Assembly (NCBI GenBank): GCA_003344405.1 | Contig: NOWV01000013.1 | Span: 806,001-870,000, forward strand | Direction of reading: 5' to 3' | Length of the DNA stretch: 64,000 bases | DNA from: Trichoplax sp. H2 | Taxonomy: Eukaryota | Shown: positions 1-64,000 of the stretch, piece after piece | Layout of the letters: every line of letters starts with the position of its first letter | Numbering within the stretch: position 1 is the stretch's first letter | Program-made: the position numbers and the translations under genes | The notes under the pieces: generated by a model | What the model was told of the DNA's origin: nothing | What the model saw: the letters and a program-made list of their open reading frames with translations, nothing else | The model's database searches: none

Positions 1-245
1 TGTTATCATTTCATTCTTCATAGGAGTCGTTCGGTAGTTTTTCTTGTTTTTTTCTATCGTAACTAACAGGTATGCTATAGTATCTTTAATGTTTTTCTTC
101 ATCTCTTCTACATTCATCTTCTACGACTTTAATGTAGTCTGAATATGAATAGTGTTTCGATTTTAGTTCATTTCAAACTTTCAAAACTTTCTTTTTCTGT
201 GTAATCAGACTTTACAAGAGCTATAAAAATATCCTTATAGCGATC

Positions 246-945
246 ATGGTTCTACCATCGAATAACGGCTTAGTTGTACTGGTGTTATTGGTAGCTTCTT
301 CACCAATTGGGGACGTAATTGCATTGACTAATGAAGATATATCAGACAGAAAACAAATTTTCAATGCCTTAGATGAACAAATGAGCAATCATGTTGATGA
401 AATGAAACCTATTGATTTTTTGAATCTCCAGCGAGAATTTGATGACACGCAAGAAGAACAAGATAGTTTCCTTTATGGACTACAAGATAAAAACGAGATT
501 GAAGACAAGAGTGAGATTAATCCTTGGTGTAATTTCAAGGAAACGAACAAGAATATGGAGAATCAGAATAATTTAATCAATCCAAAGATGGTCCCTACTA
601 AGAACAAGGTGATTTTCCTGTGATATGGATTTTTTCAAATTAAAATATTTTTTATGAGTTTGATAGCGAAAATTACAATATCCTTATAGTAAATAATAAA
701 TCCATAAACAATATTTTAACAGTGTGTTTCTTACTTTACTACTCAATGATCTACAGAAAATGAGGATATCATGGGGTCAACGACAGCGGCTTCGATATTT
801 TGCCTATCGTAGAAGAACTATATCTCAGAATGCCGGCGGTACAGTAGTTTTGACTGCACGAAGACGAAGTTCAAGTATACGACACGGATCTGCTTCCAGA
901 CGACGTAGAAATTGGAAACCTTCTTACCCTTTATTTTTGATATGA
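246..945 (+). CDS. Secreted prepropeptide, about 183 aa: signal peptide, acidic pro-region, Arg-rich cationic C-terminus (antimicrobial-peptide-precursor-like); coding exons 246-608 and 757-945
   Basis: Hydrophobic N-terminus (LVVLVLLVASS). Phase-0 donor AAG|GTGATT at 608/609 and acceptor CTACAG| at 756 join ORF 246..623 to ORF 724..945 in frame. Exon 2 encodes 62 aa with 15 R, 2 K and no D/E. Probable 5'UTR intron 70-208; AATAAA at 1074. Confidence 0.7.
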
Positions 946-3900
946 GATTTACGATATCGAATGAAACCATAAATATCTCATACCACCCATGCTGTAAGTC
1001 TTCCATAACATCCCATAAACAAATGCACTGCCTACACGTACACTAAAAACATTCTGCGATTTTATACATAAATAATAAACTGTAAATCAACTGGTTTGAA
1101 GTTTTAATACAGTCTAGCATATCTAATAGATAATTCTGCTTTATCTTGTTATGAATTTTGATAGACTATACGAAAATCTTCTTGCTTGATCATTAATAAA
1201 ATATAGTAAATAAAACTAGATTTTACTTGCGCGAAAAAATTTACTTTTGCGATGCATCCGATAGTTTACATGTCATTAATGGTATGATAGATAATCGTAC
1301 CTTGAAAAGAATATCAACTAAGATTGTTTTTCCTATAATTTCATCTAAGCTAATAAAATATGGCTTAGGCATAAAAGAAAACGGACTGCAATGCTGTAGA
1401 CTAACGTTTTAATAAAATTGATTTGTTTCCCTACGTCATCAACTTTTTGATACTTTATCCATGCACGGTGCCTCGTAATATTACTCTTTAGAACGAAATA
1501 AAACTGCCACAATTTGTATGTAGTTTACTAATATAAAATGTATTCTAGTATACTTTTGCTTAACCTCATTCATTTACAAATATCATGGAGATTTTAGGTT
1601 CGACATATAAGTATTGATGATCTCGCAAGTTTATGTGAGTTTATTCATGGCTCATTTCCAGATGAGATAAATACAGAGTTAAAACGACTTTTCTCTCTGA
1701 TTAACTATACACGGTAGAGTACGATATCTAATAAAGGAAAAGAGGAAAATGATTCTGTATACACCGTTTGCTATCCAGAATTTTTCAATAGTTTACATTT
1801 GATATATACTGACATAAATTATTACCACTTTTGAAATGTTGACATTATCATTTCCTTTATGACTTGGTAAACTTTATTACACATTTTACAAATGTATACG
1901 AAATAACATACGCCTACACTAGAAGTATGGTACTCAAATTAGTCCTAGCTCATGCAGTATACATTACATTATACTTTCTTAATTCAGTCTGGTTACGCAT
2001 CTGCCCAGTAATCGAATGTGCAAGTTTTAAGTAATACTACACTACATTTCCCCAACTATTTAGGAGTATGTCCATGGCAAACTAATTTTGCAACTTGTTT
2101 ACCATAATTATCGTAGAAATGTTCTAGATTATTTCATTACTATCGTAATATAGAATTATGGCGTTTCCTCGACGAATTTTGAAGCTAGCATTCTTATCCA
2201 CCTTTAAATTCCTGCCATCGCGACTGAAGGCCTTTTACCAAATATCTGAAAGCTGTGATGGCGCAGTTTCTAAACAATTCGCTAGACGAGATATCAGTAA
2301 AGAATTTCAGATGTGTGAGCATTAAAGATAAGTAAATTAATAAAGGATGGTGAGGGAATTAGAGCTACTTACAAATAAGATATTTCTTACATAAATGAAT
2401 AGAATTTCGAAAAAAATGTCAACTTTCTAATCTACGATTCTTAATTTGGTTACTAGGAAGTAAAGGAATATTTAAATTGTCCAAGAAAGACGTTTCAAGG
2501 TTGTAGTGCTTGGGTTCAACAATCCCTAATTATACACACATAATACGAATAGTATAAGTACACCGTTTCATCAACAGCAATCATGAAATTACCGTATAAG
2601 TATCGTAGACTATTCTACTTCTTAATACTACCGTACTTCAATTACTACTGTAATTAGCTGAAACTACTACAGGAGTGTATCGATTTGAGCAGAAATTTTA
2701 GTTAAATTTAATTTGTACTGTAAATTATTTTTGGAGCTTCACATACGATTAGGATTAAATTCATGTCAGTAATTGAACAGTGATAAAAATAGATAAATTA
2801 ATTGAAGCCTAATTGATAAATAACCAACGAGTACACTTACAAAAACATACGGTAAAGGATTTTCCACTAATGCTGTATCTAGAGCATTCATGTTTTAGCT
2901 GTCATCTAATCACTCCAACTCTATGATATCGTACAAATAGCGATCTAGTGCCATGTAAGCCTGTATAAATCAGACCTTCATTGCTGCGAAGACAGTATAT
3001 TTCAAGGTTAACTTTTACATAACACTTAGCATCCTGTAGATTAGCATTTTCATTAGCTGTTATTGATAATAATAAAAATATTGTTGCTGTGTGGGCGATC
3101 TGCTATAGCTTATTCCGCTCATTAAGTATGTCAAACTCAATTTTTAAGATAATACACCCTTCCATATTTAATTACAGACCCTTCAAGTTGGCTAGTCAGT
3201 CTTTTTTTACAACATCTTTATTACGAATATTGTTTATTGGTAGATTAGAATCTAATGTGATTCATACTACTACTTCCTTTCTCCCGTTACTATTTTCACA
3301 ACATATACAATTACGCTTAAATCTATTTATGATTGTTATAAAGTTAGTTTATGTCTCAATAAGCGTTTTCAAAATTTAAAATTAAGAGTATATTTTTAAT
3401 TCCGTCCCAGTAAATAAAATCGGAGGTTACTACTTTCATTATATTAACAGATCACACGACAAGATCATCGGATATAATACAGCAACAGTAATAACTTAAG
3501 CTATAATCTGATATGAATGCTTTACCCAAAATCATTGCTTTAGATTTGATACAAGAGCAAATGGATTGTTTACACTATTTCATTCGTTGATCCATACGCG
3601 TACATCGCATATTTATTGATTTATTTTCCCGAGATTGAATCGAACCTTATCACAAATATGCCCATGCCACTCTCTTTGTAAAATATAGGGTAATGTGTTA
3701 TAGAATTAGCAGTAGACTTCTTTTTTAATTGCCCTACGATTCTGATCATGAAATAATTTAGCCTAGTTATTATCCTGGAATAGTATCTTACATTGAGAAA
3801 GTCCCTTTGCAGCAAATTATCATATTGTAGGAATGCAGTAATCATGAGATCATGGATTACTGCGCTTTCTCCTTTTTGTTATGTAAATATCTATTATTTG

Positions 3901-5618
3901 GAATAATAGTAAACGGAAAGCAGTTTTTCTCTTAACGATACATGTCATCCCGTTTTTCGATCGTTAATGTTGCAAACCAGTTTTGCAACCAAGGTAATAT
4001 ACATAATCGCAATAGCTCTTACTGTAAGTAGTTAGTCTCAACTACGATATCTTCTAAGAACATTACATTTATTAAACCTAGCATGAGACCAAGACTTGAT
4101 CAAATCATGACTATTCTATAAATATCTATCTTTAGCAATAGTTTGTATCGTGACAATAGATATCAATTAATAATAGTTTCACAAATACAAAGATTACATA
4201 GCACCTGAATATCGAGAAACACCTAACTTTCGATAAAACTGCCCTGGATCAGAATTTAAGATCTATTTTACACTTATAATTTAATCATTATAAACTGATT
4301 ATGGCGATTAGCTGTACTGTATAGAAGATAAATAGATAAGCTTTTCGAATTTTATTAGAAGGTTTTTGAAACGAGCTGAATGGTAATCGATACTTATAGT
4401 TTAAGAATACAGAACCAAATCGAAAATTTCATCCTAGTTATTCGTTAAACTGAAAATATTATATAATTAAATCATAAATTGATAAGCATTACGTAAAATT
4501 ATATTTTATTTTATATTTCGTATTATTTTTTTATTCTTATAAAAGCAAAGAAAGCATAGGGTTAAAATGCTAGGTTTAGTTAGTTGTGTCTATCGAAAGT
4601 ATTTACTTTATTTGCATTCTATCGAAATCTATTCCATATTAGTGACGCATGATAAAGTAGGAGTATGTTGATAAAGGTTCCGGCAATTCTATCGAATTAT
4701 GATCATTCATTCGAAAGTCGGCTTGATTTCTCTAATGAATATATTGGGAAGAACAGAGATCTTCGTATCGTGTTTGGTTATGAAAGTTCTATACAGATTG
4801 TAATAATTTCTTTGCATTGGGCTAACAATAAGCTCAATATGGAACATAGAAATGAACTACAAAATATCACCGTCCTCTATTCTACTTAATATTGTTCATG
4901 ATGATCCTTGATCTACCAATCGAAATATTACTGACTATAACAAGATGATAGCTACAATTTATGCAAAACTAGTATATTGTAAATTAACTCTTTTTAATTT
5001 ACTGTTGGCCATCAGAATACTTTCTATCATTATTGTAAATAGCGTTTAATATACGGAAACGAAACATGAGAAAGAAATTTTACGTTTGGCTTGCATAAAT
5101 CTTATACACTCTTCGAAAGTAATAATTGCGATTTAATTCTCCAATAATACGGATATACTTAGTGAAATGTGAATAGATACGGTATGTATTCGTACCGGTT
5201 CATCATCCAGCTTTTAAATCAATTTCTTCGTTATTATGAAGTCATTAAATTTGTTCTGGATCATAATAGCTTTGATAATTATGCGTTCACCATGAAACAA
5301 CAATACGCTCACTCTTAACTTTCGATAAGCTAAGACACTAAAGAGATATAAATTAGCTGTAGGTTAACAACTCTCCGCATTTTAGTTCTGCTATCTGACA
5401 ACTTGTTCATGGTCAGTTTTATCCTGAAGGATTATCACCATTAATCAAATTAATAGCTATTGGTAAGTATCTTACGTAATGTTTTAGAATATCTTTGTAA
5501 AAATTCAATTATCAGTCTTTCTTATCACAGATGTGGACAACTAAGTTTGATCAACCAGTGATCTAAGTAATAAACTCTCTCCATTTATTGCTTATATCGA
5601 ATAGAATAACCAACCATC

Positions 5619-6038
5619 ATGAAGTCGTGCGCTGTCTTTCTGCTTTGCATGTTTATGTCCATGGTTCTTTCCATTTCGGCTGAAGAATTATCAGTAAATG
5701 ATGCTGAAAATCTTGGAGATAAATTTAATCTCGGTGATGTACCCGATTTGAAGGACATGGACGAATTAAAAGAAGAAAAACAAGAGGAAATAGATGAACA
5801 AAAATCCAAGGAAAGTGATCAAAAAGTCAATGAATTGCTTAAAGAAGCTAAAAGAATAGAAAAAGAGATTGAATCTTTAAATAGACAGCTCGATAATGAA
5901 GTAAAGGATGCGAAGGACCTTTCAGAAACAAAAAGCAATCTTGAGAATGAGAAAAATGGAATGAGTTCACTCTCTGAGGAGGCATTGGAAGATAAGGAAA
6001 TGTCTGATGAATCAGATAAAAGTCCTGAATACGAGTAA
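5619..6038 (+). CDS. Secreted acidic coiled-coil protein, 139 aa, function unknown
   Basis: ORF with a clear signal peptide (MKSCAVFLLCMFMSMVLSISA), an E/D/K-rich heptad-like body and one KR site. Probable 5'UTR intron 5463-5530; AATAAA at 6421. A further exon via the GT at 6035 cannot be excluded. Confidence 0.75.
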   Translation: MKSCAVFLLCMFMSMVLSISAEELSVNDAENLGDKFNLGDVPDLKDMDELKEEKQEEIDEQKSKESDQKVNELLKEAKRIEKEIESLNRQLDNEVKDAKDLSETKSNLENEKNGMSSLSEEALEDKEMSDESDKSPEYE

Positions 6039-7384
6039 AATTTTCAGGAGAAAGAAACTTTCTAACAAAGTGTAAGGATAATGATTAAGGTTATAGACAT
6101 CCTTTCAAGTATTTTACATTAAATTCAGTGATAATATTCATTAGCTACAAAAGCTTAAATTCATGATTTCACTACCGTAGCTTTGGACATTAGTAGCCTT
6201 TTAGTTTTTCTTAATTTAGCTTTAGACTTGAGACGTCTTGCTCTAATCAGTGAACAACAATGCTTGTAAAATTCAATGAACAACTTTAGCTAAGTATTTT
6301 CTACTGGTCAAAATATGATTTGGAAGAAAAATTTTCAACGGAATTTTATTGAATTATGTTTATGATTGTAATAGAAATTGATTGGAACAATGACAGCAAA
6401 TGTAGCATAACTAGACTGTTAATAAATCATTTATTTTCAAAATTGCAAGACTTGGAAGGCTGTTTTATGCGAACCTAGATATACTGCTTTATCATTTTAG
6501 TTGCTATTTTATTTACAGAATTTATTCAATAGCTACAGTGTATACGGGATTGCATCTGTCAACTTTAAACCAGTTCTATCCTAATTATCCTTGCTGCCTC
6601 AATTAGCTTCTTGTAACTTAATTGATATCTATTGGCTGTTAAACTATTAATGCATGACGAAATTGTTCTTAATCGTTTTTCTTTTACTTCACGGGCCATT
6701 AAAATTTTACTTTAGATTCACTTAATGACAATACTAATTTGGGCATCGGTCGTATCAAGCTTTGCTAACTGCGTGCAGTATTTAATATCGGGAATTATCC
6801 ATTAAAGCTGCATGATACAACTAGTGTAATGTAAAACCCTTTTTCTGCAATTTAGATCCGTAGTAACTGTAGATTTACATAGAAATTGCGCTTTTAATCA
6901 TATCAGTAATGATTATAGTGTGTATCAAGTAATCATAATAGCATACCATTATAAATTTTATTCAGTTCTGATATTCGTTATATGATAGTACTTGTGTAGC
7001 TTTATAGTCTCCATTTCTTGTGTATGTTACATTAACAGAGCAATCAAAAACAGATTGGCTGCTTAAGATTTTATAGACGAGGCAGTCATGCAAGTGCTCA
7101 GTATAAATATGTGATATCATTACTGAATTTTCAGCGGTGATTAATAATAATTTAAATAATCTTAAGTTAAAGAAAATTTAAGGAAACTCACCAGCAGAAC
7201 AAAAAGAGTGACAGAAATTGGCTGTACTTACTTATAGCAATTTGATTCTGATGATGACAATAATGCATTGGATTATTAAGATGTTCTTGCCGTTAAATAA
7301 CAATTTATATTAAATTTTAAGGTCGATCGTTAGTGATTATATTAATTTTATGATATTTAAAGACATGCATACGTGTATGTTGAA

Positions 7385-10300
7385 TCAATATTGTCGATGG
7401 CAATTTTGTGCATCTGTTACTTCTAAGTGTTTATACACGTATTTAACATGTGAAGAGCGCCACCTAGGATAATATACTACAATTATAAAATTACAATACG
7501 ACAATTATCACTAAGTTACCTCGCTTTAAATGTGAGAAAGTATACAGTTTAATTTTATTTCTGTCCATCATACAAAAAGTTTACCATTTACGTTCTGTGA
7601 AGAAGATGTTGCGATGCATTCCTTACAGTATTTTAATGTTCACGATATCTACAAGTGTCCACGACCTTAGAGGGCTATCACTCAACTACCGTAACTTGCC
7701 ATAAATTGTCTTTCTTGTCCAATCTCTGATGCATTCTAGAGCTTTCCATAAAAGGAAATATGATATTGATAGAAGATTTATAAGAATGAGACCTGATCAG
7801 AATCATATGTCACTACAGTATGGCTTTTCCGTCTCTTAACCTCAGCAGCTGTTATTTCTTTCCCATCGATTTCGTTATGAGGGTTTATTAGATTTAAATC
7901 CATTGATTTCGATGAGGATATTGATAGCGTAGGCTTAGACAACATAATACTATCTTTGCTATCCAGTAAATTAGTTTTATTAGGATTTGATGAAGCTATA
8001 ATGTTTTGGCTGTCTGTTGGGCTTGCATTAACAGATTTGGATGTAAGGACATCTTTCTTACTAACAGCGTTGGAACCATTAGCTGCTAAAACACTGTCGT
8101 ATTTGCCATTAGATTTAGCTTCATTAGGATTAGAATCAGCTGCTGAAAGAAACTGATCCCTACGTATAGCATTTATATCATTAGCTTTCGATAACGGTAA
8201 CGATAAGGAACTTCTATCTTTCTTTGTAGCTAAATTAATATTAGCAGGTGGAAGTTCCGATGCTGATACCGTTAATGCGGATTTTGATAATGATGTGTCC
8301 GTTAAATTTTCGTTATGAAAAGTTGACGGAATTTCCGATGATTGCCTCTTTGGTTGAAATCCTGAACTTGTTAAATTATCGCTATAATTTACAAAATTTG
8401 TCGTATTTTTATCCTTATTTTGCATAGATGCAATGTCAATATTGTGTCGCAATGATAATTCTTGTATGATCTGATCACTGGTTAAACTACCTTGGCCTTG
8501 GTAGTGCTTCAATGGATTTGTTCCTGGTGATTCTACTGGTTCAGTTTTGTAACCATCTAATCGACGCTGAGCTGATGGGCTCTTTGACATGGTTTGAGAT
8601 GATTGGATATCTCCATTTTCCGATTCGTTTGTACTAATAATAGATGATGGTCTCGATTTGGGTTGTGGGGACTCGTTCTTCCCACGATATAGAAATCCAG
8701 TGAGTTTATTAAATATAGCACCTCTCTTCTTTCCTGATTCAGTTGTGGTATTTTTATCCTGATTAGTTTCTACATTTTCATCTACTTCTTGCCATACCGG
8801 TGGCGGTGGTGTCGTTGTAAACGAAGCACCAATATCTCGGCCATAAATGCTTGTTGTTGTTGATGGGATCGAATCTAAAGTTGATAAATTTTCCAATTTT
8901 GATATGGATAAATTAGAATCATGAATTGTTGGCTCAGTCGCTAGACTAGAATCAATAACTGAGTTTGTTATATCTTCATTATGGGATTCATGCTGGTAAC
9001 TATCCGATTCATTCGAACTAACACCAGATAGGCCATCGTCATCATCGTCTTTATTTTCATATCTTATTCTTAATTCATTTATGAAAGCTCGAACTTCCAT
9101 AGCCCTCTGTCAAAATGTCAATATTTCAGTTACTTATATGCACAGAATAGACTACTTACTGTAGTATAACAGTAGGAACAGAAATTAGACAATAATTCAT
9201 TGTAAGTACAGTAGGAGGTAGGCTATCACGCCAATACCAGCAGTAAAACACTTAAATGAGAACGAAGTTTGACAATATATGATCAAAAAATTCATTGTAA
9301 CTATCATTAGTAAATAAATCATTTGATTGTAAAAAGTGAAATATAAACTATGATGTGTATAGTTTAGTACGAATAATTACGAAACAGTAATTTGCTCTAC
9401 TGAAAATATACTCGTATTCGATATTATTTTATTAGTAGCCATCAGAATATTCTAATAAGATTACATGTTAATTTTATACGGTACAACTTCTAGTCATTTA
9501 ATTTCTGCACAATTTCATATCTTTTAACTTAAAAGTCACAGCTTAAACCTAGTTTGGGATTCACTATTGTTATGTAATGTGAAGAACCAATCTAAACTTT
9601 CTAATCGTCAACTTCCAGCTTTACCAGTAGATTGATAAATGCTGTTATTAGGATATTTTGTCTAGAGAACTTTAATATTTGATAAGATAATCAAAGTATT
9701 TTCCAGCTTAAATTGATACTGTAATCCGTAGTAATGAGTTCCAATTTAGAAATGGGTTCTATTTTAGACTATTTATAAGGGTGTTCATTTTAAAATATAA
9801 CTTTTATTTTAATTGGAAAAGTTAATACTTAAATTTCTCCAGAACCCTATATGTGCAAGTGTACAAGAGTTACCTACCTCTATGGACGACAAACGCTTTT
9901 CATGATTGAAAGCACTAGCAATTTCGATATTAGCTTGTAGAACTGATTTTGCTTCATTAGCTTCATAGTCATCTTGAGCTTGCCGTTGCAATGCCAGTAA
10001 ATTAATATATTCTGCTATGTTGCTAGCGCGATTTCCACTGCGTTGCTTCTTAGCATTAAGTTTAACGGATGCTACTAAACTATTCATATAAGACATTAAA
10101 CGTCGACACTGATCTAAGGCAGATTCTAATCGCTCTGGCTCTGATAGAATAAATTTTTCATCCATCACAACTAACTTCTGCTCTTTAATTAATACCTCCT
10201 TTAATTCTGATTTGATTTTAGGGAATTCTTCTGTAAGTCCATTGCAAGAATAGCGATACCATCAGTTTCAATTATTACATAACGAAGTAGTTTATCAGGT

Positions 10301-13300
10301 GTATTATAATGCAATTTATACTAAATATAGCATGAGCAAAATGATGAATTAAATAGGAAAATACCTTGCGCTAAACTGGTAATAGAAGAATTAATTTCGA
10401 TAATAGCCAACTTTAATGCCTTAATAACTGAGCTGTCGATTCTACAAAAGCGCTTACGGGCATCGTACTCCAACACAGCAATCGCTCTAGATAACAATTC
10501 TACTTCTTTAGTGAGTTGGTTAGATTGCTTTTGGTAGTTAAGTTTAGTTTTATCGGCAGCTAATCTTTCATCTCGGACAATATCTTGCCCTAATCATTAA
10601 AAGATATTGATCAAGAAAGTTATTAACATCATTGATGTTTGCTTAAGATCAATTATAGCTAAAAGGGGTTTTTAAGAGTAAAGTCAAAGATGGAACTTAT
10701 GCCAATTAACTTTCCTGAGGTTAATTTCGCAAAAAATAAAGTTTTAGCAATTTCTGTTGTTAAAGTGAGCCGTATAATATGACTACTGATACTTTGATAG
10801 AGCAGCTTATCATCGATACAGATATTGATGTAATCTTGAGAATTAATGCTAGACGATGACACTAGAGAAATATTTGCAAATGGTAACTAAGATGTAGGTC
10901 TACCGTATTCATTTGTTACTGAAACAGTTTTAACGACTGAAGTATTATGATGCAAAGTAAGATTAGAATAAGTTGGGATTTATACCTCTTGTCATCACAG
11001 ATGTCGCTGTTCGGATTGATTTAATCGTATTAGCTAACGTTATATCGAAGAGTTGCTGCTGTATTTCTTGTTGCTGACGAAGGCTAGTGTATTCCTCTCG
11101 CAACTTCGTTACGTCCTTAAGAATATTAGTCGCGATAACTTGAATTTTGTCTTTGAACTGGTTCATTTCTGTATTCAATTCTGCCTCTTTGGCTATAAAA
11201 TATTTATATTTAGTGACACTATCTTTATGTCCATAACATATTTGATTTATGAAAAATCATTTCCAGTTTACTCAAGGTAGAAACTACAAGATATATAGAT
11301 ATCATCTCATGTGTTTTATTTTGCTATTACTTTTCTATATTCTATAGGCATGAAAATGTGATCAAGGCCACTAGATAGTTGCTGATTCTTTGCTGAGCTT
11401 ATTTATTACTGTATTATCTCTTGTTAAAATATTACTTCCATAGTATAACAGAATCGATCATTTCCCCTTCTAGATTTAATTCTTGTACAATACATCATTC
11501 AATAATCACTCGCTTTTATATATGCTGAAACCTGCACGATATACAATAAGGTGAATGAAATCCGAGGTTATACTGCTGTTATGATACTACGATAATGCAC
11601 TTCTACTGTAAAATATTTTATAAATCATTAAATAGCATTCCTTTTTAACCAACAGGTACAATTTATTATACTGTATATGACAAAACTAATTAAGATAGCC
11701 ACTAAGCAAGTTAAATTTTGTATTATGAGATGCATGGTGGACGCACAAGACGTGGAATTAATTGTTACTAATTCAGTAGCGTGGTTATTTTTTCCGTAAT
11801 CCTAATTGTTCATAAGTCTATTGTACAAGATTTGCAATGTTCTTGAAATTAATTTATTGATATCGAATTTTTTACTACGATATTATACTATAGCATGTAA
11901 TACCCTGCGCTAGAGGCGTTTTGAAAAGGTTGATTACATATGGCGCATACCTTGGAATTCTCTTACAGTTTCTTGGTTCTTCTGAGTTAGCATAAGCGTA
12001 AGACTTTTTAGCTGTTGCTCAATATTATCAATTCGATCCGATTTTTCTCTGAGTAATTAAACAAACAGATTATTAGTGCCGCTATATTGAAGTGACTATA
12101 CAGTATAATGCTTAAAGTACTGAAATCTAACCTTGATTCTGTCGGCGATTGCTTACTTGAAGTATCGCCTGGACTTTTATATTGTTCGATGAAAGCATCT
12201 ATCAGACAAAAATTCAGCAAAAATTCAATGGAAAATATGAATGAATAAAAGCACAGTAGCTTTTACGACATAACAGTCATATCTGCTAAATTGATTATAT
12301 ACCAGTAGCTTCCAAAAATTAGAATAAAACTTCAAACTAAAATTGGAGCTGTAAAAGTACCGATGTCATGTCGTATTTTAATTTTTAATATACTATTTAT
12401 TATACCTATAGCTTCTGATGAACTGTTAATTCTTTGCCTATCAACAGCTTGGATATCGTAACCCTCTGAATCGCTAAATACTGACGGTTGATTCAGTGAA
12501 AATTGATATTCAAACATATCAATCTCATCCTCGCTAGCTATATCTACGTTGTCACTTTCTTTTGCTTTCGAGGCTGCACTTTCTGAAACAACAATGGCGG
12601 GTTGACCATCAGAATTTGTTTCATTCTGTTTCGGGTTATCACCTTGCAGTCGTTTTAATGATCCAAATTTTGGCTTTTTACCGGATTGAGTATCAATGTT
12701 TTCTTTATAATTAATATCTTGCCATGGTAATATTTTGTCGCCTTTATTTTCTTCGAAAACTTCGCTATCACCTTGCAGTCGTTTTAATGATCCAAATTTT
12801 GGCTTCTTACCGGATTGAGTATCAATGCTTTCTTTATAATTAATATCTTGCCATGGTAATATTTTGTCGCCTTTATTTTCTTCGAAAATTTCGCTATCGG
12901 AATCGCTGGCGTTTCTGAATTGTTGTATGCTAGCAGCTTTGGCGATATTCATCATTTCCATCGATTTGCTAAATTTCTCATCAAGTGCTGGCTTGCCTTG
13001 AAATTCATTAGATGATGCTGAATAATCTTCAGCCTGCTCCTTGACGGAGAAATCAGAGTCATCCTTGATTAGCGTATCGTCAGGATTTGAATATTTTGCC
13101 GGTACTAATTTATCGATCTTTCTATCAGTAGGACTTTTAATGTTAGTTAAACCGTAGGTAGACCTGTTTTGCGAATGATTTTTAAATTCTTGCAACCTAC
13201 GCTGGCTTGGTGGAGTATGCAAAGATCTAGGAGGTTTGCTACGCTTGGGTTGTAATGATTTCATAGAGTTACTTTCGCTGTTATTTGATTTAAGCGTATT

Positions 13301-16257
13301 TTCATCATCTATATCGACATCTTGATCAGATGAAATTTTCGCTGTATTCCTAATAGCAATTCTACTTCCTTTCCTGCCTAAGCTAGATTCTTTGTCGATG
13401 CAATCAGAATCTGGGTTCGCCTTATACATTGGCTTACTTCCTTTACTTTTTTCTTCACCTTCTGAGGGTTTAATCCGATTAAATTTGGAATAGGATTCAA
13501 CAGAAGATGTAGATGCATGGTCGGTACTGGATTGCATATTAACACTGCGTGTATCTTCTATTGGAATTGGAGCTTTTTGTGAAACTTCTTTCGATTTAGG
13601 ATTCTCAGTCGTTTTAACAACTTTCCTAGTCGTGATTTTTACACTTCTCTTATGGTTTTGTGGTTTCTGAGGTACTAGTGATTGATGATGAATATTCCGA
13701 TTTTCTGTATGAGAATAACCACTGTCCATACTCGATTGCTTTTTCAATAAAGGTTTTTTAAATGATGAAAAGCCATTATGCTCAAATGAAGACGAATATG
13801 ATAAATTTTCCGTTGATCTGCCGATATTTGTAGAATTTAAGGGCACGTTTTCGTTTGTTGGCGACGAACATGAAGACGTTGGAACGGAATGGATGCCTGA
13901 TCTTTTATTTGGGGATCGAATACGATAAGGATTGACTTTTTGTGGTGGTATTTTAGTACCAAAATCAATGGGTCGAAATTTAGGACTATTCATGATAGGT
14001 GTAGGATTTTCTGACGGTGAATTACCGGGTGCATTTGCTTCCAGTTGAAGGAATAATTGTTTATTGGTATTGAATTTTGAACGATAATCTTTATGATAGG
14101 GATTGATAGGAGAAGTTGTAGATTTATCATTCTCAATATCGCTGGTATCTCTTGAACGAGATTCTGGAATAGAAGGTTTTAAGCCTTTGTACCTTTCTGC
14201 TGCACTAACAGCTCGTCTTATACTAGATTTCTTCGATGAATTCGGTGTGGAGATTTCCGCAGATGTCTTATATGAGCTCATTAGATTGTTAAGATCTTCA
14301 TTACTGAATCTACGAAGATCTATGGCTGCTCGCGATCTTGGCATTAATTTTTTACTTTCTTCGCTTGATGATGGCGATGTATCACTTTTACTTGCCATTT
14401 CTTCATTAAGTAAAAATAATAGTATTCCTCCGGTTCGTATTTGACTGTGACGAATGAAACAAATATAGCAATATATAGTATTAAATAATTTTAAAGTTTT
14501 TAATTTAGGTGTTAAGATTGGTGAAGGCAGACCTTTTTAGTTCTAGACAAACTACAGATTACAACAACTACCTTAAGTGCGTTAAAGTTTCAAAGGAGGA
14601 ATCATTTTCATTACGAAAGTAAATGTAGCCTCGCTCAGGAGTTACTTCATGATGCGATTGAAAGACGTCCGGAAAATAGTCATGGAATAGTCTCTTTAGA
14701 TCTTGATATGTCAAACCCGAATGAAATGGAATTCGAATTTGACGGCGATTGCATTGCAGAAAGATAGACTCTTCAATCGTATGATCTACGTTTAAAGAAA
14801 ATATTTTTATGAACTCATACTTATAATATTATCGATATTTTTAACGAATTGTTTTAAGTTAACTTCGCAAGTAAGTCGGACAACAGTTGCTCTATCTGGC
14901 AATCAATGACTTTTTATCATATGCGGTAGTGATTAGGTTACGTTATTTATATAGTTCATAAACTCAATATTATTTGACCGTTATACTGTCCGTGCAGAGA
15001 TTAACGAAATGCTTTAAATAATCTTCACAAGCAAGTTATGCAATAGTTGCCATATCAGAAAGTAAATGATTTTTCTGCCTTATACAGTTGTGATTTGATT
15101 ACGTTATTAACGTTAATTATTTGAAGTGCAAGGATCAGAAGGGAATTGCTATATTCGTAATTTTTTAAGACAACTAAAGGTGTGTGTGAAAATTCTATCA
15201 TTAAGAATAGGAGATGCTTGTTTAATCATTGAAGTCCAAGGATTAGAAAGAGAGTACTGTATTCTTAATTTTTTTTTTGAGACAGCTAAAGGTGTTCCTG
15301 AAACATTCTATCCTCAACAATGGGATGCAACATTTGCACAATGTAATATAACCTTGGAAGACTCGTTTCATCAAAGTTCAGGTAGTCATAATATCCTATG
15401 AAGATTTCGAAACCATGATGGCTACCTTTTGTAAACATTTCTTATTTTATGATACGGTGCATTTTAAAATGCCCTTCATAAATGGATAGATAACAGTTTT
15501 GACATGGTCCCCTCAAAATCATTATCCCTGGATTACATTCTATAATCATTCTACTTTAATAAGCCAGTCTTATGATTGCTGACTTAGTAAGGAGTGATTC
15601 ATTATGATAGCATTGTGATCTCAGTATATTATAACTGGGGTGGAAAGCATAGAGTGTGAAAATAATCAAATTCATATAGTAATTAGTATCAATGAATATA
15701 ATTTTATCGTGATAACTTAACGTAATGTTATTATGCTTAGAGTAATTATAGCATCGATAAAGATTCAATACTCTGTAATAAGAATTGATTAAATCTTTTG
15801 ATTTAGCTAAAGTACTCATTAAAATAAGAATATTACACGTACCTTAAATCAATAATAATATTTGAGTCTTAAAATTTCTTATCACGTAAAACTACCGTAA
15901 ATTATCATCACTAATCGTTTAAAGTAATTGGTAAATCACACCGAAACTAATTCGTACTCTTATCAATATCATAAGAAGGATTTATACCTTAACAAGATAG
16001 ACTGAAATTGTGATCTCAGGAATTACCGTACTTTGTTGTTCAATAGAAACGCCATGAAGTTTTTAAATTTAATATAAGTACAATACTGATGATCATTTTA
16101 AAGTAAAAGGTATTGATATGTATTTTCTCGAATTTCATACTGGATTTGCTTAACAAAATAAATACTCAAATAAGCTTAATTATTTGATCTTACTTGATAC
16201 TCTTCTAACGTAGTCTGTTGGGAATGAAGTTGGATGTTGAGGATTAATTCTTGACAT
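7385..16257 (-). CDS. SRCIN1/KIAA1217 (p140Cap/Sickle-tail, AIP3-domain) family cytoskeletal adaptor, multi-exon; both ends tentative
   Basis: Exon 14785-14572 encodes SIFLQCNRRQIRIPFHSGLTYQDLKRLFHDYFP...YIYFRNENDSSFETLTHL, which resembles the AIP3 N-terminal region. It splices in frame into the large Ser-rich exon 14444-12406. Coiled-coil exons at 11.2-9.9 kb include EVLIKEQKLVVMDEKFILSEPERLESALDQCRRL, a motif typical of the family as I recall it. A low-complexity exon lies at about 9107-7793. The start is tentatively placed at the ATG opening exon 16257-16194 (phase-compatible). Confidence 0.7.
12637..12898 (-). repeat. In-frame 129-bp (43 aa) tandem duplication inside a coding exon
   Basis: DSE(I/V)FEENKGDKILPWQDINYKE(S/N)IDTQSGKKPKFGSLKRLQG occurs twice; DNA offset is 129 (12641 vs 12770) with few mismatches. 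Confidence 0.95.
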
Positions 16258-18479
16258 CTATCAAATTAAGACCGTCAATGATTTTATTATTTAGCAGTAA
16301 AGTTTTATCACATTCAATAAATCAGTAGTTTATTTTTATCCACTAAAATATACCATGAGTTAGAGCTGGATCAATTGCCATTGAAGTAATAAATTGCAGG
16401 AACTTTCCGAGATCGTAGTTATTGAAATGGAATCAAATAGATCATGAAGTAAGTATGGACAAACTGTAGTGCCACGGGAGAGTAGGTACCGTTCTACTTC
16501 ATTTCAACTTTGACCTACAGTAATATTGATTGAAATGATAAAATCGATTTAAATTCACTCTATAACCGTCTACTGATAGTTTAAACTTATTTTAGGAAAC
16601 GATATTCAGGTAAACCATATGTTTGTTATCAATTATGAATTAATTGAGCTTATAGCTTTGCAAAACTTGACTAGTGTCTTCAAGGTAGCATATGGTTGCA
16701 CAAGTTGATTCCATAAGCAATGCCATCATACGAGATAATAAGGAGACTACGTCATTTATGGCGTTGCGCAGTATTTAGCTTAAGAAATAGAAGGAAGAAT
16801 TTGATACTAGATATACTAGCACATTAATTGCATTACTCTTATTGATAGACTGCAAATGTTATTGCTCAAGAGTAGGATGATGATGATATTGAAAGAAATT
16901 TTATGTACTACATGTTCTAAAATATCAAAATGAATCAGTAGTTATTAATTTCTAGTGAATTTGGTAATAATATCTCTTTCAGACGGTTAGAGATCAAGAT
17001 ATGACATATAATTAATAACAAATAGTTTTTAATACATCTAATATTTGGAGCATAATCAGTTTTTCAATCTTCGATATTTTAAAAATACGAACATAAAATG
17101 GGCACAGATAGGTACTTGCCATTATCGATACGTTGCCCTATAATAACCATAAATCGAATGCAATTGCTTGTACATCTATGCACAGATTTGGTAATATTAT
17201 AAAGCTTTGTGTGATATAGACATTAATGCGAACTCTTTCAAATAGTCGAAAGACGATAGAAACCACCTGTTAGCAAGCCGTATTTTCTTATGTATTTAAT
17301 CAAGTTATTTTACATAATTCTTAGTAATATTTTAGACTTTGAACCTATTAACATTAATTTCTATTAAGTGTACAAAAGTATAATGCCATTATTAATTACG
17401 CGTATAATTATAATTATCGGTAATGACTCAGATTGATGAATGAATTGAACAGCAGGATTTTACTGCACTACAAACTTTTCAAGCTAAAATTTCAGTATTC
17501 AACGTTAATTTCGACTGATAACAAAGATATCATCAATCTTATTGGTAGGATAGATGTATCGATAGATTTAATATTAATACTTTACTATGTTGTAACCTAT
17601 TCAGGCTTAGATTGTTTTCGATATCAATTCTAAATACGCTCAAGAAAATATTCGCTGATTCTACGGGTATTCTCCATATCCTTCGTAAGCCATATTTATG
17701 GATACGTTTGCTACGTTCAATTTTCCACAACATTGTTAACTCTCCCTAGCCTAAAATATTTTAGTATAGATTGCAAATAGGTGTAGACAACTACTGTATA
17801 TCGTTGGTAGTCTATCAATCGAATATCCACATATCATAATATAAATTTGAGGTTTAGCATACTTTATTCAATAGTAAGAGTGATAGAAAAGTAGATGGAC
17901 GAGCTAGAAATGGTTAATATGATCATCAGCGCGCCAAAATCTCTTTGACACCGTGATAGAGTGATGTCAACTAACAACAAACTGACCTAAGTAAATAAAG
18001 TATCTTATTAAAGAGCTCAATCAGCTAGCCGTGAAGTAACACCGACTAACTTCCAAGGTTTCTAGTAATAAAATGATTGCATGCGTATATGTGATCCATT
18101 TTCTTCGATATGTTTGAGTAGTAAAAACTAGAAGTAAAGTGCTGCTGTACGCATAAGTCTCTTATTGCAGAAAGTTATCCACGAAATGCATATGCGATCA
18201 ATTTTGTCCAACTTGATGCAAAAATTGCAATATCGAATATACTTATGGCCATCACGTCGTCTATGTGTCCAGCAGTCCTGGACTACCGTAAGTATACGTA
18301 CTCATTGTACTGTCGTGTCGTATACTGTGTACTTCACTTTAAATTGAGGTGAAGAGTGAAGAGGTTCGTGATACTGTATTCGTTGTTACGCCGTTACTTC
18401 ACTCCAACAGCCGTGAGTCGGTGACGCACGTTATTAGAAAGTCAACCGAGATGTCGGTGCGCCATAACTACACAAAATG

Positions 18480-20420
18480 GACAGTAAAATTGATTCTAAT
18501 TCTATTGGACCTTCAATAGCGGATTTTACTGTCTATTTTGCTGCCTTACTGGTGATAGTTTATGTAATGTACTATATATATAATAACTAATACGAGTATA
18601 CGTGTAATCCCTAGGCAGTAAAATTTGTTCTAATTCTATTGGACCTTCAATAGCGAATTTTACAGTCTATTTTGGTGCCTTACTTGTGATAGTTTATGTT
18701 TAATACGAGTATGTAATAATATCTTCTTTAAGTAGCGTAAAGTATTTTAAGGTAGACGATGATAGAAGGTATAAAGGATTTTATTGAGATACAAGTTATA
18801 GGCTAACAATGACATGGTTATTATAGATAAGGTATTTGAGATAGTAGGAACGTAGGAACTGACTAACGAGTTAGCTTACAAGGGTATTTATAGGTTTTAG
18901 ATGAGATTGAGATAATGTCTTCTTTATACAGTATGTATAGCATGTCGTCATGATGTCGTACATTATAAATGTAATACAATACAGTACTTAAACGGTATAT
19001 GATAAGTATTCGCATATTAGGATATTACTATACTAGGCATCTTCTATATAAGATCATAATGTTACAGAGTATACGTGTAATCCCTAGGCAGTAAAATTTG
19101 GTCTAATTCTATTGGACCTTCAATAGCGAATTTTACTGTCTATTTTGCTGCCTTACTTGTGATAGTTTATGTTTAATACGAGTATACGTGTAATCCCTAG
19201 GCAGTAAAATTTGTTCTACTGTAATTCTATTGGACCTTCAATAGCGAATTTTACTGTCTATTTTGCTGCCTTACTTGTGATAGTTTATGTTTAATACGAG
19301 TATACGTGTAATCCCTAGGCAGTAAAATTTGTTCTACTGTAATTCTATTGGACCTTCAATAGCGAATTTTACTGTCTATTTTGCTGCCTTATTTGTGATA
19401 GTTTATGTTTAATACGAGTATACGTGTAATCCCTAAGCGATAGTTTATGTACTGTACTTTATACTGTATAATAATTAATACGAGTATACGTGTAATCCCT
19501 GGAACGAGATCAAGAATTTGAGCTTTCCTTTCCTTAGTCTACTTTATTTGGAAGGCCATGCCAAGCGCGATATCATACACACGTTAACGAGACATTAGAA
19601 CTGTAACAATGAATCAGCTCTAGTACGAACATAACTTTAATAACCCTATCCTAATGCACGTAAACATTTGTAGCATGTGATCTTAATCTAGTACCAGTAG
19701 ATAAGCCGTAAATAGTATTGTACGATATCTAGGATTCCCCACGTTGTATGGCGGCGCGTACACTGCAAGGTAATAAGCAGAGTAGTTTACAAGACAGGCG
19801 ATGTTAGGACAATCCCTAGGCAGTAAAATTGATTCTAATTCTATTGGACCTTCAATAGCGAATTTTACTGTCTATTTTTGCTGCCTTACTAGTGATAGTT
19901 TATGTACTGTACTGTATATAATGAATGAATACTGTCCATGTAATCCCTCTGCGATGATGATNNNNNNNNNNNNNNNNNNNNAGGTTTAGCATACTTTATT
20001 CAATAGTAAGAGTGATAGAAAAGTAGATGGACGAGCTAGAAATGGTTAATATGATCATCAGCGCGCCAAAATCTCGTTGACACCGTGATAGAGTGATGTC
20101 AACTAACAACAAACTGACCTAAGTAAATAAAGTATCTTATTAATACCCTATCCTAATGCACGTGAACATTTGTAGCATGTGATCTTAATCTAGTACCAGT
20201 AGATAAGGTGTAAATAGTATTGTACGATATCTAGGATTTCCCCACGTTGTATGGCGGCGCGTACACTGCAAGGTAATAAGCAGAGTAGTTTACAAGACAG
20301 GCGATGTTAGGACAATCCCTAGGCAGTAAAATTGATTCTAATTCTATTGGACCTTCAATAGCGAATTTTACTGTCTATTTTTGCTGCCTTACTAGTGATA
20401 GTTTATGTACTGTACTGTAT
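18480..20420. repeat. Family of 113-118 bp hairpin-forming repeats (7 copies; three in direct tandem at 19068-19430)
   Basis: Core GGCAGTAAAATT(t/g)...CTAATTCTATTGGACCTTCAATAGCGAATTTTACTGTCTATTTTGCTGCCTTAC at about 18482, 18615, 19087, 19200, 19318, 19819 and 20322. Confidence 0.95.
19962..19981. other. Assembly gap (20 N) flanked by duplicated sequence, probably alternate haplotypes assembled in tandem
   Basis: 19982-20143 matches 17850-18011 and 20144-20464 matches 19641-19961, each with only a few differences. Confidence 0.85.
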
Positions 20421-20776
20421 ATAATGAATGAATACTGTCCATGTAATCCCTCTGCGATGATGATGATTTGTAGGAGATTGCTGCGATCTGCGGCATGACG
20501 ACGCGTCAGGTTCTTTTTTCGATCTCTGTGACACGCGTTCTTGTCAAGTCAACGCACGCACGAGTCGTGCGCAGTAGATATGACCATATCAGCAGGCGTC
20601 ATCGACCAGTCTCATCTTTTAGGTTAGAAAGACATTTTGGCTTAAGAGAGGCCTATGGACCTCAGTGAGATTTGGAAATGGATACTTTGGTTTTATGCTA
20701 ATATTGAGCATTGAATTGGTTCTATTTTGTATTGGCTATTTACAGTCTACCTGTGTTGTCAAGGGATACATTGATT

Positions 20777-22210
20777 ATGATGAATTCTGAGTTCTTAGGA
20801 GAAGCACTTGTAATACGGGCATTAGCTTGGATAGTGACCATTGGAATATCTTATTTTTTGGCCATTTTAATGATTGCAATGATATACGAATGCATAGATG
20901 CAGTTCAGCAAGGTATGGTTGGTATAGAGTTCAATCAGTTGATGGGATTGCAGCTACGGAAAAGTGTATTATTTATTGCCTTCCTTGGAGGATAGGCTGT
21001 ATACGTCATGAATATTTTTGTACAGTAATTGTGATGTTACTTCATTCCTGGGGTTGTGTTCATGAAAAGAATTTGAAACCAAGAAAAGTAGTTTAAAATA
21101 TCTTAGTTGTGGTTACACTAGTTTTCTTTTACCTACGATAGAATTAAAATTGAATTTACTTCATATTTTCTCTGACTGTGCTGGTGAATTCAACTTGAAA
21201 GTAGATAGATTGAAATATACTCTCCTAATGATGGCCACTTTAGTTTTCTTTTTACTTACAATACTAATATATTGAATAAAGTCATAGGTAATACGGCCAA
21301 TCATTCAAAGGATGCAAATAATACCTTTCACCAATTAATGGTAGGAATCAAGATGGTTATTATTGAATACCTTGTTGATTAAGTAGACATCATTTTCTGC
21401 TTACTCTTTAAAATCCTTTTTAGACTGTTTATCAAAGTGAGAGATCAGAGTTTTTACGTGTAATTAAAGAGCAATCGATCGACGTGAACAAGGAAATGAG
21501 TCCATACGGATTGTCTATTTTTCAAGTAGGTGGCTATATACGATTGCATTGGATAATGGATACCATTCCATTGCGTGATGATTAGACTTACTCTTTTTTT
21601 ATACATGTAGTGGTTATGCACTAAGCACGACGTCATAGCAATTCAATATTTAATAAGAGAGTGCCAAGGACAAGTTACAGCAAAGACTGCTTTAGGAGAT
21701 ACGTGTTTAATGCTGGCTTGTGCAGCTTATGCGACCAATCTCACGCGAAAATATAGGACTGTTGAATTGCTAATTATGGAAGGTAAAGTGATGCGGTACA
21801 GTCTGTAGGTAGATGGAGTTTTAACCTTTAAAAAATGAATGAAAGGACACCAAATCTGAAATAGAAATCGCATGTTTTGAACAAATCATCGCGGTTTTAT
21901 ATTGTACAAAATTTGGCTAACTAGCAACATAGATATAAAGTTAATTATAACAATTAGACTATAGTTGTTATTCTTCTGGTATTAGCTACGAAAATAGGCG
22001 TATTCCTGTAAAAATCAAGGGTAAAAAAATCTTAAATGGATCATCATCATGTAGTACAATTATGGTTCGGTATTCATTTGAACTTATTTTCGTAATTATA
22101 ATTTAGGTTGTGATGTTAATGCAAAAAATTGGACAAATGTAACGGCTTTGAATATTGCAACACGAATGAAAGATGGAAAATTGTGGAAAATATTATTTAA
22201 AAACGGTTGA
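20777..22210 (+). CDS. Ankyrin-repeat protein with N-terminal transmembrane anchor, about 202 aa, 6 exons
   Basis: Exons 20777-20912, 21142-21183, 21288-21340, 21424-21525, 21611-21782 and 22107-22210 all join in frame via GT-AG. Ankyrin motifs: IDVNKEMSPYGLSIFQW, TALGDTCLMLAC and LLIMEGCDVNAKNWTNVTALNIA. Hydrophobic segment: ALAWIVTIGISYFLAILMIAMIY. Confidence 0.75.
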
Positions 22211-23281
22211 TTTATTCTTATCCAGCTATTTTATTATTAGTCAATAACTTTTATCTTCAATTTTAGTCGTAACGCTGTAGTAACTCCATGTATATTAGGG
22301 TCTAGCTCTAGCGGCTTATTTTTAAAGCGGTATATCCTGTTGCTTTCACCATTTTTAGGTGCTGTAATTTCTTTGACGTCTTTAATGAAGTCGTCGAGAT
22401 AATTTACCACTTCTGAAAAATCTATCCGAATTGGGGAATGCATTATGATAGATGTGATACGAATCATGCTATTAAAAGTGTTTAAGCAATAGCTTGTTAC
22501 TACAACTCTTCGACACTCTAGATATTTGTTGTTCAATTTATAAAAATTATTTGTTTCTTTACGATTTCTGCATCTTATAACAAAATATTTGCATGGTAGC
22601 CAAGTATCGTAAGTTTGAATTGTAAAATATAAAGTAAACATTAGACAAGGTAGATAAGAATATACGTATTTATTAGGTACTACAAAATTAGTCAAGCGCG
22701 TCATTTGACATGAGATGCACAAATATCATCTCGAGCATAGCACTATCTTTGCATATTATCTGTACTGACGATTTTAATTGTATATTATTACCCTTGTCAG
22801 TTATTTATGTAACTTTTCAGTCATAATTGACACTCTGCAGTTTCAGATTGTATAGATACACCAGTAATAAAATTTCACTCACTATCAAATTAAATGCTAT
22901 CTTTCAGTCTACATAATAAAATCGCTCCACTATAATAATGCAAATTATCTATTAACACTATTCCATGCAAAAGCAAATGCAGTAGAAATAAAATTTACAA
23001 ATGGCACCATAGACTATCTTTAAATCAAATACAAGATTTCAAAAATAGCTTTTAGCAAATGTACACTCTATACTTTTACAGTAAATTACAGTATGATATA
23101 GATATGTACACAGTTTGTATTATGAATATCTTACACTGGATTCGAAATATATTTGAAGAGCACTACAACATTGTTAAGGATAAAAATGACTATATTTATG
23201 ATGGCAAGGGAGAAAGTCACCGCAAGAACTGGATGAATGAGATGTGGTAACGTTTTATGGGAGCTAATCGATGTAAGATTA

Positions 23282-24979
23282 TCACGACATTACTAGATTG
23301 CGGGGTTCGTTTAATCCAGGATCAGGTAAGTTTAAATTTTTCAATAATGAAGATAGCCAACGCTTTGTTGAGTTGTCTTCTTTTAAGAACATAGCGAAAG
23401 TATTATCTCTGAGTTGCTCTGGTAAGCATTGCCTCAGGGCTTCTTTAGCTCTGTTGACAAAAGTATCCAAGCATTAGCTATGAATATTTTAGGTTGGCTA
23501 ATTTTAATATCAAAAGCAAGCAAGAATTCAAGCTTACCTAGAATTCTCCGATAAGCACAAGTAACATCGAACAACATGCTTGAGCAATCGAGCTGATGGT
23601 TCTTTGCCAAGAGCTGACACCATTTTACTCTAATTTATAATAATACTTCATTAAAAAGTTGATTTAATCAAGTATTCCATAGTAAATACAATTACAATGG
23701 ATGGTAATAAATTACTGTCCCAAAATTGTTTTCTTATAATAATTGATAGACAAATAATCTTACTAAAATCATGGCCACATGCGAAAAGCGTTCATATGTG
23801 TGACAGATATAAGCCAAGCCGATAGGGTCGACAAGAATTTTCTGAAGGATGAAGGTTGCTACAGTTTTCGACAGTTCACTTCCAATTTCCATTATTCGTA
23901 GGCATAAGGGAACAATTTCAGTGGATAGTAGAAAACTGGTTACGTCAGAGTCATCAGTCTGTTGATTAATTTTAGGTAGGGTATCCAAAAAAAAAACAAC
24001 ATTTTGGTGATAGTATCAGAATCAACCAACATTCATCTCACCCTATGCCAGGCGATCGATTTTATAAGCAACAGCAATAAGTATGTTACCTTAACTAATG
24101 CACCGATGACACCTAAGCTGGTCAAACGTAAGTACTCAAAGGGCCTTGATTTAGTTGTGGTATGGAGGAAGGGATACAGGAAGAGCGGAATATGTGCTGT
24201 GTGGAGAAACAAAGCTTTTCATTATTTGGACGTTTTAGAATTAATTGTTGCGAAGGTTACGATAATAACATTGCCTACGAACCTTCTAAAAATAGCGATC
24301 TTGTTTCAGGATGTGAAGCGATACACTGAAGAAGAGCTAATGCATTGCAAACGCGGTTGGACTGTGCAGCCTGAATCGCAAGAAACATTGCACAATTTTA
24401 TATCAAAAATGACGATTAAGTTAATGTATCTTGTCTGATATTAAATTAAGTTTAAGCAATTCAAGACTCAACTTACTGTTAGAGTTGGTGGATTAACGTA
24501 TGGATAAATATCAACTACTTCTTGCACCAAAGCAGCCACAGTTCCTATAATTATGTAGAATAGAATAGAATAACGTATTCAGTAAGGCATGTTTTACCAA
24601 GCGGAAAGAAAAAGACTATATCAATATCCAATTTACCAAAAGAATGCCATATCAGTGGAGCAAGATTTTGTACACTTTCACGTCCTTTACTAAGTATTTG
24701 AAAAGTATCAAAGGATCACATTATTGGTAGTTCTGATACATGTACTGTATGATTGGATTGTAACGTTGGTGAGAAAGGATAAATAATTTATATTATTCAC
24801 CTTAGCTCTAGTAAGGCTTCTTGTCTAGCTTCTGAACTGGCTGGATTGGATAGATCCTGTACCAAGGAGTAGATTTTTTCCATTTCTGTTGCTTGTTGCC
24901 TAGGCTGTGACTGTTGTTGGTGTGCTTGCAACATTGACTGTTGTTGCGGTGATTGAGAAATAGCAGGCTGCTGCACCAT
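23282..24979 (-). CDS. CNOT9: CCR4-NOT subunit 9 (RQCD1/Rcd1/CAF40), multi-exon, with Gln-rich N-terminal extension
   Basis: Spliced peptides [100 protein letters not shown] and [15 protein letters not shown] are diagnostic. Confidence 0.97.
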
Positions 24980-25362
24980 GTGAGGTAATGGAAAGCGCTA
25001 GAAGATGGCCAATATATATAGACATGTTAGTCAAGGGATAAAATTGAAGGAAGAAATCAATGATTTTTACGAATTCTCCAATTTTGCTACAATTCTTCAA
25101 TCGTCCATTTTTATGTGTACTGTACGGTATGCTAAAGATGTGCTTGTAGTTGTACAAAGCATTGAGATTATTTATAGTTGATAATTTTTTCTCTACGTAC
25201 GATGTCGAATAGAATATGTAGTTGGTGTGCAATATTGACTAGTGTAAACTATCCACTCTATTCAATCTGTTTTTTCTACGGGATTTAAAAACTTTTATTG
25301 TTGATTTATTGTACTTACTCGTAGATAACTGATCTTAGAACGATTAGTAAATTATTTTTTCT

Positions 25363-26447
25363 ATGCCAAGGTATACTAGTTAGAATATTGTGTTTGATAT
25401 CGATGAATTAAGTAAGAAAATTAGCCATGTTGAACAAGAAATTTTGTACAAGTCCATTCAGCGAGAGCATTTTACTGTAGTTGACAAACATTTTAGAGCT
25501 ATAAAAACAATGATGAACGAAATGTTCAAGCTAGAACCAACAACAGCTAGCTTGAAAGAGATATTTTATCGGTGGAAGAGATTAGGTGAATGTACTATGT
25601 AGGATATTCCTAGTTGTATATCCAAACATGGAGGAAAGCATTGCTCAGCTTACTGTAGAATCGTTTGATAAGTTGAAATCAAGTAGCGAAACACCGAACT
25701 TGTACTCTGCCCGTCGGCGCAGTGCGTGTTCATGATGAAGCTTGTACTGTAGTCTACACCTAGACTATGTCCTCTTGGCTACCGCTTTGGTACGATACAG
25801 TATGGGCAGTACAGTATTTACTATCCAGTCTATCACCGTTAAGGATTATTGATGTAAAAAGAACATTTCCCCCAAAAAGGCCACATCAAGTGGTGACTGC
25901 AGTTGATGGCATCCATGAGTGCCATTTTGAACTATGTCCTTTTTTACCCAGTTGTCTTATTGAAGCATTGAATCGAATGGAATAGTTGGAAATATTTGCC
26001 ACACTATTCATCTGTATGTTATGGTCAATTTGGTATAGCTACTGATGGAAGCAACACTTTCTCTAGTGTTGGACTGGATGGATGTACCGTTGTACTAAGC
26101 ACAACCCTATGGTAGCGCATTGCATCGCAACCTCCATTGGCCATTTTGATGATCCAATTTCAATCTGATGTAGCGATGGATTTTTTGGCTGTAGCGTGTT
26201 AAGTCTATTCTTCGATTATGATGAAATAGTACGACCTATCACTTCTGGTGTACTTGTATATTCTAGTAACATCAATAACCATATTATTGGTGACAAACCT
26301 GATACATCTTCACGCTTTTTTTTGGAACAGTTGGATTGCGATGTCTTGGATGCTAGTTTTAGTCTTCTTTCTTATTTCAAAGTTTGTCTGCAAGAGACTT
26401 GCGTTGTCTGCTACAGTCCACTGTCAAACTGGAATAACAGACGGTAG
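25363..26447 (+). pseudogene. Decayed intronless coding sequence with a putative CheD/NTAN1/CNF1-like cysteine deamidase motif
   Basis: Protein-like segments are broken by in-frame stops (25381, 25600, 26166) and frameshifts. 26014-26153 reads VCYGQFGIATDGSNTFSSVGLDGCTVVL/KHNPMVAHCIATSIGHFDD across one frameshift. Confidence 0.5.
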
Positions 26448-26660
26448 CGTACAGTGTATAGAGACTGTACACTGTGCTGTCCAAGCGTACAGTGTACAGT
26501 ACATGCAGTACAGTACATACTGTACAAGATATACTGTACAATGATCACCAGCAGTCCCAGTCCAAGACTCTACTCTACTGTATACGTACTGAACTGTACA
26601 CAGTTACACCTGTCGAAGGTTTGGTAGTAAAGTGCCTGTGTACTACAAATCATGTTTGCG

Positions 26661-27090
26661 TAGCAGAAAGTCTCTGCGTACTACAAATGGCGTATGCGTA
26701 GAAGAAAGTCTTTGCAACGACTGCAAATCATGAGTGCGTAGAAGAAAGTCTTTGCAACGACTGCAAATCATGAGTGCGTAGAAGAAAGTCTTTGCAACGA
26801 CTGCAAATCATGAGTGCGTAGCAGAAAGTCTTTGCAACGACTGCAAATCATGAGTGCGTAGAAGAAAGTCTTTGCAACGACTACAAATCATGAGTGCGTA
26901 GCAGAAAGCCTTTGCAACGACTGCAAATCATGTGTGCGTAGCAGAAAGTCTTTGCAACGACTACAAATCATGAGTGCGTAGCAGAAAGCCTTTGCAACGA
27001 CTGCAAATCATGTGTGCGTAGCAGAAAGTCTTTGCAACGACTGCAAATCATGTGTGCGTAGCAGAAAGTCTTTGCAACGACTGCAAATCA
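26661..27090. repeat. 40-bp minisatellite, about 9.75 near-perfect copies plus one degenerate copy
   Basis: G(A/C)AGAAAG(T/C)CTTTGCAACGACT(G/A)CAAATCATG(A/T)GTGCGTA repeated head-to-tail from 26701, with no spacers. Confidence 0.98.
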
Positions 27091-27274
27091 AAGAGTATCA
27101 CTTTCAAAATTGAATGTTCAATTGCCAACAACGATCAGTCCCAAAAACAGACAAGTTCAATCGAATCCAGCTTTGCCCTAGTTTAGTGGCAGAATTCACT
27201 TTCATCTATAAAATAATGGTACTTTCTGCAAATGATGTTTTCGGATATTGTACGCCATCACTCCAATTTTGCTC

Positions 27275-27535
27275 ATACAGTACAGTAGCTAATGCCTCAC
27301 ATGTTGCATACTGTACAGTGTACAGTGTACAGTATTTTACAGTACAGTACAGTACAGTACTGTACACCATAAAGTCACCTACAGTACTGTACGTACAGTA
27401 CAGTACTGTACACCGTAAAGTCACCTACAGTACAGTACAGTACTGTACTGTACTATACGGTACAATCGGAGCGGGATAGGTACTGTACGGTACCGTACTG
27501 TACTGTACTGCAAAGACATCAAGCTACAGTACACA
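27275..27535. repeat. (TACAG)n/(CTGTA)n pentamer-rich low-complexity tract upstream of CLP1
   Basis: Dense TACAGTACAG and TACTGTACTG runs; similar tracts occur at 18285-18330, 26447-26600 and 51299-51345. Confidence 0.9.
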
Positions 27536-27711
27536 GACCTGAGACTGCAGCTGCACCAGTCTCAAGCTGACCTTACTTTCACAATTATAAATGCTGTAGG
27601 CTAAAATTGAAAATTCCGATTGGAAATAAATAAAAATAATCACTTGGTTCACTTGGTTAGTCAGTTATTCAACTTGTTTTAAACGAGCCCTGACTAAAAT
27701 CTTGTATAGAA

Positions 27712-30700
27712 ATGGCCTCCACCGGTGTCGATGTTACTCGTTCTAATGAAGATGAGGATGGTCTTGTTGAACAGCGGGTAAGTTGGAGTCAAAGTACTGT
27801 TGTGCACTGCAAAAGTGCACAACAGTAGCTTGAAATGATGTCCTACCGTAGTTGCAGTAATGTGCTCAACTGCTACATTCACTTTGAGTAAGGTAGAACG
27901 ATGACAAGGTATCGAATTGTACAAAGTTTCCTTAATGATAAGAAAATGCTAAATTGACTTTTATGGTATCAGATCAAAGCTCGAGCTGTAGCAAGTCTAC
28001 CTGGGAAAGAGTATAAATTGGAAGCTGAGACAGAGTTAAGAATTGAAGTTCGACTACCGATCCATAACATGCAGTACATTCTTGGTCTTAATTGTATTTG
28101 TGGCATTCAATATACTGTACATCAATAGAGTGATATATGCTATATATGGCATAGCTCCAGACGCATGACTATCCAACTTTTCCAATGACAACTTACAGTC
28201 CATAATGATGCAAATCATGTCAACCTTGTTATGTACATTACAACATCACATACACGTATATTACTGATAATGATGACATATTCTAATTCAGCTTCTGCAA
28301 GGAAAAGCAGAAATATTTGGTTGTGAATTGGTCAGCGATAAAGTTGTGGATATGAGGAAACGGACTACATGTGCAGTATTCACTTGGCATGGCTGTACTA
28401 TTAAAGTAAGATTAAATGAGTGTTGGTATGATATTACATACATAATCTTCATCTAACATCTGTATCGGTATGTAAAAAAGTCACATACTCGTATACGGTA
28501 CAACTATTGATTGAGTAAGATTGAAGAGTATATTTATCAATAGCGCACTAGTGCCTGTAATACAAGAAGAAATCGAGCCTTACGTGTAATTTAGTATAAA
28601 TTGGCAAACTAATTATTCAATGAAAGGATAGAACTGCGTCGGTTAAAGTTTAAAATACATCCTGTCATTGATTAATATTTATTAAGCAATGATCTTTGTG
28701 TAGATTATTCCTGAATCTGTTTATGCGTACGTTTCGGATAAGACTCCTATGCAATTCTATGTTAATTTACATGAAGCATTGGAACAACGTCGATGCAAGG
28801 CAGTCGAGAACAATACTGATGGACCAGTGGTAATTTGACGTCAATTGTACTTTAGGCAACTTGACAATTTAATAGAATCAACATTAGTGACACAGTAAAA
28901 GGATTGAATTGTTGTTATATTTATATTACATAGTTGCTATATAGCAGGTTCAAGTGCATTACAATTTTTTTGTAAGAGTTACTTTGATAATCGAGCAGCA
29001 ATATACAGTATATCTTAGTTATACGGTAAAGGATTGAATTATGCCTACTCTGGATCAAGCTGTTATCGTGTCGTGAATTCATAATACGATATCGATACTA
29101 TAAGAATGCTTTATAGAATTTCGAAGATTTAGTCCGATGATAAAGTAGAATGGGCCATCGTACGACACAATTTGCTAACTAATTTAAATGAATATTATAA
29201 TTTAAAGACTATGGTCATTGGTCCTACTGACGTAGGAAAGTCAACTCTATGTCGTTTACTACTTAATTACGCCGTTCGATTGGGACGATTACCGACATTC
29301 ATAGATTTAGACGTTGGACAGGTATAAGATCTCTTAATGTTGTTATCGGTTTAGATACTATATTATCTATATACTGTGCGTTTCTTGACTATATTTAGGG
29401 TATTGTTTCAATTCCTGGCACGATTGGTAAGTTGTTTAATTTCTAGGAACATTATTCAGAATCACTTTTCAATCTAGCGTTAATAACACTGCACTACTTT
29501 TTACTTTTTGCCTAATTATAGGTGCGTTACATATCAATAGGACCATTACCGTATCAGATGGTAAAGATTTGTGAGGTTGCGCACCTTTTTATACAGCATG
29601 TTGATAAATATTTTTGATTGTTACATAATTGTTAGGGCTGGATGATTACCCATCATTAGTTTTCCATTATGGTAGTAATACTCCTTCAACTAATGTAAAG
29701 TTATACATGACGTTGGTATCACGACTTGCAGATTCTTTGCGAAAATATTGGGCTAATTTACCTTCAAGTACGGAGATGTTATGAAAAGCTTCACTTTAGC
29801 AGTTTTTAACAGTTATGACTTAACGGGTTATCATGAAATTTTTAGGGTGCCACAACGGCTGTATAATTAATACATGTGGCTGGATAACCGATGTTGGATA
29901 TAAGATAATTGTGGATGCAGCCGAAACATTTAAAGGTAGCTGCTGTAAATTTAATATTGCTAGATATTTAATTAATTTAGCTTAGATATAAACTACTAAA
30001 GGTTATCCTGATGATAATTTCCTTCTGTTTTTGCTACGTTTTAGTCGATCAAATTATCGTTCTGGACAATGAACGTTTATATAATGATTTAATGATTCAC
30101 TTTGGTAGCAATACGGAAATTGTCTTAGCCCCAAAATCTGGCGGAGTATGTGTATTAGATTTAATAAATCATATATACCGGTAATTCATTTACTTGAACC
30201 TTAGGTAAACTTTGTTCTGTTAAATACTGAATTTCTTTCATAGGTTATAGAAAGGGCGCAAAGTACACGTGCTAATGCTCGTGCTTTACGCATAAAGACG
30301 TATTTTTACGGTGATGATAATAGCGGATATACTCCGCATGTTTACGAGCTTGCCTTTTCAGATATACAAATTTTTAAAGTTGGAGGTACACTACAATTGT
30401 CGTTTCTTAAGTCAACTTTGTATGTCAAATTCTTTAATAAACTTTACACGGGTTGTGCCTTAAATTACTTCTAGGCCCAAATCTTCCGACGTCATGCCTG
30501 CCTCTAGGAATGAAACCTGAAGATGCAGCACTGAAATTAATCAATGTAGTTCCTGGTATAGACATTTAAAGACATATTCAAAATTAGCATATGCGAATAT
30601 GATATACTCCTGCATCGCCTTTATGTAATGATAGTCATTATTTCATCTACTTCTTAGAGAAATCATTAATACATAGAATTTTAGCTGTTAGTGCGGCTTT

Positions 30701-30943
30701 GTCAACGGATGAAGATATTGTTCAGACTGCCGTAATTGGCTTTGTTTGTGTGTAAGTAGACATAAATTAGAAGACAGCTATTTTATGGTATATCTCTATT
30801 TACGATTCATTCTATTGTTCCAATATAGGTACGATGTGGATGTTAATAGAAAGATATTAAAGGTTTTGTCACCTTCTCCTGGTGCTCTTCCTCGTCATAT
30901 TTTAATTCTTAGCGATCTCAGCTTTTACGATATACCTTCTTGA
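27712..30943 (+). CDS. CLP1: Polyribonucleotide 5'-hydroxyl kinase Clp1 (cleavage factor II subunit), multi-exon
   Basis: Exon 1 is 27712-27777 (MASTGVDV...). Peptides include [38 protein letters not shown], the P-loop [55 protein letters not shown] and the C-terminal [12 protein letters not shown]. Confidence 0.96.
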
Positions 30944-32366
30944 TATTATTTTTCTATAAACGGGTATATCACTGATATGGTCCTTATGCACTTGTTAGCC
31001 AAGTATCTTGTACGCGTGAAATCTGCTTTGCAGAGTTGGCTGAACAATCATACCTAAAATTGTAGTTATTTGATAGGCAAACTACTGTATTTGATGTGTA
31101 TCATAGTTCTTATATACTTCTAAATACTGCATGTTACTGAGACGTATTATTCGCTAAGATATCATTTTACAATTTTAATATTTGTAACACGATACATCAC
31201 GGTTATGGACCATTTTCAAATTTTGTTCACTTTAATTTGTATCATACTTGAGGTACAGTACTATTTAGTGTAAAACTATGTCTAGATATTATTATCAAGC
31301 TAAAGTATCATCAATTATAATTATGGTTACTGTCAGTTATTGTGCCAAGAGTTAAGGCATATCTCTAATAATTATAATTTATTAATATTGTGAATAATGG
31401 TTTCTGTTACCGTTTAATATTGATACTAGACGTCGAAGCACTTTGAATTGATTCTAACAGCTAGGCTTTATTATTTGACTGAGGAGTAAACAATTAGACT
31501 CAGAATGATTTATAAGGCAACACAAAATGATATGTATCCAATAACCGAAACAACGCCGACAATGTATAATTAATAAACCACTATTTGTTAATACATACAT
31601 TTATCAGAAGCATAAAACACCAAATTTTTTTTTAGAGACTTTAAATATCTTTGTAAAGCAACAAAGTCAAGCTTTCGGTGGTATAAGTATACACGAGTAT
31701 ATGTACATTCGTACATGCCAATTATATAAATCAGATTTTTAATCATTCATGCATGATCTGCGCAAACTATTTTGCAATGATATGCGTATATGATTACTTT
31801 ACATGTTGTATATCGCACAGTAATAGTAGAAGAAATTGATAAAATTGCCAACGACAATATTATCGGCTAATTGTAGTATTAGAGTAAGTCGAAAAACTAT
31901 TCACAGATGTTAATTGTCACATTGGGACTGCTATCAAACGTATCATGATCTAAATACCTTAGCCTGGAGCAATAATTCTAAACAAAAGTGAGGTTTATAT
32001 GTATTCACGAGATCTCCATTTAAAATTGAAATGATAATTAATTAATACTATGCAATAAAAAGTCATTGCCAGCATTGATTAATCGTATGAGCACTATATA
32101 AAATTTGCATATTGTTCTACATGCATTATTCCAAAATAAATCATTTTAAGGATTACAAGTTCAGAAACCTGGAGGAATACTTTAGGATGACTCATAATAC
32201 CCTAATGTTATATTGCAACTAATGTATTAACTTGATAGATAAACAAGAAAATGCCAAAAAGCATGTGACGTAAAATTTTCATAATTAAAACTCAGCTATC
32301 TTGTATCCGTACAACAACCGTTCGTTATACCATAGCATGACAATCACTTTTGCTTCAAAGGTAAAT

Positions 32367-35300
32367 TTATACAATGTGAGCAGTACCATAACTCTGGGGA
32401 GGTTTGCCATCGGTTAATCCTTCATTATTTTGAACGGATGAATTATTCTGGCTAGGTGTTGATTCTATTTCTTTCTCTTCACTATTTCCATTATTCTGTG
32501 CTGACTGACCCATTGGATGCATTTGACGTAGATATGACCTATCTCTAGGACTAGTAGGGTTGGATGATGATAGATTCACTCGTCGATCATGCATCTGAAA
32601 CAGAATAAGAGAATTAATTTAATTTTATGATTCACCGAAGACTTGCTATCGTGTAATACAGTGAGTTACAGTAGCAGATAGACTACCAAAATACTGTTAA
32701 GCATACTTCGTGCAACATCAAGGTACTCATGTTAATGTCATGGTCACGTAATGATTGATGGGTGGGGTCTAGTGGCAAGCCGTAACCATCCACAAATCCA
32801 AGAGAAGGATGCAACATTGCACTATTTGTATTCTTATAGTTATACTGCATAGATTGCATATTGGTTGCTATGCCTTCAGAAGTAGTGTCTTCAGATGTAG
32901 CCGGTCGGCTATTAAATAGCGTACTAAAATGCTTTTGTGTATCATAGATAATTATTATAAATTAATTAGCTAAAAAAAGTGTTGAGAAGTTAAAAGAGTA
33001 GCATTATTTACGTATGTTACCATACCAAAGACGATAAATTTGAGAGTAAATGTTGCTGTGAAGAAAAGCTTGCACTTTCTGATATTGCTGTAGAAAGAAA
33101 TGGCCCTTATGTGAATGCTCTTAAATTTTTTATAGTAAAGTAACAGTTTATCGAAGATTGACGTACAATATAGTTGTAAAAGATAATCGTTACCTTGTTC
33201 CTTTAGTTTACTTATGTACTGACTAGTTTCGGGATTAGGTTTCCACTCCGGATTTTTCATCTGTATTGAAAAATTAGTGTTAACTTGTCATAGAAAATAA
33301 GACCAAAGAGAATTACGATATAACCTGAAAGTTAATTAGTGATAATTCCATTTTTCCATCACGCGCGGTAGATTGTTGGTTTCTTTCAGGATTATTGCTC
33401 GATAACCACTAATGTAGGCAAAAATTAAATAACAATATTTAATTAAAGGATGTAAGAGTTTAGTAAAGCGAGCATAAATTTATTCATAGTAGAATTTAGC
33501 CGGCTGAATAAAGTACCTTTGGATCTCCATGTCGTTTGATATCCATCTCCGCGAAAGAACAAACATCACCGACACCTATGAATATTACCGTATAGAATAG
33601 ACAGCTATTTTATGTTTTTTAAATTATACAATAGAGGTATTATTCAGCTATACCTTCAACTTCTATCGTAAACTGCCTAAAAAAGTCTATTATAGTCAAT
33701 GACTTTGTTCGTAGAGCATAAAGCAGTACAAAAGGCGTAATTAAGGGGCTTAGTAGTTCCTCTAGATAGAATGACTTTTGGAAAAAAGTAAATTATTGAT
33801 ATATAAAAATGATTTGAAATAGTTTAATTGAAATATTATTTTATCGTTTTACCAATTTATATTGGAATAGGGTTGAAAACTCTTCTCTAATCTATAAAAC
33901 ATAGATGTTTGATGATAATTTCAGTTAATTAAGGAAGTTTTCGATTACTAAAAAAGCCTAAGCATAGAATAACTTGTGCATTATAACATCAGATATAGTG
34001 CTTACGGTAACAGTATGAGCTTGAGTTTTCCAGTCATCGGGCATATAATGGATGTGACATAAAATTGATTTCATGGCCTTATGAGGGCATTGAACGTCTT
34101 GCTATTGATTAACAAGTAGTAGGCGTAAAAAAGTAAATGATATTAGTAATTTCTAGACTAAAGTTACATTATACTGCCCGTAAGATATACAAGGTATGTA
34201 GTAGTATTTATGAACCTCATTGGGGATCAATGTTCGACATGATGTTATGATGACACCTAATCAAAAGTACAAAATAGAGCAAAATAATTTTATTAGAGTG
34301 GTTCAACATAAGCTAAAATGATCGTGCAACAGTTTAGACTTACCAAGAACAGTTACAGCAGTTAATACATGTTCTACGGTCAACAGAAATTCGTCATAGA
34401 TTGTTAACGCCAAAAGTACCGCTAACATAGCACCAGCGAAGAAGGCGATATTTCTAAATAGACAAGTAATTTACCGTAAAGTTACAACTTATGAACAGTA
34501 TTAATGTATGGAACACTTCCAATTTTGTTTTTAATACCATGTTGATGACTAATGACTAAAAACATCTTACTTTGCAATAAGGGCTAATAAATGTGAGTAG
34601 AAAATATTCATATACTTTGACGCAGGTTTGTAGGCCCTACCAAGTCTGAAAGACGAACGAGATCTATTGAGTACTCTATTATGGCATTATGTTAACCCTT
34701 GTAAATGAATAATTAAAATCCTGACCTAAGATTTAAGTCGTGATCTAATTCATTAAAATGCCTCAGGTAATGGCGTGAATATAGTGACCTAATGGGTATT
34801 GATTGTATTAGTGCCGCAGTATAGACAAATTAAGTTCGAACATAAGATTATCAGTAGTCAGGATAAAGTGTTAATGGACAGTATTTTCACGTACCATCGA
34901 CGAATTCCTAATCTTCCCGGATCTCTTCGTATAATCTTGGTTCAAACAGAAAATTGAGATGTTAGCATTGGTGTATTATCTCAACATGACTTAAGAAAAT
35001 CAAATGATTCTTTCAATAGTTATTGTACAATTCACCTCAGCATAGGAGAAAAAGGAAAATAATATTTGCCATATGAAAATTATAGGACTGAGGACAATAT
35101 TTAAAAGAGCAAAGTAAAATATCCTGGTGCTCAATTGTTCTGCGAGCTCTTGTCTATTGCAATAATATAATTGAAAGAGCAATTCAATATCATATAGCTA
35201 TGTTCGATAGTGATATCTTTTTGCAGTTATTAAAGCTTCGTCCATGTCATTTACTGTTACTATATTTTAACAACTGCTGTCCTTTCGGTTTGATTATATA

Positions 35301-38300
35301 ACATGTCTGACCAACCTCTTATTTGCTTTTTTATAATCTGGTCGTAAGTGCCAGTCATTATCAAAAGGACTGCCGGGAGCCCCTTTTATACAGTTTAAGA
35401 AATAACAAAGTTTGAGTGTTAGATTATAAGTTGATAATCAACAATCCGAAAATAATTTTAACACTCGCATACAAAATAGAATTGCTTCCAAATTATATAA
35501 ATATCCTTTGGTGAAGAATAGTCTGTAAACGATAATAGAAAATCGATTACAAACATTAATCAAAATAAAAACTAATAGAATTGAAATTAACGACTTTATA
35601 CAATTATTTAATCACTTACTAATAAAGTAGAATGTAGTACGCGTAATACTAACCTTTGTCCAATAAGAGGAACTGTCAATCTTACTGGGATAATATCTTT
35701 ATTAACCATAGCCACAAGATAATTTGTAAATCTTGAAATTCTATGGGTAATATCTTTAGAAGATAATAACATTTTAATATCAAAATGATTTGATAATTAT
35801 GGCGAAGCAAAGATTATATTGATATTATTACCTAATTCTGATAATTGTTCTTTATGGATGCACATTTGATGTTCAAGTTGGTATTTCATCATTCTATTTT
35901 GGACTTCTTGCCACGTTATATTTTGTAACTCACTCTGTGGTAAAGATGAAAGGGAAATTATTATTTTCAAATTATTCCGATCTAATTTGAAACGCGGCAA
36001 TTAGTCATTTTTGTTATAAAATTGTTGTACCGTTGATATTTTTAGTGCTTCTGAGTAGAATGATTTGATCTCAATGAAATGCGATAGATTCCATATAATT
36101 CTAATGAGACGCATTGCCCAAGAAGTAAAAGCAATTACCAAAAAACAAATGATTGAAGTTGTAAATCTGTAAATGAAATGTATATTTAATCAATGCATTT
36201 CCAAATTGATTCATCTAGAAATCAGTCCGTGATATATTCGCTATAAATTCAAGTTTACTTATTAAAATAAAGAGTATACATAGGGTGCTTTCTATTGTTG
36301 CATAACATATTATGATGTTATCAAAAAATAATTTGTGCTTGAATAATGTAAATACTCGTAGTAAGCTAGCATTATTTCAAGTATCAATCATTCGAGCACG
36401 ATATTCCTATACTATGATTTTTAAAAGATAACATCACTTTAGCCTAGAAAGAATGAGCAAAGGATACCATACCTATTAACACATTGTCTAAGGGGTCTAA
36501 CAGCATCAGGAATAGTGACTTTATGAGAATCACCAGTATGTCCAGATGGTGGTTTATCGCCAAATAAGACAGGATAATCGACACAAGTTATCAAGAAAGT
36601 TGTAAAGAGGATTATAAAGAGAAATTGCCTAGAGAAAAATAGAATCGTTGTGGTAAGCATTTTTTAGTCTACCAAGACAAGCTTTTATTAAAGTTAAGAG
36701 GTTACTATCGCTCGTATATAAACTAGCTATTCTCTTTTGGGCATCCAGCCGATGATATTAATAGAAAAATGAAGCGATTCAAGGAGGAGGAAGTGGACAT
36801 TATTATCTATAATATCCTTCCTTTTCTTGCATTACATCCAGTACTACTGTACACGCATCCATCAAATAAATCGATAAGTAGAGTAGTGAGGAATAAACTC
36901 TCTTATTGTGATGACAACAAGCAATTACAAAACGAAAGCAATATTTTATATTGTCATTAAGTTCTTCGCTTTGTCGTGTTTCTTGTAAGCGAAAATAATG
37001 ATTGATTACTGTTGTTAACTAATACTAGCCCTAGATCTTGAAAGACTAGTCGACGCTTCAATTCGATTGATTTTACAATGCTTAATTGGTTTTTAGGCCG
37101 ACTATTTTTCAGAGCTTCATTTTGTTCCATCAATAATTATCGCTATCAAGATTATTTCCAAAAAGTTTTAACCATAACAGAATACTTACATTAATTCAAA
37201 AACGTAATTGAGAATCATATAGGTAAGGCCATGATTAATGTAATATTTATAAACCTATAGAATATTGTTGGGAGAAAAATAAATAAGACATCAATTGAGT
37301 TATCATGAAGAAATTGATTTCTTTCTTTAAATTCTCTTCTATTGAACGATAATGATCAACAGTATAAAACTGTAGTTAAGAAATATTGTTACTTTACTTT
37401 ACTGCTATTATTGTAAAGATGAGCTATGGTACATTCATGGATTGCTTTGCTATTGAAGACATTATTGATGGAGGAGATTGGATACTGTTAGGACATGACT
37501 CTTTGAAGTCCTCTTCTCGCGTAGTATACTGAACAAGCATTACTGTAAGGTGATCGGAGATTATTTCGACGTACGCTATAAGGCTAGATAAGTTATATGA
37601 TTGCTTTCCTGGAAAAAGCAATACTCATCGAGGAGATGGCTTACTTGTACTAGTAGGATAGGATGGTTGAAATTTACTTTGTAGCCTCGTATTGTCGAAT
37701 AGACGAGTCCGTGACTGCTCCATATGGGCATATAGAAGGGTTTTTGCCTATTTCAACCTAAGCTTAAAAGCTTGGATATAATGTGAATCGACAGTTTAGA
37801 TGGCTTTTGAACTATCGTTGTAGAAATAATTCTGGATAGCTCCGTGATCATTCCATAAAATGCGATCCGATTGACTACAGTCAACATAGATGGATCGCAT
37901 TAGTATTGAAGAAGATACTGTTGATCTAAGAAATGGATAGGATAGAATCGAATGGATCTTGTCGAATATATTTTACTATGGTCTTTGAACTATCGTTGTT
38001 GAAATAATTCGGGATAGCTCCATGATCATCCCATAAAATACGATGCGATTGACTACAGTCAACATAGATGGATCGCATTAGTATTGAAGAGGATACTGTT
38101 GATCCGACAAATGGATAGGATAGAACCATGTCGAATATATTTTACTATAAGACCATTGAAGTTAAAAAGACTATTAGAAGGCATATTTCAAGATTGGATG
38201 GGATAGAACTCAACAGTGTCTATCTGTGCCATGGATAGATTGTTTTGGTATGGAAGTGGATCCTGTTGATCTAGGGCATGGGTAGGATAGAATGGAATTG

Positions 38301-38827
38301 ATGTTATCGAATACACCTTACTGCAAGACGATTTAACTTGAAAAGACTCTTTTCAAGGCACACTTCAAGGTTGGGATAGGATGAAAATAAACAGTATCTA
38401 TCTCCATCGAGCTATCATCATCATCATCGTTTCCACTAGTATGGATAGCTAGCTCAGTTTAATACCATGCCCATGCGATGTTGATGATTGAGCGAAAAGC
38501 AAAGAAGAAAAATCAAGCTCTCCGTCCATTTACAACATGGACAATATTAGCTGATCGAATGACGTACCCTCCGAAAGAAAACATCCAAATTCTCGATATG
38601 ATTCCATCGTGCTAACAAAAAAGAAGAAAATTGTATCGATGGATGATATCCATAGACAAATAGATGGTTTCTATCTTAGTATAGAGAAGAAATAGCAAAC
38701 CTTTCTTGACATTGCTTTCTTCGTGTACAGTATGAAATTCATTCAAATAACGTGGAGGTACTTCTTCAGATCCACTTTCCTCCGGTGTATCAGCCAGTAA
38801 TCTCGTATAAACTGTTTGTAACGGCAT
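32367..38827 (-). CDS. ATG9: Autophagy-related protein 9 (lipid scramblase), multi-exon
   Basis: Spliced peptides RWNHIENLDVFFRRVY, LQNITWQEVQNRMMKYQLEHQMCIHKEQLSELDITHRISRFTNYLVAMVNK, RRWSLYSRHYLRHFNELDH, GVGDVCSFAEMDIKRHGDPKW and DGKMELSLINFQMKNPEWKP. Confidence 0.96.
37800..38340. repeat. About 177-bp tandem duplication plus a degenerate third copy in ATG9 intron 2
   Basis: TTTGAACTATCGTTGT...GATTGACTACAGTCAACATAGATGGATCGCATTAGTATTGAAGA...ATGGATAGGATAGAA at about 37807 and about 37984. Confidence 0.85.
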
Positions 38828-39559
38828 CTTGACAATCTTCTCCACTCACTACTTTATTCTACACCGACTAATTTTACCTATTAACCAGGATAAAATAGAT
38901 GAAAGTCGATTAAAAAGCGAACCAAATTATTTCTCTCCTGCCATGCCAAGATGATTTCATCGTTGAATGAGCCAGACTGGACGAGAATGGATGATTTTCT
39001 AGCGTTGCTATATGCTATCCTAAGCTGCTAAGCTATCATACGATACAGTATGGATTGAAGAGTATCCTTTGCGATATTCTACTCGTTGTATGCAGTCCTC
39101 TATGACGGACGGACGGAAACCCCCACGACCGCTGCTTCAGCCAGCTGGACCGACTCTGTCCGTCCGTTGTTATCGACTATATGGTGTATCATACGGTAGT
39201 CCGATCGATTAGAGTACAGTATAGGATGGTCAAATGTTTACATTAGATTTGACTCACGCTTAGACGATAGGGTCTCAAAATAGAGATCAGAATACACCAA
39301 TTATACTCGATTCGATCGCTCCTTACGGTTTATTATAGCGATCGACGATTGTTTACAAAAACAATGGTGTTCTCGTCCGGCAAGTTTCGGCGTATCCGCA
39401 CGTCACCCTACAAGAGATTGTTTACCACGGATACGGACGGAAGGATATGGACGGAATGTCCTCGGTAGCCATGACTAAAAATATTTAATGACGCAATGCC
39501 GGCAAAATATTTTTACTAGCAGTGGGAGGTTTATCCTGAGTAGGGATGATATCAAGGAG

Positions 39560-40890
39560 GTTGGAAATATCGCCTGGGTGATGATATGAATGGACTTGGA
39601 TTGTGTTTTATTGTACAATGTTGGTAAATATCCTTACAAGGGACGATGTAGAAGTTGGAAATGTCGGCTGAATGATGATAAGAAATGTACAATATTTTTC
39701 AAAACAGGATGTCAGTATCGTTGGATATGTCAGCTCAGAAATGATATGAATGTGCTTGGACAGTAATTCTACTCCACAATGATGATGAGAAATGTACAAT
39801 ATTTTTCAAAACAGGATAGCAGTATCGTTGGATATGTCAGCTCAGAAATGATATGAATGTGCTTGGACAGTAATTCTACTCCACAATGATGATGAGAAAC
39901 GTACAATATTTTTCAAAACAGAAAAGCCGTATCGTTGGATATGTCAGCTCAGAAATGATATGAATGTGCTTGGATAGTAATTCTACTCCACAATGATGAT
40001 GAGAAATGTACAATATTTTTCAAAACAGAATAGCAGTATCATTGGATATATCAGCTCAGAAATGATATGAATGCGCTTGGATAGTAATTCTACTCTACAA
40101 TAATAATAATGTAGAATATTTTTACAAGGATGTTATCAGTATCGTTGGATATATCAGCTCAGAAATGATATGAATGGGCTTGGACAGTAATTCTACTCTA
40201 CAACGATGATAAGAAATGTAGAATATTTTTCAAAAGAGGATAGCAGTATCGTTGGATATATCAGCTCAGTAATGATATGAATGTGCTTGGATAATATTTT
40301 ATTATACATAATACATATTATGTTATCGTCTCAGTAATAATATGAATATACTTGGATAGTATTTTATTACACATTGCTGGTGAACATTCTTACAAGGGCT
40401 GATATAGAAGTGGAGTGGAAAATGTCGGCTGCGTGATGATAGGGATATGCTTGGATAGTGATTCTACTATGCAATCATGTTATAATTCTGCTTGTAATAA
40501 TAATTATATACAGTAATATAGAATATCTTTACAAGGATGATATCAATGTGGTCGGATATATCAGCTCAGTACTAATACGAATGTACTTAGATAATATTTT
40601 ATGGCACAATGTTATCGGCTCAGTGAGGATATGAATGCACTTGGATAGTATTTTATCACACAATGCTGGTAAACATCCTTACAAATGATGATATAGAAAT
40701 GGAGTTGGAAATGTCGACTGAGTGATGATAGGAATATGCTTGGATAGTAATTCTACCATACAATACTAATATTTATATAATATAAAATACTTTTGGCAAG
40801 GGTGATATCAATGTGCTTACAAGTGATGATATCAAGGAGATTGAAAATATCAGCTCTGTAATGACAGGAGTATACTTGGATAATAATGCA
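39560..40890. repeat. 107-bp tandem array upstream of ATG9 (about 6 conserved copies plus degenerate flanking copies)
   Basis: GTATC(G/A)TTGGATAT(G/A)TCAGCTCAG at 39715, 39822, 39929, 40036, 40139 and 40246, decaying towards 40.9 kb. Confidence 0.95.
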
Positions 40891-41692
40891 CAAGGGTGTA
40901 ACAATTTCAGCTAATGTATGTTGAAATGCATTTTATTTTGTTATGCTTAACGATTGAATCAAAGCAGACATGCAGAAATGGCCCAAAGGACGGACGACAG
41001 GGATAAAATCGACAAATAGTATGGTATAATGGTGCAACAGGTTTAGAATTGCGAGTACATTAGGGATATCCAGCTATTTCATGTTATTAATATCTACACT
41101 TCGCCAAGCGTGGATGATATACCCTGCTACTGCAGTCTAGTCTGGTGTTAAAATTCAGCTTATTCCACGATTGTATTCATTAATTAATCTTCTAACTTAT
41201 AGTTAGAAATGCGGTTAAAAGAATTCGTCTTCTAAAAGTCTATTACACTGGAAAATACAAAATCAAAACTGAACACACAGCGTACAGTATTATACTTGTA
41301 GTATGATAAGCATAAGGCATACGAATAGTAGCAGTAAAAAGACTCAGATCTATAATTCCTTATTTTTATTTTTCAATATTCTGTTCAACTGATATATTCA
41401 TTAAAGATGCAATAAACGTAAAGTATTCTTACAAAAGCCTTATATATGATAATTTCATTTACGCTTATACTGTAATTATTTCCAAAACATTCTCGTAATA
41501 AGTTGAGCGTCTTTATGCAAAGGCTTGATTTTAAAAACATCTTCCCTAGAGAAAGCAACTAAAAAAATAGCTTATCAATATAGGTACTATTATACAAGGA
41601 TCAACACTTTTATTGATAGGATAGAAAAATAGGACAATTTTTAACATTCAGTTTTAGGTATGAATGTTCTGTTGAGTCAATATTACGTAGAA

Positions 41693-44600
41693 TTATATTC
41701 TTGTCACTCGAAGGTGGAGATCTGGATTTGGCCTCATGGTTAGTCGCATTTTACGAATAATTTTCACCTCTGGTACAAGCGAGAATGACAATTTGTTAAG
41801 TAATATTGCTAGTACAGTTTTCATTTCAGCTAGGGCAAATTTATTTCCAATGCATGTTCTAGGCCCCGCTAGAAATGGCACATAGCTGTATTTATCCGTA
41901 TAGTTGGAATCTTCCCAGCGGTCAGGATTAAATTGTAACGGGTCGGGGAAATAATCCGGCAATCTGTGGTTATGAATTAATCATCACAAATATAGGATAC
42001 GTCAATGTATGTATAAAATCAAACATAGCAGCTATTTTTAACATCATCACAACGCTTTCGAAAGGAACAAGTCACAATCTATAACAGCTAATGATACGCA
42101 TACCTGTGAGGTGGTACAATAGTAATTACTGTTCCCTTAGGTATATCATATTTATCAATCTTATCATCATTGATTGCCACACGAAATGTCATAGGTGCAG
42201 GAGAGAATAATCTTCAATAGATTATAGAGAGAGAAAAATAATTTCAGTATCGATTATATTTCAAGCCTTTCAATTTTTGCAATTAGACAAACTAATCCTT
42301 TAATTAACAAACGATGAATAAACCTAAGAGATTCTTTAATGACGTTTTCAAGATATGGTAATTTTTCTAGAACATCCAATGTTATCAAATGATGTTCCTC
42401 TAATACCATCCTAATTTCTCTGCGTACTTTCTCCTGCACATCTGGATTACTGGCTAATGCATACAATGTCCACGTCATAGAAACACTTGTTGTCTACAAT
42501 CAAAATGTATCACAGAAATTAAAGATGGCAGAAAATTGACTCAACTACGATTAGGCAGATCTTTTAGCTGAAAAATTACGTTTCCAATTTGTTGTATGAT
42601 ATCATAACAAAACCTTACTTCATGACCGGTAAAGAGAAAAGTCATAATTTGATCATGTAATTCCTGTTGGGTTACACACGGGTTTAAATTTTCATCTCTT
42701 AATGACAACATAATGTCTAAAATGCTTTTATGTTCAGTATTAACTTCTTCTGCAAATAAAATAGTATTTCGTGATAAAGTTACTGTGCATCTCTACAGAT
42801 TGTAGAAGAGGATCAATACGTTGAAGAATTATTTCGTGTACAGAGAGAAGTGCTTACCTGTATTTAATTCTTGTAATTTTTTAGCAATAACTGTATCAAC
42901 AACATCATGACAGCGTTTAAGAGACTTTGCAAAATTGACATTCCGCGCTATCGGAATATTTCTTATGATAGGAATCATGCTCATAAATCTAATGTTGCAT
43001 AGCCGATAAATTAGTTTCACTTTTTAAGTTGATGGAGAAAAGGGTGTATCGGTATATACCTGGCACATTATATTATCGGTTGCAGTTTTAGCAGTGCTGT
43101 ATAGTTGATTATGTTGTATTTCTAATGTAGCATATACTTACGATAGTTCACTACCAGTTATTATAGTCCGGAAACTTTCAGAGATATCATTACCCTTATC
43201 TTCTAGGGAGTTACATTGGAAATCAAAGATGCCTTTGCATGTGATATCTAACGTTAGCCTAGTTAAATCTTTTAGTATATCTATCTCCACTACATTATTT
43301 TTGACTTCTTCGAACCATAATGAGGCTAGTAGATCTCCATAATGTTGAAACATAGGAACTAGCGCTAAAAATATGAATAATCAAACTGGTGTCATAGTCT
43401 TATGTTATTTGCTTGCTACAGGGCAATAAAGAACAATATGCTATGGATAAAAAAACTTGTACTAAAGTAGCTTAGATACGAAGTTAAAGTTTGTAGGCGC
43501 TGGTCCTACTATTTAATATATATCTATTTCATACCTTTAATTTTGGAATATTTAAAAATAGGATTAAGAACTTTTCGTTGCTCTGTGTGAGTCTTTCCTT
43601 CAGAAGACGTTACACCGTTGCCGAATAAAGGCTTAATAAGCCTAAATGAAATCAGTATTAAAGTATAAATAAACTGCTACATTAACAACATTACCAAAAC
43701 ACGGTATATAAATAGATCAAAAACAATGTCATTGGCAGGTTACACAAATATAATACGTCTAACAACAAGTTCTATTTTACATCAGATATCTTATCCATTC
43801 CGTACCTTAAGATATAGGCAGGCTTTTGATAATTTTCACTATTTGTTACTAAGACATGCTTAATTGCTTTTGGATCTAATATTGCAACACGATCTTCATT
43901 CAGCAAAGACTGATAGCAGAATATTTGTCCATAGGTAGCGCTCCATCTGTGATGATGGAAACAGTGCCATCTTAAATACTTAACTACTGTTTGGTGTGAG
44001 GGTATACGAATGCAGCATATTTATCCAATCATTAAAAAATCAGAAAAGCATATGCAATACTTCAATTAGTTTTTGGTAATATACTTACTCAAAGAATGGT
44101 TCTGCTGGTTCATTTTTCAGCAATGTTAGCATTTGACCTAGCGGTGACCAGGTAAACGGTCCCGGCATCTAGAAGTGTTTCATGAAAGCGTTATATTTAT
44201 AATATTTATATTGGTAAAATTAGTAGCTTTATGTACATCCCAAACATTATTGTCTCGTAGATGATTAGGTGCGTTAAAGAAAGGAAAATAAAAGTAAAAA
44301 TACGTACAATATCTATCAGATGTTACTGTATAATGTATATCGTAGAGTATGCTAAAGTTAACTGCCGCAGGTATAGTCTGCAGATACCATAGCTAAATTA
44401 GATGTTATCGATACACGTACATATCGTAGAACAGCAACTCTTTCATCATTTTCAATTTGCATAAGTTATTTAGTAGAAGATATAATTTGATGCTGATACT
44501 TGCATCGACGTGATTGATACATAGAGTAGAATGATAATTTTTTCATCATTTCCAATTTGCATAAGCGATTTACATGACATGATTTGATGCTATGGTACTA

Positions 44601-45287
44601 CATCTGCATTACAGTAGACCAGCAACCCTTTCATCCTTTTCAATTTGCATAACCTATTTAGTAGAAGACACAATTTGATGCTATATAATAGCGCATCTAC
44701 ATTGTCTATATACAGTAGAATAGCAACTCTCATCATTTCAACTTGTATCAGCTGTTTAGTAGAAGACATGATTTGATGCTATGATACTGTATCTACAGTA
44801 CGTTATTGATACACATATTCATTATTTCCAAATTGCATAAGCGATTTCCATGATCTGATGTTATGATACTGCATCTACATTATTGATACATATAACCTGT
44901 ACAGTAGAACATAAGCGATTTACAAGATATGATCTGATGTTATGATACTGCATCTACATTACTGATACACATAACCGTACAATAGAACAACAACTCTTTC
45001 ATTACTTTCAAATTGCATAAGCGATTTACAAGATAGGATCTGATGTTATGATACTGCATCTACATTATTAACACCTATCCCGTGCTGCAGAACAACAACT
45101 CGTTTATCATTTCCAATTTGCGTAAGCGATTTGTAAGATATGATTTGATGCTATAATACTGCATCTACATAGCACTTACTCTTCTTAAAGGAGACAATTT
45201 CTTCTTCACAAAATAGCGATAAATGAACCAGCAAAAGAATATCGTAAGTATCCATGACATTGCGCTCGTACTTGCTAGCCAACCCAT
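41693..45287 (-). CDS. Microsomal cytochrome P450 (clan 3/4-like; subfamily not assigned), multi-exon
   Basis: N-terminal anchor exon 45287-45180 ([26 protein letters not shown]...SPLRR) followed by MPGP; I-helix FLFTGHETTS; K-helix ESLR; FNPDRW; heme motif [11 protein letters not shown]. Confidence 0.95.
44400..45170. repeat. Degenerate tandem repeats of about 90-105 bp filling CYP intron 1
   Basis: Recurrent AATTTGCATAAGCGATTT...ATGAT(T/C)TGATG(C/T)TATGATACTGCATCTACATT, about 7-8 copies. Confidence 0.85.
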
Positions 45288-45622
45288 AACTTCACACAAG
45301 TTTTGCAGACTTTTTTCGGTAGAGGATAATTTGTGGATCTTGTTGTAGTAGTTTCTAATTATTCTTGCTGCAGTAGATTGAATAGAACCTCAGGAATTCC
45401 GTTAAGAAACATTATAATGACTTCATGATCCATCCAATGAGAGTCAGATCATGTTTTATGCCATCAGCTCCAGCTTGGCTCCTCTCAGCTTAGCAATCAC
45501 GAAATGTCTTGTCAAGCTGATTATACTACTCTACCGTACTACAGCTAACTTCAATTCTTACACTTGTAGATGCCGCCATCGTCTGATGTACTCTGTATGA
45601 GCCGCAATAATGAAATGGGTAC

Positions 45623-46320
45623 CAACCCTATCATGTCGCTTCGTATACTATTGCATAGCGCAAGAATACTACAAGAATGGAGTTGTCAATGCTCTATCTT
45701 CCGAATAGCAAAAGTCCACAGGGAAAAATCAAGGATTTAAGTATACATTGCTCTACGATTGCTGCATTTTTTTTCGAGCTCTAGTCATAGGCTTTAAGCT
45801 GTACGCGTCTATACTCTGATTGAATTCCACCCTTGTATTGCAACTGCATGCTAATAATTTAGTAGCCCTATACTTTCAGCTCCTACATTAGTTCGGCGGC
45901 AATGTAAAAATGGACCTCCGACAATTGTTTTACTCTTCTAGCAAGTATAGGATTGACAAGCAAATTGTACAACCCTATCATGTCGCTTCGTATACTATTG
46001 CATAGCGCAAGAATACTACGAGAATGGAGTTGTCAATGCTCTATCTTCCGAATAGCAAAAGTCCACAGGGGAAAATCAAGGATTTAAGTATACATTGCTC
46101 TACGATTGCTGCATTTTTTTCGAGCTCTAGTCATAGGCTTTAAGCTGTACGCGTCTATACTCTGATTGAATTCCATCCTTGTATTGCAATTGCATGCTAA
46201 TAATTTAGTAGCCCTATACTTTCAGCTCCTACATTAGTCTCCAACGGCAATGTAAAAATGGACCTCCGACAATTGTTTTACTCTTCTAGCAAGTATAGGA
46301 TTGACAAGCAAATTGTACAA
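45623..46320. repeat. About 347-bp tandem direct duplication upstream of the CYP gene
   Basis: CAACCCTATCATGTCGCTTCG...GGATTGACAAGCAAATTGTAC starts at 45623 and 45970, with only scattered substitutions and indels. Confidence 0.97.
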
Positions 46321-48119
46321 TTATGATACTAATAATGATATATACGAGTCTATGCTGTATTCAAAATTTAATTTAGTAGGTAATATTGGCAATGGATTGA
46401 TAACGTGTACACATGCAAGGGCGTTCAAGCTATCATGGTTCTGCTTACAACTAAAATTACAGCTAAATAATTTAAAGGAACACGATGATGTCTTGATTGA
46501 ATAAATTGCAGATAATTTAAGATATGATATACAGTATAATGTTCAGACAATATAGTATACCTGGTTTATAGTGCTTGCAATTGGCTTTATAGCCTAGCAA
46601 ATACACGTAGATCCACGAATATGCGTGCAATACATAGCAGGTAGAAATAATTTTGAAGAAAAACTACATTAAAATAACAGATTTTATGGTATATTTTTCC
46701 ATTCATTTGTCGTTTTTATTACTCTATTAAAACCTTTTCCTTAAAATGGCAAATTTAATGGAATATTAAAATACGACCAAAATTTGTTGCATTATTCCAT
46801 AGCAATCGATTTTACGACGTTACTAACAGCGATGGCAGGGTCACTTTTGTGGATTTAAAATTTTCAGTTATAGGATCAAGAGTAAATAATAGTATTATCT
46901 ATCATGCGTAGAGTAAAATTAATATGGAAAAGTTATTTGATAGCATATATAGAAATACAGAAACTTTCGTGTTTCAAATACATAACGTACCAACATGGTA
47001 AAATTTGGCTATTCAATATTGAATATACGAGAACAGTAGAGAATCTGTAAACACTATTTCAATATAAGATAGCAATAGAAAACTTTTTGTTATTGCTACA
47101 TACCACTAAATACTCTACAGCAGCAGAGAAACAGAGCGTAGATACTTGAATGCTATTTCAGAGTCAGGCAATAATGAATTAGTAAAAGAAGAGCTTTTTT
47201 AGTACAGTTACAGTATAACCTAAACTAATGACAATGCAAAACTACATTTTCAGTATCTTATGTCTATACCAACCAGTAGCAGAATTAGGATGTAAATATT
47301 GAAGCAAACGTAAATCTTTTAAGTAAGGCTAATGATAAGTTCATTGCTTCTGATGTAACTAGACTTTAGTTAATCTCATAGTCCAGAACTTTTACAAAAG
47401 GATACATAGAAATGTGATCAATTTCCGATTTAGCCAATAATTAATGACAGTGTACACAAACGCAACTACTCCTAACATTACATACAGCTTTATAAAAAAT
47501 ATTGACAGCTACCTCACGACACGAATTCATTACAATCTAATTATAAGAATTCTACTTTAACATACTTGATGGTACATATTCTACAGCAACAAGTTATAAT
47601 ACAATATCTGACTATCACGCTATCATTAATTAATTATCACTTTAATAAACAATTTAACCGTCATATGAGTCTATCTTATGATAAATTCAATCGCGATATC
47701 GGATATAAATTTGTAAAAAGTAAAATATATATGAGTCCACTTTATAGATGATCGAGATATTATCCCTTTTCACAGATTTGATAACTGTATTAAGTTACTC
47801 GTTATTAAAGTAGCTGTTCTTACGTAGATACTGCTTGCTATTTCTCTAGTAAATAGATTGATGAAGAATTTCGATATTCAAGACACGAACAGACTATAGT
47901 TTAAAATATCACTTTTATAATAACATCTTTGCGGCTATAGCATATGAAAACAACTTTATCGTTCAATATAACTCGTCATTTTGCAATAGAAATACCTATT
48001 AATAAAAGTAAGGTTCGACTAAACATCATGAAATCATTTCCTAATCGTTGTAATATATCGATTGAAACGAGTAAGACTTATCCTGTATACATTTATTGAA
48101 TTTGCTGCATAAAATTTGG

Positions 48120-49174
48120 CTATAAGTTATTTTCTGCAGGCAATGGGATAGTGAAAAATTGACTAAATAAGTAATCACTCCAGCTTGTAGGTAAAAGCGC
48201 TATCAATGCCATTAATTTCGATTCAAAACCAATCAGATAGTGATAGTCTGGTCTGGTCGATAGTAATGCATCGGCAACAGTTTCAGCAACCAAATTTAAA
48301 TCCGATGAAGCTTGCTGAACATAAATTCGAATATCCTCTAGTACTAAAAGATCAATAGTCAATGTTATGCATTATAATAATTGTAATTATATCACTACCG
48401 TCATGATAGTATGTTGAACTTACGTTTATTGACATATTCTTCACTATAAAATTTTTTAGTTTGATCGTCCAAGTTGTTGTATAACTGGAGAGTCTCTCTT
48501 TCAAGAGCACCACCACAAATCATATTGGTTCTAAAGTAGCCAGGCTCAACTGTATGCACTGTGACACCAAAATACTTCATTTCACGGCGTAAAGCATCGG
48601 AGAATGCCATTAAACCGTACTTGGAGATACTGTAAGCACTGCAACCAGCAGTGGATATACGACCTAGAATACTACCAATATTGACAATTCTACCGCGTGA
48701 TTTTTTAACCAGTGGTAAGAAAGCTGTTGTGATGGCTACTGAGCCGAACAAGTTGACTTCTGTTACTTTCTTATAACGTTCAATGGGTACCCATTCGATT
48801 AATCCACTGCCAGATACACCAGCATTATTGACAATACCCCATAAGCCTTGATCATCAGGCAATGTTTGCGTTACGATTTGAACAGCTCTTGCAATATCCT
48901 CTGCATTAGTGATATCCAGCATGAACGGATGAAGACGTTTGGTTGCTATTTTACGCAATCCATCGATGCCACGTTGAGTTAAGCATCCTGCAAATACATA
49001 ACATCCTAATTGGTCCAGTTTTAAAGCAGTAAGTCGGCCAAAACCAGAGTCACATCCAGTCACCAAGACAAACTTGTCAGTCGCTTGGATCTTGCCATTC
49101 GTTGAATAACGGAAGATTTTATAAGCTATAATAGCAGTGAGAAGGGCAATAAAAGTATACAATATGAATGTCAT
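48120..49174 (-). CDS. Short-chain dehydrogenase/reductase, SDR9C type (RDH16/HSD17B6/DHRS9-like); exons 49174-48424 and 48343-48120
   Basis: N-terminal TM segment, TGCDSGFG, GLWGIVNNAG, catalytic S...YSISK, EPGYFRT; one phase-1 GT-AG intron. Confidence 0.95.
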
Positions 49175-49939
49175 GATCGTCTTCGTAGATGTTGACTACA
49201 ATAGTGTGTCTCTACTATCGATAGTTCTACTTGAGGTTATGGACAGCTCCGTCGTCATTAATTAGAAACTGGGAATGCATGAACGTCTATTTTACGTCGT
49301 TTGAAGACGTCTTTTCTCTTTTGTGCCCCGACCTCGTCACTACCGATGGCAAGCTAATTCACCATTGGTTAGGATCCTTCACCGGCAATATTAATAAAGC
49401 AGTACACAAGATCGTGTGGTCAATCAAGATTAATAATCCAACCGTATTCGATAGTTGCTTATACCTATTGCTATCGTAAGCATGATGGGTTTAAAAGTTC
49501 GATAGTTGTACAACCTGCAGACAGTCTTCCTAGGGCAAGTTGATTGTGGATTAAAAGTTGGAGATCGGTGTGCAAAATCCACTGCTGCAAGCCTAGCAAT
49601 GATCTTGTAGCAGATTAAAGATGACAAACAAGCGTATTCAGTATTGAAGTACAACAGTAACTACACACCTTTCCTACGCTAATAAGCCATTTGTCAGGCT
49701 CATCAATGATACTAATGATTAATTAATTCATGAATAAGGGAGTAATAAGAAGCTCGAGCAATGGCAAGACTTCGATGATGGCAACGCGAAAGGTAGATCA
49801 AGATGGATGAAAAAACGAGAATTAATGCAACCCCCTAACTAGGCCACCGTCGCAGTCAGATAGCAAGTATGCTCACTACTGATAGAGCACTCTAATAGTC
49901 ATCATGCGATGTCTACAATTTCAATCAACTGAGTCGTGT

Positions 49940-51240
49940 CTAGCACAACATAGCGATTTCACTCACGTCCTTACTACAGATTGAAACACTTAGTAGTAGT
50001 AACGGACTGAGAGACTGACAGACTCATGGTCTCCATACTGAATCATGGCTTGAGTAAAGCTTGAATCATAGCGATGGACCGAATGACTGACAGACTCGTG
50101 GTCTCTATACTGAATACTGAATCAAAGTCCAGTAATCAATGACTTCACTCACTTACTTTCTACAGATTGAAACACTTAGTTGTGATGGACAGAGCGACGG
50201 ACTCTTGCTATCGGAGACTTTCGAATCATGCCTTGAGTAACTACAGTACATAGCGATGGACCGAATGACTGACAGACTCGTGGTCTCCATACTGATTAGT
50301 TGTGATGGACAGAGCGACGGACTCTTGCTATCGGAGACTTTCGAATCATGCCTTGAGTAACTACAGTACATAGCGATGGACCGAACGACTGACAGACTCG
50401 TGGTCTCCATACTGAATACTGAATCATAGTCCAGTAATCAATGATTTCCCTCACTTACTTTCTACAGATTGAAACACTTAGTTGTGATGGACAGAGCGAC
50501 GGACTCTTGCTATCGGAGACTTTCGAATCATGCCTTGAGTAACTACAGTACATAGCGATGGACCGAATGACTGACAGACTCGTGGTCTCCATACTGATTA
50601 GTTGTGATGGACAGAGCGACGGACTCTTGCTATCGGAGGCTTTCGAATCATGCCTTGAGTAACTACACTTACTACAGTACATAGCGATGGACCGAATGAC
50701 TGACAGACTCGTGGTCTCCATACTGAATCCTGAATCGTAGTCCAGTAATCAATGATTTCACTCACTTACTTTCTACAGATTGAAACACTTAGTTGTCGTG
50801 GACAGAGCGACGGACTCTTGCTATCGGAGACTTTCGAATCATGCCTTGAGTAACTACTGTCAAGCTTGAATCATAGCGATGGACCGAACGACTGACAGAC
50901 TCGTGACATCCATACTGAATTTGAATCATGAACGGGCGATGTATGATTTCACTCGCTCACTCGCTACGGATCGAAACACTTAGTTGTGATGGACAGAGTG
51001 ACGGACTCTTGACATCGATACTCAATCATTGTTTAGTGATTAGTGATTTCACTGCGGTCATAGACTGAAGATTGACTTATACTTAGTACAGGATGTAGTA
51101 GCGATGGACTGAGCGACTGACAGACTGGTGGCATCGATACTGAATCTAAATTATGAAATGGTGATGAATGGTTTCACTCGTTCGCTTACTGCAGATTGCA
51201 ACACTTAGCTGTAATGGAACCCGCGACTGACTGACTCGTG
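49940..51240. repeat. Hierarchical tandem array: 120-bp units inside a higher-order repeat of about 302 bp
   Basis: TAGTTGT(GAT/CGT)GGACAGAGCGACGGACTCTTG at 50177, 50297, 50479, 50599, 50790 and, degenerate, 50981. Confidence 0.95.
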
Positions 51241-51538
51241 ACCGCGAGCCAATGGCCCGGCTCGGTCCGGTCCGGTCCAGCCCATACTGGCCATAAGTCT
51301 ACAGTGTACAGTATGCTGTACTGTACTCAATACAGTACTTACTACTATGCTCCTTCCAGCGCATATTCTTGCCCCAAGTTACTATAGCAATTGCTAGAGA
51401 AGCAGCACAGATTTGGCAAAGCAATCCCAATCCAGTTGGAGTTACTTTTTAATTCAACACCATTCTAGTTTCAATCTTAGCCAAGTATTGCTCACTTTTA
51501 ACGGGCGATAGTATAGCTTTAGTTGGTGCCACGGCAAG

Positions 51539-54500
51539 ATGTCTACTTCTGTATTTTCTCGGCTTACTTCAGCCGCATTTAGTGATGCGGATAAGGACCA
51601 GTTCCAAAAGGTAAAACCTCTTGCCTTGCTGGCTCATCTTGATGTCTTGCTGCTGCTGTAGCCATGCAGAAAAATAAAGCTGCTTTTCTTCATCTCTCTC
51701 GTTTCTAGGCTGATATTAGAACGGATGAGGAGCAACAAGTTAAATTAGATGATACAATGCAGTTGCTTATTGCTGCTGGATACTTTCGTGCTCGTATTAA
51801 GGGCCTCTCGCCTTTTGATAAGGTCAGACAAATAGGATGCGTAATGGATTGAAATCTCCTCTACTTTAGCGTGGCATCCATGTCATACATAAAGTCTGAT
51901 ATTATTTTCTTCCTTTATTTTAACAACGTATTCGATAATGGAATAATAGACTGTAGGTGGAATGACTTGGTGTATTACCTCCAGTAACTTTGATATCGAT
52001 GTCGACTTGTTATACCAAGAGAATTCTACAATTGGGCAGAAGATGTAAGAATTGCCAGTGTAATTAGGAGATGGCGATTGTGTTGTGTACACTTATCATG
52101 ATTCCTAAACAGAAGACTCTGTTACATCTTGTTAGTCTTTAATACGACAATAATGAAATGGAAGTCCATAGAGATTGATCATAAACAGAATACCCAATTT
52201 GATTTAGTTAGTTTCCACTGCAATGATGGAATTGAAGTCTATGAAGATCGATCATTGCAGATAGATATGAAAGTAATCAACGATGAGTACACTATTCTAT
52301 GACGCTTTACTATCAATTAGATAGAATACCCAATTTTAACCTTGTTAGTCTTCATTAAAATTATGAAATTAAAGTCTATAAGGATTGACTAGTGACGGTG
52401 GACATGAACGTAATAAACTAAACTATCCTATTATATTTTACTGGCAAGGTTAAACGTTAACATTGACACCAGCCATGATAAATGGACTGTATAGCCGATT
52501 CAATCTTGTTATTCTTGACTACAGTAATAAAATTATAGTTTAAGAGGATTGATCAGTACAACTTGACGTAAAGTAATCCACTATACTATCCAGTTACATT
52601 TTTACTATCAATGGATTCGCTAGTCAGGATACGCAGATGATATACCGGAATCAATCTTGTTATTCTTTACGACGATACACTGATAAAGTTAAAGTTCATA
52701 TGGATTAAATAGTACAGATTGACATGCAAATAATAAAATAAATTATCTTATTGTATTTCACTATCAAGTTTTACCTTGAATAGTTGCGCTTGTCAAACAA
52801 ATAGACCGTATATCCGATTAGATTTGATTATTTCTTTTTACTACAGTGCAGTAATGAAAGCTAAAGTTCATGAGGATTGATACGTAAATAATCAATTACG
52901 AATACCATCAAATTGTATTTATCTCGAAATTTTAGAGCATTAACTGAGAAGATTGTTGCCGTCTTACCAAAGATGAAGTGCCCCTATCGTATTGAACCTC
53001 ATCAAATTCAAGGTCTTGATTTTATACATATATACCCAGTTGTTCAGGTTTGTCAGCTAGAAACTGTGATGATTGTGTAACGTTTTTGTCAACAAGATGC
53101 AAAAAATTTTAGGTGCTATCTTGTTGAAAAGTACTAAGTTTAGACTATAATTATAGTGGTTGGTAAAACAAGCTTTAGAAACGCGTCAAGAGACTGGTAA
53201 TGTTACTAGAAAGATTTCTGAGCTCAACTTCGCAAAGTCTTACCGTGCACCTGAGGTAGAAAATTTTAGCTATCACTGCTTCAACTTTATCCATAGCTTA
53301 TGGCTAATTTATCCATATTTTATCGTCATTACTGAAATACTACTATTGCTCGCAATGGTAACCTTTAATTTTCCTTAAAATGTTCTATCACACATAATAG
53401 GATGATCAATATGCCGATAAGAAAGAAGGAATTTCTAAAGGATTAAAAACAGTCATGGTAATTAAGCACATAAATATTTTGTGATACTCACAATAACTAT
53501 ACAGTATACTCTTGTCTTAATAATGTTATTAACATCAACTGCGAATTAAATATCCTATCTGCTGCTATTTGAAGGATAACTATAGACCAAATCGTAGATT
53601 TCGTCGATCAGACAGTAAAGCAGTCGCACAATTAGATGAACCAACTCGTATTCAATCGACTTTGTTAGAGTACGGCATGTAAGTGCTTGTTTATCTATCT
53701 TCAATTTTTTCATATTGAATCATACAAATACAACGACACAATAAGAATTAGTCGGATCTCTGTACCCATTAATACTTTATAAATCGTTTTAAAATTAGAA
53801 TGTTGTTATATTTATTAGGAAATTTGGTGCAGCTCCTAAATCCAAAAGTGAGGACGAGACGGTAAGGAAATGAAACAAGTTAAATGTTCTATACTGTTTA
53901 GGCTAAGCAAGGATAGGTATATGCACGGTAAACTTATTGATTCTTGTTAATTCTTGATAATATAGGAGCAAAGTGAAGTTGCAAAAAAAGCTTCTGCCGT
54001 TAGCTCAGCTGTTAAAGCGTCTGCCGGTAAAGAAGTTAATGATGATGAAGAGGAAGTTGTTGATGAAGTGAGTATAAGATGTTTTTAAGGTCATTCTATA
54101 ATACTATAATGTAACATTTATTTACGAATCATGTTACGACATTCAGTATGTTATATAATTATCACAGATATAATAATTGTTAAAATTACTTGGGAAATAG
54201 AAAGGAAATTATCTTTTCATGCATATTTTACGATAATCGTACGTGCAGTTACTGTAACTATTGGTGTATTAAAATTATAGAAAGAAATCTCACGAATAAT
54301 GAATGATATGTCTGCAGCCGCTGGTGCTGAGGTAAGTGTATTATACTACCTAAGTTAAACTTTGCATTGATACGCATTACTAACACTACACTGTAATGAT
54401 ACGGTGTGTTAGTTTTTGGTAATCGTTCTATAGAGTATCCTGGAAATACCCAGTTGATATTATAAAACTTTTCTATACTTGATAAACAAGTTGAGAACGT

Positions 54501-56544
54501 AAGATATTCTTTACGTTTGTTTAGGCTACGGTCTCATCAAGTCTAGTTGGATCAATCGTAGGATTACAGTCGGAAGAAATTCAAAATATATCCTCTGAGT
54601 ATGCTGGAAAGGTACATAGATAAAAGTCACAGGATATTTTTGATACAGTTACAACCTTACTAATATTATTAACTTATATATTTTAGCAAATTGATATTGG
54701 CCGTGATGAAAAGTCAGGACAAGTGAGAGGCCTAGAATCCCATAAGAGAATTGTTGAGAATCTATCAAAGCAGATTGCATCAGAAGAACAAAACTTTTCA
54801 GTGGTACATGTCATGCAAAACTTACGATATTTTATATTCATTATGTAGTAGTAATTGCTTTAATCGGTATAAATGTAGGTAAGTCAAAAACACAACCAAT
54901 TGGAAACACAACTAGCAGAAAAGCAGCAAAGTTTGGCAGAGGTATTTGACATCATCATTTTCTCAACACTACCAATAAGATAATAGAATTACCTTTATTT
55001 TTCTTATAGTATCAAACAAAGAAGGAACAGTACGTTAGCGAAATAGAAGAATTCGATGAGATCGAAAAGTCTGGCGAAAATGCTAGGTAAAGTTGAACGA
55101 TCTTTCATTATTGTTTGCTGCTTCACCGATTTGCCTTTGATTCTTTTATAAGTATAAATCTTGTATCCCTTTTTATTTTTGTTTACAGCCTGTTGGTAAC
55201 GTTGCAAGACCTTGTACTTCAAAATGAGACATTAAAAAAGCAAGAACAACAATTTAAGAGTTTCTGCAAGGTAAGGCTAAAGCCCAATGCTAGTGATGTA
55301 ACTTTTAGCGAATACATGCAATTTATCCAAATGTATAGTAAGATAAATGATTTTACATTTAGGACGAGATCATTCGTCTCCAAGAAATGATTAATAATCT
55401 GAAAGACGAAGAAGAAGATAATTTAAGCTTGGACAAAGAGAAGTCACATTTAGTAGAAAAACAATATACTGCCGATAAAGAGAAATTTAATAAAATAAAA
55501 TTATTCCTTGTATGCTATACTATTATTTTGGCCAAAATATAAATATAAACGGTCAATTATTCATTATTGTCCTTATTACTGATCTTGCATTATTATCCTT
55601 TGTTAAGGCTGGTAGAAATCGTGAAATTGCTTCAGTTCAGCGAAAAATTGATGAAGTTCCAACAAGAGCTGAACTTACTCAATATCAGAAACGTTTCGTG
55701 GAACTATATAATCAAGGTCTGAGATTGTTTCCTATTTCGTATATGTTACGTGAGGTAGCGCACTTTAAGCCACCTTCCTTTGTTATTATTCCACAGTCGC
55801 AACTACATTAACCGAAACGAAGCAATATTTTACCTTGTATAATACTCTGGATGATACAAAGTTATACCTATCGAAAGAGGTATAAAACTTTTCAAGTGCT
55901 AATATTTTTACTGCTAACAATCGCGATAGACAAAGATCGATTTATTGACAAGGAATCATTTAATTTTCTACTTTACTCATTAGGTCAGCCTGCTGAACTC
56001 GATCCATGATAACTTTCAACAGTAAGTCCATATACACTCTAAAGTTAAAATATTTTGACAAGAATTCTGTTTTAACCCAAATTAATATTCTTTCCTTGCG
56101 AATTATTTTATGAAAGGGCCATGGCTTCTGCCGCTAATAAAGAGCAGTTTCTGAAACAGTTGGAACAGATCGTGAGCGGAATCACCCAAAATAGAACAAA
56201 GGTTAATAGTTTTACCTAGAAATGTTCTTCAGTCGTATCGTTTTTTGTAATGATCATTTTGATCCATTGGATTATAATGATTTTTTTTGCAGGCCGAAAA
56301 GAAAAGAGCTGATGAGAAAATGCGTAGAGATGAGCTTACTGATCGATACTTAGATTTAGTCGATAAACAAAGATTGTACATAAAGACTGTTAAAGCTTTT
56401 ACCGAGGTATTTATTGATTTGTTGTCAATTGTTGTATATACATCTCAATGCAGGCTATGTAATATTCAGCTTACGATCTGATTTTGTACTTTAAAGGAAT
56501 GCAAGAAGAATGAAATACTAACTGCAAAATTGGAAAGAAGATAG
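51539..56544 (+). CDS. CCDC93: Coiled-coil domain-containing protein 93 (CCC/Commander complex), multi-exon
   Basis: Peptides [106 protein letters not shown] and [16 protein letters not shown]; ends ECKKNEIL...R*. Confidence 0.97.
52100..52910. repeat. Highly degenerate repeats of about 135-150 bp in CCDC93 intron 3
   Basis: Recurring AATACCCAATTTT, CAATCTTGTTATTCTT and AAAGT(T/C)...GGATTGA motifs. Confidence 0.6.
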
Positions 56545-58047
56545 ATTTTACTAAACTTGATTTGTTTATATTGATGAAATGTATCCTATACAGTATGTGA
56601 ATAATTCAATGTGCACGTAAAATATTAAATACTGTAGTCATTCTAACTACCGTTTACCATTTTTGAACTGATATTAGAATATGTTATGTTTGATATGACC
56701 TATTTCCGGTACATTTTGCTACTATCGAGTTTAGGGCATGAATCTTAATTCGGTAATAAAATATATTTTGGTTGAATCATTTTGTGTACTTAATTGGTTG
56801 CCGTTTGAAAATATTTTCGTCAATTTACTCTAAATGTCCTGTATTCTTTAAGAGCACTTGAACGAATCGAGCTTGTCGGCTAATAATATTATCCAATACC
56901 GATGGTCCTCAAATATACTTAAATGCAATTTGAAGGTTATATGATATTGTCCGAAAGACTATAGTTTATTTACTACTAAGGTAAAGCTGTTTGCAGTTAT
57001 TACCAGTAATACAGTAAGTAATGCCCTAAATGCTACCTTAACGGCTTAGAATCGTAATTTATGGATTTACGTCGTGACCCTTGCAGTGCGAATAACTGCA
57101 TATTATTATTTCCTAACCAAAGTCTACCGAACCATAACTTATTGGATTTTGTTTACTACAAAATACGTTTAACGTGAAGTAAAATTTAAAAAGCTGTTTA
57201 CCTGAAGAACTTGCGGTCATTGAAGTTATTTGTAGCCTTTCTGGCTCTAAGATTGTCTCGCTATACACAGAACCAGTAGCGATTATCGTTACGTTATTAG
57301 AAGAGTTCGAAATTGGTATCAAAAGCAATCGCAGATAAATTCGTTTGTAACAGTTTCATTGTTACACTAACCGTACTAACTGCGAGAGTAAAAAAGCAAC
57401 ATCTTTCTCGTACAATGTATTTGCAGTCTTAAAAGTTAACACCAGTGCTAGGATAAAGAGTTACCACAACAGAGAAGACTTGTAAGTAAAATATAGCAAC
57501 AACAAAAATAATTGCGACGGCAGATACGAAAATTACAAAGTAAATGAATAGGAAAGGCGATACCATAAACTTACTCGTATGTTGCTACCATTAAAATTAC
57601 TTGTATGGCTTTGAAAATTGAGCAAAGCTTTCAAAGTATGCAACTAATGAAGATCATGAAAACGATATAATAAACTATTACTGTAAATATTCTTTTACTG
57701 TCGCCGACCGGTACATCCAAGTTAAAATGAGACTTTTACATAAATTGTAATTATGCTATGAAATAGAAATATAAGCTATACATATATCTAAAAAATGGAC
57801 AGAGTCATTAATATCATTGATGACGTATTATATTTTTATATTACGAAATAGAAATCTCCAAAGGAGAGAACAGAACATCTTAGAATAGTATATCTAAATG
57901 TTATACTTTTAAGCTAATCATTATCAATTGCACTGGCTCATTTTATTGACTGGATAGCCGTCCGGGGCTTTGAGGGAATTGCATATGCATATCAATTTAT
58001 GTAGAGTGATAAACTGTTTTTAACACTTGTTACAAAGGTAGGAGATA

Positions 58048-59413
58048 TTACAATTCAGAAGTATTTGGATTTGGCATAGGTAAAAATTTTCGAAGTAACC
58101 AATCAGCAAGGCTATACGGTAGGTAACTAATAATTAAGAATATCCATGTATCAGATCCAATGTAATAAAATTCGCGAGGTGCTATAGAAAAAAGAGCATT
58201 CTCAATGGCTTCAGTAACTTTATTCACCTCAGGTGAGGCTTTCCCAGCTATTGCCAGTAAGCTTTCCTCCACTTTAAAGGAATAAAGGTGAAAAAAATGA
58301 AAGATTTAACATAACTACTAGCTTATATAGCATATACTAAGTATACAATGTATAGAGATTTCTTAGATATTTATTCATTATATACCTACACTAATACTGT
58401 ACGAGACTGAATTTTTTTACACTTTTCATTTCTCTATACTGATGCTAACACTAAACAGTTTATATTCTATTTCGATGTAAAATTTAATACTGTTTTATGC
58501 TATAAAATATGCCATATTTACAGTATTGATGAATATCTATTCGTGACTTGGATCGAGAAAATTATTAAGGTTCGGAACTATTTAATAGGTATGCCATCAT
58601 GATAGAGTAATGAAGAAGTTAGCCATAATCACATGAAAATAATTTATGGTACATAAATTTATACTTACAGCTGGTAAAAAATTTCTGATTATACGTTTTT
58701 TGCAATTGTTGGCTGAGCTTAGATTGTTTCTCCTTCAGCTCTTCTAATATTTTTGCTGGCTGTGATAAAGGTGTACGAAATAATCCAGGACACATACAAC
58801 TTACTGAAACATCAAAAGGCGCCATTTCACGTCGTAAGACATTAGAAAAGGCGATAACTCCTGCCTTGGATACACAATAGGGTGCAAAATAAAAAGGACA
58901 TGCTATGCCCAAGATACTAGCAACATTAACAACTCTTCCTTTAGCTATTTTAATGAGAGGAACAAACTGGTTGCTCATTCTGATGGTGCCATAGAGATTA
59001 ATGTCCACGATACGATGATAATCTTCTGTGGATAACCAATCAGTAAATCCATTGATTAATATGCCAGCGTTATTGACAATTCCCCATAGTCCCACATCTT
59101 TAGGTAGGGTTTTATGAACCAGTTCATAGGCCTGCTCAACCTGTTCAGCCCTCGTAATGTCCAAGATGAAAGCATGAATTGTGGAATATTTCTCGTTCAA
59201 TTCCTGGACTGCATCTAGAGTTAAACAACCAGCAAAAACATTTACTTTTTGCTGACATAAACTTTCAGCTAGTAAGCGTCCAAAACCACTATCGCAACCA
59301 GTAATTAGTACATATCTATCGGATAATCCTTCCACTTTTCCTTTAGGTTTAACCAAAAAGCAAGCATAACATAGATAAGTTAATGCTAGTAAGATAATAA
59401 TGGTGATAATCAT
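58048..59413 (-). CDS. Second SDR9C-type dehydrogenase, paralog of 48120-49174; exons 59413-58669 and 58271-58048
   Basis: N-terminal TM segment, TGCDSGFG, GLWGIVNNAG, S...YCVSK, CPGLFRT; phase-1 intron at the equivalent position. Confidence 0.95.
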
Positions 59414-59639
59414 ATCTTGAAATTGAGGATATGGTTCAACGATGAAATAAGAATGATTAAGACGTTTGTATTTAGGTAATCCAGGATCTTATGGTCAGAT
59501 TTGGAGTAGAAATTGAATGAGTTAGCAGTCAGCTGTCTTGCTATCGTGTCTGTTAGTCAAATGAATGGTAGAATTAAGTAGCAATGATGTAATTATAATT
59601 ATTTCTGTTAAATGATTGAAAGACTTTGATAGTAAAAAA

Positions 59640-60600
59640 TCATCAATTCTCTGAGGGAGCGATATGAATTGTCGATCGTGAACATTGACAGAAATGTTGA
59701 CTATATAAAATATTAATGATTGAGTTGATTCCCGTGAATTTATTCTTGGAAGATTTGTAGCATGATATAAATAGAGATTTACGATCAGAAAGATAGATAT
59801 AATTGTTTCTTCCTAATAAGTGAGAAACCTTGGCAGCAAAGATCATCGATTCTCTGAGTGGACAATATTAATTGCCGATGGTAAATATAGGCTGAAATGA
59901 TAGCTAAGTAAAACAACTGTGATTGAATTGCTTCCAGAGAATTATTTCTTCAATATCAAAAGCGTACCGTAGCTACTACTAACATCAAGGTATTCTATTC
60001 AGAAATATAAAAGGTTTCCTCTTAATGATTGGAAAATCTGGATAGCAAGGATTATTAATTCTCTGAATGAACAATATTAATTATCGAAGGTCAATATGAA
60101 CTAAAATGATAGTTAAGTAAAAAAGAGGTGGTTAAATTGATTCCAGTAAATCTTATTTCTTCAATAGTAAAAAAATATATCTACTGTTAATATCAACGTA
60201 TTTTATTCAGAAAGGTAGATATAATGATCTCCCTTAAATGATCGGAAATCTTGATGGCAAAAATTTCAATTCTCTGAGTGAATAATATTAATTAGCGATA
60301 GTGAATATAAGCTGAAGTGATCGTAGGTAAAAATAATCGCGATCGAATTTGTTCCAGTAAATCTTATTTCTTCAATAGTAAAGAAATATCTACTGCTAAT
60401 ATCAACGAATTTTATCCTGAAAGGTTGACATGATGTTTTCCTTCAAATAATCGGAAAATCTGAATGGCAAAGATCATCAGTTCTCTAAGTGAGCTCTATC
60501 AATTACCGGCACCGATCATTAACATTGGCAGAAATGATAACTACGTAAAAATATGAATGAATGGATGAATTCTAATGAGTTTTCCCTTCCAAGATGCAAG
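59640..60600. repeat. Degenerate tandem array of about 210 bp (5 copies) upstream of the second SDR
   Basis: TTCTCTGAGTG...ATATTAATT..CGAT...GAAATGATAG recurs at about 59647, 59849, 60058, 60269 and 60481. Confidence 0.85.
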
Positions 60601-61769
60601 GTAAGAATTAGAGTTGAAGATCGATATCAAGTAAATAAATACAACTCGTTACCGCGTACTGTATTCAATCAAGAACGGTAGATAAACTCTATCGAAATTA
60701 AAATGTGGAAATAGATTATAATAGAAGGGAATTAACAGAACAAGGATTGCCAATCTTAACAAGGAAATGAGTTCAAAAATTGATTTCAGTAGCTTAGCTG
60801 TTTTTCTAGCTATAAACTTTTTCCCATTAAATAGGTGGCTGTAATTGGCGATTTAAGCTGTTTCGATGGATGGCAAAGAGAGCTAAATGCCTTTGCGACC
60901 AATTTTAATATCCGCCGACCTAGAAAAAGGTTAGGTACAATCATTAGAAGTGAGCCAGAAATAACAAGGCAGCTTTGTGGTCAGTAAGTGCAATAAATAG
61001 AATAATTAATAAGTCCGGCCTCCAGTTTTGAGCTTTTTGTTCGTTGATTTTTATTTATTTATTTACTCTTAAAATACAAGTTGGCCTAAGGATAGTCCAA
61101 CCGTCTATTTGTCTGTTTGCAGATTTACCTAGAATTCACCTGTAGCATACTAAGAATAAAGTATTGAAGGTGGAAAGCTACTCGGGATCGAATTATGATC
61201 TATTAGATATATGTAATGTATCTTTCAGGTTATAGTAGCGGATTCTTATAAAGGGGTCTTATTAGGAGATATCGTATTGTAAGGAGGCTTTAGTGAGGAT
61301 GGCAGTGATGATGAGGAAAAACAATTCGAAATTAGAGAGTGCTTTGAGTCTACATGTATCATCTAGTTAGAATGCTCATCATGTTCTACGATTCTTTGTA
61401 TTACAGTTATGTATTAATTCTATCTTGTAATTATTTTTTTAATATACGTATATTCACTATATTATTATATAATTCCTTATATTCTACGTATGAATTAATT
61501 CAATGAACTCTTGCAAATGTTTGATAATCACTATACGAGTGTACTCGAACGTAGAACCTGTTGTGCGTACTTGATGAATTATGTAGTGGCGACTGGCGAA
61601 ATCGCTGTACGTGAAATTAAAGCAGAAGTTCATATGCTAGTATAGTGTACAGATTACATACTGACATATGCGTATACAGTACAGCATCACTATGCATATC
61701 TGTCCTAACTATCACTGCAGATACACAGATTCTTGGAGCGATAGATGCGGGATACAATTATATTTTATA

Positions 61770-62230
61770 TAATATGGATTATAGAATTATTTTAGTATAC
61801 CTATGAATTAACTCAACTCTTGTATATATTCTTACATTCAACATCTTATGTAATTCTTTGTATTGGAAGTATCAATTCAATCAATTAATTTCTATCGTTT
61901 AAATGCTTTTAAAGTTATCTTGTATATCTTATGCAGTTCTTAGAATTCGATTTATAAATTAAATCTTGCAAACATGTTTTAAATTTATATTCAACATTTT
62001 AACTAATTCTTTATATCAGGCCTATAAATGAACTTCATACCCACAATTATTTTGGAACCTTATGTTCATAATTTTATAGAATTCTTATTACTAGAGCTAT
62101 AAATTAAATCATATCTTGCAAATTTTTTTAGTTTTATATTCTTAATCTTATATAATTCTTTGTACTACAACTATAAATGAACTCCTGTCTTGAAACTACT
62201 TTTAACTTTTTATATTGCTAGTACAATATT
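61770..62230. repeat. Degenerate AT-rich short tandem repeats
   Basis: Recurring CTATAAAT(G/T)AA(C/A)T...TCTTG...AATTCTTTGTA motifs. Confidence 0.55.
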
Positions 62231-63234
62231 ATCCTAATTGATATTTATAAACATTACTCGATAGAGAATTTACTAGTGGTCATACAGTACAACACAGTAC
62301 TTATTATATGGGAATAGTACATATTGACCAGTCTTTAAATCACTTCAGCTATTCCACAGAGCCATAAGTCTAAAAGGCTCACGACTAATTATTATTTAGA
62401 AAGTAAAAATCGACTAATGTAAGCGATAACTGCATCGCTAGAAAAAAATAAATCCTCCATATCCTAATAAATAATATAATAAACCGATATAGTATATACT
62501 GTAAAGATAGCCAGTGTCAATAATCCTGTACTGCATACACTATACTCAATGAACGATTATACAATATCTCAAAATGAAAATTAGCCAAGAGAGAGCTTAT
62601 ACACTAGCAGAGCAGTAGTGCAAGTTAACTTAGAAATAAAACCTATACTTTATTGTTATTGAAAACTATAGTTTTAATTCAGAACGCAATTTTAAGTTGA
62701 ATTACTCATTCACATGAAAGAAGTATGCCCATGTCAGACTCATGTCGTATACTGATATCGTAGATGATGCCAGTAAAGTTATGGCAATACTTTAGCTTAA
62801 GTCAATATTAAAATATTATAACGTCATCAAGTTGAGTGTTGCTAACTAAAATCGAACACGATCAGATAGCGACTACGGTAGAATAAAATAAATTTTTGAA
62901 CACATGGAACAAATTTTTTTGTACTAAAAGAATAAGAAAATAAATTGCAAGACATTACTCGTAGTTATGGAATAACACATTTTCTCTAGTAAATTCACTA
63001 CAGACATCAATCCAAGTGTAAATATTCATCATGACCTAATATCATGGATATCTAGAAACAATGGCATTATATTTTCCACAAGTTACTATTACGTTGCTAC
63101 AATCACAAGATATGGTCATTAGGCTAAATTGATAGCTGTTCAAGTATCAACTAATATGAATGGCTTGTTGTAGATAGAATGCTATACTGGTACATCTTCC
63201 ATGATTTGATGTTAAAATTAAGGTTGGTTCCTTC

Positions 63235-64000
63235 CTAAATATTGCGAAATTTATCAGCAGCTGCCACAAGTCTTCCGGCTATGCCTTTTTCACGAGCACT
63301 ATGCCCAGAATCGGGAACGACATGAAATTCAGCTTCTGGCCATCTCTAAGGAAATATATATATACATATATGTATTAGAGAAGAAATGTAAAGTTGTGCT
63401 ATAGTTAACAAATTAATCAGTACTTATTTGTTTATGAATTTTTAACCTTGTGTAGATCCCATGCGGTCTTGAACGGGCATACGACATCATACCGTCCTTG
63501 TACAATGACACCAGGAATATGTCGAATCTTTTCGGCGTTATCTAGAACGTGATTTGTGCCCTTAAACCATCCGCCATTAACGAAGAATTGACTTTAACCA
63601 TGAAAACATATCATAAAGAAAGATATTCACAGTCGAATTAATTGATTTTATTATACAATGTAATAATGGACAGTATTAACTTTGACAAAAAATTCAATGT
63701 ACCACTCAATGCGAGCAAACGCGATGGCGAAATGATCGTCTTCTGCACGAGCAATGACTTCATCGTCTACTAATAATTTTGCTGTTGACATTTCCCATTT
63801 ACTCCATGCGCGTGCACATCGTAATTTGACCTGTATATTATGTAAAGTACATAAATCCAAACGATTTTGTTCTGGTATACTAAACATTGCGATGTAGTTA
63901 CTACTTGTAGAGAATTTGATAAAAAATGCTGACGTAGATGTGGTAGTTTGGCCTTACCTCTTCGTCATTGCCAGTCAAACGGCGATGATATGCACCCATC
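63235..64000 (-). CDS. pip: Proline iminopeptidase (peptidase S33, alpha/beta hydrolase), 3' part; gene continues beyond the window
   Basis: Spliced translation MGAYHRRLTGNDEE|VKLRCARAWSKWEMST...FARIEC|QFFVNGGWF...KIRHIPGVIVQGRYDVVCPFKTAWDLHK|RWPEAEFHVVPDSGHSARE includes the catalytic Asp (GRYD) and His (SGHS) motifs. Confidence 0.93.

Follow-up and report, generated by a model that had tools for sequence, protein, structure and literature searches.

The window, a stretch of 64,000 nucleotides of the Trichoplax sp. H2 contig NOWV01000013.1, carries near its start the gene TrispH2_002211, which is the sixth of seven same-strand genes for secreted proteins arranged in tandem (Table 1). TrispH2_002211 is a genuine, spliced Trichoplax gene whose product has already been deposited as a hypothetical protein; the 183-residue translation is identical to GenBank RDD45739.1 of Trichoplax sp. 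H2. An earlier note, made from the DNA letters alone, had described the gene as splice-hidden. This holds for the T. adhaerens model TRIADDRAFT_54839, which runs unspliced into the intron, stops at 125 residues and misses both intron and tail, but not for H2, where the full protein is in GenBank. The intron that the same note had placed between 608 and 757, with its length, borders and phase, was recovered precisely, as spliced contigs from three of the four sequencing runs join these two positions; the joint is absent from the fourth run, which bears another organism label and consists of short unspliced pieces. The RNA status of the runs is a guess. None is recorded as RNA, and contig depths are unfit for ranking genes. 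None of the listed joints led to the AG at 722, which the note had named as the competing acceptor and whose use would bring a stop after eight codons. The last exon's other frames and acceptors at 658, 666 and 689 were likewise discarded as short or without support. The transcript comprises three exons and has a 5′UTR intron that the earlier description had lacked; ATG 246 is its first ATG, and a search for an upstream in-frame start in this transcript found none.

Table 1. Features of TrispH2_002211, its tandem neighbors and the dispersed relatives; plain positions are those of the window.
Feature	Position	Strand	Basis or remark
Non-coding first exon	13..69	+	Start 13 inferred from TATAAAA at -19 and initiator-like TCATTC; contig cover begins at 42-47
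5′UTR intron, GT..AG, 139 nt	70..208	+	Joint 66->206 (cut +3), contigs of 2/4 runs
Predicted signal peptide, residues 1 to ~26	246..323	+	Hydropathy; cleavage point inferred
Acidic propiece, residues 27-121	324..608	+	Sequence composition
Phase-0 intron, GT..AG, 148 nt	609..756	+	Contig joints, 3/4 runs, 3 studies
Cationic tail exon, coding part, 62 aa, stop at 945	757..945	+	Sequence
Family head, SWG then Arg/aromatic block	769..819	+	Common to upstream neighbors and dispersed trichoplaxin-2-like genes
3′UTR, AATAAA at 1411, poly(A) after 1433	946..1433	+	Contig of one run
Downstream neighbor, signal peptide and acidic 139-aa protein, no cationic exon	5619..6038	+	5′UTR intron near 5463-5604
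Five upstream coiled-coil genes	L004:6753-8047; L003:2647-5825; L002:25-3307; L002:5651-7925; L008 from 8626 (G000:C164:774600-803900)	same as TrispH2_002211
Dispersed poly-Arg/aromatic genes	L019, L036, L040, L041, L043, L049-L052, L054, L056-L058, L062-L064, L066-L068, L074

The remainder of the window holds other features. Large Ser-rich and coiled-coil exons of one gene lie on the minus strand at 7778-14536 (three of these exons gave no Pfam match), and four ordinary genes, also on the minus strand, are found at 23734-24015, 41693-41980, 48401-49195 and 58619-59488 (Rcd1, a cytochrome P450 and two short-chain dehydrogenases). Tandem-repeat ORFs and TACAG-type simple repeats are present at 50153-50748 (minus strand) and 26169-27479 (plus strand).

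The precursor is laid out by charge. A hydrophobic stretch at residues 8-18 (mean Kyte-Doolittle hydropathy 2.96) is followed by an acidic propiece with a net charge of -10 (-13 over residues 27-99) that contains one Cys and ends in ...TKNK, and the proprotein carries +7 overall. The composition reported in the earlier note was reproduced: its approximately 22 acidic residues correspond to 11 D and 11 E in the first coding exon, and the tail of 62 residues contains 15 R, 2 K and no D or E (net +17). The dibasic KK that splicing was said to create is also present, with K121-K122 straddling the exon junction. The charge switch does lie near the exon boundary, as proposed, but not exactly there, since the last acidic residue is 105 and the charge therefore turns slightly ahead of the boundary, about 16 residues earlier. 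Among the 240 open frames of at least 62 aa in 124 kb, the cluster's six basic exons are the only ones to contain a 62-residue window with a net charge of at least +15. The tail has seven aromatic residues and no Cys, and it ends in ...PLFLI, without the C-terminal glycine that amidation would use. No amphipathic helix was found in it either: the highest 11-residue moment is 0.50, a value equaled or exceeded by 1,977 of 2,000 shuffles (Eisenberg scale). Because the tail is less amphipathic than nearly all of its own shuffles, as are most of its relatives, a pore-forming helix of the magainin or arminin type is unlikely, and the arminin and frog-peptide model put forward in the note, which also lacks its C-terminal glycine here, fits poorly. 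A single-sequence AlphaFold model predicts a helix at 127-146 and gives low confidence for the rest (pLDDT 54, too poor for a fold search).

Di- or tribasic sites occur at residues 121, 139, 156 and 169, and the only furin-type site, R-X-[KR]-R, is at 169-172. In each of the three RNA contigs the allele carries R169I. Since arginine runs are a conserved feature of the family described below and the sole furin-type site is lost in one allele, the first reading is at its weakest where it has several peptides released at the RRR and RRRR clusters; judged by sequence, the runs look like payload rather than convertase sites. Compared with the window, the RNA-contig allele has 4 changed positions among 186 nt of the tail, 1 among 363 of the propiece exon and 7 among 448 of the 3′UTR, counted among the best-supported matches listed. 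On these counts the tail diverges more than the propiece exon (p 0.047) and about as much as the 3′UTR (p 0.74). Its reading frame is intact in both alleles, the sole indel being of 3 nt, and the net charge stays near +16. Three of three substitutions are non-synonymous, which has a chance of 0.42, so positive selection is not claimed; the allele data fit either diversifying selection or relaxed constraint.

The five upstream genes, all within 32 kb, have the same general plan, i.e., a signal peptide and acidic exon with a phase-0 donor, then an exon beginning in an arginine run (splices predicted). Their arginine-run exons extend into basic coiled coils of about 230-590 aa with paired Cys, four of the five end in CCxxC, and Pfam gave generic coiled-coil matches only. 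These endings presumably resemble the disulfide lock of the oligomerization coils of COMP and thrombospondin. Exact look-ups of the unspliced neighbor ORFs returned 0 of 7. Three upstream arginine-run exons share the SWG opening of the TrispH2_002211 tail, and the junction KK is absent from the four upstream neighbors inspected. Counting locus tags from the cyclin gene (002205, cyclin B2) to TrispH2_002211 makes the upstream five, by inference, 002206-002210, one of which is Ta 63786; the latter (TrispH2_002207) is probably the member lying 23 kb upstream. In the accessible text of PMC12013895, Ta 63786 is a marker described as a secretory protein that lacks known domains. This probable cluster member has the layout and SWG-Arg head of TrispH2_002211 and gives the best pairwise match to its tail, but behind its head stands a basic coiled coil, about 200 aa long and with a CCxxC end, that is missing from TrispH2_002211. 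A tblastn and blastn search of the TrispH2_002211 3′UTR found no coiled-coil remnant and no frameshift origin of the tail.

The downstream neighbor, probably TrispH2_002212 (Ta 63787) according to gene order, is transcribed and unspliced through its stop. A protein search with it returned zero records of 76-244 aa at E<=10. Direct sequence similarity to TrispH2_002211 was rejected (E 0.17, with 16 of 1,000 shuffles reaching the score once signal peptides were removed); this acidic-only protein is possibly a trans-acting counter-ion or a tail-less family member. Between the two genes, the minus strand yields a spliced transcript (1908-3777, two CT..AC joints) that is likely non-coding, its longest Met-ORF being below 50 aa, and a short dispersed repeat lies at 2544-2680, where many unrelated contigs from all four runs align with loose ends.

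Own-genome protein searches with either exon gave only the gene itself, and the wider family was thus found through the neighbors and a motif. According to the accessible text of PMC7436000, trichoplaxin-2 is cut from a T. adhaerens precursor with a signal peptide, an acidic propiece and 13 consecutive Arg, and bacteria are inhibited by 0.25-2 uM of a synthetic fragment from its C-terminus. The trichoplaxin-2 gene, which a short motif placed on another contig of the H2 genome, has a TATA box, a 5′UTR intron, a signal and acidic exon ending KKA|GT in phase 0, and a last exon of the form WW-R9-aromatic (splices predicted). A signal and acidic ORF followed by an arginine-run exon was present at 20 of 32 loci, trichoplaxin-2 included; the 32 were chosen because they resembled its first exon or carried a W-R5 motif and are a selection, not the family total, and several of the 20 are near-identical copies on small contigs. 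As a DNA pattern, W-R5 is unspecific (78 matches against 60 in the control). The dispersed tails are 29-78 aa long and built of Arg and aromatic blocks, with 2-4 aromatic residues separating the Arg runs. Several are tandem repeats, for instance of two aromatics plus three Arg ending in G-K-K, and one shares the word WRRRRRYYIRRRR with the probable Ta 63786 head. KK stands immediately ahead of the exon boundary in trichoplaxin-2 and two relatives. At one further locus (L059, G000:C619:180000-182600), two adjacent Arg-run exons encode Cys-containing tails with G-K-K, possibly a multi-peptide or duplicated gene. The dispersed family may include the published AMP1-4.

TrispH2_002211 follows the trichoplaxin-2-like plan of a 5′UTR intron, a signal and acidic exon, a phase-0 intron and a cationic last exon, supported by RNA here and predicted elsewhere. 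A profile built without this contig, from 15 of the dispersed tails, ranked its tail first of 2,709 local frames (E 0.079), and all 500 composition-kept shuffles scored lower than the tail in either scoring mode. Its last exon opens, as in the family, with W-x-Arg block-aromatic-Arg block, although the match is low-scoring (11.9 bits) and may be convergent. An SWG-Arg DNA pattern, designed with TrispH2_002211 in mind, matched five times genome-wide, four of them in the cluster, against 0 in the control. In pairwise comparisons with the five neighbor heads, 3, 6, 22, 64 and 464 of 2,000 shuffles reached the score of the tail. A profile of these five heads did not list the TrispH2_002211 frame under default scoring and ranked it tenth in a 17-residue version; with the neighbor-head profiles the tail beat 1,981 to 2,000 of 2,000 shuffles. 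Beyond composition, the propiece resembles neither the cluster nor the dispersed genes, and a search with the trichoplaxin-2 propiece gave 14 matches that do not include TrispH2_002211; the signal and propiece of the coiled-coil neighbors likewise show no homology to those of the trichoplaxin-2-like genes. The G-K/R amidation ending found in 11 of the 15 dispersed tails is absent, and Arg makes up 24% of the tail against a family median of 43%. Resting jointly on layout, position and head motif, these comparisons make it probable that TrispH2_002211 belongs, as a distant and divergent member, to a poly-arginine precursor family of Trichoplax.

In its resemblance to trichoplaxin-2, TrispH2_002211 shares the signal peptide and acidic propiece, a tail of Arg runs and aromatics, a phase-0 intron near the charge switch and a KK near the junction. 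Trichoplaxin-2 itself has 9-13 consecutive Arg, a 31-aa tail with an amphipathic end and a G-K ending, whereas the Arg run of TrispH2_002211 is broken and its 62-aa tail has neither amphipathicity nor G-K. The tested trichoplaxin-2 fragment, the one amphipathic member of the family, has a moment of 0.96 compared with 0.50 here (Eisenberg scale); since that fragment is amphipathic and free of poly-Arg, its MIC is not transferable to TrispH2_002211.

Outside Trichoplax, little resembles this protein. Word-index homologue searches with the first exon and the tail matched only the Trichoplax cluster, and a full HMMER library search gave nothing credible beyond the genus; a repetitive 790-aa protein (E 7e-5) was judged spurious. 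TrispH2_002211 had zero matches in Pfam (full protein) and among PDB sequences, and the ESM Atlas had nothing above 0.79 for it or for a neighbor's exon. Among the entries listed in Table S4 of PMC10580291, its orthogroup comprises the H1 and H2 genes only, unlike those of the cluster neighbors, which include Hoilungia and Cladtertia members. In the literature searched, largely outside subscription journals, no Trichoplax poly-arginine precursor family was described, and there was nothing relevant on gene 54839 in Trichoplax or on placozoan arginine-rich secreted coiled-coil proteins.

Several known precursors share part of this architecture. As described in the accessible text of PMC12013895, the arminin-like AMP1-4 of Trichoplax (Ta 55945, 56030, 60631 and 64402) are 150-250 aa long, with a signal, an acidic N-region and a basic C-region. 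TrispH2_002211 is in the same co-expression module as AMP4 in published tables, which would place it with the epithelial cells that make AMPs. Compared by description and not by sequence, AMP1-4 have a C-terminal glycine that TrispH2_002211 lacks. Its H1 counterpart 54839 is none of the four named genes, and a fifth gene goes unnamed in the part of that paper accessible here. Having neither a terminal glycine nor a predicted amphipathic helix, TrispH2_002211 fails the definition of both arminins and AMP1-4. Hydra arminin 1a, as outlined in the available part of PMC6217004, has an anionic front and a cationic C-terminal peptide, but its 1a-C product is an amidated, helix-forming peptide of 31 aa, unlike the TrispH2_002211 tail, and no sequence match to Hydra arminins was found in the homologue searches. 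Mammalian alpha-defensin precursors (PMC2803202, in part) offer an analogy only, with their anionic propiece, cationic mature peptide and clustered, duplicated two-exon genes; the tail differs from alpha-defensins in having no cysteines and no Pfam match. Placozoan neuropeptide precursors have repeated short peptides with dibasic and G-K/R flanks and peptidergic expression, a pattern that TrispH2_002211 does not show.

In published single-cell modules, expression of the gene is cell-type-specific in both strains. H1 54839 belongs to the co-expression module darkgreen (0.774) with AMP4 (64402), its paralogue 64427 and the intelectin 64393 (PMC10580291, Table S3), and the module also contains genes labeled IRAK4 and NF-kB1; both statements refer to 28 of its 63 entries, and the module is absent from the annotation sheet. 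The H2 gene is in the 18-gene module maroon, labeled ‘epithelia_unknown’, with 002207, 002209, 002212 and the AMP4 orthologue 007441 (PMC10580291). All seven H2 cluster genes, identified by their order, fall in ‘epithelia_unknown’ modules; in H1, Ta 63786 is in a module other than that of 54839. AMP4 cells are located close to the ventral epithelium's rim, and a reviewer regarded the AMPs' immune role as speculation, as found in the accessible part of PMC12013895. The one peptidomics table searched contained zero rows for TrispH2_002211 or its six neighbors. Arginine-rich peptides are hard to detect in peptidomics, which makes this absence weak evidence.

Taken as a whole, we consider TrispH2_002211 a candidate precursor of a defense-type polycation, with an anionic propiece and a cationic peptide, and give this reading an even chance of being right. 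It retains from the earlier note the secreted defense effector, for which the trichoplaxin-2-like layout and tail head, the shared module with AMP4 in both strains and the intelectin in H1 speak; the arminin model fits poorly, and the release of several peptides is a weak proposal. The predicted signal peptide would send the protein along the secretory pathway; inside granules, the tail would be neutralized by the acidic propiece. A cut at or near the basic junction residues K121-R124 would liberate the greater part of the tail as a single polycation that is not amidated, and the ventral gland cells of the rim, which also produce AMP4 and an intelectin, would release it. Its Arg blocks, flanked by W, Y or F, would bind anionic microbial surfaces, acting less as an amphipathic pore-forming helix than in the manner of a cell-penetrating or protamine-type peptide. 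TrispH2_002211 would probably be a young, divergent and short member of a cluster whose other members bear long coiled coils.

The tail could instead be a decaying remnant in a truncated, relaxed copy of the coiled-coil neighbors, any function residing in the acidic part. The tail has diverged as much as the 3′UTR, its Arg run is interrupted by Q and L, the orthogroup is limited to two Trichoplax strains while those of the neighbors reach Hoilungia and Cladtertia, and the acidic-only neighbor is transcribed without any tail. We nevertheless think this unlikely, as both alleles keep the frame and most of the charge, a 62-codon open frame has a computed chance of only 0.006-0.02, the 3′UTR is free of coiled-coil remnants and expression is specific to a cell type in both strains. 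A comparably low probability attaches to a secreted polycation with a non-immune task, such as adhesion, attack on algal prey or, together with polyanions (the acidic-only neighbor among them), the condensation of mucus or granule contents. The non-amphipathic character of the tail and of most of the family would suit such a task, the 200-550 aa of basic coiled coil with paired Cys in the neighbors suggest a structural role, and the ‘epithelia_unknown’ modules of all seven genes leave room for it; yet the H1 module partners are AMP4, an intelectin and immune-labeled genes rather than digestive enzymes, and the relative trichoplaxin-2 is antibacterial.

It is more doubtful still that the protein is a prohormone cut at KK, RRR, RRR and RRRR into several short signaling peptides. 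The four di- or tribasic sites would allow this, and placozoan prohormones do use KK, KR and RR sites (S8 text of PMC12013895, as far as accessible). However, a repeated peptide and a G-K/R amidation signal are both absent, the expression module is epithelial and not peptidergic, the mass-spectrometry table lists no peptide from it, the sole furin-type site is polymorphic, and in the relatives the stretches between Arg runs are just 2-4 aromatic residues.

Beyond the single gene, we tentatively put forward a wider picture that may well prove wrong. An expanded placozoan family would store poly-arginine/aromatic peptides of cell-penetrating type behind acidic propieces, using a modular arginine head either alone (trichoplaxin-2, TrispH2_002211) or before disulfide-locked coiled coils (Ta 63786 and the neighbors), with the acidic-only neighbor as a trans-acting counter-ion. 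This would be the non-amphipathic chemical defense of a dedicated gland cell, and TrispH2_002211 would link both forms.

Placozoans feed on biofilms, and few of their effectors have been described. Trichoplaxins are the only placozoan AMP family listed in the accessible part of a review (PMC11767717), and a 2025 paper added four further candidates. Taken alone, TrispH2_002211 is a modest and atypical family member, whose splicing corrects the T. adhaerens reference gene model. It connects both an orphan marker, Ta 63786, and the ‘epithelia unknown’ cell type with a gene family of which one member is antibacterial, and this family provides a ready set of natural arginine-rich peptides for testing. 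Should the family indeed do without amphipathic helices, synthetic poly-arginine peptides would have a natural counterpart in it.
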